64,000 nt of DNA, from positions 64,001 to 128,000 of the forward strand of contig JBDHKN010000006.1 of the NCBI GenBank assembly GCA_039586365.1, read 5' to 3'. The position numbers and the translations under genes were made by a program. The stretch comes from Gemmatimonadota bacterium. Its GTDB lineage: Bacteria > Gemmatimonadota > Gemmatimonadetes > Gemmatimonadales > GWC2-71-9. Positions 1 to 64,000 of the stretch are shown one piece after another (within the stretch, counting starts at the first letter, position 1; each line of letters begins with the position of its first letter). The notes beneath the pieces are model-generated. The model saw only the letters and a program-made list of their open reading frames with translations, was not told where the DNA came from and searched no databases.

Positions 1-1
1 A

Positions 2-505
2 GTGCTGTCCACACTGTCTCAGGAGTTCGCTGTCCCCCAACATAGAATGACGTTGGCTTATCGAGACCACCATGGTCAGATGAAGCTATTGCGGGCGGCT
101 CTCGGCCACGGCAAACGCCAGCGCGTGCATTCGTATTCAGAGGAAAGTGTCCTGCGCGCGATCGCTGACGCAGACTTTGTGTTTTTCGGTATCGATCACC
201 CACAACCGGTATTGGACGCTGAGGTGATCGGTGGTTTGCGGGATTTCACGAAGCGACCTCTGACGATCGTCGATTTCAATAGCTATGGTTCAATGCGCTA
301 CTCGAGTATCCCTGATGGTGTGAGAGTGTGGACCGAAGCAGAGTTGGATCGAGCAGTTGCGGCGTATGCCGACCTGATGTGCTCTCGGGCCGAGTTCTCC
401 GCGGCCGTAGAAGCCATGGAAACGTGGATAGAAGACCGCCTACCGGTGTCCGATGTGGATGCTGACTCCAAGACTGAAATCAGTGCAGCCAAGAGTACTA
501 TATGA
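2..505 (+). CDS. C-terminal part of a divergent glutamyl-tRNA reductase (HemA)-like protein, truncated by the window edge
   Basis: 'IADADFVFFGIDHPQPVL...RPLTIVDF' resembles the HemA NADPH-binding domain; directly upstream of cbiX and cobA-hemD. Confidence 0.5.
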   Translation: MLSTLSQEFAVPQHRMTLAYRDHHGQMKLLRAALGHGKRQRVHSYSEESVLRAIADADFVFFGIDHPQPVLDAEVIGGLRDFTKRPLTIVDFNSYGSMRYSSIPDGVRVWTEAELDRAVAAYADLMCSRAEFSAAVEAMETWIEDRLPVSDVDADSKTEISAAKSTI

Positions 506-548
506 CTTCATTGAGTGATCCACTCGTTGTGTTGGCGCTCCGATCTCG

Positions 549-905
549 ATGCTGATCTTGATTGCACACGGCAGCCGGCGGTCAGAATGGAGAGCGTCTG
601 CAGAGGGTCTGGTCAAATCGCTGCAAACGGACATAGGTCGCGACGCTGTACAGCTCGCTTACATGGATTGTACACCGCCGACGCTCATGGAAGTAGTATC
701 CAAAGCGGTACAGCAAGGAATCAAACGAATTCGAGTGCTGCCACTATTTCTAACAGCCGAAGGACACGTGACCCGTGATATTCACCCTCTTGTGGAGGAG
801 GCACGTGAGTCATATGCCGATGTTGTGTTGGAGCTGCTACCACCAGTTGGCCAGCATCCGATGTTCCTGGAACTACTGAAGACAATTGCCATCCGGGAGC
901 CGTGA
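549..905 (+). CDS. cbiX: Small sirohydrochlorin chelatase (CbiX/SirB family)
   Basis: LILIAHGSR, AYMD..PP, VLPLFL..GHV..DI motifs; 118 aa single domain. Confidence 0.9.
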   Translation: MLILIAHGSRRSEWRASAEGLVKSLQTDIGRDAVQLAYMDCTPPTLMEVVSKAVQQGIKRIRVLPLFLTAEGHVTRDIHPLVEEARESYADVVLELLPPVGQHPMFLELLKTIAIREP

Positions 906-909
906 ATAC

Positions 910-2457
910 ATGACGACCGACGGAAGCAAACGGCCACCTGGTATCGTCTATCTAGTGGGTGCCGGTCCTGGGGATCCCGGTCTAATCACGCTGCGCGCTG
1001 TTGAGTGTCTTGGACGGGCCGATGTGGTCATATACGATTATCTCGTCAACCCGGTCCTAGTCAGGCACGCCGCGGCTGCTGCGGAACTCGTCTGTCTTGG
1101 TCGCCCAACTACAGGACGCACTGTCTCCCAGGCAGAGATCAACCAACTAATGCTGGAGGCGGCTCAGGACGGCAAGATAGTCGTGCGGTTGAAGGGTGGG
1201 GATCCCTCGGTATTTGGCCGTGGGGCCGACGAGACAGGAGCCCTGCGGGAGGCAGGAATCCCCTTCGAGGTTATTCCGGGCATCACAGCTGGCCTAGCGG
1301 TCGGAGCCTACTGCGAAATCCCAATTACCCATCACGAGGATGCATCAGCTATCGCGTTGATAACGGGTCGGGAACGTGACGAGAAAGGGGAGTCTGCCAT
1401 TGATCACGCTGCGCTGGCCCGCTTCCCTGGCACACTCGTCTTCTACATGGGAGTCGAAAAGGTGACTCAGTGGAGCCAAGGCTTGATCGGACACGGAAAG
1501 CCACCCGAGACTCCCGTTGCAGTCGTTCGGTGGTGCACGCGTGCCCAGCAGCAAGAGATCCGCTGCACGCTGGGTACGGTTGCCGATACCATTAGGGACC
1601 ACGCGCTGCGTCCACCGGCACTGTTCGTAGTAGGCAAAGCGGTGGACCGCGCGCCTGTGCGCTCCTGGTTCACAGAGCGACCGCTGTTCGGGCAGCGAAT
1701 TCTCGTACCGGGATCGCAGACAACGTCTGACAGACTGCGCGACAGACTTGCAGAACTCGGGGCGGATGCGATCACGCAGCCGGCGATTCGGATTAGCGAA
1801 CCGGCTGACTGGGCAGCCGTGGATGATGCACTGGACAAGCTTGGCCAATACGATTGGCTGGTGTTCTCGAGTGGAAACGGCGTTGACTACTTGCTCAGAA
1901 GAATTGAATACCGGGGTGGGGATGTGCGCTGGCTAGGACGCATCAAGCTTGCGGCTATGGGCTCGGGCACTGCCGAGCGGTTGGCCCACTATCACCTCAA
2001 AGCAGATCTGGTCCCTGCGCAGTTCGTGGCGGAATCCCTGGCGGGTACACTTGTGGGAGAAGCTGAACGCAGGCGATTTCTGCTGGCCCGGGCTAGCAGG
2101 GGTCGGGAAGTGCTGGCAATGGAGCTGAGAGAGGCTGGGGCCCACGTCGATCAGATTGTTGTGTACGACAGTGTTGATGTTGAGGAACCCGACCCTGACG
2201 TAGCCGCTCAGCTCACGGCTGGGGCGATCCATTGGATCACAGTCACGAGTTCGGCCGTAGCCCGCTCCCTGGTGAACCTCTACGGTGACGACCTTGCAGC
2301 GGCGAGAATCGCCAGCATCGGTCCAGTGACCTCTGGTACACTACGCGATTTGGGTCACGAACCTTCAGTCGAGGCCACGCCACAATCGATCGAGGGTCTG
2401 GTGGAGGCGATTCAGCGTTTGTCGACTGTCGACCGACGACTGACGATGCACGATTGA
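910..2457 (+). CDS. cobA: Uroporphyrinogen-III C-methyltransferase / uroporphyrinogen-III synthase fusion (CobA-HemD)
   Basis: VYLVGAGPGDPGLIT, VRLKGGDP, PGITA; C-terminal HemD domain (YDWLVFSSGNGV, SIGPVTS); start taken at ATG 910. Confidence 0.95.
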   Translation: MTTDGSKRPPGIVYLVGAGPGDPGLITLRAVECLGRADVVIYDYLVNPVLVRHAAAAAELVCLGRPTTGRTVSQAEINQLMLEAAQDGKIVVRLKGGDPSVFGRGADETGALREAGIPFEVIPGITAGLAVGAYCEIPITHHEDASAIALITGRERDEKGESAIDHAALARFPGTLVFYMGVEKVTQWSQGLIGHGKPPETPVAVVRWCTRAQQQEIRCTLGTVADTIRDHALRPPALFVVGKAVDRAPVRSWFTERPLFGQRILVPGSQTTSDRLRDRLAELGADAITQPAIRISEPADWAAVDDALDKLGQYDWLVFSSGNGVDYLLRRIEYRGGDVRWLGRIKLAAMGSGTAERLAHYHLKADLVPAQFVAESLAGTLVGEAERRRFLLARASRGREVLAMELREAGAHVDQIVVYDSVDVEEPDPDVAAQLTAGAIHWITVTSSAVARSLVNLYGDDLAAARIASIGPVTSGTLRDLGHEPSVEATPQSIEGLVEAIQRLSTVDRRLTMHD

Positions 2458-2523
2458 CTAATGGCAAAGGGCGATCCGTGGCCGATCTCCCGAGCTACGT
2501 CGTCAACGCTGAATGATCAGTCG

Positions 2524-3186
2524 TCAATAGTCAGTCGTCAATCGGCTGGCTAGTTGGGCCACAGTAGTTCGCTTGAGCACTCTGTCTTCGTACAAATCCA
2601 CCGGACCCTCGTCAGAGAGCAAGTCCTGCCTTCCTGTCAGGATGGCGGCCTGCCCCAGCTCTCCCAGACACCAGACAGCCATGCCGCGAGACTGCGGCTT
2701 GGGGTCCTTCAGGGCTGCGGCAATCGCCGGCATGACTTCCTGAACATGATCGCCTGCTAGAGCGCCAACACGACCTATGGCCCAGAGTGCGCCAGGTCTG
2801 AAGTGCTCGAGATCCTCCTCAGCTAGCTCCAAAATCAGTGTCACTACTATTGGTATGTACTCGCCGAAGAGCGCCGGCATGTGGTGAACAACTTCGGCAA
2901 TTGCCTCCGGTGCGTGCCAGCAGATGCCGCCAGACTCTTCGGTTATCAGCCAGAACAAGCGCCGCAGGTGTTCTCGGACGTAGGCGGGATCGTCGTTCGC
3001 GATGCGGACGGCCGCCAATGCCTGTGCCTCGACGGCACGCCAGCAGATTTGTGGATCCTCGTCATAGGTGAGAGAAATGAGGACTTTGAGGATACGCCTC
3101 CTCGTCGCCGCCATTTCAGCAATCTGTTCAAGTTGCCCTTGATCGAGCAGCTGTCGCAGGGTGTGTTTGAGTGCGATGTGTGCCAT
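2524..3186 (-). CDS. HEAT-repeat protein, DVU0298-like family
   Basis: WRAVEA...RRLFWLITEESGGICWHAPEAIAE...GALWAIGR pattern; start chosen at ATG 3186 because the longer ORF runs into the divergent promoter region. Confidence 0.7.
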   Translation of the reverse strand: MAHIALKHTLRQLLDQGQLEQIAEMAATRRRILKVLISLTYDEDPQICWRAVEAQALAAVRIANDDPAYVREHLRRLFWLITEESGGICWHAPEAIAEVVHHMPALFGEYIPIVVTLILELAEEDLEHFRPGALWAIGRVGALAGDHVQEVMPAIAAALKDPKPQSRGMAVWCLGELGQAAILTGRQDLLSDEGPVDLYEDRVLKRTTVAQLASRLTTDY

Positions 3187-3266
3187 CCGTAGTAATCCTA
3201 GATTGTCGCCGGCCCTACTCCCGGGAGATACCCCACGAAGCATACCGTGTCTATCTGCGACGTCAA

Positions 3267-3334
3267 TTTCAGTATAGTGCAACCTGTGTGACTGTTGTCT
3301 GATTGCTCTTTCATCACGGAGTGCTATACTGAAA
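3267..3334. promoter_or_regulatory. Candidate divergent sigma70 promoters
   Basis: + strand TTGCTC-N16-TATACT with TG extension (3303-3330); - strand TATACT at 3271-3276. Confidence 0.5.
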
Positions 3335-3402
3335 AACCAGTGTGGGTTGGAGAACCGAGGTGCATGGATTGCGGGAGACACGTACTGGAAGGAGGATGTC
3401 GC

Positions 3403-4746
3403 ATGAGCGACCGTGAGGGCATAGCAGCTCTTTGGACCAAGGAAGACTGGTGGGCGGTCTGGCTCGGGTTGGGGATCATCGCCTGTGCGATCGTCTTCTT
3501 TGTGGCAGGAGGCACGCTCAGACCATTGGCCGTCAGCCCTCCGAGGGATTGGACGGTATTTTCAAGGGTAACATCACATTTTGCTGAGAACTGGATCTGG
3601 TACGTTCTGCTCTACCTGGTGTTCGGCGGCGTATTCACGTTGAGTACGTCTGTCATGGGCCACAAGGCGAAGCAATACGTACCCGGCTTCACGCTGATAT
3701 TCCTGGTCTCAGTTTTCATCCTAGTAGTCAGCCAGAGTCAGTTCTTCCACTACTACAGTCTGGAGGCGCCGTTGGTGGCGCTCATCCTGGGCCTTTTCGT
3801 CGGGAACTTCGCCAGGCTGCCCGATTGGCTCGACAGTTCTCTCAGGACCGAGTACTACATCAAGACAGGCATTGTTTTGCTGGGTGCAACCTTGCCGCTG
3901 ACCTTGATCGTCACCGCTGGGCCGATCGCCTTTCTTCAAGCTACTATTGTATCGCTCTGCACATGGCTGGCAATGTTTTTCTTCGCGACCCGCGTGTTCA
4001 AACTCGACAAGCGCTTCGGAGCGGTACTTGGAGCCGGTGGTGCTGTGTGTGGAGTCTCTGCATCCATCGCGGTTGGTGGAGCGGTGAAGGCAGACAAGGA
4101 ACACGTGGCAATCAGCATATCGATTGTATCTCTGTGGGCACTCGTCATGATCTTCTTCCTGCCACTGGCGAGCAAGGCTCTGGGCCTTCATCCGGGCGTG
4201 GCGGGAGCCTGGATAGGAACCAGCGAGTTTGCTGACGCCGCGGGCTACGCGGCCGCGCAGACTATTGCTTCGAACTCCGGCAACGAAGCTGCCATCCAGA
4301 CCTTCACTCTCATGAAAGTGATCGGACGGGATATCTGGATCGGGATCTGGGCGTTCGTGCTGTCGATCGTCTCTGTGGCCCTGTGGGAGCGAGGGTCCAA
4401 CACGGGGGGCTCGACGGTGGGAGTAGGGGTCATATGGTCACGATTCCCGAAGTTCGTTATCGGGTTCTTCCTCGCCTCAGTAATCATGAGCATCCTGGTG
4501 GCGAGTTCCTCGGCCGACTACGCAGCCGACATTACACCGAGGCTCATTACGCCCATCAAGACACTGCGGACTTGGACGTTTGTCTTCACGTTCCTTTGCA
4601 TCGGTCTCACCACACGATTTCGTGATCTGGCCAAGTTTGGAATGCCACCCTTCTGGGCATTTACTGTCGGTGTTCTCGTGAATGTTCCACTGGGCTACTT
4701 CTTGTCCACAGTGGTTTTCGGTGACTACTGGATGGCTGTGCAGTGA
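3403..4746 (+). CDS. Putative sulfate exporter (YeiH/PSE family) membrane transporter
   Basis: EDWWAVWLG, YIKTGIVLLGA, AVCGVSASIA, GAWIGTSE, RFPKFVIGF; many TM segments; GGAGG RBS before ATG 3403. Confidence 0.85.
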   Translation: MSDREGIAALWTKEDWWAVWLGLGIIACAIVFFVAGGTLRPLAVSPPRDWTVFSRVTSHFAENWIWYVLLYLVFGGVFTLSTSVMGHKAKQYVPGFTLIFLVSVFILVVSQSQFFHYYSLEAPLVALILGLFVGNFARLPDWLDSSLRTEYYIKTGIVLLGATLPLTLIVTAGPIAFLQATIVSLCTWLAMFFFATRVFKLDKRFGAVLGAGGAVCGVSASIAVGGAVKADKEHVAISISIVSLWALVMIFFLPLASKALGLHPGVAGAWIGTSEFADAAGYAAAQTIASNSGNEAAIQTFTLMKVIGRDIWIGIWAFVLSIVSVALWERGSNTGGSTVGVGVIWSRFPKFVIGFFLASVIMSILVASSSADYAADITPRLITPIKTLRTWTFVFTFLCIGLTTRFRDLAKFGMPPFWAFTVGVLVNVPLGYFLSTVVFGDYWMAVQ

Positions 4747-4765
4747 AGCAATCGCTGTGATCTAG

Positions 4766-4802
4766 GCAATCAGCTGCCAGCAGATTGCTGGCAGCTGATT
4801 GC
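4766..4802. terminator. Hairpin between convergent genes, probable bidirectional terminator
   Basis: Perfect 17-bp inverted repeat GCAATCAGCTGCCAGCA-gat-TGCTGGCAGCTGATTGC. Confidence 0.75.
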
Positions 4803-4810
4803 TGATGGCT

Positions 4811-6430
4811 CTAATGCATCTCCCACTCGATGAACCCAGGTTCCACATCAGTCATGCAGTTCACAATCAACTCAACCAGGCCGTCATAGAGAATGGAGTG
4901 TTTCTCCCATAGGTCGTAGTAGTTGAACAGGTCGCGCAACTGACCTTTACAGTTCGAGCATGGTGCACAAACGTATTTCTGAATTGACGGATCGAGCTCG
5001 TCCTTGAAGGCATTCAGGATCTGCTCCATCTTCTTGCGGCCGCTGACCTGGGCCCGCCAATCAGCGAAGTTGTGGCCCGACATGATCGCAAATCCACTGC
5101 CCCCTCCGCAGCAATAATTGTCCACGCCGTGGGGCGTCATCTCCCTGAACCGCGGAGCGATCTTCCTGATGACACGTCGCTGTGGCTCAACTATACCCAT
5201 CAGCCTGACAACGTTGCACGGATCGTGCAAGGTGACGGGGAAATCGTTGCGCAACGGATCGACCTTGACCCTCCCAGAAGAAACGAGATTCTCCAGTGTC
5301 ACGAAACAGCTTTCCCGTGGGATGTTGAGGTCGCCGGTCAACACGCGGTCAGCGATTACCGTGAGGGCTTTGTGGGCGTGTCCACACTCCCCGAGCACGA
5401 TCTTCTTTACTCCGAGCTTCTTGGCGATCTGAGCATGCTGGATGGCGACACGGGCAAACTGAGCGTCGTCATACCAAACACCATAGTTGACGCTGTCGTA
5501 ACCAGCAAGTTCGCTCGACATGGTCCAGTTCAAGCCAGCTGACTCGAATATTACTGCAAACGCCCCGGGATTCATGGGCCAAGACAGGATTTCGCCGGCG
5601 TTGTGGATCAGCAGTATGTCGGCGCCCTCCTTGTCCCACGGAGTCTCGATCGTCAAGCCCGTTTTCTCAGAGACGTCCTCATCTATGAACTCCATATTGT
5701 CCTTGACCACGATGGCGTTCATACCCGTAGAAGATCCGACCTTGAGTTGCTGGACGGAGCCGGCCTCGTGCAGTTCTTTGGGGGCTATACCCATCTCCAT
5801 GCTGAAGACCTTGCGGATCTCGTGTGCGATCAATGCATTGTCGACGCCGATCGGGCAGGTCTGGGCACAACGCCGGCATAGGTTGCAGCGATAGGCTAGC
5901 TCTGCCAGACGAGCAACCGTGGTCCAGTTCAGCTCTATCTCTCCGTCCTGCCAGGCCTGAAGCATTCCGCCATTTCCCTTGTGCTTGACGTGTTTCTTGT
6001 ACAAGCGGCGAAAAACCTCTGAGCGATAGGCAGGTCGATAGACAGGATTGTTCCCGCTTGCCTCATAGATGTGACATGCATCCGAGCAAGTGTGGCAGGT
6101 GGCACAGTGCTCCATCGACATCAGGAGCGGCTGCAGGAAAGTCCAGTTGTTCTCCTTGGTGAACAGCTTCTGCAGTCCAGAGAGGAACTGCGCAACCAGC
6201 TTGTCCTCCTCTTCTTTGGTCTTGGGCTTCGGGATGCTGACGGCAATCGTGTCGTCCATTGAGGACTCGTATGTCTCCTCAGCCTTTTCGCTCAAGGGCT
6301 TGAAGTCCGGCGTAGCCTCAGGAGTCTGGAATGGTTCTGGGAGAGGCTTGAAATCCTCTTTTCTCAGCTCGGTCAGCTTCGCCGACGGCTTGGATATATC
6401 TTCGATTCTTACCCGCTTCCTCGTTTGCAT
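4811..6430 (-). CDS. DsrK/HdrD-like Fe-S oxidoreductase (two 4Fe-4S motifs + CCG domain), module 1
   Basis: CATCHTCSDAC, CNLCRRCAQTCP, GECGH, HDPC, CCGGGSG, CSNC; start at ATG 6430 after GAGGAG. Confidence 0.88.
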   Translation of the reverse strand: MQTRKRVRIEDISKPSAKLTELRKEDFKPLPEPFQTPEATPDFKPLSEKAEETYESSMDDTIAVSIPKPKTKEEEDKLVAQFLSGLQKLFTKENNWTFLQPLLMSMEHCATCHTCSDACHIYEASGNNPVYRPAYRSEVFRRLYKKHVKHKGNGGMLQAWQDGEIELNWTTVARLAELAYRCNLCRRCAQTCPIGVDNALIAHEIRKVFSMEMGIAPKELHEAGSVQQLKVGSSTGMNAIVVKDNMEFIDEDVSEKTGLTIETPWDKEGADILLIHNAGEILSWPMNPGAFAVIFESAGLNWTMSSELAGYDSVNYGVWYDDAQFARVAIQHAQIAKKLGVKKIVLGECGHAHKALTVIADRVLTGDLNIPRESCFVTLENLVSSGRVKVDPLRNDFPVTLHDPCNVVRLMGIVEPQRRVIRKIAPRFREMTPHGVDNYCCGGGSGFAIMSGHNFADWRAQVSGRKKMEQILNAFKDELDPSIQKYVCAPCSNCKGQLRDLFNYYDLWEKHSILYDGLVELIVNCMTDVEPGFIEWEMH

Positions 6431-6432
6431 GC

Positions 6433-7368
6433 CTAGTTCTCCTCGACACCGGAGGTTGCCACGTCGACCCAATTCTTCTTTCCGTCCCCTCGAATGTGGG
6501 GCGCTGACCAACTCACCGGATACTGCAAGGCCTCGGACACCTTACGTTCGATCTTTCCGCCTTTGAAGCTCGGCTCGTCACTCCACCTGATATCATGCCA
6601 CATGAAGTACTTGGTAAAGAAATGCGACATATGAGTGAGAGGGATGTAAGCCACCAGGAGACAGCCCAGCACAATCTCGAGTGCAACCAAGACTGACGGG
6701 GCGTCGAGGCTCGAAAGGTTGAACGTCACGAGCTGGGTGAAGAACGCCCTGAGACCAGAGAAAGTCGGATCTACGGTAGCGTGCGCTAACAAGGCCACGG
6801 CCAACGTCACGATGAAGAAGGCAAGATTGAAGAAATCGGAGTGCTTGGTGTACTCGCGGTAGTCCGCATTGAAGGTTCGTCGCACGAGAAGTGCAACGGA
6901 ACCCACCAGACCAAGGCCCAATCCCACATACCCAACCAAGTAGGTCAGGTGGTAGACGGTCCGTCCCAGCACTCCTCCATCGGCTGAGATGTCCATGCCA
7001 GCGGCACCGGCAATCCCTCCCAAAACCAACAAGCCAACCAGACCACCGAGCAGGTACAAACCGAAATGGAACGGAAACGAGCGGAGCCATTGTTGCAGGT
7101 TGTGTTCGCGAACGCCGGCAAGCAATAGAATTTCGGGAACCATGAACTTCAGTTCGCCAAGCATGGATGACTCACGTGGCTTGGTCCACCAATCAGATTC
7201 CTCGAGGTACGAACCACCGTAGCTTGCCCGACCCTTCTCGTGAGCGACAGGGTAGAGCTCCCAACGCAAGTGAATGGGCAACCGGACAATCTTCACGCCG
7301 CGCCAGACGACTGCCGCGACAAACACGGCAACTGCAGCGTACGGCAGAATGAGCAGCATTAAACCCAC
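6433..7368 (-). CDS. DsrM/NarI-like membrane b-type cytochrome, module 1
   Basis: LRWELYPVAHE...YGGSYLEE..WW, FPFHFG, YIPLTHMSH; multiple TM helices; adjacent to DsrK-like gene. Confidence 0.85.
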   Translation of the reverse strand: MGLMLLILPYAAVAVFVAAVVWRGVKIVRLPIHLRWELYPVAHEKGRASYGGSYLEESDWWTKPRESSMLGELKFMVPEILLLAGVREHNLQQWLRSFPFHFGLYLLGGLVGLLVLGGIAGAAGMDISADGGVLGRTVYHLTYLVGYVGLGLGLVGSVALLVRRTFNADYREYTKHSDFFNLAFFIVTLAVALLAHATVDPTFSGLRAFFTQLVTFNLSSLDAPSVLVALEIVLGCLLVAYIPLTHMSHFFTKYFMWHDIRWSDEPSFKGGKIERKVSEALQYPVSWSAPHIRGDGKKNWVDVATSGVEEN

Positions 7369-7370
7369 CT

Positions 7371-7913
7371 TCAGTCCTCCGTTCGGGACCGCCTCTTGCG
7401 GTCCATGAGTTCTCTGATAGCACCGCTAGTATCAGCGGAATCGGTCTGGTCGTGCACGAGACTCTTGATCTCTTCGGTGCACAATGAGCCGAACCGGTAA
7501 ACCACGCACCTGCGGCACTCGTTCCCCTGAGGAGCGCAGTTGAGTCCCTTGATCATCCAGCATGGTCGGGTGGTCTCCTTGTACGCGGGACAGCTCTCGC
7601 GAGTCTCAGCCTTGCAGGGCAGCAAGTCCCAACACGGGAGCAGCGCTTGCATCCTGCGGATCGCTTCGACATTGAGACCGGAGTTCTGGATCAGGTGGTG
7701 GACGTTATTCACTCGGCTGATGTCTTCGTGCGAGAAGAGACGATGCTTGGAGGCGGTCCGGTGGGCGATTATGAGACCTTCATTCTCGTACTTTCGGACA
7801 GCAGAGACGGAGAGGCCCACCTTCTGCGCCAAGACCCCGATTGAGATTACGGGGTCCTCGATCTGTGGTGGATCTATTTCGCTAGGCGTTTGCCCGTCGT
7901 AGTCGTATCCCAT
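7371..7913 (-). CDS. MerR-family regulator with Cys-rich C-terminal domain containing two CW motifs
   Basis: ISIGVLAQKVGLSVSAVRKYENEGLI...HRLFS HTH; PCWDLLPC...CPAY...PCW...C...CRRC. Confidence 0.85.
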   Translation of the reverse strand: MGYDYDGQTPSEIDPPQIEDPVISIGVLAQKVGLSVSAVRKYENEGLIIAHRTASKHRLFSHEDISRVNNVHHLIQNSGLNVEAIRRMQALLPCWDLLPCKAETRESCPAYKETTRPCWMIKGLNCAPQGNECRRCVVYRFGSLCTEEIKSLVHDQTDSADTSGAIRELMDRKRRSRTED

Positions 7914-8217
7914 CAGGCAGACCGCTCCATAGAAGGAAATCTATTATCTACAGTGCAGGAAATCTGTACGGTAGAATTAAGTTTTCTTTAGGCCGCGTAC
8001 TGACTGGTGGGTGTAGGGGCAGCGGGACTCGTTGATCGAACGATCGTTCGCCATCAACGGTCGGCTCAATCGTCTCGGCGAAGTGACTCGTTACGACTCG
8101 TGACGGCGCAGTCTCTCGTCCATATAGCGCTGCACGGGACTGTAGTCGAGATATCCTGTGGTCAAGATCATAAAAGAAATTGTTGACGTGCTAGCCTGCT
8201 GCACCTCAAAAGACCAA

Positions 8218-8247
8218 TCGGTCTTCGCCTGGCGTGGCGAAGACCGA
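8218..8247 (-). terminator. Probable terminator of the 13.3-8.3 kb operon
   Basis: 12-bp inverted repeat TCGGTCTTCGCC/GGCGAAGACCGA followed on the - strand by TTGGTCTTTT. Confidence 0.6.
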
Positions 8248-8288
8248 CTCACTCACTCTGTTGAGCAGCAGAGGACCCCCGAGCTGGC

Positions 8289-8681
8289 CTAGGCGAGCAA
8301 CTCAGTGACCATGTCGACCAATTTCTGATGGTCCACGGGCTTGCTGATGTAGCCCTCAGGCGGAGGTACCTGACGTCGGGAAGAGATGAACTTCTCGAAC
8401 TCGTCCGAGATGCCGGTGATGATAATGACGGGGATGCTCTTCAGATGATCGTCCTGTTTCAGCCTGCGGTAGACTGCAACCCCCGACTTCTCAGGCATGG
8501 TGATATCCAATGCGACCAAGTCCGGTGCTGCCTGTTCGATCATAGCAATCGCTTCAGCCCCATCGTTGGCCGTGGCAGTGACAAACCCGTGGTCTTGCAG
8601 GACGGTGGTTAGGAATTCGCGTGCATCGGGATCATCATCTACTACCAAGACGGTCTTCGCGTCGTCAGGCATGTGGCCCAT
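8289..8681 (-). CDS. Stand-alone response regulator receiver
   Basis: VLVVDDD, PDLVALDITMP, IITG, SKP; no output domain. Confidence 0.92.
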   Translation of the reverse strand: MGHMPDDAKTVLVVDDDPDAREFLTTVLQDHGFVTATANDGAEAIAMIEQAAPDLVALDITMPEKSGVAVYRRLKQDDHLKSIPVIIITGISDEFEKFISSRRQVPPPEGYISKPVDHQKLVDMVTELLA

Positions 8682-10119
8682 CCTTTTCGGTCAGATCAGA
8701 ACTGTCCGGCTCATGCTGCGTCGGTCGCACCCTAGGTAGTTTTACGACAAACTTCGTCCCGACGCCAGGTTGGGACTCCAATTCGATGGTTCCTCCATGG
8801 GCCTGCGCGATGCGGTCGGAGATGAACAACCCCAGCCCGGTGCCCGTTCCCTTCGAGGAGAAGAACAGAGTGAAAGCCCGCTCCTGCGTCTCTTGATCCA
8901 TCCCGATCCCATTGTCCTCGATCTCGTACCTGATGTGGTCCGCTAATCCTTGTAGCCTCACCACTACCTGAGGGGTCGCCTGCTTATCGTCCAACCTGCA
9001 TGCATCCAGCGAGTTCTCGATCAGATTCACCAGCAGGGAACGAACGGCTTGGGCGTCCGCCTCGAACTCGCCGGCTGATTGATCGACCGACGTGATCAGC
9101 TGTACCTGGAGATCCTTGGCTCGAGATTCCATCAGACCGCAGACCTCTTCTGCAACCAGCGGAGCTGAAAGTGGTTCCCAATTGGGCACTCTATCCTTCG
9201 CGTAGTAAAGGATGTCTGACACCATGCTGCGGATCCTGGCCACGTTCCGATTGACCGTCGCCCAACCCTTCTTCACTCGTTCTTCGTTGCCCTTCGTAAA
9301 ACCGGAGTCGACCAAATACATGCCACCGGCCAATCCGTTGAGGAGACCCTTGAGACCGTGAGATACTGAGCCGATCAACAACCCAAGCTGAGTCAAGCGG
9401 TCCTCCAACTCCCGAACATCGGTTATGTCGGCGCTCATCTCCATCACACCTGTCGTGCCACCCTCTCCGTCGGGAATCGGTGCAGTCGTAACGAGCACGT
9501 TCCTGTGCTTACCGTCCAGCGACGTGACCACCTCCTCCCTGGTGTGGGGTTGGCCGTCATCGAGAGTTTCCTGGACGGGGCACAGTGCACACGGTTCGCT
9601 GCGATGCTTGTACGCCTGGTAACATTTGCGGCCAAGACCGTTGCCGAAGTTCTCCTGGAAGGCGCGATTGGCATCGACGATGTTCAGGTCAGGATCCTGA
9701 ATCGTGATGTAGCAGGGCACTTCGTCAAACAGCGTGTGATAACGGCGTTGGCTCCGGCGCAGCAACTTCTCCATGTTCGTGTGGTGGGTGATGTCGGTAG
9801 ACATCTCCATCACCGTGGTGATCTTGCCCGCCTCGTCGCGAATGGGGGTGGTTTGTACCATGACCGAGAGTTCGTCTCCATCCAGCGTGCGGATCTGCTC
9901 TTCGCTCTCGTGCCGCTCACCGTCACGAAAGGTCCGCGCCACAGGACACACCTCACACCTCTCGGAGCGCTTCTTGTAAACCTGATAGCAATAGCGTCCT
10001 TCGAAGTCGCCGAAGTCCTTCCGGAACCGCTGGTTAGCGTCGACGATCCGGAATTCTCGATCCTGAACCGTGAGGTAACACGGCATAGCCTCGAAGTAAT
10101 GTCGATACTGAGAGTCCAT
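8665..10119 (-). CDS. Soluble PAS-PAS sensor histidine kinase
   Basis: Two similar PAS repeats each with C-x10-C-x2-C; H-box SHGLK; NLIENSLDA, DNGIG, FFSSK, GTGLGL. Confidence 0.92.
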   Translation of the reverse strand: MDSQYRHYFEAMPCYLTVQDREFRIVDANQRFRKDFGDFEGRYCYQVYKKRSERCEVCPVARTFRDGERHESEEQIRTLDGDELSVMVQTTPIRDEAGKITTVMEMSTDITHHTNMEKLLRRSQRRYHTLFDEVPCYITIQDPDLNIVDANRAFQENFGNGLGRKCYQAYKHRSEPCALCPVQETLDDGQPHTREEVVTSLDGKHRNVLVTTAPIPDGEGGTTGVMEMSADITDVRELEDRLTQLGLLIGSVSHGLKGLLNGLAGGMYLVDSGFTKGNEERVKKGWATVNRNVARIRSMVSDILYYAKDRVPNWEPLSAPLVAEEVCGLMESRAKDLQVQLITSVDQSAGEFEADAQAVRSLLVNLIENSLDACRLDDKQATPQVVVRLQGLADHIRYEIEDNGIGMDQETQERAFTLFFSSKGTGTGLGLFISDRIAQAHGGTIELESQPGVGTKFVVKLPRVRPTQHEPDSSDLTEKDGPHA

Positions 10120-10227
10120 GGCTCACTCCCGGACACTCAGACGGTGCGAGCTCTGTGTGTCAACAGTGAGATGTCGATCCAGCCCAGCCTGCGGGCGGGC
10201 GGAACATTATTCCTACAAGCCCACTGG

Positions 10228-11994
10228 CTACACCTTCTTGCTTTCGTGGGCCAACTCGAGAACCTTCCGCACGTTGAGTAAGAGCCTCTCTTCGTCCACG
10301 GGCTTGTCCAAGTAGCCCTCGGGTCGCCTGACCGAGCGGTCGTATATGAGCCTACGTAGTTCGGGCCTGCCTGTAATGATGCAGATCTTGAGATCCTCGA
10401 GTTCGGGATCCTTCCGTAGGATCTCGAAGACCTCACCCACGTCCCGACCAGGCATATGCAGGTCGAGCGTCAATAGATCTGGTTTCTCCCGCCGCGACAG
10501 TTCCAGGGCCTCGTCGCCGCTCATGGCCCTGAACACGGTTGCGCCGTTGTCCTCTAGCACGGTGGCGAGAAACTCCACCTGATCGGGCTCGTCATCGGCA
10601 ACCACCAAGGTCCGACCCGCCAGCGGAAGTCCCTCGACTACGGCCGGCTCTGCAGCGATCGGCTCTGCAACAGGCACGGCTACCTTCTCCTCGATCACCA
10701 GCGCGTTGGCCACCAGGTTGACCAGCTGTGTCACCTCCATGCCGAGTTCGTAGTGGCGTATCACGTCGGTGAGCCCGTCCACGCAATTGTGGCAAGACGT
10801 TACGACCGCTTGAGCACCGGTGTCCTTGAGTTGGTTTGCCTTGACAATGGCTGACTTGAGCCGTTGCGGCGTGTACTCAGACATGGACATAGCACCGCCG
10901 CCACCGGTACAGCAGTAGTTCTCGGTCCGGTTCGGGTACATCTCGCGAAAGTCCTCACATACTAGCTGTAGCAGCTCACGCGGTTCCTCGAACAGGCCGC
11001 AGCTCCGAGCGTTGTTGCAGGAGTCATGAAAAGTGACCGGCTTGGTGTTGCGGCTCTTGTCCACCTTGATCCGACCCTCCTTGATGTAGCGGAGCATAGT
11101 GAGGACAGAACTCTCCATCTCGAACGGCACATCGAACTTGGCCCAATTGGGGCCCTCGCAGCGAGTGGATCGGTAGCCGTGGCCACATTCAGAGATGACG
11201 AGCCTTTTGCCGCGAAATTCCTCGACCTTCTCATACAGGCGCTGGGCAACCGACCCGCCCAAGGCGTCGTCGCCCGAAAAAAGGCCGAAGTTGGTCATGT
11301 CCCAGCCTTCACTCGGCATGGTCCAATTCTCACCCGCTGCATGGAAAATCTTGGCCGCGTCCGCGATGCTGCGCGGGTCGTATTTCACCTCGCGTGGATT
11401 GATGGAATAGACAACCTCGCAGTCCATCTGATCGATCGGTATGGCAACCGAAGGATCATCCAGTTCGTCCTGCAGCTCTTCCTCCATCCACTCGAGCGTC
11501 TCGAGATAATCTTCCTTGAGAACGCCCATCTGATTCCCGATCTCCCATTGGTCCTTGCTGACCACTGCCACACCCTCTGGCATGATCCCGACTGAGACTA
11601 GGAGGCCTCTTGCCATCCGGTTGAACGTGGCGAAATCGACACCCATGGGGCAGTTGATCGAGCAACGCCGGCAGTTGGTGCACTTGCCGAACACGATGTC
11701 CTTGAGTTCTTCCAGCTCTTCATCCGTGTAGACGCTCCCGGCCTTCACCCACCAGGGGACGACCCGGCCGGTCCAGTCGAAGTGCTTCTTGAACAGCTTA
11801 CGAATCCTGTCCGCCTTGTAGGGTGGTGCGTAGGTCGGGTCGCCGGGATTCGCCAACACGTAGTGGCAACAGTCGATGCACATTCCGCAGTGCACGCAGG
11901 CTATCATCGATCCGGCTATCTGACGGTTGAGCTTTTGGCCCATCCGCTCTATGACCTTCTCGGCCTTATGAGATCTCGTTCTTGTCTGGCTCAT
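10228..11994 (-). CDS. HmcF/TmcB/DsrK-like Fe-S oxidoreductase fused to a C-terminal receiver domain, module 2
   Basis: CVHCGMCIDCC, CTNCRRCSINCP, ECGH, HDSC, CCTGGGG, CHNC; Ala/Pro/Glu linker; then VVADDE...LTLDLHMP...ITG...DKP. Confidence 0.9.
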   Translation of the reverse strand: MSQTRTRSHKAEKVIERMGQKLNRQIAGSMIACVHCGMCIDCCHYVLANPGDPTYAPPYKADRIRKLFKKHFDWTGRVVPWWVKAGSVYTDEELEELKDIVFGKCTNCRRCSINCPMGVDFATFNRMARGLLVSVGIMPEGVAVVSKDQWEIGNQMGVLKEDYLETLEWMEEELQDELDDPSVAIPIDQMDCEVVYSINPREVKYDPRSIADAAKIFHAAGENWTMPSEGWDMTNFGLFSGDDALGGSVAQRLYEKVEEFRGKRLVISECGHGYRSTRCEGPNWAKFDVPFEMESSVLTMLRYIKEGRIKVDKSRNTKPVTFHDSCNNARSCGLFEEPRELLQLVCEDFREMYPNRTENYCCTGGGGAMSMSEYTPQRLKSAIVKANQLKDTGAQAVVTSCHNCVDGLTDVIRHYELGMEVTQLVNLVANALVIEEKVAVPVAEPIAAEPAVVEGLPLAGRTLVVADDEPDQVEFLATVLEDNGATVFRAMSGDEALELSRREKPDLLTLDLHMPGRDVGEVFEILRKDPELEDLKICIITGRPELRRLIYDRSVRRPEGYLDKPVDEERLLLNVRKVLELAHESKKV

Positions 11995-12030
11995 GGAATC
12001 TGTCTTTCACTCGCTTGGTAGTCCCTTCGG

Positions 12031-12702
12031 CTATCCGTGCTGGAGCGGATAGACACCCCGGTAGCCCATGCTCTTACCGAAGTAGTAGCGTGTGAAGGGG
12101 TAGTAGAGATAGTGAGAGATCTTGCTGAACGGAACGTACACCAGGAAAAACGCCGTCAGTATGAAGTAAGTTACCAGATGCCACTCCCCGTTTGCGGTGG
12201 AGTTGGGCACGGCCAGGACTGCGAAGAAGAACCACACCGTCAGCAATGTCAGCGAGAAGTAGTCGTCCGGGGAGCTGATGGCCCTCATGTAAGGGTTGGT
12301 CACCCTCCGGATCATCCGCACAACCCCGACCAGACAAGCGGCTCCTATCACCAATTGCAGCAGTACTGTAACCGTGGAGCTCTGCAGCAGACCCGCGCTG
12401 TACGGAATGATGAACGACAACGCGATCGCAGCCGTGACCCCGAGATGGAAGATTGCGAACTGTACATACATGAGCGGCTTGGACCTGGTGCTCTCCATCG
12501 CCCAAGGCATAGCAATGTTGGCCCATGAGTAGAGGATTCCCTTTGCCTTAGTGGTGTTCAGTCTTCCGGTTGGCGCTTGGCGCTCTGTTCCTGCCTTGAA
12601 ACGTCGCAGGAACCAGGTGATGCGCATGACATAGACCAGAGCCATGAACCCCAGGGCAACTTCCTGGAGAGTGTGCTCCGCAAAGTGTAACAGGTCGCTC
12701 AT
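12031..12702 (-). CDS. NarI/HmcE-like membrane anchor, module 2
   Basis: About 5 TM helices; FHLG, RRVTNPYMRAISSPDDY, YVPFSKISH. Confidence 0.82.
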   Translation of the reverse strand: MSDLLHFAEHTLQEVALGFMALVYVMRITWFLRRFKAGTERQAPTGRLNTTKAKGILYSWANIAMPWAMESTRSKPLMYVQFAIFHLGVTAAIALSFIIPYSAGLLQSSTVTVLLQLVIGAACLVGVVRMIRRVTNPYMRAISSPDDYFSLTLLTVWFFFAVLAVPNSTANGEWHLVTYFILTAFFLVYVPFSKISHYLYYPFTRYYFGKSMGYRGVYPLQHG

Positions 12703-12717
12703 CGCGTGCTCTCTCGG

Positions 12718-13260
12718 TTAATCCAAGGCCGCCAGTGCAGCCTTGAAGGAGTTGTATTGCGGCGTGTCCAAAACACAGATGACAATTTCTTTGATGCTGC
12801 ATTCGCCGGCCAGGCGGTTCTTGAACACGTCCATCATCACTCGGGCGCTGACTTCAGGCAAAATCCCGTAGTAGCCCGCTCCCATAGCCGGGAAGGCGAT
12901 CTGCTCGATGCCCTTTTCTTCGGCCCGTTTCAGGCAGTTGAGGACGGTGGTGTATAGTTTCGTCTCCGTGTCTTGTTCTTGGAACCGCGGTCCCACGGCG
13001 TGAATGATGTGCTGAGCCTTGAGATTTCCAGCGGCCGAGACCACGGCCTCACCGGTCGCTACCGGTGCCAGCTGCTCGAGTTCCTTTTGAATAGTGGGTC
13101 CACCCCTCACTGCGATAGCCCCGCCAAAACCCGAACCCAAGGTCAAATCAGGCTGGGCGTAGAAGACAAAGGCTTCGATGTCCAGGTCGGTGATGTCGTA
13201 CTTGATGAGGCGGATGGTGGTGCGGTTGATTCGGATGCCGTCTGACACTGCCTGGGTCAT
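12718..13260 (-). CDS. Macrodomain (ADP-ribose-binding fold) protein with degenerate catalytic motif
   Basis: DIT, GFGGAI..RGG, AGNLKA.HIIHAVGP, IAFPAMGAGYYG; ATG 13260 preceded by AGGAGAGG. Confidence 0.88.
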   Translation of the reverse strand: MTQAVSDGIRINRTTIRLIKYDITDLDIEAFVFYAQPDLTLGSGFGGAIAVRGGPTIQKELEQLAPVATGEAVVSAAGNLKAQHIIHAVGPRFQEQDTETKLYTTVLNCLKRAEEKGIEQIAFPAMGAGYYGILPEVSARVMMDVFKNRLAGECSIKEIVICVLDTPQYNSFKAALAALD

Positions 13261-13498
13261 TGCGACCTCTCCTTGGCGCCAGCCTAATCCCTTAGTCAAT
13301 CGTGTGGCGGTCGCTCTCCATGCGATCCCCCGTGGTGACCTGAGGGACAGCCAATCAGGAGCGAGACTGCACAGGAAAACTGCACACCTGTCATGGCTGG
13401 CAGGCTGCAGACGTGGTTCCTACACCTTGTATCATAGAGGAGTTGGCTGAAGTTATCCTGAAGAATAGGTGAATTAGTGCCAGGGCAAGAGGCACCTT

Positions 13499-13514
13499 TG
13501 GCACATTGGTTGCC
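13499..13514 (+). promoter_or_regulatory. Sigma54 (-24/-12)-like motif
   Basis: TGGCACATTGGTTGCC matches TGGCAC-N5-TTGC; lies in a ~600-bp divergent intergenic region. Confidence 0.4.
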
Positions 13515-13875
13515 GAGGACACCAGAGGCTGCCACCTGCTCCAACTTCTCACGATTTCCCTCTGGTCAGAACGTTTCGCCATGCTCGAGGAGCCGAGCGA
13601 GGGCGACTGCCTAGCACTCTGCCTTGGCGAGGTGTGAAGGGCTGGAACGGTGACGGGACCGGTTGTGCATGGCGTCCGCTGAGGTCATGTTCCCATTGCT
13701 GTTAGACCGAGAGATCCAATGCGTCGCATGTTCCCAAAGACGGGTAGCGGTCTCGGATTACTCATCTTGAGGGTTCCGGGGTGAACCGGATGCTCACAAC
13801 CGTCGGTTACTCTCGGGCACGACCGTGCCGCAGCACCGTTTGCGGTACCCCTGTCCTTAGGCTCCCAGCAACAGA

Positions 13876-14925
13876 ATGAACCGCTCCAGAGCCACACGAA
13901 GTTCACTGGGATTGGGCGGGTTCTGGTGCATGGGGATGACCCTGGTTCTGGCAACGTCCTGTCCCCCGGACTCCAGGGTCGCTCAGCCCCTACAGCTGCA
14001 TGCTTGGGTAGTGTACTTCGATGCCGCACGCGGGTTGGTCGAACTGCGGCGCCACGGATCACTGTTCGACCGGGTCTCGTTGTTTGCCTACGAACTGGAT
14101 CCCGAGGGCATCCCGCAACCGGCACCAGACATGGAACAGATGATCGCACCGTTCCTAGGACTTGCGGCAGAGAAGGGATTCAGCCCGTGGGTGACCGTTG
14201 TCAATGACACTAGACACAGTGTTGACAGCGCCACAGCCAAGGATCCCGATCTGATACACGGATTGATCGCAGATGCTGAGCGACGCGCGACCCATGCGAA
14301 GGAACTCGCCGAGCGCGTTGCGGCCGACGGTTTCAAGGGACTTCATTTGGACTACGAACGTCTGCCTGAGACCGATGCGCAGTATTTCCAGGAGTTCGTT
14401 CGAGCCTTGCATCAGGAGCTGGAGCTCCGAGGGCTGGGGCTGGAGACTGTGGTCGAGCCAGAGCGGGGGCCTCTGCCTGAGGCCCGCAGCACGAGCGTAA
14501 CCGTCATGGCGTATGATCTGTTCGGCGCCCATTCCGGACCCGGTCCGAGGTCAACGCCAGCCTACGTTTCCCTGCTCGGCTCACGAGCGGCGGTCGACGC
14601 TGACAGCGCCGCTACATTGGCGCTCGCGGTACGTGGGTTTGCTTGGAAACCCGGTGGGGAAGTGAGCAGCTTGGATTGGGCTGTCGCTCAACAGCTTGCT
14701 GACCGGACACCTCACATGAGCCGTGGCATGCTTGACCGAGTACCGAGCGCACGGCTGGCTGATGGTACTGAGCTGTGGTTTGAGGATCCTGAGAGCCTGC
14801 TCAGCAAGTGGCAGGCTGCCTGGGGAAGCGGCTTTCGGCGACTCGCTATCTGGCGGCTAGGGGGCAACGACGAGAGGCTGTTCAACCTGCTGAGCGACGT
14901 GCGACGGGGCTCTGCCAGGCGGTAG
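13876..14925 (+). CDS. Glycoside hydrolase family 18-like protein, probably exported
   Basis: GFKGLHLDYE, VMAYD, WFEDPES, AIWRLG; hydrophobic N-terminus ending LATSC; start uncertain. Confidence 0.8.
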   Translation: MNRSRATRSSLGLGGFWCMGMTLVLATSCPPDSRVAQPLQLHAWVVYFDAARGLVELRRHGSLFDRVSLFAYELDPEGIPQPAPDMEQMIAPFLGLAAEKGFSPWVTVVNDTRHSVDSATAKDPDLIHGLIADAERRATHAKELAERVAADGFKGLHLDYERLPETDAQYFQEFVRALHQELELRGLGLETVVEPERGPLPEARSTSVTVMAYDLFGAHSGPGPRSTPAYVSLLGSRAAVDADSAATLALAVRGFAWKPGGEVSSLDWAVAQQLADRTPHMSRGMLDRVPSARLADGTELWFEDPESLLSKWQAAWGSGFRRLAIWRLGGNDERLFNLLSDVRRGSARR

Positions 14926-15044
14926 TCACGTGTGAACCGAGCGCTCTGGGTGAACACCTTGGCCATACCGCTGCACCTCAGCCCGTTCGTCTCGCTGCGA
15001 TGTGAGTTCTACGCGTCAGGCTCTGGCCGTTCTCGCCGGTTAGC

Positions 15045-16223
15045 TCAGCGGTACAGCAGGTGGGGCTCAATGACTTCCTCGAAACCGGCCAGGTCGGCGT
15101 TGGCCTGCCGCATGATCTCTTGGGGTGGTACATCCGATTCCGTGGCAGCTCGCAGTGCCTTGCTACCCCAGAGAATGTCAATCGGCTGCTTTTCCTCTTC
15201 GTACTCGTACGGTGGCGGACGCCACGCGAACTCATCTGGCGCCAACCGGCGAACCGTGTGCAGGATGGCCACAGCTGCCTCGACTGGACGAAACGCCGCT
15301 CGGTCCACGATGTGCAGTTGAGCGCCACCACATAGCTGCCCCGCGTGTTTCTGAAAGGCCGGCTCGAAATGACAGGGCCGGAATTTCACTCCGGGCAGGG
15401 CATGCCGGTCCAATTGCAGAGTTAGCTCGTGCGGATCGACAAAGGGTGCGCCGAACAGCTCGAACGGGCGGGTGGTGCCACGTCCTTCGGATAGGTTGGT
15501 ACCCTCGAGCAGCACCATCCCCGGGTAGACCGTACACGAATCGAGCGTTGGGAGGTTGGGGCTCGGAGAGACGAAGGGTAGACCAGTCTCATCGAACCAG
15601 TAGCTGCGTGCCAATCCCTTGCAGGGTACGACGTCGAGCTCGCAGCCAATGCCAAATCGGTCATTCGCAAGACGGGCGGCCTCTCCCAGCGTGAGTCCAT
15701 GACGCAAGGGCAAGGGCTGGAGACCTACGAAGGACTCGAATCCCGCTCGGAGTATCGGTCCCTCGCGTGTCATCCCGTTGATCGGATTGGGACGGTCGAG
15801 TACGACGAACCTCACGCCTGCTTCCCTGCAGGCGGCCATCGCTAGCATCATCGTCCACACGAAGGTGTAGACTCGTACCCCAACGTCCTGGAGGTCGAAC
15901 ACCACCGCGTCGAGTCCGTCCAACATCTCGGGTGTCGGTTTGCGCACCGCACCGTACAGTGAGTGTACTGGGATGCCGAGCCGCGGGTCGGCGAACGAAG
16001 CGCTGGCGACCATGTTGTCCTGCTTCTCGCCCTTGATACCGTGTTGCGGACCGAAGAGGGCGTGGATGTTGAAGCCACTCTCCCGTAACGCATCGACAGT
16101 TGCAGTCAAGTCAGGGCTGACGGATGCTGGGTGCGCTATCAGGCCAAGCTTGGCATTGTGTAGGTCCGGCCGTGCGCCCGAAAGCAATTCTGATAGGCCG
16201 GTGCGGACATTCGGTGAGATCAT
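15045..16223 (-). CDS. namZ: Exo-beta-N-acetylmuramidase NamZ (DUF1343) family
   Basis: LFGPQHG, SLYG..RKP, FDLQDVGVR.YT, LDRPNP, RHGLTLGE, PSPNLP, NLSEGRGTTRPFE. Confidence 0.9.
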   Translation of the reverse strand: MISPNVRTGLSELLSGARPDLHNAKLGLIAHPASVSPDLTATVDALRESGFNIHALFGPQHGIKGEKQDNMVASASFADPRLGIPVHSLYGAVRKPTPEMLDGLDAVVFDLQDVGVRVYTFVWTMMLAMAACREAGVRFVVLDRPNPINGMTREGPILRAGFESFVGLQPLPLRHGLTLGEAARLANDRFGIGCELDVVPCKGLARSYWFDETGLPFVSPSPNLPTLDSCTVYPGMVLLEGTNLSEGRGTTRPFELFGAPFVDPHELTLQLDRHALPGVKFRPCHFEPAFQKHAGQLCGGAQLHIVDRAAFRPVEAAVAILHTVRRLAPDEFAWRPPPYEYEEEKQPIDILWGSKALRAATESDVPPQEIMRQANADLAGFEEVIEPHLLYR

Positions 16224-16369
16224 GAACGGTCAAGCATTCGTCAGAGATTGCCAGCGTGGCAATTCCGTTTGTTTTCTATCGACCCGGTGCACAGGCTTCG
16301 TTCAGTGACGAACCTGCTGCTCGGTGTGTGGGTGAGGTACGAACAGCCTATGATTGGCACCACGTGGTC

Positions 16370-16807
16370 TCAGCTGGAGACAGACTCGAATCCCTGAGTT
16401 GCATAGACCATAGCACGGTCAAAGAAGAGAACGACGTGGTTACTCAGCTCCAGGGCCTGATTCAAGTCCAGAGCCGTATCCAGGAAGCCCTCCGACAGGA
16501 CCTTGGACCACAATACTCGCCTGGTGATAATGAGAGCCTGAAGCAACTCTGAGAGTCTGAAACCCTCCTTGTGCCGCCGTTCTCCCAGTGCTGTGTAAAT
16601 GTCTCTTATCTCTTCCTTGGTGGTTTCGGAGGAGACCCATCTGCCAAGCTGGCTGTATACACTGTATGCACGCTCGTACAGCTCGCCTTCGTCGTATGTG
16701 TGGTAGGTTGGCGTGCTTTCGTGGGTGCGGACGATCTCCATCCATCTGCGGGTAAGCGGGTCAGCATTGCGCTGAATGAGATCCACGAGCTTGTTTGATA
16801 GGACCAT
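16370..16807 (-). CDS. All-helical RsbRD-N/HisK-N-like stand-alone domain protein
   Basis: LVDLIQRNA..LT..W, LGERR..EGF.LSELLQAL, FFDRA; ATG 16807 after AGGAGG. Confidence 0.55.
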   Translation of the reverse strand: MVLSNKLVDLIQRNADPLTRRWMEIVRTHESTPTYHTYDEGELYERAYSVYSQLGRWVSSETTKEEIRDIYTALGERRHKEGFRLSELLQALIITRRVLWSKVLSEGFLDTALDLNQALELSNHVVLFFDRAMVYATQGFESVSS

Positions 16808-16911
16808 TGATCCGACCTCCTTCCCACAGAGAACTCGGTCAACCGCTGTAAACGCTGCATATATCGTATCTGGGTTCGCAGCGTAGTGCAACGAAGGGCG
16901 CTGGCCGAGTC

Positions 16912-16945
16912 CTAAGAAACAGGGGCCGTGTCAGACGGCCCCTGT
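16912..16945 (-). terminator. Intrinsic terminator of hppA
   Basis: 11-bp stem ACAGGGGCCGT/ACGGCCCCTGT with T-rich tail on the - strand. Confidence 0.75.
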
Positions 16946-17004
16946 GGTGAAATTCCTGTTAGCTGCGCTCGGTCTGTGCCGACCGGCAGGAAACTCAGAC
17001 GCTC

Positions 17005-19083
17005 TCAGAGTGTGAGGAGCGGCGCAATCACCAGGCTCACTACAGCCATGAGCTTGATGAGAATGTTGAGTGAGGGCCCGGCAGTGTCCTTGAACGGGTC
17101 GCCCACGGTGTCTCCTACGACCGCTGCTTTGTGCGGATCGGAGCCTTTGCCACCGAAGTGACCGGCTTCAATGTGTTTCTTGGCGTTGTCCCAGGCACCA
17201 CCCGAGTTGGCCATGAAGAGCGCCATGAGCACGCCGGATGCAGTCACGCCAGCGAGCAGGCCGCCCAGCATCTCGGGCCTGCCTATGAATCCGACGACCA
17301 CAGGTACCAGCACGGCCAACAAGCCGGGCACAATCATTTGCTTGATGGCAGCCGCCGTGGAGATGTCCACGCAGCGGCGGAAATCGGCCTTGGCTTTGCC
17401 CTCCATCAAACCCGGAATGGTCTTGAACTGGTGCCGGACCTCTTCGATCATGGAAAACGCAGCCCTGCCCACGGCGGCCATCGCGAAACTCGAGAACAGG
17501 AACGGCATCGCGGAGCCGAGCAGGATGCCGACCATGACTTTGGGCACCATCACGTCGATGCTCTCCAGGCCCACGGTGGTGGTGAAGGCACTGAACAGGG
17601 CCAGTGCGGTGAGGGCGGCGGAACCTATCGCGAAGCCCTTACCGATTGCGGCGGTAGTGTTCCCCACCGCGTCCAGCTTGTCGGTGCGCGAACGCACCTC
17701 CGGACCCAGTCCGGCCATCTCGGAGATACCGCCTGCGTTGTCTGCGATCGGACCGTATGCGTCGACGGCGAGTTGGATGCCTGTGGTGGACAGCATGCCG
17801 AGGGCCGCGATGGCGATGCCGTACAGACCGGCAGTCTGGAAGGCGATGAGGACTGCGGCGCTGAGCGCGATGATCGGTAATGCGGTGCTCCTCATGCCGA
17901 GTGCTAGACCGGCGATGATGTTAGTGGCCGCGCCGGTCTCCGAAGCCTTGGAGATACGCTGCGCCGGGGAACGGTTTTCCGCGGTGTAGTACTCGGTGAT
18001 CAGACCGATGGCAATACCGCCTGCCAGGCCGGCTATGGCAGCCCAGAAAACGCCGATGGCGCTGTAGTCGCGCCCGGCAAAGGTCCATGTCTCGGGAAGG
18101 ACCATCCTGATCACGAAGAAGGAGACGACCAACATCAGAATTCCGGCGCCGAAGGTGCCAATGTTGAGAGCTGCCTGAGGGTTACCGCCTTCCTTTGTCC
18201 GTACGAAGAAGGTTCCGACGATTGATACAACGATTCCGATGCCGGCCAAGATCAGCGGCAGGAATACGGCGCTGAGCCCGCTGAACCCGTCGTTGGCCAT
18301 GACCGGAATAAAGGTGGCCCCCAGGATCATGGATCCCACGATCGAGCCGACATACGACTCGAACAGATCGGCGCCCATTCCGGCCACGTCACCGACATTG
18401 TCGCCCACATTGTCGGCGATGACGGCGGGATTGCGGGGGTCGTCTTCAGGGATGCCGGCTTCGACTTTGCCCACCAGGTCGGCACCGACGTCAGCAGCTT
18501 TGGTGTAGATCCCGCCGCCCACACGGGCGAACAGCGCGATCGACGAAGCTCCGAGCGAGAATCCCGTCACGACCTGCAGCACCCTGACCCAATCCCATCC
18601 CACGTCTCCGATAAAGAGGTTGCTGTAGACGATCAGGAGTAAGCTGAGACCGATCACAGCGAGGCCTACTACGGACATGCCCATGACGGCGCCGCCGGAG
18701 AAAGCCACACCCAGCGCGCCGTTTAGGCCGTCGCGTGCCTTGCTGGTCGTACGCACATTGGCTTTGGTGGCGATCCTCATGCCAAAGAACCCGGCGAGGG
18801 CCGAGCATGTGGCGCCAAACACGAAGGAGACCCCTATGAGCCAGTGGCTGGTCTCCTGACCCGCATTGCCTGCCGCCAGAAGCACTGCAACAATGACTAC
18901 GAATATCGAGAGGACCTTGTACTCTCTGGCCAGGAAGGCCATGGCCCCCTCATGGATATGGCCGGCGATTTCCTGCATGAGCTCGCTGCCGGCATCCTGC
19001 TTGCCGATCCATGCGGACTTCGCCAACGCGAACAGCAGGGCTAGAACACCCGCTGCCGGAATTAAGTAAAACCAACTCCCCAT
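17005..19083 (-). CDS. hppA: Membrane-integral ion (Na+/H+)-translocating pyrophosphatase, K+-dependent type
   Basis: [34 protein letters not shown] (Ala at the K+-dependence position), [10 protein letters not shown]. Confidence 0.97.
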
Positions 19084-19452
19084 TGCCCACTCCTTTCATG
19101 ACCACACGGGGTGGCTGTCACAACAACTGAGCCATCATTCGGTTTGCGTGAAAATGCTGTCCCCGAAAGGGACGGAGAAATGTGGTTGGAGGACCAGTGG
19201 CTCCATGGCACCCGTGGTGCCAAGACGCCACCGGAACACCGGGGGGAATGCCTCCAACCGTTCTGAAGATGTATCTACCAAGTCTGGACCGTCTGCCAGA
19301 TCTGAGGAATGCCGTGTCTATCAGAGAGCCTGCAAACGTAGGAATATACCCTACTGGACCGGACATTTTGAGGGTCACAAGCCCGATTCGGCGCTGCGAA
19401 TTTCACATTCCGATCTGGCCGAGGTTGCACCCGCCATGCTCGCACTTCGGAC

Positions 19453-20085
19453 CTACCCGAGCCTGTCCAATACCTGGGCTACGACGTCGTCCGGCGTGCC
19501 AGATCCATCGACTGTCACGAGCACGCCGGCCTTCTCATAGTAGTCGGCGATCGGGATTGTCTCACTACGGTAGATGGCTAGACGTTCCTTGATTGCCTCA
19601 GGCTTATCGTCGTCGCGCTGGTACAACTCGCCACCGCACCTGTCGCAGATACCCTCTCGCTTGGGAGGAACGAACTTGAGGTGGAAGATCGTGCTGCAAT
19701 CGCGACACTGACGTCTGCCCGACAGCCGCTCGAGCGAGACCTCCTCAGGTACGTCGATCAGAACCGCCGTGTCGATCTGCGCGATCCCGGATAGTGCCTC
19801 GGCCTGTTTCAGGTTCCGCGGGAATCCATCGAGCATGAAGCCGTTCACGCAGTCATCCTTGGCGGTCCGTTCCTGCACCATTCCACACGTCACGTCGTCG
19901 GGCACCAGCTCACCTCGGTTCATGTACTCTTGAGCCTTCCTGCCAAACTCGGTCCCTTGTTTGAGCGCGTCACGGAACATGTCGCCGGTGGAGATGTGCG
20001 GAACTCCGAATCTATCCTTGATCTTGCCAATAACGGTGCCTTTGCCCGACCCTTGGGGGCCCAGGAATACCATGTTTCTAGCCAT
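19453..20085 (-). CDS. adk: Adenylate kinase with Zn-binding LID
   Basis: GPQGSGKGT, HISTGDMFR, GELVPD, LDGFPR, CRDC...CDRC, QRDDD. Confidence 0.97.
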   Translation of the reverse strand: MARNMVFLGPQGSGKGTVIGKIKDRFGVPHISTGDMFRDALKQGTEFGRKAQEYMNRGELVPDDVTCGMVQERTAKDDCVNGFMLDGFPRNLKQAEALSGIAQIDTAVLIDVPEEVSLERLSGRRQCRDCSTIFHLKFVPPKREGICDRCGGELYQRDDDKPEAIKERLAIYRSETIPIADYYEKAGVLVTVDGSGTPDDVVAQVLDRLG

Positions 20086-20452
20086 TGAGATTTCCTTTAA
20101 GCGGTCGCAGGAAAACAGTTGTTGGGAGGGAGCAGGTCAGGATGCCGCTGTTACTGCCGTACCATAGACGAACGAACGTACGATTGTTGAGTGGGAACGC
20201 CGTTGGATGTTGGCCCGGCACCGGTCCGCCTGTCTGAAGTGCTAGGAATTGTACGCATCGCAGTTGTTTCGACAAGTGTCCACTGAATAGCGCCACTACG
20301 ACCGGAACGGCGAGCGCGGATGTACACGTGCCGACAAGCGCCTAGCGACAGCGTTCGCTGCTGTCGTTGCACCGCTCATGACGTTGTGCGAGACAGCGCA
20401 CACCGCCTATAGCATATAGATGCAGGCTGGGGACACTGTCGTCGTCCGAACG

Positions 20453-20923
20453 TCAGCCCGATTCGATCGGAATGTTCATCACGATTGCTTGCAGTTTCTC
20501 CATAGTCTCTATGTAGCGCGTGAAATAGATCTCGCTTATTCGCGTAGCCAAGGCGTATCCCATCACCAGATCCTTGTCCATGAGGCTTTTCAGCGCGCTG
20601 CTGCTGACCTTGAGCAGATCGGAGTCTTCGGTGCACTGAGCGGTCAGCGCGTATGTATCTCTCCGGAAGCAGACACAGGAGCCAAACATCGCCCCTTTTC
20701 CCAACTGGTCGATGACGATGTTGACACCGCCTCGGCCAGGTAATCGCAGCGTGACCTCACCGTCGAGTATTGTGAAAAAGTGATCGGCCTTGGCCCCTTT
20801 TTGGTACACGATGTCTCCGGCCTTGTAGTCCACTCTCTCGGCAGCCTCGCTGATTGCGTGGACCTGTTCCGGACGCAGAAACCCGAACATGTCCTGTGAT
20901 ATGAGTTGTACAGCCATGATCAT
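20453..20923 (-). CDS. Stand-alone cyclic-nucleotide-binding (Crp effector-like) domain protein
   Basis: YKAGDIVYQKG..ADHFFTILDGEV, LGKGAMFG, ALTAQC; no HTH. Confidence 0.85.
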   Translation of the reverse strand: MIMAVQLISQDMFGFLRPEQVHAISEAAERVDYKAGDIVYQKGAKADHFFTILDGEVTLRLPGRGGVNIVIDQLGKGAMFGSCVCFRRDTYALTAQCTEDSDLLKVSSSALKSLMDKDLVMGYALATRISEIYFTRYIETMEKLQAIVMNIPIESG

Positions 20924-21069
20924 CCTCCTTGTCCTCTGTGAGGACTGAGATTGGACGTGATGACAGAAGTTGTCTCCTCAGGCGGTGCGGAGCCCCGAGA
21001 CTACTCGCACCACCTTGCTCTTGGGTTCTTCAGCCCCTTGTGACGCGCCCACATCGACGTTGGGCCAAC

Positions 21070-21918
21070 CTAGCCGTTTTCGTTGCCGCGGGTGGGGACC
21101 GGGAACCTGCCGCAAATGAGACCGGCCCCCACCAGGGTCAGGCCAAAGACGCAGACGATGAGTGGGCCTGTCGGCAGATCGAATTGGAACGACAGGCCGA
21201 GCCCCGCGGCTGATGCAAGAGCGGACGTCAGCCAACTGATCGCGAGCAACAGCACCATTTTCCGGGTGAACAGAAACGCGACAACCGCTGGCACTACCAA
21301 GAAAGTGAAGACGAGCAACACCCCTGCTATGGGTACCGCCATCGTAATGGCAACGCCGAAGGAAACGTAGAACAGGAAGTCCCACCACCTGATGTTCCAG
21401 CCGCGTTGCTCGGCGGAGCGCTCGTCCAGCGAGATCGTGACAAAACGCTCGCGGAAGAACCACTGAAACAGGCCCACAGCGAGGAACACCAGGGCCAGGT
21501 TGATTATCCCGGGCCAGTTGACCCAGAGAATGCTTCCCACCAGGATGTCTTTGACGGCCTCGGCCCCGGTGGCAGCGCCATGAGCCGCCAGCATGGTAGC
21601 GGCCGATGCCACGACGAACACGATCCCGATGATGGCTTCCTGTGGAACGCGGCGGCGTTCCAGCTTGGTCCGAGTCATGGCGAAGATGAGGGCTCCCAGG
21701 ACAGTGAACGCGAGTGCGAAGCCGTAGCCGTACCGCGAGTCGGGTGAGACCCCGGTGAGCAGCGCGCAGGTGCTGCCCAGCGCTGCCATCTGTGCGAGCG
21801 AGAGATCGACGAAGATCACCTCGCGCGCAATGATGTGAATCCCAAGATACCCGAACATGGCGACGAGCACCATGCAGGCTACAAAGGGGCCGATCATTAG
21901 CTGGATTAGATCTGACAT
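21070..21918 (-). CDS. Metal ABC transporter permease (ZnuB/ABC-3 family)
   Basis: GIHIIAREVIFVDLSLAQMAALG, EAIIG, GVLLVFTFLVVPA, DLPTGP. Confidence 0.88.
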   Translation of the reverse strand: MSDLIQLMIGPFVACMVLVAMFGYLGIHIIAREVIFVDLSLAQMAALGSTCALLTGVSPDSRYGYGFALAFTVLGALIFAMTRTKLERRRVPQEAIIGIVFVVASAATMLAAHGAATGAEAVKDILVGSILWVNWPGIINLALVFLAVGLFQWFFRERFVTISLDERSAEQRGWNIRWWDFLFYVSFGVAITMAVPIAGVLLVFTFLVVPAVVAFLFTRKMVLLLAISWLTSALASAAGLGLSFQFDLPTGPLIVCVFGLTLVGAGLICGRFPVPTRGNENG

Positions 21919-21939
21919 TGGTTACCAGTTGGGTTCAGG

Positions 21940-23028
21940 TCATGTCCCACTTGCGGCGAGCGCCGCCGTTACTTCTTTCACCCAGAGGTCCATCAAGTCG
22001 ATGAACGTCTCGACCCCGGGGGTACCGGGAAGGACACTCGCCGGCACGATCACTGCTTCTGCTCCTGTCCTGCGTGCAACCAGCTCGACCTGGTCACGGG
22101 GAAAGTGAGCCGCTGACAGCAATACTCTGATGTTCCTGGACTGCATCAACGAGATGACTCTGGCGACGTGACGCGGTGTGGGTGGAATGCCAGGTTTGGG
22201 TTCGATGAACTCCGCACAGGGGATGCCAAACGCACGGGCGAAGTAGCTCCACGCCTTGTGGTAGCAGACGATTTCCCTCCCGCGGAATGGAGCTGTCTCT
22301 GCGAGCCACCCACCGATTCGGTCTGTCAGGGGATGTCCCTGATAGCTTTGTCGGGAGATGAATGACCAGAGTTCTCCGTCTCTATCGACTTCGGAAATGA
22401 GGTCTGTCCCCAGGAGGTCCACTAGCTCGTCCCCAACGTAGGCCCGCACGACCCGCTCTTTCCAGACCGCAAAGCGTTCGTCGTAGATGGCAGAGTTTTC
22501 TGGATCGATCCGCTTGAGTCCCGTCAGGATGTTCTCGCCTATGATGATGCCGTTGGCCGGCTCGTTCCAGATGTGCGGGCAGCCGTAGATGTGCGAGTCA
22601 CCCTCGGACCGACTGACTGTTTCGGGCACGTCTGCGAGCCGAATCCCGGTCGCCACGGCGACAAAACCTGGTGAGCCGCTGGCGACCCTGGGGTTGTTGG
22701 CTTTGTCCATCACCGCGGGCATCCACATCTCCAGATCGAGCCCGGTGGTGATCAGTAGGTCGGCCCGCCGCAGCGTCAGAGCGAGGCTCGGTTTCGGCTG
22801 CACGAAATGGGGATCTTCGGGGCCCTCTGCAAGTGACGCTATTTCGACCAGGTCACCCGCCACCTGGCGTGCAATATCGGCGTACGTCGTGAGTGACGTC
22901 ACAACGCGAAGCTGGCCGCGCCTGTGGCGGTGCCGGGACTGGGCATGCAGCAATGAGGCTGGCAGTGTCAGAGCTAGCGTCAGGGTCGCCACTGCCAGGA
23001 TGAACTGAGGTCGGCTGTTGTACTTCAT
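21940..23028 (-). CDS. Metal ABC substrate-binding protein (ZnuA/TroA family)
   Basis: Signal peptide; EDPHFV.PKPS, GLDLE.W, H...PHIW, YH..W.YF, EPKPGIPPTPRH; start taken at ATG 23028. Confidence 0.9.
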   Translation of the reverse strand: MKYNSRPQFILAVATLTLALTLPASLLHAQSRHRHRRGQLRVVTSLTTYADIARQVAGDLVEIASLAEGPEDPHFVQPKPSLALTLRRADLLITTGLDLEMWMPAVMDKANNPRVASGSPGFVAVATGIRLADVPETVSRSEGDSHIYGCPHIWNEPANGIIIGENILTGLKRIDPENSAIYDERFAVWKERVVRAYVGDELVDLLGTDLISEVDRDGELWSFISRQSYQGHPLTDRIGGWLAETAPFRGREIVCYHKAWSYFARAFGIPCAEFIEPKPGIPPTPRHVARVISLMQSRNIRVLLSAAHFPRDQVELVARRTGAEAVIVPASVLPGTPGVETFIDLMDLWVKEVTAALAASGT

Positions 23029-23029
23029 G

Positions 23030-24286
23030 TCAGTAGCTCTCGTGTTTGTGTGGACCAATTGACCAGACGATTTGGATCACGAACAGATCGGAGGTGTCCT
23101 TCCCGATCGCTGTTGCCGGCTCGGACAGGTGTCGCCACTCGGCTCTCAAGAAGACCCACTCGGATTGCCACCAGGTGAGTTGAGGTACGACGGCCCAGAC
23201 ATGCTCGTCGGAGTCGAGCCGCTCGACGTAGTCGAATCGGCCGCCGAGGTGGACTCTGCGAGAGGTCTGATAGTCGGCCGACACGTAACCGCCGTAGCGG
23301 ATGGTTCCGACACCACCAATCTTGCGCCGGACGCCGAAACCCTCGCCACGCAGAGTGAACGACCGGTACAGTGCCCGTTCCGGGGGTCGCCAGGTTATCC
23401 GCAGGTCGGTGCCAAACGCGGCTGTCGTCAGGTCCGCGTCCGGGTTTTCCCCGTATAGCGCGGTACCTCCGATCTGGAAGTAGGTTGACCGGTTCAGCTG
23501 CCAGAAGTTGTTCAGGTGACCCAAGACGGAGAGGCGTTTGCCACCGTCGAATAGCACGGCGTTGTTGGCCAGAGTGACCTGTCCCCAAGCTTCATGTACT
23601 CCACCCCCGACCGTGCTGATGGGAGCAAGCCAATAGAGGCTCATTCCTTCGCTTGCCAGGCCCTCGTCGCCGAAATACTCCGTGAGTACCAGGGGGTACT
23701 CGCTCTCCGGCAAAGCGTGCAAGTGCCACCGGTTCAGCTCGCCTGCCTGGAGGCGGAATCTGCCGATGTCGAGGCGTAGTCCACCGGGCAAGCCGGTCCA
23801 GTAGGCGTACGCCTCCTCGAGACCGACGTGGCCTTCACCGAAGGAGAAGAAGATCTTGGTGTTGGAGTAGGGATCGAGGGCCGATTGAAATCCGAAGGAG
23901 AACTCCCTGACGGCGATGTTGTTCTCCTGCGGACCAGGCCGGTTGCCCTGAAGTCTGACGTCGCCGGTGACACTGATTTCTGGATTCAAGCGGTTCAGGC
24001 TTCGGGAGCGGATAACGTGCTGCTCCGGTGTGGTGTCCGCCGGCTGTTCGGGGATTACCGCTCTGGCAGCGGCACGTAATGCGGCGAGTTCGTCCACCAC
24101 CTCGGTGGTGTCCTCGCCGGCCCGGACTAGCCGCTCCAGTACTTGCTGGAGCGAGTCCAGCCTGGCCTTGAGGATCCGAATCTCCTGCTCGAGCGAGTCG
24201 GCCCGCTCGGTGACCTCCTGTGCCTGTACGGGCAGCGGGATGATCCAGACGGCGAAAACCGCCAGGTAACGCAATCCGGTACGCAT
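23030..24286 (-). CDS. Outer-membrane beta-barrel associated with metal uptake (N-terminal coiled coil)
   Basis: Signal peptide; LNPEISV.GD, LEEAY, LNRWHLH, C-terminal GPHKHESY. Confidence 0.75.
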   Translation of the reverse strand: MRTGLRYLAVFAVWIIPLPVQAQEVTERADSLEQEIRILKARLDSLQQVLERLVRAGEDTTEVVDELAALRAAARAVIPEQPADTTPEQHVIRSRSLNRLNPEISVTGDVRLQGNRPGPQENNIAVREFSFGFQSALDPYSNTKIFFSFGEGHVGLEEAYAYWTGLPGGLRLDIGRFRLQAGELNRWHLHALPESEYPLVLTEYFGDEGLASEGMSLYWLAPISTVGGGVHEAWGQVTLANNAVLFDGGKRLSVLGHLNNFWQLNRSTYFQIGGTALYGENPDADLTTAAFGTDLRITWRPPERALYRSFTLRGEGFGVRRKIGGVGTIRYGGYVSADYQTSRRVHLGGRFDYVERLDSDEHVWAVVPQLTWWQSEWVFLRAEWRHLSEPATAIGKDTSDLFVIQIVWSIGPHKHESY

Positions 24287-24379
24287 GTTTGTGCATCCTC
24301 GCTAGCGTCAAATGGAACACGCGGTCGCAGGCCCGACATTCGGGCCGCGTCCGTCAGTGCGTGAGGTCGATTTTGATCG

Positions 24380-24742
24380 CTAGTAGGACGGCGGTGCCCG
24401 AGCTGCGTTTGCGGGGGAGTCGCTGAGGGGTGAGGTACGGGGTTCTGCGCAGTTCAACGGTAGCTGCCAGGAGGTGACGTGTCCTACTGAGAACGTGTGG
24501 TCCGTCGCTGCCGAGAACTCCTGGCCAGCCCCGCAGATGAAACAGAAGGTCGCGACGCAGGAGACCGGATCCTGGTCGTGACCTGGTTGCGTGACCGATT
24601 CGGCTGTGTAAGGTGGCGGTTCGTCGGGATGGATAATGGGGTGGATGACAGGGAGCCAAGTGACTGTGGCGAGTTGCAGCCATGCCACCGCGAAGGGCAC
24701 CACCCTGCTGTGCCGACTGCAGCTGCGACCCTGGCTCCACAT
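24380..24742 (-). CDS. DUF2946/CruR-like leader peptide with CxxC and C-terminal RAPP motif
   Basis: Hydrophobic N-terminal segment, His residues, C..FCFIC, ends AARAPPSY*; first gene before the metal importer; start uncertain. Confidence 0.7.
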   Translation of the reverse strand: MWSQGRSCSRHSRVVPFAVAWLQLATVTWLPVIHPIIHPDEPPPYTAESVTQPGHDQDPVSCVATFCFICGAGQEFSAATDHTFSVGHVTSWQLPLNCAEPRTSPLSDSPANAARAPPSY

Positions 24743-24874
24743 GGTTAACCAATCAAACAATTGAGCCATTTCGCGGCATAGACTTCTCCGCTCTTCTTTC
24801 GGACGTGGCGACGCACAGATCAAAGGCGTGCTCAGCATCACGCTGGAGTCCCTGCCACCGAGTTGGTTGAGCGC

Positions 24875-25285
24875 TCAGACTAGAAGTTCCCTGACTTTCT
24901 CCAGGAACGCGTCTTTGTCGATCGGCTTGGGGAAGAAGCCGTTAGGCGCTGGTACCGAGCGACGACCGCTGATGAATTTCTCGTATCCGTACGGATCACC
25001 AGCGTATCCCTTTACAGCCGTGACGATGACCACCGGTATGGAGGCCAGCTCCGGATCAGTTCTAATCTCCTTGTAGAATCTCGCGCCGGTTGTCTCGGGC
25101 ATCAGAATGTCGAGCGTCACCAGGTCCGGTCTCTCTTGTCGCGCCATCGCGATGCCCTCTTTCCCATCACTTGCAGTGACGGTCGTGTAGCCCGCGTCGC
25201 TCAGCAGCATCTCGAGGTAACTAGCTACGTTTGGCTCGTCTTCTACAATGAGGATCTTCTTGGTGTTGTTTGCAGTTGTACTCAT
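24875..25285 (-). CDS. Stand-alone response regulator receiver
   Basis: ILIVEDE, PDLVTLDILMP, IVTA, PKP; GGAGG before ATG 25285. Confidence 0.92.
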   Translation of the reverse strand: MSTTANNTKKILIVEDEPNVASYLEMLLSDAGYTTVTASDGKEGIAMARQERPDLVTLDILMPETTGARFYKEIRTDPELASIPVVIVTAVKGYAGDPYGYEKFISGRRSVPAPNGFFPKPIDKDAFLEKVRELLV

Positions 25286-25336
25286 AGCGGGCCTCCTTCG
25301 GCCCAGAGTCAATCCAGGTTCGGTATCAAGGGACGC

Positions 25337-25882
25337 CTACCCGGATTCATCGGTTCCCGGTGGCGGTTTCTTCTTCAACATCGCGAGGGCACGACGTAGT
25401 GCGTGCGGATCCGCACCCTGAATCTCCTGTTCCAGTTCCTCTTTGAGGCTAATCCTGTCCGTAGTGTGCACCGTCTCTTCCACCCCCAAGGCCTCCTGGA
25501 CGATTCGTACGTAATCCAGCGGCCTCACCGGTTTTTCTAGGTAGACGCCGGTGCCGGACAATACCTTGCCTTCCATGATGTCTTCCATATCGTGCTGGCC
25601 AAGCTCATCCTGCGCATGTGCAGTAACGATCAGCACTGGAATCCGCGACAGGTCCTTGTCCTTGCGTAGCTCGTACAGCAGCCGGCGTCCACTCTTCCGT
25701 GGCATGACAAGGTCAAGCGAGATGAAGTCGGGCCGCCGCTCCTGAATCAGCTTGAGGGCTTGGTCGCCATCGGAAGCCCTGAGGACGTTGAAACCAGCGT
25801 CTTCGAGAATCTGAGCCAGGTAGGTCTGTACGTTCGGTTCGTCGTCGACTACTAGAACGATCTTGTCCTGGGCTCGTGCCAT
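25337..25882 (-). CDS. Receiver domain protein with short helical C-terminal extension
   Basis: VLVVDDE, PDFISLDLVMP, IVTA, EKP; no recognisable HTH. Confidence 0.9.
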   Translation of the reverse strand: MARAQDKIVLVVDDEPNVQTYLAQILEDAGFNVLRASDGDQALKLIQERRPDFISLDLVMPRKSGRRLLYELRKDKDLSRIPVLIVTAHAQDELGQHDMEDIMEGKVLSGTGVYLEKPVRPLDYVRIVQEALGVEETVHTTDRISLKEELEQEIQGADPHALRRALAMLKKKPPPGTDESG

Positions 25883-25912
25883 GGTATTGCCTCTTCGTAC
25901 ATTTGTCGTCCA

Positions 25913-27022
25913 TCAGTCATGGCGTTCGCCATGCGCGAGTTCCCCTGGTTTGGGCAGCTTGTCGCGCGGCAGCTCGATGCGAAACACGGAGCCCTCACCT
26001 TCCTCAGATCTGAATGAGACCGTGCCGCCGTGCTGGTGCACGGCCTTTCTGGTTGTGAGTAGCCCTAGCCCGACACCCTTGTCGGAGCCCTTGGTAGTAA
26101 CGAACCTCGTGAACACCTTTCTTCTGATTTCGTATTCCATCCCCCGACCATTGTCAGCGACTTCATACACCAGCATGCCGTTGCTTTCTCGTGTCGACAG
26201 TGTCACGACGAACTTCCGGTTCTTGTCAGTCACACCACAGGCATCCAAGGCGTTTGACACCAGGTTGGCTAGGCACGTGTGGATGCCTTCTTCATCCAGA
26301 GGCGCCGGAGGGATACCGTCTTGCAGATCTATCCGCAGTTCGATTCCCAGTTGGGTCGCTCGTTCCCGAAACAGCTCCACGACCTTGCGTGCGGGGTTGT
26401 TAGGGTCGACCAGCGTCACTTGTGCCACACCACCCTTGGCAAAGTCCAGAAATTCCTTTACGAACTCCGAGATCCGAGCGATGTTTTCCTCCAGCATGGT
26501 CCACCCCCGGGCAACACGTTCATCATCTTCCCGCTCTATCCCGGTGTTGACCGCGTAGATGCCCCCTTCCAAGCCCATGAGTACGTTCTTGATGCCATGG
26601 GCGATCCCTGCCACGGTCTCTCCCACGGTAGCCAGCCGCTCAGCTTCGCGTTTCTCGTTTTCCAGTTGTTTCACCAAGGTGATGTCCGTGGACATCTCAA
26701 TGACATAGGGGATTTCACCATCGACGCGAGTGATGGGAATCATCTGCACCAAGTAGTGGCTCTTCCCACCTCTGCTATAGGTCCCCTCCTCCTCGCGGGT
26801 GCGGATCCTTCCGTCAGTGAAGGCCTCCGACGCGGCGCACCGCAAGCAACGATCTGACCGACCTTTGTAGATCTCGAAACACTGACGGCCCTCCCAGGGT
26901 CCGTACTCCTCGCTGAAGCGCCGGTTCGCTCGGACGATATTGAAGTCCTTGTCGATGACACAGATGCCCACTGGTACCTCGTTGAACAGGTTTGCCTTGA
27001 GCCAAGCATCGATCGTCTTCAT
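25913..27022 (-). CDS. Soluble PAS sensor histidine kinase
   Basis: PAS with CFEIYKGRSDRCLRC; H-box AHGIKN; NLVSNALDA, DNGRG, GVGLGL. Confidence 0.92.
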   Translation of the reverse strand: MKTIDAWLKANLFNEVPVGICVIDKDFNIVRANRRFSEEYGPWEGRQCFEIYKGRSDRCLRCAASEAFTDGRIRTREEEGTYSRGGKSHYLVQMIPITRVDGEIPYVIEMSTDITLVKQLENEKREAERLATVGETVAGIAHGIKNVLMGLEGGIYAVNTGIEREDDERVARGWTMLEENIARISEFVKEFLDFAKGGVAQVTLVDPNNPARKVVELFRERATQLGIELRIDLQDGIPPAPLDEEGIHTCLANLVSNALDACGVTDKNRKFVVTLSTRESNGMLVYEVADNGRGMEYEIRRKVFTRFVTTKGSDKGVGLGLLTTRKAVHQHGGTVSFRSEEGEGSVFRIELPRDKLPKPGELAHGERHD

Positions 27023-29004
27023 GACGGATCACGGACCATCGACTGAATGGCTGAAGGCGTATCGCTGTACGCGCGGGACACCTCGGTGCCAGGGGCCATG
27101 CGGCGCAATTCCAGACTGCGGTCCACGTCGTGGCATGTATCGCAACGGTCCAGCGTGGGCGGATGACTTCCTGGATCTTCCGCTAATCGTCGTTCGTGGC
27201 AACTTTCGCACAGACCATGCATCGCGTGCATATAGCCGACGGCTGCCTGCCAGCGGTCCTGTGGTGGCTCGACGAAGGAAGCCACTGCCACCAATTCCTC
27301 GTGGCACTCGGCACAGGGAGCAGCTGTCTCGTAGCTCTTCGCGGCCTCAGGATCCTGATGGCACTCAAGGCATGCAGCGTTGCCTCCTAGCTTCTGTACG
27401 TGAGACATGTGGTTGAAGACCGATGTCGGCTCGTACATGTCACGGTGGCACTCATAGCACGCCGTGTTTCGGTCGTACGGCTTGTTGATGTGGTGACACA
27501 CTGTGCATGAACCTTCGTCTTCCAGGCGCGCTTTGTGTGCTTCGTGATCCAAGAGTACGGGATAGCCGTTTCTATTGCCGTCAATCATCAGGAGCGGCAT
27601 GGTCGCTCCGTCGCTCGGCCCCGTGCCAACATGATCTGGGAGTTCGAGTCTCCTGCCGGGACCACTCTGTCGGGGGACTGCAATACCGTCCACCGTGCGC
27701 GCCGGCGAGACGGGTGTTCTTGCGGGTACCAGGCCCAGTATCGCCTTGTCGGGAAGGAGCAGTACGGCAACCGCCGCCGCGGCAATGGTGATCAAGGAGA
27801 ATCTGCGGGGGGCAACTAGTTTGTGAGGCAGCAGGCCGTGCAGGGTGGCCGGATCAAATGAAGGTCTCGTCACGCGACCGGCATCCGGTTCTGCTTCGTA
27901 GACGTTGAAGCGTTCCACGAAGAAGAGGAAGATCAGGACAGCGCCCGATACGATGCCCAAGCTCACTGCGAACTCCATCCAACTCGGGAAGTACGCCAGA
28001 TCCTCCGGCCGGGCGAACGCCACGATGCAGACGTCGAGCCTGTAGAGTACCATGCCGAGGATTGTCAGTGCCGAACACAGTCCCAGGCCCGCAATGCTGG
28101 ATCGCACTGGCTTCAGCAGTAGGAGGCCAGCCGGGATGACAGCGCTAATCCCGAGTTCGGCAACGAACAGCAGGCTTTGCCAGGAACCGTCCAGGAAAGG
28201 GATCAATACACCGCGGAGGGCCAGATCACCAATGCGTAGTAGGACATACAATCCCAGAACCACCGCAGCTACCTTCCCCAGGCCGGACAATAGCTTTGCG
28301 TGGGTCCTGTGACCGAGGAAGAACGCGGCCAACAGCGACTCCATCACGACCATCATGAGTCCGAGTGCCACAGCCGACACGAAGAAGAGCACATACATGA
28401 TGGGGCTGTACCATAGCGGGTGAAGCCGATACGGTGTGATGAGAAACAGTGATCCGAGTGACGACTGGTGCAGTGTGGAGAGGATGATTCCCGCGATGAC
28501 CAGCGGGATGGTGATCCTCTTCAGAGCCTTGAGCGGCTTGTGCAGCGCCGAGCCTGTGAAGCGTGGGTGTTCCAGTACGACGGGTGCGAATTCCAGGGTG
28601 AGCACCGCCAGGTACAGCATCACGCAGGCCGCCACTTCGAACAGCACGGAGTGGTACTGCCAGTAGATTGCAGGATGCCAGATGTGCCAGGGCACGCCGA
28701 GGTCGTAGAACAGCCCCACCGCCACGGCGATGTATCCGAGGAAAGCAGTGAGGATCGCGGGTCGCACGAAAGGCCTGTACTTCTCGATGCCGAAGATGTA
28801 TACGGTCGCTGCCAGCACGAACCCACCTGCCGCCAGCGCCACTCCGCCCATGACGTCGAATCCTATCCAAAGCCCCCACGGCGCGGCGTCGGACAAGTTG
28901 GTGACAGCGCCGAGGCCATGGATGAAGCGCACCGCAGTGATGGCGGTGAGCACACCAACCAAAGCCCATAGAACTGACTTGAGAGCGTAGAGTCGCTTAT
29001 TCAT
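27019..29004 (-). CDS. NrfD/HybB/HmcC-type membrane protein fused to a six-heme cytochrome c3-like domain
   Basis: TNLSD..PWGLWIGFD, DLG.PW, LSTLHQSSLGSL, HPLW; then CTVCH, CYECH, CLECH, CAECH, CESCH, CDTCH; start taken at ATG 29004. Confidence 0.92.
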   Translation of the reverse strand: MNKRLYALKSVLWALVGVLTAITAVRFIHGLGAVTNLSDAAPWGLWIGFDVMGGVALAAGGFVLAATVYIFGIEKYRPFVRPAILTAFLGYIAVAVGLFYDLGVPWHIWHPAIYWQYHSVLFEVAACVMLYLAVLTLEFAPVVLEHPRFTGSALHKPLKALKRITIPLVIAGIILSTLHQSSLGSLFLITPYRLHPLWYSPIMYVLFFVSAVALGLMMVVMESLLAAFFLGHRTHAKLLSGLGKVAAVVLGLYVLLRIGDLALRGVLIPFLDGSWQSLLFVAELGISAVIPAGLLLLKPVRSSIAGLGLCSALTILGMVLYRLDVCIVAFARPEDLAYFPSWMEFAVSLGIVSGAVLIFLFFVERFNVYEAEPDAGRVTRPSFDPATLHGLLPHKLVAPRRFSLITIAAAAVAVLLLPDKAILGLVPARTPVSPARTVDGIAVPRQSGPGRRLELPDHVGTGPSDGATMPLLMIDGNRNGYPVLLDHEAHKARLEDEGSCTVCHHINKPYDRNTACYECHRDMYEPTSVFNHMSHVQKLGGNAACLECHQDPEAAKSYETAAPCAECHEELVAVASFVEPPQDRWQAAVGYMHAMHGLCESCHERRLAEDPGSHPPTLDRCDTCHDVDRSLELRRMAPGTEVSRAYSDTPSAIQSMVRDPS

Positions 29005-29824
29005 CGCGTCCCTCGCCGTCACCTGCGTCGTCAGTCTTCGCACCGTGGTCTGCGGCGGACGAAACCCCCAAGGCCGTCTGCGAAGCTAGCTTGATCCGCC
29101 GACCGATGATCCAGTAGATCCCGGTCATTAGACCGCCGACCCCAAGCATCAGTGGGGGCACCTTGTGGAGGGCGGCCCAAGTGCGTTCGGGAAGGGGTTG
29201 CGGTCCCAGGTCGGGATGCCAGGCGAGAAAATCGAGCGGAATATCCGAGATGTAGAGCACGGATGTGCCACCGACCTCGTGTTCTCCAAATACCCGTGGG
29301 TAGTATTGCCCGGGATTTGCATCCAGACGGCGATGTGCCTCTTCTAGCAGCTCCGAACGTGACCCAAAAACGGTTGCTTCTTCAGGACATGCCTCCACAC
29401 ACGCTGGAATTCCTCCCTCTCTAATCCTGTGAATGCAGAAAGTGCACTTGCGTACATAGGAAACCCGCTCGTGCCATTCGTACCGCGGGATGCTGTAGGG
29501 ACAGGCAGCCAGACAATAGCGACAGCCCATGCATTTGTCGGGATCGTAGGTAACCGGACCCTCAGGAATCTTCTGCATGGCGCCAACCAGGCACGCGCTC
29601 ACGCAGGCCGGTTCCAGACAGTGGCGGCACTGCTGACGGACGTAGTGCTCGTTCGGGCGCCTGATGATCGTGCAGAAGCGCGTGGACGATAGGTCACTGA
29701 CCGCTGCTTGTCCCCGCCAGGGATGATCACGACCGAGTTCGTTTTCCTCCTTGCAGGCAGCAACACACTTCTCGCAACCAGTACAACGTGTTGTGTCGGT
29801 GAGGATAGCAACGGGTTGCGTCAT
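28997..29824 (-). CDS. HybA/HmcB-like 4x[4Fe-4S] electron-transfer subunit with C-terminal TM anchor
   Basis: CTGCEKCVAAC, CRHCLEPACVSAC, CMGCRYCLAACP, KCTFC...PACVEACP, EVGGTSVLY. Confidence 0.9.
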   Translation of the reverse strand: MTQPVAILTDTTRCTGCEKCVAACKEENELGRDHPWRGQAAVSDLSSTRFCTIIRRPNEHYVRQQCRHCLEPACVSACLVGAMQKIPEGPVTYDPDKCMGCRYCLAACPYSIPRYEWHERVSYVRKCTFCIHRIREGGIPACVEACPEEATVFGSRSELLEEAHRRLDANPGQYYPRVFGEHEVGGTSVLYISDIPLDFLAWHPDLGPQPLPERTWAALHKVPPLMLGVGGLMTGIYWIIGRRIKLASQTALGVSSAADHGAKTDDAGDGEGRDE

Positions 29825-30522
29825 ATTGGTTGCTCCTCTTTTCCGAGCATCGTACCGACCCTGCGGCCGGCATCTGGCGGGAAGTGCCAGGCCAGCTCGG
29901 ATACGAATTGAGTTTCTGGGAGCAGAATCATGTGGCTCAGCTTGGTGAGCGGAATCAAAATCAATAGCACATCGGCGCTCATTGCGTGGATGAAAACCGT
30001 CACATCGTATGGAATGGGATTCAACTGTGGATGGAGGATTAGGAATCCAGATATGAACGGCAGCGCGATCACCACTGGCAATGCGTAGTCCTGGAAGCGG
30101 CTCAGGCTCCTGGAATCACGGGCTGTGGCCCGCTGTATCACGAGGATTGCTGCTGTAACGATAGCCATTATGGTCAGAACGTCTGCGAAGCCGTTGGAAA
30201 TGGCCGGCCAGGACAGGCCCGTGCCCGATTCCCATAGCGCGATGTGGCCTGCCAGGAAGACCGGGACTACGATGATCGAGATATGAAAGACAAGGGTGGT
30301 CAGACTGTAATGGAAGCGCTGTCTGATCTGGCCTAAAGGAAGCAACCACTTGATGGTTGCAATGAGGGCCATCCGATACGGAATAGTCTTGTCACCGGCC
30401 CGGCTCACAATCCTCTTCATCTCCCAGACGGTCATCATTGCATGTCGCAACAGACCCAGCACCATGAACACGAAGGCTGCGCGGAAGAGCGGCCCACGAG
30501 CAAACTCAATCCAGGCTTCCAA
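29821..30522 (-). CDS. HmcE/TmcC-like NarI-family diheme b membrane anchor, module 3
   Basis: FARGPL, FHISIIVVPVFLAGH, IHAMSADVLLILIPLTKLSH (four His). Confidence 0.87.
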   Translation of the reverse strand: MEAWIEFARGPLFRAAFVFMVLGLLRHAMMTVWEMKRIVSRAGDKTIPYRMALIATIKWLLPLGQIRQRFHYSLTTLVFHISIIVVPVFLAGHIALWESGTGLSWPAISNGFADVLTIMAIVTAAILVIQRATARDSRSLSRFQDYALPVVIALPFISGFLILHPQLNPIPYDVTVFIHAMSADVLLILIPLTKLSHMILLPETQFVSELAWHFPPDAGRRVGTMLGKEEQPI

Positions 30523-30534
30523 TCTCTGCTCTCC

Positions 30535-31971
30535 TTATGTTTTTTCGGAGCGCAGCGGCAGCTGCCCGTCCGTTTGTTGGCTCATGTCTTCGCCGCTCCG
30601 GTCTTCTCCGTTCCCGTTCTCAGGGACTCCGAAGTCAATCACCTTCAGTAACAGGTCATGTAGGCCCACTACCTCCACCTCCTCCAGATCGTTGTCCTCG
30701 CAGACTTCGCGCAGTTGTTTCTTACAGTTAGCGCAAGGAGATACCAGGATTTGTGCCCCAGTGGCCCGGATCTGGTCAGCCTTGCGCTTTCCCATCGGCC
30801 CCGTTCGGAATGCGCGGATTTCATCGATGGACACTGTGCCCCCTCCTCCACCGCAGCAGTAGTTCTTGGTGCGGTTTGGGACCATGTCCACGAAATCCCT
30901 GCAAATAGCTTTGAGAATCTCTCTTGGCTCCTCAGTTATCCGTCCACTACGAGCAATGTTGCAGGGATCGTGATAGGTCACGCGCTCTTCGATGCGGCTA
31001 TTCTTGAGTGGTATTCTGCCCGCCTCAAGCATCTCATGGGTGTACTGCATGCAGTTGACTACTTGGGGGGCGTCCGGACCGCAGAAGGTGGGTATGTACC
31101 AAGCGCTTCGTGTCGCGTGGCCGCATTCTCCCACCAGGACTTTGCTACTTCCGAGACGGCGGACTTCAGAGACCACGTTGTGGACAATTCGTTCCATCAT
31201 CCGGTCACTGTAGAACAACCCGTAGTTGATTCCATCATAGTTGCCGGTACCGATGGTCCAGGATCCGCCAGAGACGTGCATTACCGCTGCATTCCCCATG
31301 AGGGTGTCTGCTTCGAGTAGGTAGTCGGACACCGCCGGGAAGAAGACGTATTCTGCTCCTTCAACGTCGAACGGGAATTTGACGGCGGCGCGGTAGATCT
31401 CCTCGAGTTCCTCTTCCAAGAATTCACAAGTGTCTTTGAGCGCTGGCACTGGGATCGCAGAGGTGTTACCTACGCCTTCGAGTTGCTCTCGTACGGAAGC
31501 CAGCAGTGCCTTGGGAATGACGTCGATCTCAGCCAGCAGCCAACGAGCCAAGTGCGTGATTAGGGCGTGGTCGATTCCTATGGGGCAGGTTGCCTTGCAC
31601 CGGCGGCAGGCAGTGCACCGGTAGTATTCCTCGGCCATTTCGTCCAGGTACTCATTTGTCAGAGCAAACCCTCCGAACAGCCTGGCCTTGGCGACACCAC
31701 TCTGCATGAAGTACCGTCGATACACGCGGAGCAGCAATTCGGAGCGACGACAAGGGATATCGCGCTCTTCCTGCGTGGTTTCGTATAGCTGACAGGATGC
31801 TCCGCAGCGGGCGCACTTGGCGCTCAACCGGGCATAGGTATCCAGAGCAAGGCCATAGTTACCTGCGTCAAGCACGGCCGCGAACGCCTCGAGGAACTTG
31901 CGGGGACGCTCCGTCACTTCGAGCGCCCTGGACTCGACATAGTAGCTGTATTTGTCCCGACCACTCACCAT
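30535..31971 (-). CDS. HmcF/TmcB/DsrK-like Fe-S oxidoreductase (CCG domain), module 3
   Basis: CARCGASC, CTACRRCKATCP, GECGH, HDPC, CCGGGGG, CANC; start taken at ATG 31971. Confidence 0.88.
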   Translation of the reverse strand: MVSGRDKYSYYVESRALEVTERPRKFLEAFAAVLDAGNYGLALDTYARLSAKCARCGASCQLYETTQEERDIPCRRSELLLRVYRRYFMQSGVAKARLFGGFALTNEYLDEMAEEYYRCTACRRCKATCPIGIDHALITHLARWLLAEIDVIPKALLASVREQLEGVGNTSAIPVPALKDTCEFLEEELEEIYRAAVKFPFDVEGAEYVFFPAVSDYLLEADTLMGNAAVMHVSGGSWTIGTGNYDGINYGLFYSDRMMERIVHNVVSEVRRLGSSKVLVGECGHATRSAWYIPTFCGPDAPQVVNCMQYTHEMLEAGRIPLKNSRIEERVTYHDPCNIARSGRITEEPREILKAICRDFVDMVPNRTKNYCCGGGGGTVSIDEIRAFRTGPMGKRKADQIRATGAQILVSPCANCKKQLREVCEDNDLEEVEVVGLHDLLLKVIDFGVPENGNGEDRSGEDMSQQTDGQLPLRSEKT

Positions 31972-32009
31972 TATCTTCTTCTTCCTCTGTGTTTTCCCAT
32001 CGATCGCAA

Positions 32010-32348
32010 CTAAGTCTGGCCGTGCGGGTGACCTAAATTCCTGGCAACGAGCTGTCCCCGGAGGTACAGAGCCAATAGATCGTCGACCTTTCCCGAGACC
32101 CAAGAGATTACTTGAATGCCGTTGGCGCGTAGCGAGTCTTCGAAGATGTCCTGCACACCGCCGCAGATTATGATGTCGACTGCCTGGTCGCGTAGCAGCC
32201 GTACACGGTCAAATGGCTCCCTACTGCAAAGCGTGAAGTCGATCTGGTCTACCACATGGCCATCCCGGATCGAGAAAATCGCCATGGTGCTGCAGTATCC
32301 GAAGCACGGTGCCACGGCTTCTCCCATGCGGGGAATGGCGATTCTCAT
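32010..32348 (-). CDS. NifB/NifX-family (FeMo-co-binding fold, orange-protein-like) small protein
   Basis: MRIAIP...VAPCFG, VDIIICGG, L..NGIQVI..VSG. Confidence 0.85.
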   Translation of the reverse strand: MRIAIPRMGEAVAPCFGYCSTMAIFSIRDGHVVDQIDFTLCSREPFDRVRLLRDQAVDIIICGGVQDIFEDSLRANGIQVISWVSGKVDDLLALYLRGQLVARNLGHPHGQT

Positions 32349-32374
32349 CTTGGCATCTCTCCGCAGCCTGCAGG

Positions 32375-32390
32375 GGCAAGTCGCAAGCCA
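32375..32390 (-). promoter_or_regulatory. Sigma54 promoter of the Hmc-like operon
   Basis: - strand TGGCTTGCGACTTGCC (GG-N10-GC, TTGC at -12) about 27 nt upstream of ATG 32348, next to a sigma54 activator gene. Confidence 0.65.
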
Positions 32391-32532
32391 ATCCTGCCGA
32401 CTGGGTGGATTGCTGTGCTAGGTCTTTAAGGGATAAGGAGTTGTGTACATACTGAGTCGAGTGGAGCAACAGAGAGGCGTTTCACAATTGGAATACGCTC
32501 ACCGAGACCTATTCCAGAAGTGAAGCAATCGA

Positions 32533-33891
32533 TCAGTTGTCTCGGAACATATGCGCGTCGATACCATGCTTGGTTAGCTTGCGCCATAAGGTCGCGCGGC
32601 TTACGCCCAACTCCGTTGCCGAACGACCTAGATGCCCTGCGTTGCGACTCAAAGCTGCCTGGATGGCATCAGCTTCCGCTCGTTGCAGTGGCGAATGGGG
32701 TTCCGTACGGTGCATTGCCGTGCCACGCCGTCCCTTTGGCTGGAGTTCCTCCGGCAGGTGGTGGACCTCAATGGATCCATTGTGGCACAGGGCAAACCCG
32801 TATTCGATCAAGTTCTCCAGTTCTCGCACGTTTCCGGGGAAGCTGTGCCGCATAAAGACCTCCATCACGGCTGAACTGACGCCTGATATGTTCTTACCGC
32901 GTTTGGCATTGAACCGTGCAATGAAGTGGTCCACTAGGTACGGGATGTCTTCGCGTCGCTCGGAAAGCGGTGGTATTGCTAGCCGGACCACCGCCAGGCG
33001 GAAATAGAGGTCGTCACGGAACAGCCCACGGCTCACCAAATCAGAGAGCTTCCGGTTCGTGGCCGCCACAACGCGTACGTCCGCCTTTTGTGACTTCACG
33101 CCGCCTAGCGGTTCGTACTCACGCTCCTGGAGGATCCGCAGCAACTTGACCTGAATCTCCGGTGACAGATCTCCTATCTCGTCGAAGAATATTGTACCGC
33201 CCTCGGCCACAGCGATGCGGCCCGGTTTGTCTCTCTTTGCATCAGTAAATGCGCCTTGCTTGTAGCCGAAGAGCTCGGACTCAACGAGGTTGGTTGGCAG
33301 TGTGCCGCAGTTGACTACTACGTAGGGCTTCTTGCGCCGCGGACTCAGGTTGTGGATGGCCCTGGCCAGAAGTTCCTTGCCGGAACCGCTTGGTCCTTCG
33401 AGCAGTACCGTGCTTTCACTCTGGGCTATGTCCGGCAGGATGGCGAAGATCTTCTGAAAAGCTTCACTCTTGCCGATGATGTCCTCGTAAGTGTATTGAC
33501 TCTGAATTTCACGCCTTAGCTGTTCGATAGCCGACAGGTCACGAAATGTTTCGACCGCACCAAGGGCCTCACCGCCTTCCCGCCGCAGGACAGCGGTGCT
33601 GACACTGATGGGTATGGCACGGCCATTTGAGTTCAGGATCCTGGCCGGGCGATCGATGACCTCTCGTCTCGTTTCGAGGGTCTCTTTGATGGCGCAGCTC
33701 TGTTCGCAAATGTCCGCATGAAAAACCTCGGAGCACCGCTTCCCGATTGCGTCCCTGGCGGACACTCCCGTGATTCTCTCGGCTGCGTTGTTGAACGATG
33801 TGATGCGCCAATCGCCGTCAATCGTGAACACTCCATCTGCCACGCAGCGCAGGACTGTCTGGAAGAACTTCGCCTCGTTATCGGGTTCCAT
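32533..33891 (-). CDS. Sigma54 enhancer-binding protein, PAS-AAA-Fis HTH (OrpR-like)
   Basis: PAS with CSEVFHADICEQSC; GPSGSGKE, ESELFG..QGAFTDA, FRDDLYFRL, FPGNVREL, LGVSRATLWRK. Confidence 0.93.
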   Translation of the reverse strand: MEPDNEAKFFQTVLRCVADGVFTIDGDWRITSFNNAAERITGVSARDAIGKRCSEVFHADICEQSCAIKETLETRREVIDRPARILNSNGRAIPISVSTAVLRREGGEALGAVETFRDLSAIEQLRREIQSQYTYEDIIGKSEAFQKIFAILPDIAQSESTVLLEGPSGSGKELLARAIHNLSPRRKKPYVVVNCGTLPTNLVESELFGYKQGAFTDAKRDKPGRIAVAEGGTIFFDEIGDLSPEIQVKLLRILQEREYEPLGGVKSQKADVRVVAATNRKLSDLVSRGLFRDDLYFRLAVVRLAIPPLSERREDIPYLVDHFIARFNAKRGKNISGVSSAVMEVFMRHSFPGNVRELENLIEYGFALCHNGSIEVHHLPEELQPKGRRGTAMHRTEPHSPLQRAEADAIQAALSRNAGHLGRSATELGVSRATLWRKLTKHGIDAHMFRDN

Positions 33892-34250
33892 AGGCCCACC
33901 TTAATGGTCTGTGTTCAGTCGCAACATTGCATTCTAGCAACAATCAGTCCTGCAGTACAGGTGCACGTGCCGTCAGCCTATCTTATTGACCAATTTCAGG
34001 TTATGGTGCATGACCTCAAGGCATCGACCCCGTGACGTCTCAATATTGTTACATGTGTTTTGCCTCTTGTTCCAATACTGAAAAATGCACCACAAGACGT
34101 CTCGACCGTCATATCACCGCATTGCGCGCGTGTCGACAGGCTCAACGAGGCGACGCCTCTGACGCGGACTGGCCCGTGAATCGGTTATCTTTTCAAGTTA
34201 GTGCTGGGCAAGCAAACCAGTGGGACAATCGCACAGGAGCTGAGGGCTTG

Positions 34251-34511
34251 ATGATGCACGAGATGACAACGTCGCTTGCTGCCGCCGAAGTTCTCGAGCG
34301 TGCCAAGTCGTTCTTCGCTGGGAGAGTACCGCACAGTGCAGCATTCCTTGAGAAGGAGGGGCGCGGATTCGCCACGTTCCGGGGGCAGGGAGGTGAAGAG
34401 ATCGCCCTTGCAGTCTTCGAGGGTCCGGATGGTGTTACGGTTCGCGCGTCCTCGATGTTGCATGAACAGGCGATAGGCCGCTTCTTCTCGACTCTTCCGG
34501 CTGCGGAGTAA
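34251..34511 (+). CDS. Small hypothetical protein
   Basis: AGGAG upstream; compact alpha/beta pattern; first gene of a tightly packed + strand run. Confidence 0.65.
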   Translation: MMHEMTTSLAAAEVLERAKSFFAGRVPHSAAFLEKEGRGFATFRGQGGEEIALAVFEGPDGVTVRASSMLHEQAIGRFFSTLPAAE

Positions 34512-34513
34512 GT

Positions 34514-34786
34514 GTGATGACAGCTTCTGAGCTCCAGGTTCGTGCCTGGGTCGAAGATGTGTGGGACACGGTTGTGATTGCCGCGGCACCCGATTGGACG
34601 GTGGCCCGGGTCAAGGCAGAGGCCGTAAGAGCCGCGACTGAGGTGGAGGCAAATCCCGACGGATACCAAGTCAAGCTGCACGGCGCATTGGTGTTGGACG
34701 AGACCCGTTCCCTCAGCGATCTGGGCGTTACGAATCGTACCACGTTCACGGTGCTCTCCGCCCGACGCAGACCATTCTTCCCGTAG
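34514..34786 (+). CDS. Ubiquitin-like (beta-grasp, YukD/EsaB-like) protein
   Basis: TVARVK...Y.VK..G..V.DE.RSLSDLGV....T.TVL pattern typical of Ubl folds. Confidence 0.55.
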   Translation: MMTASELQVRAWVEDVWDTVVIAAAPDWTVARVKAEAVRAATEVEANPDGYQVKLHGALVLDETRSLSDLGVTNRTTFTVLSARRRPFFP

Positions 34787-34808
34787 GGGTTACGGAGAAT
34801 ACTCCTAG

Positions 34809-35717
34809 GTGCCGGCTGTGACGGTTCACGTCTACTGGCATCCGTTGTCACTCCGGCATGATGCGGGTCCAGAACATCCGGAATCGCCGGCACGGCTAGA
34901 AGCGATCCTGGCAGAGCTCAGATCGCCTTCCCTTGATCTGTCCATCAGTTGGCACGAATCGGATGCGGTTGAAGAGAGTCTCCTGCTCTCCGTGCATGCT
35001 TCGCACTACCTGGACCAGCTCCAAGAGCTGTGTGCCCGGGGTGGCGGACCACTCGATGCCGACACTGTGGCCAATGAACACAGCTACACGGCAGCAATCC
35101 ATGGCGCTGGGGCGGCAGTTGCAGCTGCTCAACGGGCCTTGGACGGAGAACCCGCCTTCGCGGCAATACGACCGCCGGGCCATCACGCCACGGCGGACAC
35201 GGCCATGGGATTCTGCCTCCTCAACAACGTGGTTGTGGCGGCCCGTTGGGCGGTGGGCCGGCTCGGCCTGGCAAGGGTGCTGATCATCGACTGGGACGTG
35301 CACCATGGCAACGGCACGCAGGCCCTCGTGGAGACTGAGGCCCGTATCCGCTACGTCTCGCTGCACCAGTGGCCACTCTATCCGGGGACGGGGCGCGCTG
35401 AGGAACGCGGCGTTGGCAATGTGTTCAATGTCCCCCGTCCTCCCGGGCTTCCGCGTGAGGCCTACGTAGCTGATTTGAACGCCGCCGTTGAGCAGGCAAC
35501 CGACGGTTGGATGCCACAGTTGATCCTCATCTCGGCCGGGTTCGATGCCCTGGCAAACGATCCTCTCGCCGGCTTCACACTGGAGCCGGAGGATTACGCC
35601 AGATGGGTGAGCCATTGGAGGGAGTTGGGCGCACCAATGGCGTCAGTTCTCGAGGGTGGCTACGTGCCCCGGCGCACTGCCGAGGCCACGGTCGCCCATC
35701 TGGTGGCGCTTGCATGA
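34809..35717 (+). CDS. Zn-dependent histone deacetylase-family amidohydrolase
   Basis: HPESPARL, RPPGHHA, GFCLLNN, DWDVHHGNGTQ, SAGFD, LEGGY. Confidence 0.95.
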   Translation: MPAVTVHVYWHPLSLRHDAGPEHPESPARLEAILAELRSPSLDLSISWHESDAVEESLLLSVHASHYLDQLQELCARGGGPLDADTVANEHSYTAAIHGAGAAVAAAQRALDGEPAFAAIRPPGHHATADTAMGFCLLNNVVVAARWAVGRLGLARVLIIDWDVHHGNGTQALVETEARIRYVSLHQWPLYPGTGRAEERGVGNVFNVPRPPGLPREAYVADLNAAVEQATDGWMPQLILISAGFDALANDPLAGFTLEPEDYARWVSHWRELGAPMASVLEGGYVPRRTAEATVAHLVALA

Positions 35718-35743
35718 GCCGAACTCTACCGTAAGTTCGATCC

Positions 35744-36484
35744 ATGCCAAGCCGTCTGGCAGCCACAACCCTGCTCTCCGTTCTCCAGCCGTGGTCTGAC
35801 GTAGAGGAGCCGATCCACCGGCGCCTGGCCCAACTCGTCGATGCTGAGGAGGGCAGAGAAGCACTCTGGGTCGGATGCGGCTCGGGTCGCTCGGTGCTGT
35901 GGTGGTCGGAGCGGTTTCGCACGATCACCGAGGGAATCGACCCGGACGTCAGATCAATAGAGCAGGCGGAGGAACGAGCCCGCGGGGCAGGTCTGGCCAA
36001 ACTGGCGACTTTTCAGACCGCTGACCCTACAAACTTACCACACGAGGACCAGGTCTTCGATACGGTCATCGTTCATATGCTTCATCTTCCGCACAGCGAC
36101 GGAGAAAAGGTGATAGGTGAGGCAGCGCGCGTTTGCCGCCCGATGGGAACGGTGGTGGCATTAGTACCCTCGTGGTCGCAGAGCCCTCTGCAAAAGGAAG
36201 CTCAAATCATCCAAGGCCTGGGTCTATCTCCCTACGTCTCCGTGGAGTGGAAGAGCTTCTTCCGGGACGCCGGAGTTGTCGAGTTGAGTGTCGAAGAAGC
36301 GGCTACCGATGGCGGGTGGATCCTGCAGAGGCGATTTTCCCTGATAGTGCGGGGTTGGAGAGCCGCCGGCTGGCAGGGTGTACGTGCCGTACTGGGTCGG
36401 GAGGTGCGCACCCTGTGCCGCCTGGCTCGTCGCCGTGTACTTCGTTTTTCGATCATCAAAGGGACGCGCTGGCCGCACGGCTAG
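35744..36484 (+). CDS. Class I SAM-dependent methyltransferase-like protein
   Basis: VGCGSG, GID, LP..DQ.FD, RVCRP.G. Confidence 0.8.
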   Translation: MPSRLAATTLLSVLQPWSDVEEPIHRRLAQLVDAEEGREALWVGCGSGRSVLWWSERFRTITEGIDPDVRSIEQAEERARGAGLAKLATFQTADPTNLPHEDQVFDTVIVHMLHLPHSDGEKVIGEAARVCRPMGTVVALVPSWSQSPLQKEAQIIQGLGLSPYVSVEWKSFFRDAGVVELSVEEAATDGGWILQRRFSLIVRGWRAAGWQGVRAVLGREVRTLCRLARRRVLRFSIIKGTRWPHG

Positions 36485-36508
36485 CGGGGTCTGTTGTCCA
36501 GGGCGTGC

Positions 36509-38926
36509 ATGATTCCCACCAGGTGCCTCGTCGCCCTTCCGATCCCCGCCCAACGGCCTTACGCTTACGCGATTCCGACATCCCTTGCCGATCGCGTCGT
36601 GCCAGGAGCCCGCGTAGTCGTGCCGGTGAGGACGCGCACTATGGTAGGGTTGGTGGTAGCTGTGGATGATGAGGGGGGTGACGATCTCAAATCGGTTCTT
36701 CTGGCGCCGGACCCCGAACCCCTCTTTCCCGCTTCCTTGCTGGAGCTGGGCAGCTGGATTTCGCGTTACTACACCACTCCAATCGGTCTCACCTTCCGTG
36801 CAATGCTGCCGTCGGCTTTGTGGGGAAGTTCCCGGCTAGTTGCCGAAGTGCGCGACAAATCGTCGGTAGCCGGTGGCGCCAGTAGGGACGTGATGTTGGC
36901 GCTTACACGCGCCGGTGGGCGCGCCTCCGCGACGACGCTTGCCAGGAAGCTGCGACGTCCCGTATGGGAAACGCTGCAGCGATTAGCCCGTACCGGTGCT
37001 GTTGCGCTAGAGACGGAACCGCCCAGTCTCGGGCCCACTGCTGGCTTTGAGCGCGTGCTGGTGTTGACGTCGGTCGTGCCGTCTCTGATCGAGCGTGATC
37101 GCGTATTCGGACGAGCCGAACGACAACGTGCCGCCTACGAGGCGGCTGACGCGCTAGGCGGTGAGGTTGGGATCAAGCACCTAACCGATCAGCTCGGCTT
37201 TTCTCGGGCCGTGCTCAACGGATTGGTCGATCGAGGGTTAGCTCGTTTCGAAGCACGGAAGAAGCTACGAGATCCATTTGGTGATGTTGTGGGCAGCACC
37301 CCGCCACGACTCACATCGGAGCAGACGGCGGCCACGAACGCAATCCGTGGGCTTCCTCCCTCGCACTGTGCCACGCTGTTCGGGGTCACTGGAAGCGGCA
37401 AAACTCTCGTCTATTTGGAGGCGTTCCGCGAGGAGGTCGAACGCGGTCGAGGGATCATCGTTTTGGTGCCCGAGATTTCCCTAACACCCCAGACTGTCGC
37501 GCGGGTTCGCGGAGTGTTCGGCGACAGGGTCGCAGTCTTGCACTCGGGCTTGTCTGACGCGGAGCGAGCCGACGCGTGGCGGTCGCTGGCTTCAGGACAG
37601 CGCCGTGTGGCCGTGGGTGCTCGGTCGGCGGTGTCTGCACCCGTGCAGAACCTCGCGGCGATCATTCTCGACGAGGAACATGATAGCAGCTACAAACACG
37701 GTGAGAGCCCACGCTATCATGCGCGCGACGTGGCATTGAAACGGGCCAGTTTGGAGAACTCGCGCGTGGTTTTGGTCGGTGCTACTCCCTCGCTCGAGAC
37801 GTGGGCGGCGGAGTACCGGGGGACCAGAGTTTCTCTGCCGAACCGGATTGGGGCTAAACCGCTGCCAGAGGTGACCCTGGTTGATATGCGGTCTGAGCCC
37901 CGTGTGAGTGAGAGCGGGAAGGTGCCGTGGTCCCACGCTCTGGACGATGCAGTGACATCGGAACTCGGTGGTGGCAACCAGATCATCCTGCTTCTGAACC
38001 GGCGGGGGTTTGCACACTTCCTTCAGTGCGAGACCTGCGGCAAGGTCTGGGACTGCCCGAACTGCAGCATCTCGCTCACGGTACATCGAACGCCGTCGAG
38101 GTTGCGTTGCCACTACTGCGGCTATGAGGATGTAGTGCCCCTCACCTGCAGTGACTGCAGCTCTACAACACAACGTGCGAGTGGTACGGGCACACAGCTG
38201 CTGGAGCAATGGTTGGCGGAACGATACCCTGCAGCCCGTTTGGCGAGGATGGATGCCGATACCACCACGGCCAAGTGGTCGCACCAGAAGATTCTCGACG
38301 CCGTCGCAGAGCGACAAGTGGACGTTCTCTTCGGCACACAGATGATAGCCAAGGGCCTTGACTTCCCCGGCGTTACGCTGGTGGGTGTCGTGGATGCCGA
38401 CACAGGTCTGCATCTTCCCGACTTTCGTGCAGCGGAGCGGACGTTTCAGCTGATCTCACAGGTGGCAGGGCGGGCCGGTCGTGGACCGAAAGGTGGGCGA
38501 GTACTGGTACAGACTCGGACACCTAACCACTACGCCCTCACTGCCGCCGCGCAGCACGATTACGAAGGGTTTGCGGCGTGTGAGCTCAGCGCGCGCCAGT
38601 CACCACCATACCCACCTCACGTCGGTTTGGTGAATGTGGTCGTGAGTGCACTCAGAGAAACGGACGCTGTGCGGGCCGCTTCGGACGTAGCAGATTGGTT
38701 GCGAGGCCTGGTAGCTACACGGGCCGAGGGAGCAGTGGACGTGATTGGGCCAGCTCCCGCGCCGCTCGCCCGGATCAAGCGGAGATGGCGGTGGCACATA
38801 CTCTATCGGGCTGTCGATCGAACCTTGTTGGATCGGGTGACGCGCTACGCGGCACACAGGGCCCCACATGCGAACAGTCATCGAGTTCGGGTGGTGTTCG
38901 ACCGGGATCCCGTTTCGGTTCTCTGA
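36509..38926 (+). CDS. priA: Primosomal protein N' (replication restart helicase)
   Basis: GVTGSGKT, VPEISLTPQ, DEEH, LLLNRRG, two Zn knuckles, GTQMIAKGLDFP, QVAGRAGR. Confidence 0.97.
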   Translation: MIPTRCLVALPIPAQRPYAYAIPTSLADRVVPGARVVVPVRTRTMVGLVVAVDDEGGDDLKSVLLAPDPEPLFPASLLELGSWISRYYTTPIGLTFRAMLPSALWGSSRLVAEVRDKSSVAGGASRDVMLALTRAGGRASATTLARKLRRPVWETLQRLARTGAVALETEPPSLGPTAGFERVLVLTSVVPSLIERDRVFGRAERQRAAYEAADALGGEVGIKHLTDQLGFSRAVLNGLVDRGLARFEARKKLRDPFGDVVGSTPPRLTSEQTAATNAIRGLPPSHCATLFGVTGSGKTLVYLEAFREEVERGRGIIVLVPEISLTPQTVARVRGVFGDRVAVLHSGLSDAERADAWRSLASGQRRVAVGARSAVSAPVQNLAAIILDEEHDSSYKHGESPRYHARDVALKRASLENSRVVLVGATPSLETWAAEYRGTRVSLPNRIGAKPLPEVTLVDMRSEPRVSESGKVPWSHALDDAVTSELGGGNQIILLLNRRGFAHFLQCETCGKVWDCPNCSISLTVHRTPSRLRCHYCGYEDVVPLTCSDCSSTTQRASGTGTQLLEQWLAERYPAARLARMDADTTTAKWSHQKILDAVAERQVDVLFGTQMIAKGLDFPGVTLVGVVDADTGLHLPDFRAAERTFQLISQVAGRAGRGPKGGRVLVQTRTPNHYALTAAAQHDYEGFAACELSARQSPPYPPHVGLVNVVVSALRETDAVRAASDVADWLRGLVATRAEGAVDVIGPAPAPLARIKRRWRWHILYRAVDRTLLDRVTRYAAHRAPHANSHRVRVVFDRDPVSVL

Positions 38927-39021
38927 CGTCGGCTTGATGGTGGACCCGACCACCGGTATCTTGACACCCTCACGCTTGGCCGACATGGCATGCGTCATGT
39001 CTCGTAGAGCAGGCGCCGACA

Positions 39022-39522
39022 TTGACCCGGAGAATAGTGGGAACCACACTACTAGTTGGATCACTGCGTTCCCCTGGCCTGGGACTTGGCTGGGGTCAGA
39101 CAGCGCAACGCGTAGCCGAACACATGTCCCCAGGCGAGATCGATGGCATTTGGTTGTTTCCTCCAGTGCGGCGGGAAGAACGTGAGTGGGGTGTGGCAGT
39201 GGTATCGCGGCGGGCAGATGGTGAGCGACGGCGTATCTACACAGCTAGCTATATGTTCATCGTGCGAGGACGTGAACGAGGGCAGGGCAGAGTTGCGGTT
39301 GAGGAGGTTGGTGAGGGCCCCAAGGCGGTGGTGTCAGAAGTGATCAGGGGGGTGCAGGAGAGGGCAGGTGAAACGGAGCCGCCAGTAGAGATATCGCCCG
39401 AGCTATGGTACGATGTGCCCAACATTGAAGAGTCTTTGGGCGCAGGGGTCCTCCCCAGCGAGAATGATGTGGATCGAGGTGTTGATGCAAACCAGGGAAA
39501 CGGCTCGAGTCCGGGGGATTGA
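39022..39522 (+). CDS. Hypothetical protein
   Basis: Fills the gap between priA and pdaD in operon orientation; start uncertain. Confidence 0.6.
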   Translation: MTRRIVGTTLLVGSLRSPGLGLGWGQTAQRVAEHMSPGEIDGIWLFPPVRREEREWGVAVVSRRADGERRRIYTASYMFIVRGRERGQGRVAVEEVGEGPKAVVSEVIRGVQERAGETEPPVEISPELWYDVPNIEESLGAGVLPSENDVDRGVDANQGNGSSPGD

Positions 39523-39525
39523 GCG

Positions 39526-40086
39526 ATGATCCGCGCACAGACGTTTCTGCCTACCAGAGCCTTCCTAACCAAAGGCATTGGCCGTCATAAGGAGAAACTC
39601 ACTAGCTTCGAGATGGCTCTGCGCGAAGCAGGTGTGGCCCAATTCAACTTGGTGCGAGTCAGCTCGATTTGGCCTCCACATTGCCGTATGGTGTCTCGGA
39701 GTTCAGGTATCAAGAACCTCGTACCGGGTCAGGTGGTGTTCGCTGTCGTCGCGGAGGCCGCGACAGACGAACCTTCACGGAGGGCCACGGCGTCGGTAGG
39801 CCTAGCAATCCCAGCCGACCCGTCACACCACGGTTACATCTCGGAGTACCACGCATTCGGAGTCGGCAAACGGGTTGCAGGAGATTACGCCGAGGACTTG
39901 GCCGCAAGCATGCTGGCAACGGTGCTCGGTGTTCCGTTCGACCCAGAACAAGCATGGGATGAACGGAAAGAGGAGTGGTTGCTGTCGGGTCGAATCGTCA
40001 AATCGACAAACATCGTTTGTTCGGCTGAGGCACAGGACGACGGCAGGTGGGTCACCGTCGTGAGCGCTGTGGTGTTCTGCGGGTGA
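39526..40086 (+). CDS. pdaD: Pyruvoyl-dependent arginine decarboxylase
   Basis: SFEMALR.AG...FNLVRVSSI.PP (Ser-Ser cleavage site), GYISEYH, AEDLAASML. Confidence 0.93.
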   Translation: MIRAQTFLPTRAFLTKGIGRHKEKLTSFEMALREAGVAQFNLVRVSSIWPPHCRMVSRSSGIKNLVPGQVVFAVVAEAATDEPSRRATASVGLAIPADPSHHGYISEYHAFGVGKRVAGDYAEDLAASMLATVLGVPFDPEQAWDERKEEWLLSGRIVKSTNIVCSAEAQDDGRWVTVVSAVVFCG

Positions 40087-41021
40087 ACGAGTTCCGCGAC
40101 CGCGGACGCCCTGGAGGAATTCCGGCAGATCTCGCGGACCTGCCCTGGGCTGCTCCGGATTCATTTCTTGGGATTCCCAGCGGTGAAGCACCGTTCGCAG
40201 CATCTCCGGTAGTCATCCTGCCGGTGCCCTACGAGGCTACCGTCTCCTACATGGGGGGCACTCGTTACGGCCCGAGAGGTTTGCTTCACGCTTCACGGTT
40301 TGTTGAACTGTACGATCACGAGCTGGATTTTGAGCCGCACACTATCGGTGTGCACACCCTGCCTGAGTTGCTGCTTCCGGATGCCGGTCCAGAGCAGGCC
40401 CTCGCCGAGCTTCAACGTACCATTGGAGTTCTCTTAGATGTCGACAAGTTCGTCATCATGCTCGGTGGAGAGCACAGCGTGTCCGGACCAGCGATTCTGG
40501 CTCACGCGGACCGGATGCCTGCGGATTCGCTTTCAGTGCTGCAATTGGATGCCCACTCGGACCTCCGCTCCGAATATGAAGGCACCCCACTGTCGCATGC
40601 GTGCGTGATGTATCGGGTCCATGAACGGGTGAAACTGGTGCAAGTCGGCATTCGCTCACTCACCTCGGAGGAGCGAGACCTCATCAGAGCGGAGAACATC
40701 AGTGTCGTCTTTGGTCATGAGTTGGACGCGCAAGGCTGGATCGAGCGCACTGTACAGACGCTTGGTGAGAACGTCTACATTACGGTCGACGTCGACTACT
40801 TCGATCCATCCCTGATCCCGTCGACTGGGACTCCGGAACCTGGAGGAGGAAACTGGTATCCGACCCTCGAACTGTTAGAACGGGTATTTCGCGAGAAGAA
40901 TGTGGTGGGTTGTGACGTCGTTGAGCTGGCGCCGATTCCTGGGATGGTGGCGCCCGATTTCCTCGCCGCCAAGTTGGTGTACAAGCTGATTGCTTTCTAC
41001 GCCAAGCGTCGCGGGAACTGA
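40083..41021 (+). CDS. speB: Agmatinase
   Basis: GGEHS, DAHSD, DVDYFDPS..PSTGTPEPGG, DVVELAP; GTG overlaps the pdaD stop. Confidence 0.95.
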   Translation: MNEFRDRGRPGGIPADLADLPWAAPDSFLGIPSGEAPFAASPVVILPVPYEATVSYMGGTRYGPRGLLHASRFVELYDHELDFEPHTIGVHTLPELLLPDAGPEQALAELQRTIGVLLDVDKFVIMLGGEHSVSGPAILAHADRMPADSLSVLQLDAHSDLRSEYEGTPLSHACVMYRVHERVKLVQVGIRSLTSEERDLIRAENISVVFGHELDAQGWIERTVQTLGENVYITVDVDYFDPSLIPSTGTPEPGGGNWYPTLELLERVFREKNVVGCDVVELAPIPGMVAPDFLAAKLVYKLIAFYAKRRGN

Positions 41022-41046
41022 TACAGGCCTGTGATCGTTTGAGTCG

Positions 41047-41778
41047 GTGATGACAGCCGATTCCGTGGGTCTCCCGATAGCGTTTGTGGCAGGGGTACTT
41101 AGCTTCCTGTCGCCGTGCGTGCTACCACTCGTGCCAAGCTATGTCTCTTTCATTACTGGCCTGTCTCTGGATGAGCTAGGTGAAAAGAGATGGACCGCCT
41201 TTACACACGCCGTGTTCTTCATCTGCGGATTCACCCTGATCTTCCTCGCGCTTGGCGCAACTGCGACTGCGCTCGGACGCTTTCTGCAGTACAACCAGAT
41301 TTGGTTGGAGCGGGTGGGGGGGCTGCTGATTGCAGTGTTCGGACTCTACCTGCTCGGCGCCTTCAATTGGGCTGCGTTCAGCCGAGAGAGACGAGTGCAC
41401 TTGCAGGACAAGCCGGTAGGGTATCTCGGCAGCCTCTTGGTAGGTCTGGCCTTCGGCGCTGGTTGGACACCGTGCATAGGACCGATCCTGGGCTCGATCT
41501 TGGCATATACGGGGACCCAGACAACCAACCTCGCCCAAGGGATGTTGCTATTGTTGACCTACTCTCTGGGGTTGGCAATCCCCTTCTTGATTGCCGCTCT
41601 GGCTGTCGAGAAGTTCATCGACTGGTTCAAGAGGTTTCGTCGCTTCATCCCCCTAACCACCAGGATCGCCGGTGGTGTCCTCCTAGTAGTGGGGTTGCTG
41701 CTCGTGACGGGATACTTCACGATCCTGGCCAACTGGCTGCAAGGACTCACTCCGGAGTTCCTGCGGTCGAGGATCTGA
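41047..41778 (+). CDS. ccdA: CcdA/DsbD-family transmembrane thiol-disulfide transporter
   Basis: SFLSPCVLPLVP and GWTPCIGPIL. Confidence 0.93.
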   Translation: MMTADSVGLPIAFVAGVLSFLSPCVLPLVPSYVSFITGLSLDELGEKRWTAFTHAVFFICGFTLIFLALGATATALGRFLQYNQIWLERVGGLLIAVFGLYLLGAFNWAAFSRERRVHLQDKPVGYLGSLLVGLAFGAGWTPCIGPILGSILAYTGTQTTNLAQGMLLLLTYSLGLAIPFLIAALAVEKFIDWFKRFRRFIPLTTRIAGGVLLVVGLLLVTGYFTILANWLQGLTPEFLRSRI

Positions 41779-41856
41779 TGAAGGAGCCCGCCGAGTTCGA
41801 CTCCTGGTTCCCTAGCCGTGCACCTCAATTGGTGGTCAGCCGCTACGGATGGCAAC

Positions 41857-42783
41857 ATGGCCAACCCCGACTTCATTGACCCCCGGATAACAGAACAGCG
41901 CAATCCGAAGACTGTCGGCATCGACGTGGCATCGTCTGCAGAGATCGTGGACCTGATGCACGACGAAGATCGCACGGTGGCCGACGCCGTCTACTCGGCG
42001 CGCGAGGAATTGGCCCGCACGATTGATCTCGTAGTTGACGCGTTCAACCGCGGAGGTCGTTTGGTGTACGTTGGTGCGGGAACCAGCGGGCGACTGGGAG
42101 TCCTGGACGCCACTGAGTGTCCACCAACCTTTGGCTCACCACCCGAGGTGGTTTCGGGCATAATTGCCGGTGGAATGCCTGCGTTGGTGCGCAGTCAGGA
42201 AGGTGCCGAAGACGATGTGGCTGCTGCTGCAACGGCGATAGACGAGCGGGGTGTGACCGACAGGGATGTAGTAATCGGGATCGCGGCTAGCGGCACGACA
42301 CCGTTCGTGCGAGCCGCGGTGAAACGGGCCCAGGCACTCGGTGCCAAGACCGCACTTGTTACCTGCACAGACCCTCCTGCTGAATTTATCGGGACGTGCG
42401 ATGCGGTGATCGTCGCCAGGGTGGGTCCCGAGGTGCTCACCGGGTCCACCCGGCTGAAAGCCGGCACGGCTACGAAACTGGCGCTCAACACGATCACGAC
42501 GGGTGCGATGATCCGTTGGGGTAAGGCCTATGGCAATCTGATGGTGGACCTCATGGCCCTGAGCGACAAGCTCAGAGACCGGGGTGAACGGATTGTGATG
42601 GAAGCCGGTGGAGTAGATCGCGCCGCGGCTCGCGAAGCTATAGCGGCTGCCGGAGGTAGTGTGAAACTGGCACTAGTGATGGTTCGCGCCGGTCTCAACG
42701 CCGACGAAGCGGCCGGGCGCCTGCGCGAGGCTGGCGGAATAGTGCGGTCGGTGGTCGGTGATCCTCCCCCGGTCGTTCCGTGA
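41857..42783 (+). CDS. murQ: N-acetylmuramic acid 6-phosphate etherase
   Basis: TEQRNP, GAGTSGRLGVLDA.ECPPTF, GPEVLTGSTRLKAGTA, NLMVD. Confidence 0.96.
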   Translation: MANPDFIDPRITEQRNPKTVGIDVASSAEIVDLMHDEDRTVADAVYSAREELARTIDLVVDAFNRGGRLVYVGAGTSGRLGVLDATECPPTFGSPPEVVSGIIAGGMPALVRSQEGAEDDVAAAATAIDERGVTDRDVVIGIAASGTTPFVRAAVKRAQALGAKTALVTCTDPPAEFIGTCDAVIVARVGPEVLTGSTRLKAGTATKLALNTITTGAMIRWGKAYGNLMVDLMALSDKLRDRGERIVMEAGGVDRAAAREAIAAAGGSVKLALVMVRAGLNADEAAGRLREAGGIVRSVVGDPPPVVP

Positions 42784-42846
42784 AGTTGCTGGTCTGGTTG
42801 CAGTGTGAAGGGTGGAGTGGCAGCGACTATTCCGTGATGAAAGCAG

Positions 42847-44298
42847 TCACCCGACGTTCTCGAGCAGCTCAGCGACCCTCCCCGCTGGTACCCCCAGTAC
42901 CACGCGGCCGCCCGAGCCTGCCTGACCGCCATAGACGACTCCGATAACCTCTCCGTTCTGGTCGAGAATCGGGCTGCCACTGGATCCTTGGGCGCCGTAC
43001 CCGTCGATTTGGATCACGTCGGATATCGACTTGGCGACTGAACCGGCGGTGAAGCTGGTGCGCGCCACGGTCCGGTCCTGGCCGTAGCCGGACATCGGCA
43101 GGTCCGGGCCCAGCGGGAAGCCGATGATGGCCACTGGATCTCCCTGTCTGACCGTGTCGGGGCGCTGGTTCAAGCTGCGAATGGTCGGCACGCCGCCGGG
43201 AACCTCCACATCAATCGCAGCAACGTCGGCGTTAGAGGACAGAGCCAGAAGGCGAGCGGGGTACACCTGGTATGAATCGGCGAACTTGACCGCTATCCGC
43301 GTTGGTCGCCTGGTACCTTCTGGGCCTGCAACGACGTGTCGGGCAGTGATCATTGTCCCGTTCGCTCTCACCGCGAACGCGGTCCCAGTGTACACCTCTC
43401 CGGGAGCGAACTCTACCCACATCAACGCCACCGCATTCTGGTTGGCATCGACGATGCTGCGGTAGTCTACGTAGGCAGCCGCTTGCTGGTAGAGGAGGGC
43501 CTGGCTAGCGTCCACCAGTTGCCGCCTCAACCTGGCGACCTCATCCGTGCTACCTGATTGCTCGGCATCCACCAGAGCCGCCCTCACGGACTCGACCTCT
43601 ACCCGCGAGTCTTCGAGCGCAGCGGCCAGACCTTCTACCCGACCCTGGAGAGCCGCAACCGCTTCGCCGGCAGCCCTAATGATGCTGTCTGTGCGAGATT
43701 CCAGCGCAGCGACAGCTGCCTCACGCTGCCTCCGTTGAGATGTGCTGTCGACTATGAAGACTGCCACGACTGCCAGCAGCAGCGCGAACAGTGTCACCGT
43801 GAGCCTACGCAGCTTCTTGGTCCGCCGACCGACCTCGATGCGAATGCGTTCCGTGGTCCCGGTCTTCGTCCGCTGATCGGCCACCCGAGGTCCAAGGGTC
43901 TTCTTGAGGGTGGATTCGGATGCGCTCTCGTGCGGAGCGCTGGAGCCCGTTTCGGACGCTGCCTCAGTGACCCCGTCCGTGGTAGACTCCGGTACCAACC
44001 GGAATTCCAGCGCTGGTCCTTCCAATCCGAACCGCACCTGGTCTGTGTCGTCCAACACGGTGTCACCAGTGATCTGATGGCCGTTTACCAGGGTTCCGTT
44101 GAGACTCCCCAGATCCCGGACGATCCAGTGTTCTCCCCGCAAAACAATGACCGCGTGGCGGGCCGAGACATCGAGGTCGTGATCCGGGTCGAACTGCAAA
44201 TCGCAGGAAGGGTGCCTGCCGATCTCGATGGAGCTGCTGGAAAAGACGGCCGTCAGACCCTTACGTGCGCCAGTCAGGATCCTCAGCTGGGCTTTCAA
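42847..44298 (-). CDS. FHA domain - TM - coiled coil - trypsin-like serine protease
   Basis: IGRH...VSARHA...DLGSLNGT (FHA); TM helix; TARHVV, DVA, GSSGSP triad. Confidence 0.88.
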   Translation of the reverse strand: MKAQLRILTGARKGLTAVFSSSSIEIGRHPSCDLQFDPDHDLDVSARHAVIVLRGEHWIVRDLGSLNGTLVNGHQITGDTVLDDTDQVRFGLEGPALEFRLVPESTTDGVTEAASETGSSAPHESASESTLKKTLGPRVADQRTKTGTTERIRIEVGRRTKKLRRLTVTLFALLLAVVAVFIVDSTSQRRQREAAVAALESRTDSIIRAAGEAVAALQGRVEGLAAALEDSRVEVESVRAALVDAEQSGSTDEVARLRRQLVDASQALLYQQAAAYVDYRSIVDANQNAVALMWVEFAPGEVYTGTAFAVRANGTMITARHVVAGPEGTRRPTRIAVKFADSYQVYPARLLALSSNADVAAIDVEVPGGVPTIRSLNQRPDTVRQGDPVAIIGFPLGPDLPMSGYGQDRTVARTSFTAGSVAKSISDVIQIDGYGAQGSSGSPILDQNGEVIGVVYGGQAGSGGRVVLGVPAGRVAELLENVG

Positions 44299-44307
44299 CG
44301 ACCCGGC

Positions 44308-45330
44308 TCAGAGAACTGCCAGAAGGAGAGCCGCAGCCACAATCGCGGCAGCAGCAATGCCGGCCGCGATCATCGAAGATCGCTCCGGCGTGGGTGGGGG
44401 GCTGCCCCTGTAAATTGGGACGGGCTCGGTGTCGGACTCGGTGTCAAGCAGCGGGTACACCTCGTGTCCTACCGCTTCCTCGTCGCCAGGGTCCTTCAAT
44501 CCGTCGCCATCGAAGCGGGCCACAATCACCGTGATGTTGTCGGGGCCGCCGCGTTCGTTGGCCAAGGCTATCAGCTCGCTGGAGACGGTCACCAGGTTCT
44601 TTCCTTTCGAAACCAGCTCCGCGATTTCCTCCTTGCTCACCTGACCGGACAACCCGTCGGAGCACAGCAGCACGCTGTCACCCTGGCGAATCGGCTGGTA
44701 CGTGAGATCGACGCGTATGCGCGATTCCGGACCGAGTGCCTGCAAGATGATGTTCTTTCGCTCGCTCTTTTCGGCTTCTTCCTCTGTCAACTCGCCTGCA
44801 TCCACGAGCCGCTGCATCAACGATTGGTCCTTGGTGATCTGAATTGCTTCCTTGCCGCGGATCAAGTACGCGCGGGAATCGCCGACCTGTGTGAGATAGA
44901 TGTGGTCGCCGAGAATCCCAGCCGCGGTCATCGTGGTGCCCATACCCCGTACGTCAGGGTGCTCAACCGCGTAGGTGTGGATTCGCGCGTTGGCGTTCTC
45001 CACCGCCTCTCGCAGGCGGAACGCAAACTGCTGAGGACTGCTGTCGTTGTCCGCGATCCAGGAAGCGAGCAGGTGTTCGTACACTGCCTCAGTGGCCATC
45101 TCGCTGGCCAATTCGCCGGCAGCCGCGCCGCCCATTCCGTCTGCAACAATCAGTAGGGTGCCCTTGGGTCCGATCTCGTGCTCACGGACTTCCGGCAGCA
45201 GCGACGCTCGCTGGGCGGACAAGTCTGCGACCAGAAAGCAATCTTCGTTGTGCTCACGCGTGCGACCCACGTCGGTTTTGCCGAAGACCACGATGCGAGT
45301 GCGTGGGGATTTCTTGCGAAAGAGGTTCAC
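44308..45330 (-). CDS. PP2C-family Ser/Thr phosphatase with C-terminal TM helix
   Basis: TDVGRTREHNED, VADGMGG, VGDSRAY, LLCSDGL, GGPDNIT; GTG start overlapping the kinase stop. Confidence 0.95.
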   Translation of the reverse strand: MNLFRKKSPRTRIVVFGKTDVGRTREHNEDCFLVADLSAQRASLLPEVREHEIGPKGTLLIVADGMGGAAAGELASEMATEAVYEHLLASWIADNDSSPQQFAFRLREAVENANARIHTYAVEHPDVRGMGTTMTAAGILGDHIYLTQVGDSRAYLIRGKEAIQITKDQSLMQRLVDAGELTEEEAEKSERKNIILQALGPESRIRVDLTYQPIRQGDSVLLCSDGLSGQVSKEEIAELVSKGKNLVTVSSELIALANERGGPDNITVIVARFDGDGLKDPGDEEAVGHEVYPLLDTESDTEPVPIYRGSPPPTPERSSMIAAGIAAAAIVAAALLLAVL

Positions 45331-47060
45331 GATGGGCAACTCAGTAAAGTCTCTTTGTACCTACGGAAAGGTTCGTTGGTGGCGTCGGTAGCAATGGCGC
45401 GATCTATCCACTCACACGCTCGAACCATGTCTGTCGACTCGTACGACTCTGCCATTATCTGTGCCGCTCGGCCACGCAGCGTTCGAGACAGCGATGTGGC
45501 CCCGAATATCTCCAGCAGCCGTTGGCGCGCTGTGTCGATGCCCTGCGGGTTTCCAACCTGCCTTCCCAGCATGATGAGTTCTTGTTCCAGAGCGGCTTCG
45601 TCGATCACATTGGGGGGCACCGCTGCGGCCGATTCAGGTCGTCCGGTCGGCACCGTTCTGCTGGTATCCGGCTGATCGGTACGCCCGCCAACATCTGGCT
45701 GGCCGGTGCGGCCTGCACCCTCAGGCTCGCTTTGCAGCGTGCTCTCCGGTGCGGTGCCAGTCGGCAGTGACAAGGCGGCCACCTGAGTGCTGTCTTGGGG
45801 CTCGGCCTGCTGGCCGTCGTCGCCACCGGTCAAGGCCACCGCCACCAGCCCCGCTGCCGTCGCGACAATCACAGTTGAGGCAGCGATCATCACCACCGGC
45901 CGCTTCTTCTTTGCTGGCGCCTGCACGCGCGTGCGCGGCAGGGGTGTCTCGGGGGTGGTGGGGGTCCTCCGTCCTTCGGCGCCGCGGTCACCCAGGGCCA
46001 CCGTCGGCTTCGCTTGCGAGATCCGGGTCTGCTTCAACTGCTCGGTAGCCCCTTGATCCGAGGGCTGGGAGTCCAGTAATTGAGTTGCCCCATCAGTGGC
46101 AGTAGCGGCCGACGGCACCCCACTCACCGCCCGCACCACATCGTTGGCGAACTCGCTAGCCTTGGCGTACCGATCATTCGGCATCCGTCCCAAAGCCCGG
46201 TTCATCACGTTCTGCAGATGCTCCGGGAAATTGGCGCCCGGGAGGGCATCGTTCAGCCTGGTCGGTTCATCCGTGAGCCGCTTGATCATCACCTCTTGGG
46301 CGTTGTCAGCCTCAAACGGAAGTCGGCCGGTCAGGATACGGAACAGCACCAAAGCCAGCGAATAGATGTCACTCCGCCCATCCAACACGTCCCCTGAGAG
46401 TTGTTCGGGGCTCATGTATTCGGGCGTCCCCACCACTAGACCGGTGCGGGTCACCTTCTGACCTTCCTCACCGCCCATGGCCTTGGCGATCCCGAAGTCG
46501 ACGACCTTTACCACATCGCCGCCGTCCCGTCCCTTGGTGATCATTATGTTATCGGGTTTCAGATCGCGATGAACGATTCCCAAATCGTGGGCTGCCTGTA
46601 GCGCGTCACCCACTTGACGGGTTATCGTGGCTGCTCGGAGAGGTCCCAATGGTCCTTCTCTTCTCAGGAGGTCCGATAGCGACTCCCCGTCGATATACTC
46701 CATGGCCAGGAAGATCACTCCTTCGGGCGTCTCGCCGAAGTCGTAAATAGCACACACATTGCCATGACTGATGCGAGCTGCGTTGGCGGCTTCGCGATTG
46801 AATCGGGCGATAGCCTCGGTGTCCTGGGCCAGTGCTTGAGTTAGCACTTTGATGGCGCTCTTCCTGCCCATCTTCACATGCTCTCCAAGATACACCGCCC
46901 CCATGCCGCCTTCGCCGAGCTTTTGGAGTATGTGGAATTTCCCGTCAATGATGCTGCCGATCAGGCTGGTACCTTCGGCGGCCCTCAGGGGAGACCCGTC
47001 ACTGGGGCAGAACTTGGTGTCGTCGGGCCACGCCGCCCCGCAAGTTGTGCAGGTCTTCAC
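45327..47060 (-). CDS. Hanks-type Ser/Thr kinase with N-terminal Zn-ribbon-like motif and TM helix
   Basis: LGEGGMGAVY, HRDLKPDN, DFGIAK, GTPEYMSPE. Confidence 0.95.
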   Translation of the reverse strand: MKTCTTCGAAWPDDTKFCPSDGSPLRAAEGTSLIGSIIDGKFHILQKLGEGGMGAVYLGEHVKMGRKSAIKVLTQALAQDTEAIARFNREAANAARISHGNVCAIYDFGETPEGVIFLAMEYIDGESLSDLLRREGPLGPLRAATITRQVGDALQAAHDLGIVHRDLKPDNIMITKGRDGGDVVKVVDFGIAKAMGGEEGQKVTRTGLVVGTPEYMSPEQLSGDVLDGRSDIYSLALVLFRILTGRLPFEADNAQEVMIKRLTDEPTRLNDALPGANFPEHLQNVMNRALGRMPNDRYAKASEFANDVVRAVSGVPSAATATDGATQLLDSQPSDQGATEQLKQTRISQAKPTVALGDRGAEGRRTPTTPETPLPRTRVQAPAKKKRPVVMIAASTVIVATAAGLVAVALTGGDDGQQAEPQDSTQVAALSLPTGTAPESTLQSEPEGAGRTGQPDVGGRTDQPDTSRTVPTGRPESAAAVPPNVIDEAALEQELIMLGRQVGNPQGIDTARQRLLEIFGATSLSRTLRGRAAQIMAESYESTDMVRACEWIDRAIATDATNEPFRRYKETLLSCPS

Positions 47061-48085
47061 AGTGCTTCGAGCCGAATCATCTTGTCACCGATAAGGAATC
47101 GAGATCCATTTTGCAGTGGCACCTCCCCACGTGCAGAGACCGCTACACCATTGCGGCTACCCGCATCCACGGCTATGAAATCTGCATCCTCAGACCGCAA
47201 CTCCGCGTGCAGGCCGCTCATGGAGGGGTCGTACGGAAAGAGCCAGTCGCCGCTCTCACGGCCGATTCCGATGTTGCGCCCCGGTGAAAGATGCACTGCG
47301 TCGCGTTGCGACCCATCACTACGTAGCTGCACCAATCTCGCGATGTCGGCACTCGGCACCAGGCTGCCCATGCGTCGCGTTTGGTCCCGTTCAGGTGGGT
47401 GAGGACCGGGGTAGCCCAGCCGGCGGAATAGCAGGACCTGTGAACCGACCAGCAATATGTCTCCGTCGGACAACCGGTGCGGCTCAGTAATGAAGATCCA
47501 AGTCCCATTGCGGCTGCCCAAGTCTCTGATGAAGAACTGCCCTTCTCGCAAGTGGATCTGGGCATGGAGGGGTGACATGAACGGATCGTCCTTGAACTCG
47601 ATGTCGGCCCCGGCTCTCCCGATAGTGGTATCCGGTCCTACCAGAGAGTGCCGCCCGATGACCTCGCCCGATTCGTCCAGCACCACCAGGTCGCCGGGTG
47701 CGTCGACGCGTTGAGCTGCGAACGCTGACGTACGGCCGGAGTCGGCGGCGGAGCCGATCCCCTTGCCGCAGGCGGCGCAGAATTGGGCACCTTGTGGGAG
47801 CGTGGTGCCGCAATTGGGGCACGCTGAGCTCTCATCTTTGGGAGTCTTGATCCTCTTGCCACATTTGGGGCAGAAAGGAAGGCCGGGAATCACGTTGTTG
47901 CCGCAAGAAGGGCAAACGACGGGCCCTGAGGCGGCGGGCTGACGACCCACCGGTGCCTTGACCGGATTCGAGGATTTCATGACTGGTGGTACCGAGGGAC
48001 GAGGATGATCGACCGGCTTTCCGCAGTCCTCACAGAACTTGGATCGCTCGTCGTTCTCTCGGCCACAGTGAGCGCAAATGCGCAC
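47057..48085 (-). CDS. Zn-ribbon repeats + two FHA domains
   Basis: Three CxxC...FCxxCG ribbons; IGR...MSPLHA...DLGSRNGT and IGR...MSGLHA...GSRNG. Confidence 0.88.
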   Translation of the reverse strand: MRICAHCGRENDERSKFCEDCGKPVDHPRPSVPPVMKSSNPVKAPVGRQPAASGPVVCPSCGNNVIPGLPFCPKCGKRIKTPKDESSACPNCGTTLPQGAQFCAACGKGIGSAADSGRTSAFAAQRVDAPGDLVVLDESGEVIGRHSLVGPDTTIGRAGADIEFKDDPFMSPLHAQIHLREGQFFIRDLGSRNGTWIFITEPHRLSDGDILLVGSQVLLFRRLGYPGPHPPERDQTRRMGSLVPSADIARLVQLRSDGSQRDAVHLSPGRNIGIGRESGDWLFPYDPSMSGLHAELRSEDADFIAVDAGSRNGVAVSARGEVPLQNGSRFLIGDKMIRLEAL

Positions 48086-48205
48086 GCGATGGACCGCTCC
48101 AGGTTGAGGTGTGATGGGAACCGAGCCAATCTACTGCCGCGAAAAATCGCGGTCAACTGAAGCTGAATTGACGTAGCTCATTGAATTTATGTAGGTTCCG
48201 CGACC

Positions 48206-50125
48206 ATGGCACGTCCCATTGCGGCCGCTAGCGTAATCTCGACCTGTCTTTGGGGGGGTGCATGCGCGGGGCCCGCCTCTCCCTACCAACCAGCTCCCAC
48301 GGAGTCTTTGTCTCCCCTGCCCGCACCTCCTGGTGACTCGGGTGTTCTGGAGTTGACAGTTGTCTATCCACCAGCGGGAATGCCGGTAGCGGGTCCCGGG
48401 GAGCACTTGGCAGTGGCGACCGATTCCGGCTACCGTATCCGGAGCGGCGATTCCGCATTCGTGTTCGGCAGTGCCGGGAGGGTGGATGCTCGGGTCACGG
48501 TCAACGGTGAGCCAGTGGCTGTGTACCCAACGGGGGGCTGGCTCGCCTGGCTGCCGCTGCCCAGCGACACCATCGCTCGCTTCGAGATCGTGGCGGCGGC
48601 CGGCGGTGATACCGCAGCCATACACCTGGTGGCACCGGTCGCAAGGCCCTTCAGCCCGTCAGTGCTGCCTGTGTGGATCGACACGACATCGCTCTCTCCG
48701 CGTGGTGACCTTTGGACCCGGCCCGGTGAGGGTGTGAGGCTGTCGTTGCGGGCGAGTCCTGATGCTTCGGTTCGGGGCCTGTTGAGCCAGGGTGACTCGA
48801 TTGAGTTCATTCCCGCTGCAACTCCAGGTACGTATCTGGCGTGGTGGCCCCATGCGCTGGGGCCACACGGTGGCTCGGTGTTGGCTCCAAATCCAATCCC
48901 CGAACCGTCGGACACAGCTTGGATGAAGGTGATCGCAGTGATCGGGTCGGATACGGCCCGCACTCGGTGGCCCCTCCGAGTGACCAAAATCGATCTCGAC
49001 TCCCCCAGTGTGATAGAGATCAACGACGATCCGGCCGGTGACGGGAGGACTGACGGCATCCTGGCCGGGCGTCCGACACCGTTCGGTACGTATAACTGGT
49101 TCTTCCCCAATGGAACGACCGCCACGGTCAGTGGCCGCAACAACAGTCAAGTTCGGCTGCAACTCTCGCAGTCCAGTGCTGCCTGGGTTGATGTGACAGG
49201 GGTAAAACCGCTCCCGGCGGGAACACCACCTCTCCTCGGAACCGTGCTGCCGCTGCGGTTGCAGCCGCACGATGAGTCGGTCGTGCTCAGGATCCCGTTG
49301 CCGGGACCAATACCCTTCCGGGTGGATGAGGACGCGCACGATCTGCGACTCATGCTATATGGCGTGGCCGCTGACATGGATTGGATCCATTACGGCGGTA
49401 ATGATCCTCTTGTCCGTTTGATCGTGTTTTCGCAACCACGGGAAGACGAAACTGTGGTGACTGTCTCGCTGTCAACAGAGGTGTGGGGTTACCGAACTCT
49501 GTGGGATGGCAATGATCTACTGTTCGAAGTGCGACGCCCTCCTCAGATCAACCCGCGGCGTCCTCTCGAAGCACAGGTCATTGCCCTGGACGCGGGCCAT
49601 CCACCGCTCGGCGCAACTGGGCCCACCGGAGTAAGGGAACCCGACGTTACACTGGGTGTTGCACGCAAGGCAGCGGAGATCCTGGAGCGCTACGGTGCGC
49701 AGGTTGTCCTGACCCGCGATGGTGATGGGCCACTCGATCTGTTTCAGCGCACGAGAGCTGCGGAGGTTGCCGATGCCGTGCTACTGGTATCCATTCACGC
49801 GAACGCATTGCCCGACGGTGTGAATCCGTTCGTGAACAACGGAACTAGCGTGTTCTACTTCCATCCACGGAGCGTTGAGCTGGCAAGGGAACTGAACCGG
49901 GCTCTGGTGCGACAGTTTGGGTTTCCGGATCTGGGGATCGGTCGCGGCGATCTGGCTCTCGCTCGTCCGACCTGGATGCCTGCGGCCTTGACCGAAGGAT
50001 TGTTCCTGATGATCCCTGAACAGGAGGCAGTACTGGCTAGCGAAGCGGGCCAATTGCGCTACGCTCGGGGCATCGTAGATGGAATCGCAGCGTTCTTGAG
50101 GCAACATTCGGTCCGCGGGAACTGA
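48206..50125 (+). CDS. N-acetylmuramoyl-L-alanine amidase (Amidase_3), probable lipoprotein
   Basis: LDAGH...E, VSIHANA, PAALTE in the C-terminal domain. Confidence 0.88.
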   Translation: MARPIAAASVISTCLWGGACAGPASPYQPAPTESLSPLPAPPGDSGVLELTVVYPPAGMPVAGPGEHLAVATDSGYRIRSGDSAFVFGSAGRVDARVTVNGEPVAVYPTGGWLAWLPLPSDTIARFEIVAAAGGDTAAIHLVAPVARPFSPSVLPVWIDTTSLSPRGDLWTRPGEGVRLSLRASPDASVRGLLSQGDSIEFIPAATPGTYLAWWPHALGPHGGSVLAPNPIPEPSDTAWMKVIAVIGSDTARTRWPLRVTKIDLDSPSVIEINDDPAGDGRTDGILAGRPTPFGTYNWFFPNGTTATVSGRNNSQVRLQLSQSSAAWVDVTGVKPLPAGTPPLLGTVLPLRLQPHDESVVLRIPLPGPIPFRVDEDAHDLRLMLYGVAADMDWIHYGGNDPLVRLIVFSQPREDETVVTVSLSTEVWGYRTLWDGNDLLFEVRRPPQINPRRPLEAQVIALDAGHPPLGATGPTGVREPDVTLGVARKAAEILERYGAQVVLTRDGDGPLDLFQRTRAAEVADAVLLVSIHANALPDGVNPFVNNGTSVFYFHPRSVELARELNRALVRQFGFPDLGIGRGDLALARPTWMPAALTEGLFLMIPEQEAVLASEAGQLRYARGIVDGIAAFLRQHSVRGN

Positions 50126-50126
50126 T

Positions 50127-52946
50127 GTGATACGCTGGATAGCTGCGCTGACCTTCATTGCCTCGGGCTGGCTGAATAACGCGGCTGCTGCACAGATAGA
50201 CCCGGGTGGCACCTGGCGCACTTGGCGCACAGAGCACTTCCGGGTGCACGCCAAGGCTGAGTACTCGCAACAGGCCCTGGTCGCCGCCGGTGAAGCCGAG
50301 CGGGCCTACGGCCTGCTGGCCACGGAACTAAGGCCTCCTCGCGGCACCGTGGATGTGGTGCTTGGTGACGATGTGGATTTCTCCAACGGGTATGCAACCG
50401 TGTTTCCCTCCAACCGGCTGGTTGTCTACCTGACTCCTCCGTCCAGTACTATCTCGACTGGGCCCTACGACGTCTGGCTGCGGCTGGTGCTGACGCATGA
50501 ACTCACCCACCTGTTTCATCTCGACCGAGCGGACGGTGTTTGGCAGGTGTTACAGACTCTGTTCGGCCGGGCTCCAGGCCTGTTCCCCAACACATATCAA
50601 CCTACCTGGGTAACGGAGGGGATCGCGACATACTACGAGTCACGCTTTTCCTCGGCAGGTCGAATGCGGGGGTCATTCCACGATCAACTTCTGCTTGGTG
50701 CTGCTCGTGACAGTACCTGGCCAAATCCAGGTGACGCGACCGGAGTCAACCGGGTGTGGCCGGCCGGGGCTCGACCCTATGCGTGGGGATCTCGGTTCTT
50801 CGAGTCTCAGCGGCGGGAATTCGGAGACTCGATCATCCCGCGATTCATCGACCGGACCTCCCGGCAAGTGATTGTGTTCAACGTGGATAGCCCGGATAGG
50901 GCTGCGGGCGCCGCTGGAGTAGAGGCTACCTGGACACGCCTGCACCAAACGGCCACTGTGACAAGTGCGTCCTCCGAGGTTCTTGAACGGGGGCTCCGGG
51001 TCGAACCGAGTCCACGCGTATCGCCTGATGGCCGCCAACTGGTGTACCAGCGCTCCGATGGCAAGAATGCCGCACGGCTCGTGATCCTTGATCTCGGCGA
51101 CAATACGGTCAAGGCGACGAAGCGTATCAACTCGTTGGCTGGCCTTGCTTGGAGTGACAGTGGCATCTACTTCACCCAGTTGGATTACGCCTCACCCGTA
51201 CAGATCCGCAGCGACCTCTATCTGTGGCGGCCAGCGGGCACCACCAGAAGGCTGTCTCGTGGTGCCCGGTACACCGACGTATTCACGCTGCCTGGTGGTG
51301 GGATCGGCATCGTGGGCTTGGAAAAGGGAACCAGGAGAGTATTCATCTCAGACCGCGAGGCGTCCGATGCAGTGGGTTGCGCCGTTCCCAGAGCCGATGA
51401 TTGGGGCCGCTTCGCCGTATCGCCCGACGGGCGTTGGGTTGCTGCACCGCGCCATCACAACGGAAAATGGGACATTGCTTTGTGGCCATGGGGCCGCCCG
51501 GATGAGTTTCGCCTGATCACCGAAGATGGTGCGCTTGATGCCGATCCGGTCTGGGCCGACGGAGGCGAGACACTGCTGTTTTCCTCCGAGCGACTCGGTC
51601 TGCCGCAGATCTTCGTCCATGATTTGACCTCGCGTGATACCCGTGTCCTGACGCATGAGCCGACGGGAGCACGCGAACCGGCGCTGGCGGTTGACGGGAC
51701 TCTGGTCTATTCGACGGTTTTGGGTGACGGATATGCACTGGTGATGCAACGAGGATGGACCCCGTCCCGGGTCCCCGCCCGCCAGGAGACTATGCCTCCG
51801 TTCGTCGCACCCTCACTTGGTCGCGCGAGTGAGACAGGCTATTCCCCTTGGGGTACCCTTGCACCGCGTTACTGGATTCCGATCGGGCATGATGAGTCAG
51901 CCGCGGGGCTCTTCATGGGAGCGTTGACCAGCGGCTACGATGCTATAGGTCGCACGACGTACGCCGCATTGGCTACGGTGGCGCCAGGCACGGGACGCTG
52001 GGAGGCTCTGCTCTCCCTAACTTACACACGATGGCGGTCGTGGACTCTCGATCTGACCGCTGCGCAGACGTGGGATGGCGGCTATGCCGTCTCTAGCGAG
52101 GACATCCTTGTTCCGGTTTCGTTCAAGGAACACTCAGCGGAGCTGGGCCTGCGGCATAGGTGGCGCCGCTGGCGCACAGCAGCCGAGGTGCGCGTTGCGA
52201 CGTTCTTAGAGCGAGATCTGCTCGTCAACGACGGAGCCGATCCGCTGCCTTTCAATCCGTCGAACCCGGCCTATGCAGGGGGCAAACTCTCCGCTAGTGT
52301 GTCTCACTACGATCGGCCAGCTCTTGCCATCTCCCCCGAAAACGGAGCCTCTGCCAGCGGCGTTTACATGAGGCGGAGGGAGCTGGCAGGGCCAGGGTGG
52401 TCGTATGAACTGAGAGGCGGACTCAATGGATACCTCGCACTGCCTCTGCCCGGATTCGCCCACTGGGTTGTAGCTGGCAGGGTGACAGCCGGGATGTCAG
52501 GTGGATCCAATCCCACCGTGTTTGCGGTTGGGGGCGAGTCGGGATCTTTGTTCGAGTTGGTACCCGGCACGACCGTTGGCAGCGGTCGGCGCACCTTTCC
52601 GTTGCGCGGCTACGACGAAGACGGCCGCTTCACCCGTGCCACGGTTGCCTTGCTGGAACTGCGTATCCCGCTGCTGTTGGCGGGCAAAGGAGTGGGGAAG
52701 CTCCCCCTCCTAGTGGACAATATCTCGGCGAATCTGTTCGGTGAGATTGGTGGCGGCTGGAACGAAGGTGAAGAGGCGCAACCGACTGCGCTGGCTGATG
52801 TGGGCGGTGAGTTGGTGGCTGATCTGGGTGTGGGCGCTGGGCTTGCACTGCGCGCGCGGGTCGGCTGGGCCGTGGCTCTGAAAGCGCGGCACGGATCCGA
52901 GAGAGGCCACTCCCGGTTGTATCTCGCCTTCGGATCTTCCTTCTAG
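50127..52946 (+). CDS. HExxH domain + TolB-like beta-propeller + Omp85-like barrel protein
   Basis: Signal peptide; HELTH...EGIA; SPDG repeats; FPLRGY; C-terminal Phe. Confidence 0.75.
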   Translation: MIRWIAALTFIASGWLNNAAAAQIDPGGTWRTWRTEHFRVHAKAEYSQQALVAAGEAERAYGLLATELRPPRGTVDVVLGDDVDFSNGYATVFPSNRLVVYLTPPSSTISTGPYDVWLRLVLTHELTHLFHLDRADGVWQVLQTLFGRAPGLFPNTYQPTWVTEGIATYYESRFSSAGRMRGSFHDQLLLGAARDSTWPNPGDATGVNRVWPAGARPYAWGSRFFESQRREFGDSIIPRFIDRTSRQVIVFNVDSPDRAAGAAGVEATWTRLHQTATVTSASSEVLERGLRVEPSPRVSPDGRQLVYQRSDGKNAARLVILDLGDNTVKATKRINSLAGLAWSDSGIYFTQLDYASPVQIRSDLYLWRPAGTTRRLSRGARYTDVFTLPGGGIGIVGLEKGTRRVFISDREASDAVGCAVPRADDWGRFAVSPDGRWVAAPRHHNGKWDIALWPWGRPDEFRLITEDGALDADPVWADGGETLLFSSERLGLPQIFVHDLTSRDTRVLTHEPTGAREPALAVDGTLVYSTVLGDGYALVMQRGWTPSRVPARQETMPPFVAPSLGRASETGYSPWGTLAPRYWIPIGHDESAAGLFMGALTSGYDAIGRTTYAALATVAPGTGRWEALLSLTYTRWRSWTLDLTAAQTWDGGYAVSSEDILVPVSFKEHSAELGLRHRWRRWRTAAEVRVATFLERDLLVNDGADPLPFNPSNPAYAGGKLSASVSHYDRPALAISPENGASASGVYMRRRELAGPGWSYELRGGLNGYLALPLPGFAHWVVAGRVTAGMSGGSNPTVFAVGGESGSLFELVPGTTVGSGRRTFPLRGYDEDGRFTRATVALLELRIPLLLAGKGVGKLPLLVDNISANLFGEIGGGWNEGEEAQPTALADVGGELVADLGVGAGLALRARVGWAVALKARHGSERGHSRLYLAFGSSF

Positions 52947-52987
52947 CGAATGGAACCTGCGACAAACGGCAGCGGTTCCTTCCTGGC

Positions 52988-53016
52988 TTGCTACGCACTA
53001 GCGGATTCCCTATGTT
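52988..53016 (+). promoter_or_regulatory. Sigma70-like promoter
   Basis: TTGCTA-N17-TATGTT upstream of ATG 53041. Confidence 0.5.
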
Positions 53017-53040
53017 GAAATTTCTAGAAACGATATAGGT

Positions 53041-55047
<2,007 letters not shown>

Positions 55048-55058
55048 TAGTCCTGCGA

Positions 55059-55574
55059 GTGATTGACCCCACCGCGTTTGTCGCCCCCGGAGCCAAGGTT
55101 CTCGGAGACGTGAGCCTGGGCAAGGAGGCCAGCGTTTGGTATAACTCGGTGGTGCGTGGGGATATGGCGCCCATCCGGATTGGAGATCAGACCAACATCC
55201 AAGACCTGTCGCTGTTGCACGTGGACGAGGGCCTCCCTTGTGTTGTGGGGCGGCGGGTGGGTGTCGGACACCGGGTGATACTTCATGGATGCACAGTAGA
55301 AGACGAATGTCTGGTTGGGATGGGCGCGGTTCTCTTGAATGGGGTCCGCGTGGGCACTGGCTCGATAGTGGGTGCGGCTGCCTTGCTGACAGAGGGCATG
55401 GAGGTGCCGCCCGGGTCGGTAGTTCTTGGAGTGCCCGCTCGGGTCGTGCGCCCGGTCGATGACGATCTAAGAGAGAGGATTCGAATCACCTGGCAACACT
55501 ATGTTGTGCAGGCGCGCGCGCATCGGTTGGGTCGAGTTGTCAGACACGGCAATTCAACTGCAACAGATTTGTGA
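55059..55574 (+). CDS. Gamma carbonic anhydrase family (hexapeptide repeat) protein
   Basis: IDPTAFVAP, RGD, NIQD..LH, VGH..ILHGC; start GTG 55059. Confidence 0.92.
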   Translation: MIDPTAFVAPGAKVLGDVSLGKEASVWYNSVVRGDMAPIRIGDQTNIQDLSLLHVDEGLPCVVGRRVGVGHRVILHGCTVEDECLVGMGAVLLNGVRVGTGSIVGAAALLTEGMEVPPGSVVLGVPARVVRPVDDDLRERIRITWQHYVVQARAHRLGRVVRHGNSTATDL

Positions 55575-55755
55575 TGTGGATTAGGGAATCCTCGCGGCAC
55601 TAGTCCCGTTCCAATCCTACTTGCGCGGCAAGCTTAACCAGCTAGTTTGGTTCTCCGCGGCGCGAACGTGGGCCACTGAGTTTGTCCGTCTGAATTTCGC
55701 CTAAATTTCGATTGTCACAGCGACTCCTCACCACCTGCAGGGGGCAGCAGCATCA

Positions 55756-58251
55756 ATGGGCATTTCCGCCGAATCCGACAACGTGGCAGGTCTGAGGCTT
55801 TCTGAGAACGCAATCACCGTACTGCAGCGCCGCTATCTGATAAAAGATGAGGCGGGGAATCCGGTCGAGAGCCCCAGAGACCTTTTTTGGCGTGTGGCCC
55901 GAACAATAGCTGCTGCGGACGCCAAGTACGGAGCCAGCGAGGGCGCCGTAGAGGCGCTGGCGGAGACGTTTTTCGAGCTAATGGCCACTCGTGTCTGGAT
56001 GCCAAACAGCCCGACGCTGATGAACGCTGGACGTCCGCTGGGTCAGCTGTCGGCCTGCTTCGTATTGCCTGTTGAGGATGCCCTGTCCGATGGCGAGAGC
56101 GGGATCTACGACACGCTCCGTAACATGGCACTCGTACACCAGTCAGGTGGAGGAACGGGGTTCGGATTTTCCAACCTGCGGCCCAACCGCGACGTGGTGC
56201 GTTCTACCATGGGTGTGGCGTCAGGACCAGTGTCGTTCATGTCATTGTACGACGCGTCGACGGAAGTGGTGAAGCAGGGCGGGACCCGCCGTGGAGCGAA
56301 TATGGGCATTCTCCGGGTGGATCACCCGGACATCCTGGACTTCATCACCTGTAAGGACGACACCACCAAGATCACCAACTTCAACATCTCAGTTGCAGTC
56401 ACAGACGAGTTCATGGAGGCCGTTCGCGAGGGCGGGATCTACGATTTGATACATCCTCGAAGTCGTAAGGTGGTGGGCCAGTTGAATGCTCGCGATGTCT
56501 TCGACAAGATTGTCCACGGAGCCTGGAAGACGGGTGAGCCGGGTGTCTTTTTCATCGATGAGGCGAACCGATACAACCCTGTGCCACACCTGGGAAGCTA
56601 CGAAGCGACCAACCCGTGCGGTGAGCAACCCCTGCTGGCGTACGACGTGTGCAACTTGGGCTCCATCAACGTGGGTCAGTTCGTCCAGAACGGTGAGGTT
56701 GACTGGGAGGGTTTGAGGCGTGCCGTGCATCTCTGTACCCATTTCTTGGACAACGTAATCGACGCCAACAAATACCCGCTGCCACAGATCACCAACTTGG
56801 CAAATCGGATTCGCCGGGTAGGGTTGGGCATCATGGGTTGGGCCGATTTCCTGGTGCGGCTCGGTGTCCCCTACAACTCGGACGAGGCCATCGATTGGGC
56901 TCGCAAGCTCATGAGCTTCGTGGATGAAGAGGCCAAGGTTGAGAGTGAGCGACTGGCCTCACAACGGGGCGTTTTCCCTGAATGGAAGCAGAGTACCTGG
57001 GGCCCAGATGAGAGCTGCGCCCGTGACGCTAGCGGGAGTCGCATCCGGCCGATGCGCCGATTGCGTAACTGTAATCTCACGACCGTAGCTCCAACCGGTA
57101 CGATATCGATAATTGCGGGCTGTTCTTCGGGGATTGAACCGCTGTTCGCGGTAGCGTTCATGCGCAATCAAGCGGGCACGCTCATGCCCGATGTCAACGA
57201 CGACTTCGTGGCCATTGCTAAGTCCGAGGGTTGGCACTCGGAAGAGTTGATTCAGAAGATCGCCGAAGAGGGTCACATCCATTTCGACGAGGTGCCTGAA
57301 GTCTGGCGACGGGTATTCGTAACCGCGCACGATGTCACACCTGAGTGCCACATACGAACCCAGGCAGCGTTCCAGGAGTTCACTGACAGCGCTATCAGCA
57401 AGACGTGCAATTTCCCCAATGACGCCACGGAGGAGTACGTCCGCCAGATCTATGAATTGGCGCACGATCTCAAGTGCAAGGGTGTCACCGTCTACCGCGA
57501 CGGGAGTCGCCAGATGCAGGTCCTGTCAGCAGGGACAACTGCCAAGAAAGTGAAGCAACAGAAAGGGGATTCACCCCGAGGGCACCGGCCAGCAGATGAA
57601 GTTCCCGAACTGAAAGCAACAATTGCGGAGCTCGAGTCAGAACTGGCCCGGACCAAGAAGCAGCTGCACGAAGTGGAAGCTGAGAACCTACAGCGCCGGG
57701 CCAAGCGGTCGCGTCCCGAACTGCTGAAGGGATCTACTCGCAGAGTCGACACACCGCTCGGAACGCTCTACGTCACCATTACAGAAGACGAAAAGGGCCA
57801 GCCCTTCGAGATGTTCATGTCGCTCGGCAAGGCAGGTGGCGCCCTCATGGCTGACGTTGAGGCCGTAGGTCGGCTCATTTCGTTGGCACTCCGTTCTGGT
57901 ATCCCAATCAGCGAGATTCACCGACAGTTGCGCGGCATCTCTTCTGATCGCGTCACAGGTCTCGGTCCCAACAAGGTTCTGTCCGTGCCCGACGCCATAG
58001 GCATAGCGATGGAAAAGTGGATGCAAGACAAACAGGGGATTCAGCAGGATCTGCTGGACTCTGTCCAAGACAACGACACAGTCGCGCCGGTCAGGCGGCA
58101 GACCGTGGCAGGGACCCAGGGTGAGATGTTCCAGTACGAGTCTCACAGGGCGATGCAGTTCGCCGGTGCCTGTCCCGATTGTGGTTCGCAGCTCGAGTTC
58201 GCAGAAGGGTGCGTGAAATGTCATGTGTGTGGTTACAGCGAGTGCGGCTAG
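55756..58251 (+). CDS. nrdJ: Class II (B12-dependent) ribonucleotide reductase with C-terminal TSCPD/Zn domain
   Basis: PNSPTLMNAG, LSACFV, TNPCGEQPL, CNLGS, APTGTIS, KGVTVYRDGSR, CPDC...CHVCGYSEC. Confidence 0.96.
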   Translation: MGISAESDNVAGLRLSENAITVLQRRYLIKDEAGNPVESPRDLFWRVARTIAAADAKYGASEGAVEALAETFFELMATRVWMPNSPTLMNAGRPLGQLSACFVLPVEDALSDGESGIYDTLRNMALVHQSGGGTGFGFSNLRPNRDVVRSTMGVASGPVSFMSLYDASTEVVKQGGTRRGANMGILRVDHPDILDFITCKDDTTKITNFNISVAVTDEFMEAVREGGIYDLIHPRSRKVVGQLNARDVFDKIVHGAWKTGEPGVFFIDEANRYNPVPHLGSYEATNPCGEQPLLAYDVCNLGSINVGQFVQNGEVDWEGLRRAVHLCTHFLDNVIDANKYPLPQITNLANRIRRVGLGIMGWADFLVRLGVPYNSDEAIDWARKLMSFVDEEAKVESERLASQRGVFPEWKQSTWGPDESCARDASGSRIRPMRRLRNCNLTTVAPTGTISIIAGCSSGIEPLFAVAFMRNQAGTLMPDVNDDFVAIAKSEGWHSEELIQKIAEEGHIHFDEVPEVWRRVFVTAHDVTPECHIRTQAAFQEFTDSAISKTCNFPNDATEEYVRQIYELAHDLKCKGVTVYRDGSRQMQVLSAGTTAKKVKQQKGDSPRGHRPADEVPELKATIAELESELARTKKQLHEVEAENLQRRAKRSRPELLKGSTRRVDTPLGTLYVTITEDEKGQPFEMFMSLGKAGGALMADVEAVGRLISLALRSGIPISEIHRQLRGISSDRVTGLGPNKVLSVPDAIGIAMEKWMQDKQGIQQDLLDSVQDNDTVAPVRRQTVAGTQGEMFQYESHRAMQFAGACPDCGSQLEFAEGCVKCHVCGYSECG

Positions 58252-58287
58252 CTTGAACTGATCAGATCTGCCGTTGCTGGAAGAACT

Positions 58288-58317
58288 CAGGGGCGTCCTC
58301 TACGGCGGACGCCCCTG
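58288..58317. terminator. Hairpin terminator after nrdJ
   Basis: 11-bp inverted repeat CAGGGGCGTCC/GGACGCCCCTG between convergent genes. Confidence 0.7.
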
Positions 58318-58426
58318 CTTGGTATGGACTACAGTTCGCCGAACGTGGCCTGCACAGGACCTCAACTCTTGGCGTTTCGTTTCCTACCTTCTCGTACCGC
58401 CTCCTGCCGGCCGGGGGAGACGGGTT

Positions 58427-59452
58427 TCAGGCCGCCGTTTCCAACTGCTCTGAGTACTTACCGTAACGAGCAGCACCAACGCACTTGGCACGGTGCAGAT
58501 ACGCTGCCTGTCCTGCCGTAACGTTCGCCTCGTTTCCACCCCATGCCTCGATGGCCTCTTGCTGGAGAGCCCGGCCGTATGAGAAGCTCAACTGCCAAGG
58601 ATGATCACCCATGGCATTCATGGCATTCAGATGCTGGGTAGACAGCTTCGGGCTCTGGCCTCCGGAGAGGAAGACGATACCCGGTACCGACGCTGGTACC
58701 GTCCGGCGTAGACAGCGCACCGTCGCGGCGGCAACCTCATCAACACCCGCCTGTTCCGAACAGCCCTTTCCGGAAATCACCATGTTGGGCTTCAGTATCA
58801 TTCCCTCCAACGCCACACGATGCGCCTGAAGGTGGAAGAAGACGTGGTTCAGTGTAGTCTCAGTCACCCGCTCACAACGCTCAATGCTATGCTCTCCATC
58901 CATGAGCACCTCTGGTTCCACTATCGGTACCAATCCTGCCTCTTGGGAGAGAGCAGCGTAGCGCGCCAGAGCATGTGCGTTGGCATCGATACAGAATGCC
59001 GTCGGAATGGTGTGGCCAATGGTGATCACCGCCCGCCACTTCGTGAATCGCGCACCCAACCCATAGTACTCTTTCAAGCGGTCACGGAGACCGTCCAGAC
59101 CTTCCGTTATCTTCTCATCCGGAAAGCCGGCAAGGGGTTTGGCACCACAATCGACCTTGATACCGGGAATCGTGCCCACTCCGGCCAGCAGTTCTGGGAA
59201 CGGTGTCCCGTCCGTGGCTCTATGCCTGAGGGTCTCGTCGAACATTATCACGCCGCTTATATAATCATCGACGCTTGGAGTGGTGAACAGCAGTTCGCGG
59301 TAGGCGCGACGGTTCTCTTCCGTCGACTCCAGATTGATGCCAGCAAAGCGCTTCTTGATAGTGGGGAAGCTCTCGTCGGCGGCAAGGATGCCCTTGCCCT
59401 CCGCCACCATCGCCTGGGCTACAGATTCGAGTTCTCTATTCGCCATAAGCAC
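58427..59452 (-). CDS. Fructose-bisphosphate aldolase class I (eukaryote-like type)
   Basis: GKGILAADES, GIKVD, KWRAV, VPIVEPEV, LKPNMV, FLSGGQ, FSYGRALQ. Confidence 0.96.
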   Translation of the reverse strand: MLMANRELESVAQAMVAEGKGILAADESFPTIKKRFAGINLESTEENRRAYRELLFTTPSVDDYISGVIMFDETLRHRATDGTPFPELLAGVGTIPGIKVDCGAKPLAGFPDEKITEGLDGLRDRLKEYYGLGARFTKWRAVITIGHTIPTAFCIDANAHALARYAALSQEAGLVPIVEPEVLMDGEHSIERCERVTETTLNHVFFHLQAHRVALEGMILKPNMVISGKGCSEQAGVDEVAAATVRCLRRTVPASVPGIVFLSGGQSPKLSTQHLNAMNAMGDHPWQLSFSYGRALQQEAIEAWGGNEANVTAGQAAYLHRAKCVGAARYGKYSEQLETAA

Positions 59453-59705
59453 TACACCTCTTCTGAGCCAGTATTCACACTTATAAACTGACCCGTCACT
59501 ATGAAGGTTACGAGATCAAGCGCTGCGGGTATCGGTCTCAGCACCCGATGGGGAAATCCGGTGCGTCGCGAACCCGTGATTGCGACATGGAGCGAAGATA
59601 TCCGATTGTGGTAGAATCTGCTACCGAACAAAGTTATGAATATCGCGCCACACCGCAGACGTTCTTATATTGCCAGTGAAGAAACAGGATCGGAGGTCTG
59701 AGCCG

Positions 59706-60068
59706 ATGTCTCCCAGCCGATGGGCGCGCGTATCGCGTGGTGAAGCACACGGGTTGAGACGAGGCGCATGGTACCCGGTGGTCAGCGAATCCAACTCGGT
59801 GCTCGTTATCCTGGACGTCAACAAGTCCAACAGGCCTGTAAATCGGACCAACTTGGAGTTCAGTGACGAGAAGCCGGCCCAGTGGAGTGTCGTGCGACGG
59901 GCCCCGGATCGAGAGGCTGCCCGGCGAGCAGCCGAAGCATCCCTGGGTCCGGTGTACGGTGTTTGTCCCAATTGCCGTGCCCGAACTGTCTTGAACGGCC
60001 GAGAGGAGCGCTTCACGTGCCCAGAGTGCCAATCGGAGTTTCCCGTCGACTGGGATAGTCCCTGCTGA
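59706..60068 (+). CDS. Hypothetical protein with C-terminal Zn ribbon
   Basis: GGAGG RBS before ATG 59706; CPNC...CPEC. Confidence 0.65.
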   Translation: MSPSRWARVSRGEAHGLRRGAWYPVVSESNSVLVILDVNKSNRPVNRTNLEFSDEKPAQWSVVRRAPDREAARRAAEASLGPVYGVCPNCRARTVLNGREERFTCPECQSEFPVDWDSPC

Positions 60069-60212
60069 CCCCACTCGGTTATCGCCACCTCCAGATATGA
60101 GAAGGGGCGAACAGTCGGTACGGCGGTACGCCACCGGACAACCGTCGTCCCTCCCACCCGCAGTTCTGCCATGCGACACTGCCTGTAGCAGCAAGGACTA
60201 TATTTCGCTTCT

Positions 60213-61442
60213 ATGCCTGCAATAATCCGGCGCGGGACAGTGACAACGTTGGTAGGTGACGTGCCAGTCGGTTCCTCACATCCAATAGTTGTGCAGTCCA
60301 TGACAAACACTGATACGGCGGATGCTGCCGCGACTGCGGCACAGGCGGCCGAGTTGGCTCGAGCCGGTAGCGAGTTGGTTCGCGTGACAGTGAATAGCGA
60401 CGCGGCCGCCAAGTGTGTCTCGGAAGTAGTGGACCGACTCGCCGACCAGGGAGTCTCAGTGCCGATCGTCGGTGACTTCCACTATAACGGGCATCTACTG
60501 TTGAAGAAGCACGGTGAATGTGCTCGGGTGTTGGCGAAGTACCGGGTAAACCCAGGCAACGTGGGGGGCAAGCGAAGAGACGAGAATTTCAGCACAATCA
60601 TCAAGGTCGCCATCGACAACGACAAGCCAATACGGATCGGCGTCAACTGGGGTTCGCTCGATAAGATTCTGCTTACGGAACTCATGGACGCGAACGCCAG
60701 GCGAGCGGAGCCCCTCGATGCCCGCGAGGTCATGTTGGGTGCCATGCTTGAGAGCGCCAAACGCTCGGCTGAATTGGCTGAGGAGATTGGGCTGCGGCAC
60801 GACAGGATTGTGCTCTCAGCGAAGATGTCTCAAGTGCAAGACCTGGTCGATGTATACCATCTGCTCGCGCCGGCCTCCGACTATCCGCTTCATCTAGGTC
60901 TCACCGAGGCTGGCATGGGATCCAAGGGGATCGTCGGTAGCGCTACCGGGCTGGCGATTCTGCTCCAGCAGGGTATCGGTGACACGATAAGGGTGTCCCT
61001 GACGCCGCCACCTGGAGGAGACCGAACCGAGGAGGTTCTGATAGCTCAGCAGGTGCTGCAGTCACTAGGGCTGCGAAGTTTCACACCTGAGGTGACTGCA
61101 TGTCCTGGATGTGGACGCACGACCAGCACCTTTTTCCAGGACATGGCCGACCAGATACAGACGTATCTCCGGAAGCAGATGCCAATCTGGAGGGGACTAT
61201 ATCCTGGTGTGGCTCGGATGCGAGTGGCGGTAATGGGTTGTGTTGTTAACGGACCTGGTGAGTCAAAGCACGCTAACATCGGGATATCCCTACCGGGCAG
61301 TTTCGAGGAACCGAAGGCACCCGTTTACGTGGACGGCGAACTGCGCACGACCCTGAAGGGCGAACGCATTGTGGAAGAATTCATCGGAATGCTGAACGAA
61401 TATGTCGACCGGACCTACGGGTCCGGAGAGCCAGAATCCTGA
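60213..61442 (+). CDS. ispG: (E)-4-hydroxy-3-methylbut-2-enyl-diphosphate synthase
   Basis: [54 protein letters not shown]. Confidence 0.97.
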
Positions 61443-61531
61443 CCGCACGTGGTTTTCAACCTTTGTTGATACAGTTGTGGACAACGTGTGGATTACACGA
61501 GATGATCGCACAGAGTAGGGATTGAGGTATC

Positions 61532-62296
61532 GTGTCGGACGAGCTTGATCTGGTGGTCGAAGCGCTGTCAGGTGCCAGTCGTCTTGTCATTCTCACGGGA
61601 GCCGGTATGTCCAGAGACTCCGGGATGCCCACGTTTCGAGAAGCGCAGACGGGGTTGTGGGCGAAGTACGACCCGCAGCAGCTGGCGACTCCCTCAGCCT
61701 TTGCGACGAACCCTGCCCGGGTCTTTGGCTGGTATGTGTGGCGCTACCAAAAGGCTCTGAGCCTTGTGCCACATGCCGGATACGGTGCCCTAGTGCGACT
61801 GGAGAGCGCGTTCGATGAGGTGCTGGTGGTTACTCAGAACGTCGACGGGTTCCACACCAGGGCTGGCAGCAGCGACGTCGTGGAATTGCACGGTTCGCTG
61901 CGCGCATTTCGCTGCTTCAAACAGGGGCATCCGTATGACGACGAACTGGTCGGTCGGCTGTCGGTCCCTGCGTCGGGCGAAGTGAGCCCTCCGATCTGTC
62001 CCCACTGCGGCAGCTCGATCCGTCCCGGTGTAGTCTGGTTTGGTGAGTCTCTTCCTGACGCCGCTGTGAGACGTGCCTGGGCAGCCGCGGAGGTTTGTGA
62101 CGCCATGTTGGTCGTGGGGACCTCCGGTTTGGTTTACCCTGCTGCCGGACTTCCCGATTCGGCACTGCTGAAGCGAAGCCCGGTTGTCGAGGTGAATCCA
62201 GATCCGACACCACTATCCGACAGGGCTGATGTGTGGTGGCAGGCACGGGCAGCGGTTGCGTTACCGCAACTCGCCGACCGGCTAGCTCCTCTGTAG
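61532..62296 (+). CDS. cobB: NAD-dependent protein deacylase (sirtuin)
   Basis: TGAGMS..SG.PTFR, TQNVDG.H, ELHGS, RPGVVWFGE, GTSG.VYPAA. Confidence 0.95.
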   Translation: MSDELDLVVEALSGASRLVILTGAGMSRDSGMPTFREAQTGLWAKYDPQQLATPSAFATNPARVFGWYVWRYQKALSLVPHAGYGALVRLESAFDEVLVVTQNVDGFHTRAGSSDVVELHGSLRAFRCFKQGHPYDDELVGRLSVPASGEVSPPICPHCGSSIRPGVVWFGESLPDAAVRRAWAAAEVCDAMLVVGTSGLVYPAAGLPDSALLKRSPVVEVNPDPTPLSDRADVWWQARAAVALPQLADRLAPL

Positions 62297-62305
62297 CACC
62301 GCTCA

Positions 62306-63736
62306 ATGAGATACGATCCGCGGCTGCGCCGCACCAAAGTTGTCGCTACGCTTGGTCCAGCATCGTCTGACGCAGAGACGTTGAGCGCAATGTTTTCGGC
62401 GGGAGTGGACGTGGTGCGGGTCAACAGCGCCCACGGTACACCTGAGAGCAGGTCGCAGTTGATGGAACTGGTACGACGCCTGCGACACCGACTCAACAGG
62501 CATGTTGCCGTTCTCGTCGATCTGCAAGGGCCTCGTATCCGAGTGGGCGCACTCGACCAGGCGCGTGAGCTGCCAGTCGGTGCCGAAGTCGTGCTGGCGC
62601 CTGAAGTGGTCGCATCAGGGGTAGAGCTACCCACCACATACGAGGCTCTGGCTCGGGACGTCAAACCAGGATCACGCATCTTGCTGGACGACGGTCTGTT
62701 GGTACTCGAGACCACTGCAGTCGACGGCCCGCTCGTGCGCGCTGTAGTGCGGCATGGTGGTTTCATCAAGAGCAACAAGGGAATCAACCTACCGGACGAT
62801 CACATAAGTGCTCCCGCGCTGACAGCGAAAGATCGGAGAGAGATTGAGTTGGCACTGGCTCACGAGGTGGACTTCATTGGTGTCTCCTTCGTGTCCAAAG
62901 CGGAGGACGTCGAGGGAGTCCGTTCGCTGGTGGGCACCTCAGCCCGTGTAGTGTCCAAGATTGAGCGACCGGCCGCGTTGGAGGATCTCGAGCGGATATT
63001 GCAGGCATCGGATGCCCTAATGGTTGCCCGTGGTGATCTGGGGGTGGAGTTGCCTTTCGAGGAAGTGCCCCTCACGCAGAAGCATGTGATCTCCCGGGCC
63101 ATTGGCCACGGAAAACCAGTCATAACGGCTACTCAGATGCTCGAGTCGATGATCAATAATCCACGGCCGACCCGCGCTGAGGCCTCGGACGTAGCCAATG
63201 CCATTCTCGACGGTACTGACGCGGTGATGCTGTCGGGTGAGACGGCTGTGGGGTCGTATCCAGTGGCTGCTGTGCAGGCGATGGTGCGCATCATCCAGGA
63301 GATTGAACAGGCGGTCGTGCGAGATCGCGTGCCACGCCGGCGCCGGGAGGATTTCACGGGCCACAAGCGCCCGGGACAGGTCGAGGACGCAGTTGCGTCG
63401 GCCGCCGCCGCAGCGGCTGAGATGCTCGAAGTGCCGCTTATACTGTGTATCACACAGAGTGGCTTCACAGCCAGGAAGATCGCGGCCAATCGGCCGCCTA
63501 CTCCCACAGTCGGACTGTCAACGGCGTGGAAGACTTGTCGTTACCTATCGCTGGTATGGGGTGTGACACCGCTCTATTCGAATGAGGTACCGAACTACGA
63601 GGCCATGTTGGGTGTTGCGCGTGAGGCGCTTCTCGAGCACGGTTACGCGTCGATCGGCGACAGGATAGTAGTGACCGCGGGGATTCCTTTCGAAGTACCA
63701 GGTACCACCAACCTGATCAAAGTAGAGACAGTCTAG
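62306..63736 (+). CDS. pyk: Pyruvate kinase
   Basis: RRTKVVATLGP, DLQGP.IR, SKIE, MVARGDLG, ATQMLESM, MLSGET. Confidence 0.97.
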   Translation: MRYDPRLRRTKVVATLGPASSDAETLSAMFSAGVDVVRVNSAHGTPESRSQLMELVRRLRHRLNRHVAVLVDLQGPRIRVGALDQARELPVGAEVVLAPEVVASGVELPTTYEALARDVKPGSRILLDDGLLVLETTAVDGPLVRAVVRHGGFIKSNKGINLPDDHISAPALTAKDRREIELALAHEVDFIGVSFVSKAEDVEGVRSLVGTSARVVSKIERPAALEDLERILQASDALMVARGDLGVELPFEEVPLTQKHVISRAIGHGKPVITATQMLESMINNPRPTRAEASDVANAILDGTDAVMLSGETAVGSYPVAAVQAMVRIIQEIEQAVVRDRVPRRRREDFTGHKRPGQVEDAVASAAAAAAEMLEVPLILCITQSGFTARKIAANRPPTPTVGLSTAWKTCRYLSLVWGVTPLYSNEVPNYEAMLGVAREALLEHGYASIGDRIVVTAGIPFEVPGTTNLIKVETV

Positions 63737-63737
63737 C

Positions 63738-64000
63738 GTGCAGCTGACGGTACTGGGCTGTGGCACATCATTCGGGGTGCCTGTGATCGGCTGTCGCTGC
63801 CGAGTCTGTTTATCCGCTGATCCCCGAGATGCAAGGACTCGGGTAGCTGCAGTGGTGCAAGGGTCGGCGGGCACACGCATACTGATCGACACGCCACCAG
63901 AACTCAGGCTCCAACTCGTTCGTGCTCGCATCGACACGATCGATGCGGTTCTCTACACACACGATCACGCAGATCACATACATGGGATAGACGATCTGAG
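63738..64000 (+). CDS. PhnP-like metallo-beta-lactamase-fold phosphodiesterase, truncated by the window edge
   Basis: Own translation from GTG 63738: LGCGTSFGVPVIGCRCRVC...LIDTPPELR...YTHDHADHIHGIDDL. Confidence 0.9.
   Translation, partial: MQLTVLGCGTSFGVPVIGCRCRVCLSADPRDARTRVAAVVQGSAGTRILIDTPPELRLQLVRARIDTIDAVLYTHDHADHIHGIDDL

Follow-up and report, generated by a model that had tools for sequence, protein, structure and literature searches.

A recurrent gene set joining a macrodomain, a two-histidine membrane anchor, a receiver-fused Fe-S protein and a cysteine-PAS kinase in bacteria of three phyla

A five-gene set encoding a macrodomain protein, a membrane anchor, an Fe-S/CCG protein with a fused receiver, a Cys-PAS histidine kinase, and a free receiver was found in a Gemmatimonadota genome and is likely an accessory of dissimilatory sulfur metabolism, its carriers being nearly always dsrAB-positive. 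The set consists of two layers, a core (macrodomain, anchor, and Fe-S/CCG subunit) and an add-on (tethered receiver and Cys-PAS kinase). Judged from sequence, the core may be a cytoplasm-facing one-heme quinol:DsrC oxidoreductase that works beside DsrMKJOP and is tuned by the kinase via the tethered receiver, a reading to which we give slightly less than an even chance. Positions are those of the window, the whole 64,000-nucleotide stretch of DNA that was analysed, which contains the following features:

12718 to 13260, minus strand: macrodomain gene (PF01661, E 1.4e-27; 180 aa from the ATG at 13260)
12031 to 12702, minus strand: NarI/TmcC/HmcE-like membrane anchor (223 aa)
10228 to 11994, minus strand: TmcB/HmcF/DsrK-like Fe-S/CCG protein with a C-terminal receiver (Fer4_8, CCG, and Response_reg; 588 aa)
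8665 to 10119, minus strand: soluble two-PAS histidine kinase (PAS twice, HATPase_c; 484 aa)
8289 to 8681, minus strand: free single-domain receiver (best NCBIfam receiver match the DVU0259 family, below cut-off)
8216 to 8249, minus strand: terminator-like 14-bp hairpin with a T-rich tail (folding compared with shuffles)
7371 to 7913, minus strand: MerR-type HTH regulator with a Cys-rich C-terminus (context gene; Pfam)
4811 to 7368, minus strand: second DsrM-like plus DsrK-like pair (context genes; Pfam, NCBIfam)

ORF calls and a Pfam domain scan placed all five co-directional ORFs on the minus strand, from 13260 down to 8289, as a preliminary description of this DNA had them, with successive intergenic gaps of 15, 36, 108, and -17 bp. 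The closing hairpin named there was likewise borne out, with 14 pairs and a T-rich tail (z = -3.43 for the 101-nt region; 0 of 200 shuffles as stable), and of 15 relatives checked by eye, most showed no clear hairpin plus T-tail of this kind. The MerR-type gene starts 375 bp downstream of the set on the same strand and also lies 3' of it in several relatives, while the second DsrM-like/DsrK-like pair is present in 19 of 58 genome loci. Sigma-54 sites scoring at least 9/10 within 400 bp of the macrodomain gene occurred on the sense strand in 1 and on the antisense strand in 10 of 42 upstream regions, and such a promoter is not supported. The ORF/Pfam scan detected no periplasmic multiheme cytochrome or NrfCD subunits among the five genes or their window neighbours.

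The Fe-S protein carries two [4Fe-4S] motifs, an ECGH cysteine (C270), and a single five-Cys CCG motif (C326, C361, C362, C401, C404), and these 14 cysteines are kept in 59 of 59 sequences. One CCG motif together with a T/GECGH cysteine is the pattern of DsrK, HmcF, and TmcB, and DsrK has been shown to reduce DsrC-trisulfide (PMC10861901). The earlier reading of this subunit as a thiol enzyme is thus supported, since the thiol-chemistry motifs of DsrK, TmcB, and HmcF are present. In a quick, midpoint-rooted SH-aLRT tree, the family is placed beside TmcB plus HmcF (SH-aLRT 99). H272 aligns with the histidine that renders the non-cubane cluster of EtfD non-catalytic (PMC13083937); DsrK, however, has the same His motif and is catalytic.

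The fused receiver is intact (D467, D468, D511, T541, K564), with D511 and K564 invariant in 56 of 56 sequences and the surface-motif residues R547, Y551, P558, and G560 invariant as well, and its mean identity is 67%, against 50% for the free receiver. It is joined to the core by a disordered Pro/Ala/Val/Glu linker (approximately residues 438–454; AF2 linker pLDDT below 50, pTM of the whole fusion 0.71), and the distance between the final CCG Cys motif and the receiver varies from 50 to 108 residues (n = 47 sequences). Such a variable, disordered linker does not suggest a fixed allosteric contact; the single-chain AF2 model likewise has no fixed receiver-core arrangement, which does not count against docking. 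Stand-alone receivers 60–63% identical to the fused one are encoded elsewhere in the genome, so the receiver domain can work unattached. The fusion being an assembly artefact is excluded, as CCG and Response_reg co-occur in all 120 homologue clusters among the matches listed and a contig of a different run reads through the junction.

In the anchor, the only heme-ligand histidines are H86 and H197, equivalent to the proximal heme pair H56 and H205 of NarI. The distal (inner) pair is present in 0 of 55 family anchors, compared with 10 of 10 TmcC and 6 of 6 HmcE. The anchor is therefore predicted to bind a single heme b and, with only the proximal ligands kept, to act on the cytoplasmic side only. 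Its AF2 model (pLDDT 84.9) matches the folds of NarI (Z 12.0) and EtfD (Z 11.2); a Foldseek search with the model returned nothing at E <= 0.001, NarI and EtfD ranking top. In EtfD, one heme is enough for quinone contact (PMC13083937).

The macrodomain retains D22, the Asp that binds adenine, as well as the second glycine loop, and it shares with MacroD2, YmdB, and AF1521 the common fold family, the GDIT Asp, and the G-x-G-x-Y-G loop. The site of MacroD-type hydrolases relies on Asn, Asp, and His residues. By column counts over 41 orthologues and an alignment to MacroD2 and TTHA0132, the NAAN and GGGVD hydrolase segments are changed to FYA(R/Q/T) and GSG(F/Y)G, with Gly at the catalytic Asp position in all 41. 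An active MacroD hydrolase is rejected, as the Asn, Asp, and His on which such hydrolases rely are replaced. Unlike MacroD-type hydrolases, the protein also has extra aromatics near the distal-ribose pocket, and all macrodomain equivalog scores lie below cut-off. It is predicted to be a non-catalytic nucleotide binder of a distinct subfamily.

Each PAS domain of the kinase contains a C-x10-C-x2-C motif (C44/C55/C58 and C166/C177/C180, plus C136), and these cysteines and the phospho-site H254 are kept in 51 of 51 kinases. The PAS domain of D. vulgaris OrpR holds a redox-sensitive [4Fe-4S] cluster by three cysteines (PMC8359166). The kinase cysteines align with those of a PAS protein with OrpR spacing in the same window, and through this protein with the three conserved cysteines of OrpR at the corresponding place of the PAS fold. 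OrpR is, however, a sigma-54 activator with one PAS domain and a C-x8-C-x3-C motif, and the PAS pair gave no sequence match in the PDB. The kinase is predicted to be an Fe-S redox sensor via these cysteines, which may instead serve Zn or a disulfide. In the free receiver, D59 and K114 are kept in 38 of 38 sequences. NF045717 (DVU0259 family) is the best receiver match for both receivers, with 102.5 bits for the free and 67.1 for the fused one (cut-off 160). The kinase His and ATP boxes and the receiver DD, D, T/S, and K are all present, as in orthodox two-component parts. The phosphotransfer set proposed earlier stands in that the kinase His and both receiver Asp are invariant; a multistep phosphorelay is rejected, since the Pfam scan found neither an Hpt domain nor a receiver within the kinase, leaving an orthodox kinase and two receivers. 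Phosphotransfer from the kinase to the fused receiver is highly probable. A mirror-tree analysis of the kinase DHp region over 35 loci did not discriminate between the receivers, with partial r 0.45 for the fused and 0.37 for the free one.

The preliminary description had proposed looking for the gene order in unrelated genomes, and it recurs in 44 of 55 scorable close loci from Gemmatimonadota, Zixibacteria, and Desulfobacterota, across which the Fe-S core is 77–88% identical; a set unique to the source genome is rejected. The anchor gene follows the macrodomain gene in 64 of the 65 metagenome loci with at least 250 bp downstream. The tethered receiver and the kinase are gained or lost jointly: of 80 loci, partly chosen by kinase or macrodomain queries and, where related, not independent, 73 have both, one the receiver only, none the kinase only, and six neither. 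The free receiver is an optional part, following the kinase in 53 of 64 loci. In four loci with neither receiver nor kinase, the core is still 81–88% identical. One of them, in the 97% complete, dsrA-positive genome G070, retains macrodomain, anchor, and Fe-S genes at 86% identity with only two changes at conserved columns, both conservative, and no kinase match was found in that genome.

The survival of the core without the add-on favours a kinase that tunes the enzyme over an enzyme that is the sensor, and it argues against the earlier suggestion that the enzyme reports into a phosphorelay. In a sensor complex, the module would read the redox state of quinone or DsrC, the tether would hold the kinase near, the PAS clusters would equilibrate, and the free receiver would carry the signal out. 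Loss of the distal heme would suit a non-conducting probe, the flexible tether would suit recruitment, and the phospho-sites are all intact; with the core so well kept in those four loci and no free receiver behind the kinase in 11 of 64, however, we consider such a complex unlikely.

The statement that the set has no DNA-binding output is true of the five genes but not of the locus: besides the MerR-type gene, 25 of 43 genome loci have an HTH_17 regulator gene immediately upstream, which is co-directional in 16 of those 25. DNA-binding regulators being often beside the set, a transcriptional output is available. The fusion could then be passive, an adjacent operon receiver having been fused as a phosphate sink or localisation tag, with the real output transcriptional via the HTH_17/MerR regulators in the manner of Rrf1, which is described as affecting hmc operon regulation (PMC13344952). 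Unfused receiver genes directly after the Fe-S gene in an outer group (L154/L155) and after tmcB in 2 of 10 tmc loci point the same way. The fusion is, however, retained in three phyla and has a conserved surface motif of its own, Pfam assigned no receiver domain to either of the two HTH proteins scanned, and such an HTH gene is not adjacent to the set in the source genome or most Desulfobacterota loci, which makes a passive fusion improbable.

Regarding the link to sulfur metabolism, a complete sat-apr-qmo-dsr cluster lies approximately 14 kb away in the source genome. A dsrA-family match was found in 6 of 6 carriers of the Gemmatimonadota sample (9 of 401 genomes overall), 20 of 20 carriers of the Zixibacteria sample (43 of 121 overall), and 28 of 31 Desulfobacterota carriers tested, and close orthologues occurred in 0 of 78 Zixibacteria-sample and 0 of 392 Gemmatimonadota-sample genomes without a dsrA match. 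As 23 of the 43 dsrA-positive Zixibacteria-sample genomes do not have the set, it is accessory. This accessory relation to dissimilatory sulfur metabolism makes DsrC the probable thiol substrate. In a related lineage, one locus (L063) has a two-Cys dsrC gene directly before the two-His anchor and Fe-S genes. The related lineage at 40–42% identity occurs in four genomes without a dsrA match, which together with the EtfD capping His aligned to H272 would suit a different substrate or a pure electron wire outside sulfite reduction proper, serving a tandem DsrC-like protein, another persulfide carrier, or a soluble donor as in EtfD. In 3 of 43 genome loci and several metagenome loci, the macrodomain gene is immediately preceded by a tandem DsrC-like gene, each domain of whose product has only a single one of the two cysteines of DsrC. 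Most loci, however, are without it, and the confinement of close orthologues to dsrA-positive genomes in both samples leaves this alternative with quite a small chance.

In the proposed quinol:DsrC oxidoreductase, the macrodomain, anchor, and Fe-S subunit would form a cytoplasm-facing one-heme enzyme parallel to DsrMKJOP, and electrons would pass, in either direction, from menaquinol via the proximal heme b, two [4Fe-4S] clusters, and one non-cubane cluster with C270 to the DsrC tri- or disulfide. Since the enzyme would lack a distal heme as well as a periplasmic subunit, no transmembrane electron movement would be expected, which would make this a low-yield or balancing route. The kinase would sense redox via its PAS Fe-S clusters and phosphorylate the tethered receiver, so tuning the enzyme, and the free receiver may be an optional sink or second output. 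A switch tethered to the enzyme with its own sensor kinase adjacent suggests that signalling acts on electron flow itself; for direct control by receiver phosphorylation, the chances appear evenly divided. The macrodomain may, tentatively, be a non-hydrolytic adenine-nucleotide-binding subunit, with ADP-ribose, ADP, or APS as guesses. More speculatively, and less likely than not, the Fe-S kinase, the tethered receiver, and a degenerate macrodomain reading an adenine nucleotide, perhaps APS or ADP, could gate a non-electrogenic DsrC-recycling bypass in uncultured sulfate reducers.

A literature search gave no paper on the arrangement, in agreement with the preliminary description; no title or abstract on the fusion or operon was found, and subscription papers and supplements may list these genes. 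For the most part, the effector domains to which receivers are fused are DNA-binding ones or second-messenger enzymes. A receiver on a respiratory Fe-S subunit would, if true, place electron flow under direct phospho-control. The high conservation of the Fe-S core across three phyla, mostly of uncultured dsrAB-positive bacteria, indicates that sulfate respiration probably has a genuine accessory here that has been overlooked, and a one-heme anchor would imply that DsrC is reduced by a route whose energy yield differs from that of DsrMKJOP.

Among known systems, EtfD of mycobacteria (PDB 9ojn) combines one b heme and menaquinone with two cubanes and CCG domains (PMC13083937). It is the only PDB sequence match of the Fe-S core and ties for the best fold match of the anchor. 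In contrast to the set, EtfD is one polypeptide, ETF-fed, with non-catalytic clusters and no signalling parts, and its first CCG domain holds a linear [3Fe-4S] cluster for which the protein here has no cysteines. DsrMKJOP is a menaquinol:DsrC-trisulfide oxidoreductase (PMC10861901), and its DsrMK resembles the core in the cytochrome b-like anchor, two cubane and one non-cubane cluster, the ECGH cysteine, and the tight dsrAB link. Orthology to DsrMK is rejected, since DsrM is diheme whereas the anchor has two His only, the DsrK score is 253 against a cut-off of 400 bits, and the genome's own dsrMKJOP, like the second DsrMK-like pair, lies on another tree branch.

TmcBC and HmcEF of Desulfovibrio are the sister lineage and best NCBIfam matches, and they share the one CCG motif and ECGH. 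The scores, however, are far under the cut-offs (HmcF 333/750, TmcB 317/735, HmcE 56/275, TmcC 51/240), the Fe-S subunit forms a separate clade not nested in TmcB or HmcF, and the anchor has two heme-ligand His in contrast to four in TmcC and HmcE, by which orthology is rejected; true tmcC occurs elsewhere in six carrier genomes. That single-domain receivers neighbour Hmc/Tmc genes is established (Rrf1 and the DVU0259 family, NF045717), and of 10 tmc loci fetched, 4 had receivers or related PAS kinases nearby. What these Hmc- and Tmc-associated receivers do is a long-standing question that the fusion makes concretely testable, and the gated-bypass reading, if true, would point to a role for such Rrf1- and DVU0259-type receivers. 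Compared with TmcABCD and HmcABCDEF, the set is without the periplasmic cytochrome and NrfCD subunits, the receiver is fused, and a macrodomain is added.

The set consists of five head-to-tail ORFs on the minus strand (13260 to 8289), with intergenic gaps of 15, 36, 108, and −17 bp in order, and the preliminary description was right that these co-directional genes are followed by one hairpin. By Pfam and NCBIfam, they encode a macrodomain protein, a NarI/HmcE/TmcC-like membrane anchor, an HmcF/TmcB/DsrK-like Fe-S protein with a C-terminal receiver, a histidine kinase with two PAS domains, and a DVU0259-like single receiver; none of the five reached an NCBIfam equivalog cut-off. On the same strand, a MerR-type regulator and then a second DsrM/DsrK-like pair lie 3′ of the set. 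Features beyond the fifth gene are as follows:

8249–8216, minus strand, hairpin of 14 pairs, 3′ of the fifth gene
7371–7913, minus strand, MerR-type regulator, C-terminal domain rich in Cys
3295–4746, plus strand, YeiH-type transporter
2524–3381, minus strand, DVU0298-family HEAT protein, above cut-off

The HEAT protein and the transporter accompany the island in several relatives. A sulfur gene cluster (aprBA, qmo, sat, dsrC, dsrMKJOP, dsrAB) ends about 14 kb before the set on the same contig; dsrA and dsrC were identified by HMM, and the genes we take to be aprBA, qmo, sat, dsrMKJOP, and dsrB were named from their translations.

Loci were collected by a kinase query, by an Fe-S query in phylum samples, and by a macrodomain query in metagenomes (the best 80 of 537 confirmed stretches). 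A qualifying Fe-S gene was present in 88 of the 147 loci examined, 60 of them with enough flank, and the complete order was found in 44 of these 60 (44 of 55 at a core identity of at least 74%), figures to be read knowing that two of the three routes pre-select a set member and that kin among the loci are not independent. The five-gene order recurs beyond this genome, in Gemmatimonadota, Zixibacteria, and Desulfobacterota; Planctomycetota is the label on some homologues of the Fe-S::receiver protein. Altogether, 51 loci have the full order, 21 of them from the Fe-S query alone, and the nearest relatives by kinase query are Gemmatimonadota MAGs. Conservation is highest in the Fe-S core (mean identity to the window 81% over 36 loci), followed by the anchor and fused receiver (both 67%), kinase (61%), and macrodomain (55%); the free receiver averages 50% (38 loci).

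Judged by the counts below, the five-gene set is an accessory of Dsr metabolism and no core part of it. In a sample of 401 Gemmatimonadota genomes, 9 have a dsrA-family match, including all six carriers of a close Fe-S orthologue, one counted on a weaker dsrB-like match only. All 20 carriers among 121 Zixibacteria genomes belong to the 43 dsrA-positive ones, and the 78 without dsrA yielded no close orthologue. The 351 Desulfobacterota genomes include 32 carriers, with a dsrA match in 28 of 31 tested. Four genomes of the Gemmatimonadota sample without dsrA have a 40–42% identical relative of the Fe-S protein; at locus L063 its gene comes after genes for a two-cysteine DsrC and a two-His anchor. 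Three loci in genomes with no dsrA match (L063–L065; G394, G090, G349) contain a related anchor/Fe-S pair adjoining a cysteine-desulfurase-like gene (named by eye), with a dsrC-like gene in L063 and L065.

The Fe-S subunit has 14 cysteines conserved without exception in 59/59 sequences: those of two cubane motifs, the ECGH cysteine C270, and those of a single five-Cys CCG motif. DsrK, HmcF, and TmcB are described with this pattern (PMC10861901). In a quick ML tree of 85 cores (midpoint root, long branches flagged), the family forms its own clade (SH-aLRT 98–99) and groups with TmcB and HmcF (SH-aLRT 99), apart from DsrK and DsrK-like paralogues. DsrMKJOP was shown to be a menadiol:DsrC-trisulfide oxidoreductase (PMC10861901); the cytoplasmic partner of Hmc and Tmc is described as unknown, with DsrC suggested (PMC4215793), and Tmc operons without tmcA exist (PMC10553843). 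The likeliest of the readings weighed, given slightly less than an even chance, is that the set works as a kinase-tuned quinol:DsrC oxidoreductase; an oxidoreductase with a substrate other than DsrC is considered quite improbable. Three tmc loci (L180, L182, L183) have two tmcB-like genes flanking tmcC.

H86 and H197 of the anchor are retained in 55/55 sequences and correspond to H56 and H205 of NarI, which form the proximal heme pair there. The inner His pair was found in none of the 55 family anchors, in contrast to 10/10 TmcC and 6/6 HmcE sequences scoring above cut-off. As this pair and a periplasmic partner are absent, the anchor is predicted to be non-conducting across the membrane. EtfD and NarI tie as its best fold matches (Z 11.2, rmsd 3.9, 206 aligned; Z 12.0, rmsd 5.8, 181 aligned), with Z values modest for helical bundles. 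In EtfD, menaquinone is bound beside a single b heme (PMC13083937), a precedent with which a quinone site in a one-heme anchor may be compatible.

The kinase His and the phospho-residues of both receivers are invariant. Each kinase PAS has a C-x10-C-x2-C motif aligning with three cysteines of an OrpR-spaced activator in the window; the OrpR PAS holds a redox-sensitive [4Fe-4S] (PMC8359166). The phosphorelay proposed initially was not upheld as a multistep one, since an Hpt step is absent. Of the 80 loci that extend 1100 bp or more downstream, 73 have both attached receiver and kinase (two with a split receiver), one has the receiver only (with a 47% identical kinase elsewhere in the genome), none the kinase only, and six neither; two of the six are more distant loci in which the receiver is unfused and a kinase with a single PAS lies further along. 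Because of this joint presence, and because only 53/64 loci have the free receiver after the kinase, the fused receiver is likely the kinase's partner. One genome (G070) keeps the macrodomain, anchor, and Fe-S genes with no kinase match; since the core persists in this way, the enzyme is independent of both receiver and kinase, which also speaks against a sensor complex, an unlikely alternative. Under the oxidoreductase reading, the kinase would phosphorylate the tethered receiver and thereby tune the enzyme. The tether is variable across relatives and disordered in the structure model. The fusion derives from an old gene neighbourhood, since the receiver is a separate gene directly after the Fe-S gene in two outer loci (L154, L155) and follows tmcB in 2/10 tmc loci.

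The macrodomain gene precedes the anchor gene in 43/43 close-clade genome loci and in 0/6 outside the clade, and the anchor follows it in 64/65 metagenome loci (from the best 80 of 537 stretches). The macrodomain belongs to the core because it is retained where receiver and kinase are lost. It retains D22 (38/41) and the second loop, but compared with MacroD2 the NAAN and GGGVD...H segments are altered: aromatics occupy positions 33, 34, and 45, and the Asp position is Gly throughout. It is likely a binder rather than a hydrolase.

The absence of a DNA-binding output, also claimed initially, applies to the five genes themselves but not to their surroundings: an HTH_17 gene lies directly upstream in 25/43 genome loci, and 33/58 contain an HTH or MerR gene at some position. 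As such genes often adjoin the set, a transcriptional output is possible, and one is described for Rrf1 (PMC13344952); both points favor a passive receiver fusion with transcriptional output, which we nevertheless judge improbable. In related loci, the HTH_17 regulators are rich in Cys in their middle, as the 7371–7913 regulator is at its C-terminus, and this suggests further Fe-S or metal sensors in the island. A full sigma-54 consensus site (13499–13514, plus strand) faces away from the operon, towards a GH18-like gene, and nine relatives have a similar antisense site 249–365 bp upstream of the macrodomain gene.

A second, Hmc-like operon (24875–33891, minus strand) encodes HmcF-like, four-His HmcE-like, and HmcB-like proteins and an HmcC–class III cytochrome c fusion. 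It also encodes a sigma-54 activator whose Cys PAS has OrpR spacing, a NifB/NifX-like protein, a Cys kinase with one PAS that shares 37% identity with the set kinase, and two DVU0259-like receivers; it is the same signalling kit adjoining another redox complex. Two stand-alone receivers of this genome (C118:30040-30483, C51:36060-36473) are 60–63% identical to the fused one, one beside a hydrogenase/hyp-like cluster and the other after an apparent respiratory cluster (by eye). Elsewhere in the genome (C49:1480-6713) and at L057 lies a block made up of an Fe-S/anchor pair, two HTH proteins, one of which carries a fused DsrC-like domain, and a tandem DsrC-like protein whose domains each have a single cysteine; G327 has this block and the five-gene set joined together. 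In an ESM Atlas cluster of 51 proteins, a receiver is combined with a 2Fe-2S thioredoxin-like (NuoE-type) domain at a score of 0.84, possibly another receiver-redox subunit fusion and a lead only.

No description of the set was found in the literature searched, older Desulfovibrio papers lying outside that search, nor in the accessible parts of PMC10861901, PMC8359166, PMC13083937, PMC4215793, PMC10553843, PMC10504309, PMC10591310, and PMC13344952. The set is real and conserved, a TmcBC/HmcEF/DsrMK-type variant that is apparently undescribed, and it is marked by an anchor with a predicted single heme, a macrodomain that is degenerate, and a phospho-receiver on a tether.

Follow-up and report, generated by a model that had tools for sequence, protein, structure and literature searches.

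In the 64,000-nucleotide stretch of DNA analyzed here (the window), a gene at 10228..11994 on the minus strand encodes an HmcF/TmcB-related Fer4+CCG oxidoreductase (F1, residues 1 to 435), a linker, and a receiver domain (residues 461 to 580). The first-pass annotation had read this protein as a respiratory subunit gated directly by aspartyl phosphorylation. The locus raises the question of whether the fusion is genuine, which type of enzyme carries the receiver, and on what the receiver acts.

Architecture and distribution of the fusion

The gene is a single, stop-free frame of 588 amino acids, in which Pfam models place Fer4_8 at residues 30-119, one CCG domain at 320-404, and Response_reg at 464-575. 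The enzyme part (10690..11994, minus strand) contains two cubane motifs (C33/36/39/43 and C105/108/111/115), the SECGH cysteine C270, and one five-cysteine CCG site (C326/361/362/401/404), and all these cysteines are invariant in the best 120 homologues (120/120). The CCG motif reads CCTG and is the only complete one in F1; a single CCG motif together with an ECGH cysteine is described for DsrK, HmcF, and TmcB by Barbosa et al. (bioRxiv 2023.08.03.551783). The receiver (10255..10614, minus strand) is DVU0259-like, has a (beta-alpha)5 fold, and scored 56.9 bits against PF00072 (cut-off, 30.2). Residues D467, D468, D511 (the phosphoacceptor, nucleotides 10462-10464), T541, and K564 are likewise invariant in the best 120 homologues, and a set of 70 more diverse fused receivers contained D467, D468, and D511 in 70/70, T or S at position 541 in 70/70, and K564 in 69/70 cases. 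Judged by these residues, the fused receiver looks phosphorylatable. A distant fused receiver, P0209, has Ala at the phosphoacceptor position. The uninterrupted frame with its Fe-S and CCG motifs, the linker, and the intact receiver with acidic pair, Asp, Thr, and Lys, as claimed in the first-pass annotation, were all borne out.

Both domains were modeled with confidence by AlphaFold2 (mean pLDDT, 91.5; full-length pTM, 0.73). The linker (10615..10689, minus strand; about residues 436-460) is flexible, poorly conserved, and variable in length, and it is predicted to be disordered, with pLDDT values below 50 at residues 438-454. Across 60 fused proteins, the tether measured between 53 and 106 residues, and this length, together with the predicted disorder, excludes a rigid coupling of the two domains. 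A complex prediction for enzyme residues 8-436 and receiver residues 457-584 gave a score of 0.00 in two runs, which is uninformative either way.

That the fusion is an assembly artefact or a one-off read-through is next to inconceivable. We found no point in favor of this reading, a contig from run X1 (record 2) bridges the junction without gaps (10361-11279, 2 other letters), and the artefact is ruled out by the fused homologues. One RNA run provided four short pieces, none of which crosses the junction. With the full-length protein as the query, a ranking that favors fused forms, a receiver was present in all of the best 120 matches; with the enzyme part alone, 105 of the best 120 matches had a receiver and 15 were without it, and the fusion was kept down to 49% identity (P0121).

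A relative is encoded by 432 stretches in GTDB, of which the best 80 were kept as loci; two of the six search peptides were drawn from the receiver, so these best 80 of 432 lean toward fused forms. They come from 11 NCBI phyla, led by Gemmatimonadota, Ignavibacteriota, Planctomycetota, Acidobacteriota, and Zixiibacteriota, and the nearest among them (92%) is from Gemmatimonadota. In a sample of 201 Gemmatimonadota genomes, the enzyme was found in 5, dsrA in 7, and both in four. The gene dsrA was detected in 44 of 50 genomes chosen from the best-80 loci (41 over the cut-off). On the contig of the window, aprA, qmo-like genes, sat, dsrC, dsrMKJOP, dsrAB, a dsrD-like gene, dsrL, and dsrN are located just upstream. 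Genome G000 has two copies of aprA (C16:820-2670 and C97:37156-39006). Further genes in the window, at 16370-20085 (minus strand), encode an RsbRD_N protein, which we take to be DsrT-like, and proteins that by inspection are proton-pyrophosphatase-like and adenylate-kinase-like; in close relatives, these genes are again found near the cassette. The literature searched (main texts, with few subscription papers in scope) contains no description of the fusion, and the term "response regulator" does not occur in the main text of the Dsr surveys PMC10591310 and PMC10504309. Public databases label such proteins automatically as Fe-S oxidoreductase/CheY-like. We conclude that the fusion is real, old, widespread in about ten phyla, and apparently unstudied, and that it occurs across many uncultured phyla, in bacteria that carry a sulfite reductase.

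The enzyme and its membrane anchor

The enzyme had initially been called DsrK/HmcF-like. F1 scored below the cut-offs of HmcF (NF045711; 333.4 bits, cut-off 750), TmcB (NF045724; 316.9 bits, cut-off 735), and DsrK (NF045796; 253.2 bits, cut-off 400). All trees were built with FastTree, whose support stars are less reliable, and the enzyme tree contains long branches; in this tree, the fused family had a support of 99 and the branch shared with the HmcF and TmcB references one of 97 (SH-like). The latter clade holds an over-cut-off HmcF and a near-cut-off TmcB and excludes DsrK; F1 is separate in the tree both from over-cut-off DsrK sequences and from the genome's own dsrMKJOP (C97). By score and tree, F1 is thus closer to HmcF/TmcB than to DsrK. 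We rejected the assignment as a true DsrK because F1 is below the cut-off, falls into another clade, and has an anchor without the four heme histidines. F1 would work like a DsrMK/HmcEF module and, by score, is no member of the DsrK, HmcF, or TmcB families.

The HmcEF (with rrf1/rrf2) and TmcBC modules of Desulfovibrio are the best NCBIfam matches of F1, and HmcE and TmcC those of its anchor. In contrast to these systems, the cassette has no genes for the periplasmic cytochrome, HmcB/C/D, or TmcA/D, the receiver is fused, and the anchor lacks both distal-heme histidines. A search for hmcABCD alongside F1 found none, the cassette order being macrodomain-anchor-enzyme-kinase. The DsrMK core of DsrMKJOP, a menadiol:DsrC-trisulfide oxidoreductase, shares with the cassette a NarI-like anchor, a Fer4/CCG subunit, the catalytic cysteines, and the setting in dsrAB genomes; however, DsrM is diheme, whereas the cassette anchor has only two invariant histidines. 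A sister enzyme, P0131, carries a DsrC-like domain fused at the same C-terminal place as the receiver, which, together with the DsrK-type motifs, suggests that the substrate of F1 is a DsrC-family protein. Beside another DsrMK-like pair, G000 encodes several DsrC-like proteins that have a single terminal cysteine or none (C49, C65). The window also harbors a third CCG complex (24875-32103, minus strand), which is Hmc-like and includes an HmcC-multiheme cytochrome fusion, an anchor with four histidines, a Cys-PAS kinase of its own, and two DVU0259-like receivers; the Hmc-like cluster, which includes a separate CCG subunit, spans 27019-32103.

The anchor gene of the cassette (12031..12702, minus strand) encodes a NarI/HmcE-like protein with two invariant histidines, H86 and H197 (76/76), which align with NarI H56 and H205, the residues that presumably hold the proximal heme. 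The positions of NarI H66 and H187 contain no histidine (S in 71/76; position 179 is Y/F in 76/76), and the controls, the genome's own DsrM and a paralogue at 29821-30522, retain all four. H6 and H10 are found in most anchors (65/76 and 66/76, respectively), though they are not invariant, and may for this reason be alternative heme ligands. The anchor is predicted to hold one heme, and its first-and-last-histidine pattern agrees with the proximal-heme pair described in bioRxiv 2026.08.18.745454. In the context of the anchor, the closest solved relative is the one-heme EtfD/EMO of Mycobacterium smegmatis (PDB 9OJN), the top match in sequence (E value, 1.6e-15) and in fold (Foldseek E value, 1.4e-16), at 19% identity; unlike the cassette, it is one polypeptide with two CCG-type clusters and an ETF partner and has no receiver. 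EtfD/EMO is reported to have a single b heme and a menaquinone site (PMC13083937), and electron transfer from one-heme EtfD to menaquinone is described as energetically uncoupled (bioRxiv 2026.08.18.745454). A proximal heme alone would permit menaquinone exchange without energy conservation, and F1 with its predicted one-heme anchor is likely a menaquinone-linked DsrC-type disulfide/trisulfide oxidoreductase.

The partner kinase and the second anchor-enzyme pair

The order macrodomain-anchor-enzyme:receiver-kinase is nearly fixed among the best-80 loci, and in the window a free receiver then follows. The first gene of the cassette (12718..13260, minus strand) encodes a macrodomain protein with an altered motif (FVFYA, GSGFG), in which FVFYA replaces the usual Asn motif; it was found upstream in 71 of the 72 loci that extend far enough, even where the receiver is lost, and is possibly a nucleotide-binding partner of the complex. 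The kinase, HK1 (8665..10119, minus strand), is a soluble PAS-PAS histidine kinase with H254 and intact ATP boxes. Among the 72 of 80 loci that could be assessed (8 end too soon; L057 and L080, at contig ends, were left out), HK1 was the next gene downstream in 67/67 receiver-bearing and 0/5 receiver-less loci; the split loci L044 and L071, which a frameshift and an N gap seem to explain, were counted as receiver-bearing. The five receiver-less loci occupy three places of the FastTree tree and thus represent at least three events, not five. Genomic context supports well that the kinase is tied to the receiver and signals to it, and the idea of a phospho-receiver put forward in the first-pass annotation gains from both the conserved fusion and the adjacent kinase. 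In an individual locus (L077:11826), a kinase is fused to an RR1-type receiver.

Both PAS domains of HK1 contain the cysteine motif C-X10-C-X2-C (60/60), and C136 and C14 are additional conserved cysteines. The published spacings are C-X8-C-X3-C for OrpR and CX2CX11C for NreB; HK1 shares with these Fe-S PAS sensors the three conserved cysteines but differs in the spacing, in having two such domains, and in the extra C136 and C14. A PAS sigma-54 activator encoded in the window (32533-33891, minus strand) has the OrpR Fe-S spacing (C53-X8-C62-X3-C66), and the first PAS cysteine of HK1 aligns with this motif. The PAS cysteines of HK1 may bind an Fe-S cluster and sense redox, and HK1 likely phosphorylates the fused receiver.

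Neither the fused receiver nor the free receiver RR1 has a DNA-binding domain detectable with Pfam. Sense-strand sigma-54 matches were present in 7 of 69 upstream regions, compared to 1.1 in shuffles, with none in the window, and there was no sigma-70 promoter match. A perfect sigma-54 consensus at 13499-13513 (plus strand) points away from the cassette. A sigma-54 activator with a PAS and an unclassified N-terminal domain is encoded upstream of the cassette in L064 (6336-8093) and 14 similar loci.

RR1 (8289..8681, minus strand) is a single-domain receiver whose gene overlaps the kinase stop; it is followed by a terminator-like hairpin (8216..8249, minus strand; a consensus match only), a gene for a MerR-family regulator with a cysteine-rich C-terminus (7371..7913, minus strand) that often travels with M2-K2, and this second pair itself, namely, the NarI-like anchor M2 (6433..7368, minus strand) and the DsrK-like, unfused CCG enzyme K2 (4811..6421, minus strand). 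One distal histidine was missing in 41/41 M2 sequences and the other was kept in 24/41 (Glu in the window); in one recent structure, anchors with three histidines hold a twin heme (bioRxiv 2026.08.18.745454). K2, which co-occurs with the kinase and receivers, was found in 46 of the 50 genomes chosen from the best-80 loci and is absent in G002-G004. In these three genomes, F1 is directly followed by a HEAT gene, and receiver, HK1, and K2 were all not found genome-wide; G003 is 97% complete and shares its contig coordinates with G098, and a single block deletion may account for the loss. G001 and G005 have the receiver as a separate gene next to HK1 and M2-K2, and their F1 is encoded elsewhere without a receiver. 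In the 46 K2-bearing genomes, RR1 is located after HK1 in 31, after K2 in 10, at both places in 1, and at neither in 4; among these four, the G006 sequence breaks off within RR1, and in G037 a weaker receiver is encoded behind K2. Since RR1 sits after HK1 or directly after K2, the simplest reading is likely a single kinase that serves two enzymes through a separate receiver for each, one of which is tethered. HK1 would then also feed RR1, RR1 would serve the paralogous M2-K2, and one sensor would balance two accessory electron routes.

Possible outputs of the fused receiver

Among receiver families, DVU0259 (NF045717) gave the best match to the fused receiver as well as to each of the three free receivers that the window encodes. 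However, the fused receiver scored below its cut-off (67.1 bits; cut-off, 160) and forms a subfamily of its own, which is fused to an enzyme and has its own alpha4 face. The alpha4 face is the output face of receivers. In the fused receiver it reads P-E-x-R-x-L-I-Y (P544-E545-x-R547-x-L549-I550-Y551; 70/70, with E545 in 69/70) and is also found in 4 free copies, whereas 46 RR1 sequences conserve F-I-S-x-R. P0121 has an RR1-type face on its fused receiver and groups apart with weak support, which hints at more than one fusion event. The alpha1 residue D471 is present in 70/70 fused receivers and 45/46 RR1, and the alpha1 specificity residues distinguish only weakly between the receivers of HK1 and those of HK2.

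Receiver-less enzymes arose by 10 changes on a 227-row FastTree tree, 7 of which are forced by starred branches. Eighteen such enzymes showed 6 deviations at 210 invariant columns, compared to 4.3 ± 3.0 in random fused sets; in this low-power comparison of short branches, neither relaxation in general nor a relaxed docking patch was apparent. Free receiver copies nest inside the fused-receiver clade, and detached receivers are kept in at least 3 genomes, some by hydrogenase genes. Two free copies, 60-63% identical to the fused receiver, were found in its own genome (L084:8041-8484 on C118 and L085:8061-8474 on C51), one of them flanked by a membrane hydrogenase-like cluster and by hyp genes, and a Planctomycetota genome has a free receiver and an HK1-like kinase by NiFe-hydrogenase-like genes (L190:5650-7562). 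With a free receiver as the query, a scan of metagenomes yielded chiefly generic receivers. The repeated receiver-less enzymes, the absence of relaxation, and the free copies indicate that the enzyme does without the receiver and that the receiver can live apart. These same fissions and losses, along with the variable linker, would suit an old passenger join of operon neighbors in which receiver and enzyme are independent. We consider this improbable, because the fusion is retained in 105 of the best 120 enzyme matches, across some ten phyla, and at identities as low as 49%, and because P0121 hints, with weak support, at repeated fusion.

The likeliest output is control of the receiver's own enzyme, a reading for and against which we see the chances as evenly balanced. 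The phosphorylated receiver would bind its own complex via the conserved surface and tune it, as an optional, loosely tethered modulator and not as a rigid allosteric gate; whether it turns the complex on or off cannot be told. We give the same even standing to the entire scheme, in which HK1 would phosphorylate the receiver and the receiver, tethered to F1, would modulate its own complex. This would likely amount to post-translational tuning of a predicted one-heme, probably non-energy-conserving electron route.

The receiver phosphorylated by HK1 could alternatively act elsewhere, on M2-K2, a receiver dimer, the macrodomain protein, or a transcription factor, with F1 as a membrane holder. 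Receiver and kinase track K2 (46/50; not found in G002-G004) more closely than they track F1, and K2 is lacking precisely where these two are lacking. After each of the two natural fissions, the receiver remained next to HK1 and M2-K2; the alpha4 face is kept in free copies, and receiver-less F1 shows no relaxation. On the other hand, RR1, which directly follows K2 in 11/46 genomes, accounts just as well for the link between K2 and the kinase; the loss in G002-G004 may be a single deletion, G001 and G005 still have F1, and K2 was fused to a receiver in 0 of the best 120 matches. We therefore regard an action elsewhere as rather unlikely.

Signals might also flow in reverse, the complex reporting the redox state of quinone or DsrC and the tethered receiver serving as a phosphate sink or competitor whose accessibility determines RR1 phosphorylation. 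The two receivers of one kinase with similar alpha1 residues, the soluble kinase, and the several other DsrK-like enzymes in the genome, owing to which F1 need not carry flux, would fit such an arrangement. A pure sink, however, would need no invariant alpha4 face distinct from that of RR1, the enzyme stays fully constrained after receiver and kinase are gone, and the kinase owns cysteine-rich sensor domains, so we hold reverse flow to be unlikely.

Control of the own enzyme by its tethered receiver has partial counterparts. CheB, PleD, and RssB are response regulators with enzyme outputs, and in each an intact receiver is joined to an enzyme; here, in contrast, a long tether links a C-terminal receiver to a membrane subunit of the respiratory type, a combination of which we know no characterized example. 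Unfused counterparts include Rrf1, which we take to be a lone receiver. In Desulfovibrio, regulators follow hmcF, rrf1 being one of them, and in Desulfovibrio hydrothermalis, according to PMC4162548, a CheY-like receiver gene adjoins hmcF and is co-regulated with it. By analogy, these genes show the unfused arrangement in cultured organisms. It is a tentative possibility that one Fe-S redox kinase directly switches two paralogous, one-heme, uncoupled quinol-DsrC valves beside the energy-conserving DsrMKJOP, via the receiver tethered to F1 and the free receiver of K2.

The fusion names a candidate regulator, its kinase, a phosphorylation site (D511), and a predicted conserved binding face, with the natural receiver-less and split variants as ready controls, and a published menadiol:DsrC-trisulfide assay would be applicable. 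If such direct switching proves true, it would represent two-component control that acts on a respiratory complex in the membrane and bypasses transcription, and it would offer a function for the solitary receivers whose genes adjoin hmcF and tmc. It would also bear on how sulfate reducers control electron delivery to DsrC and on why they have several DsrMK-like complexes.
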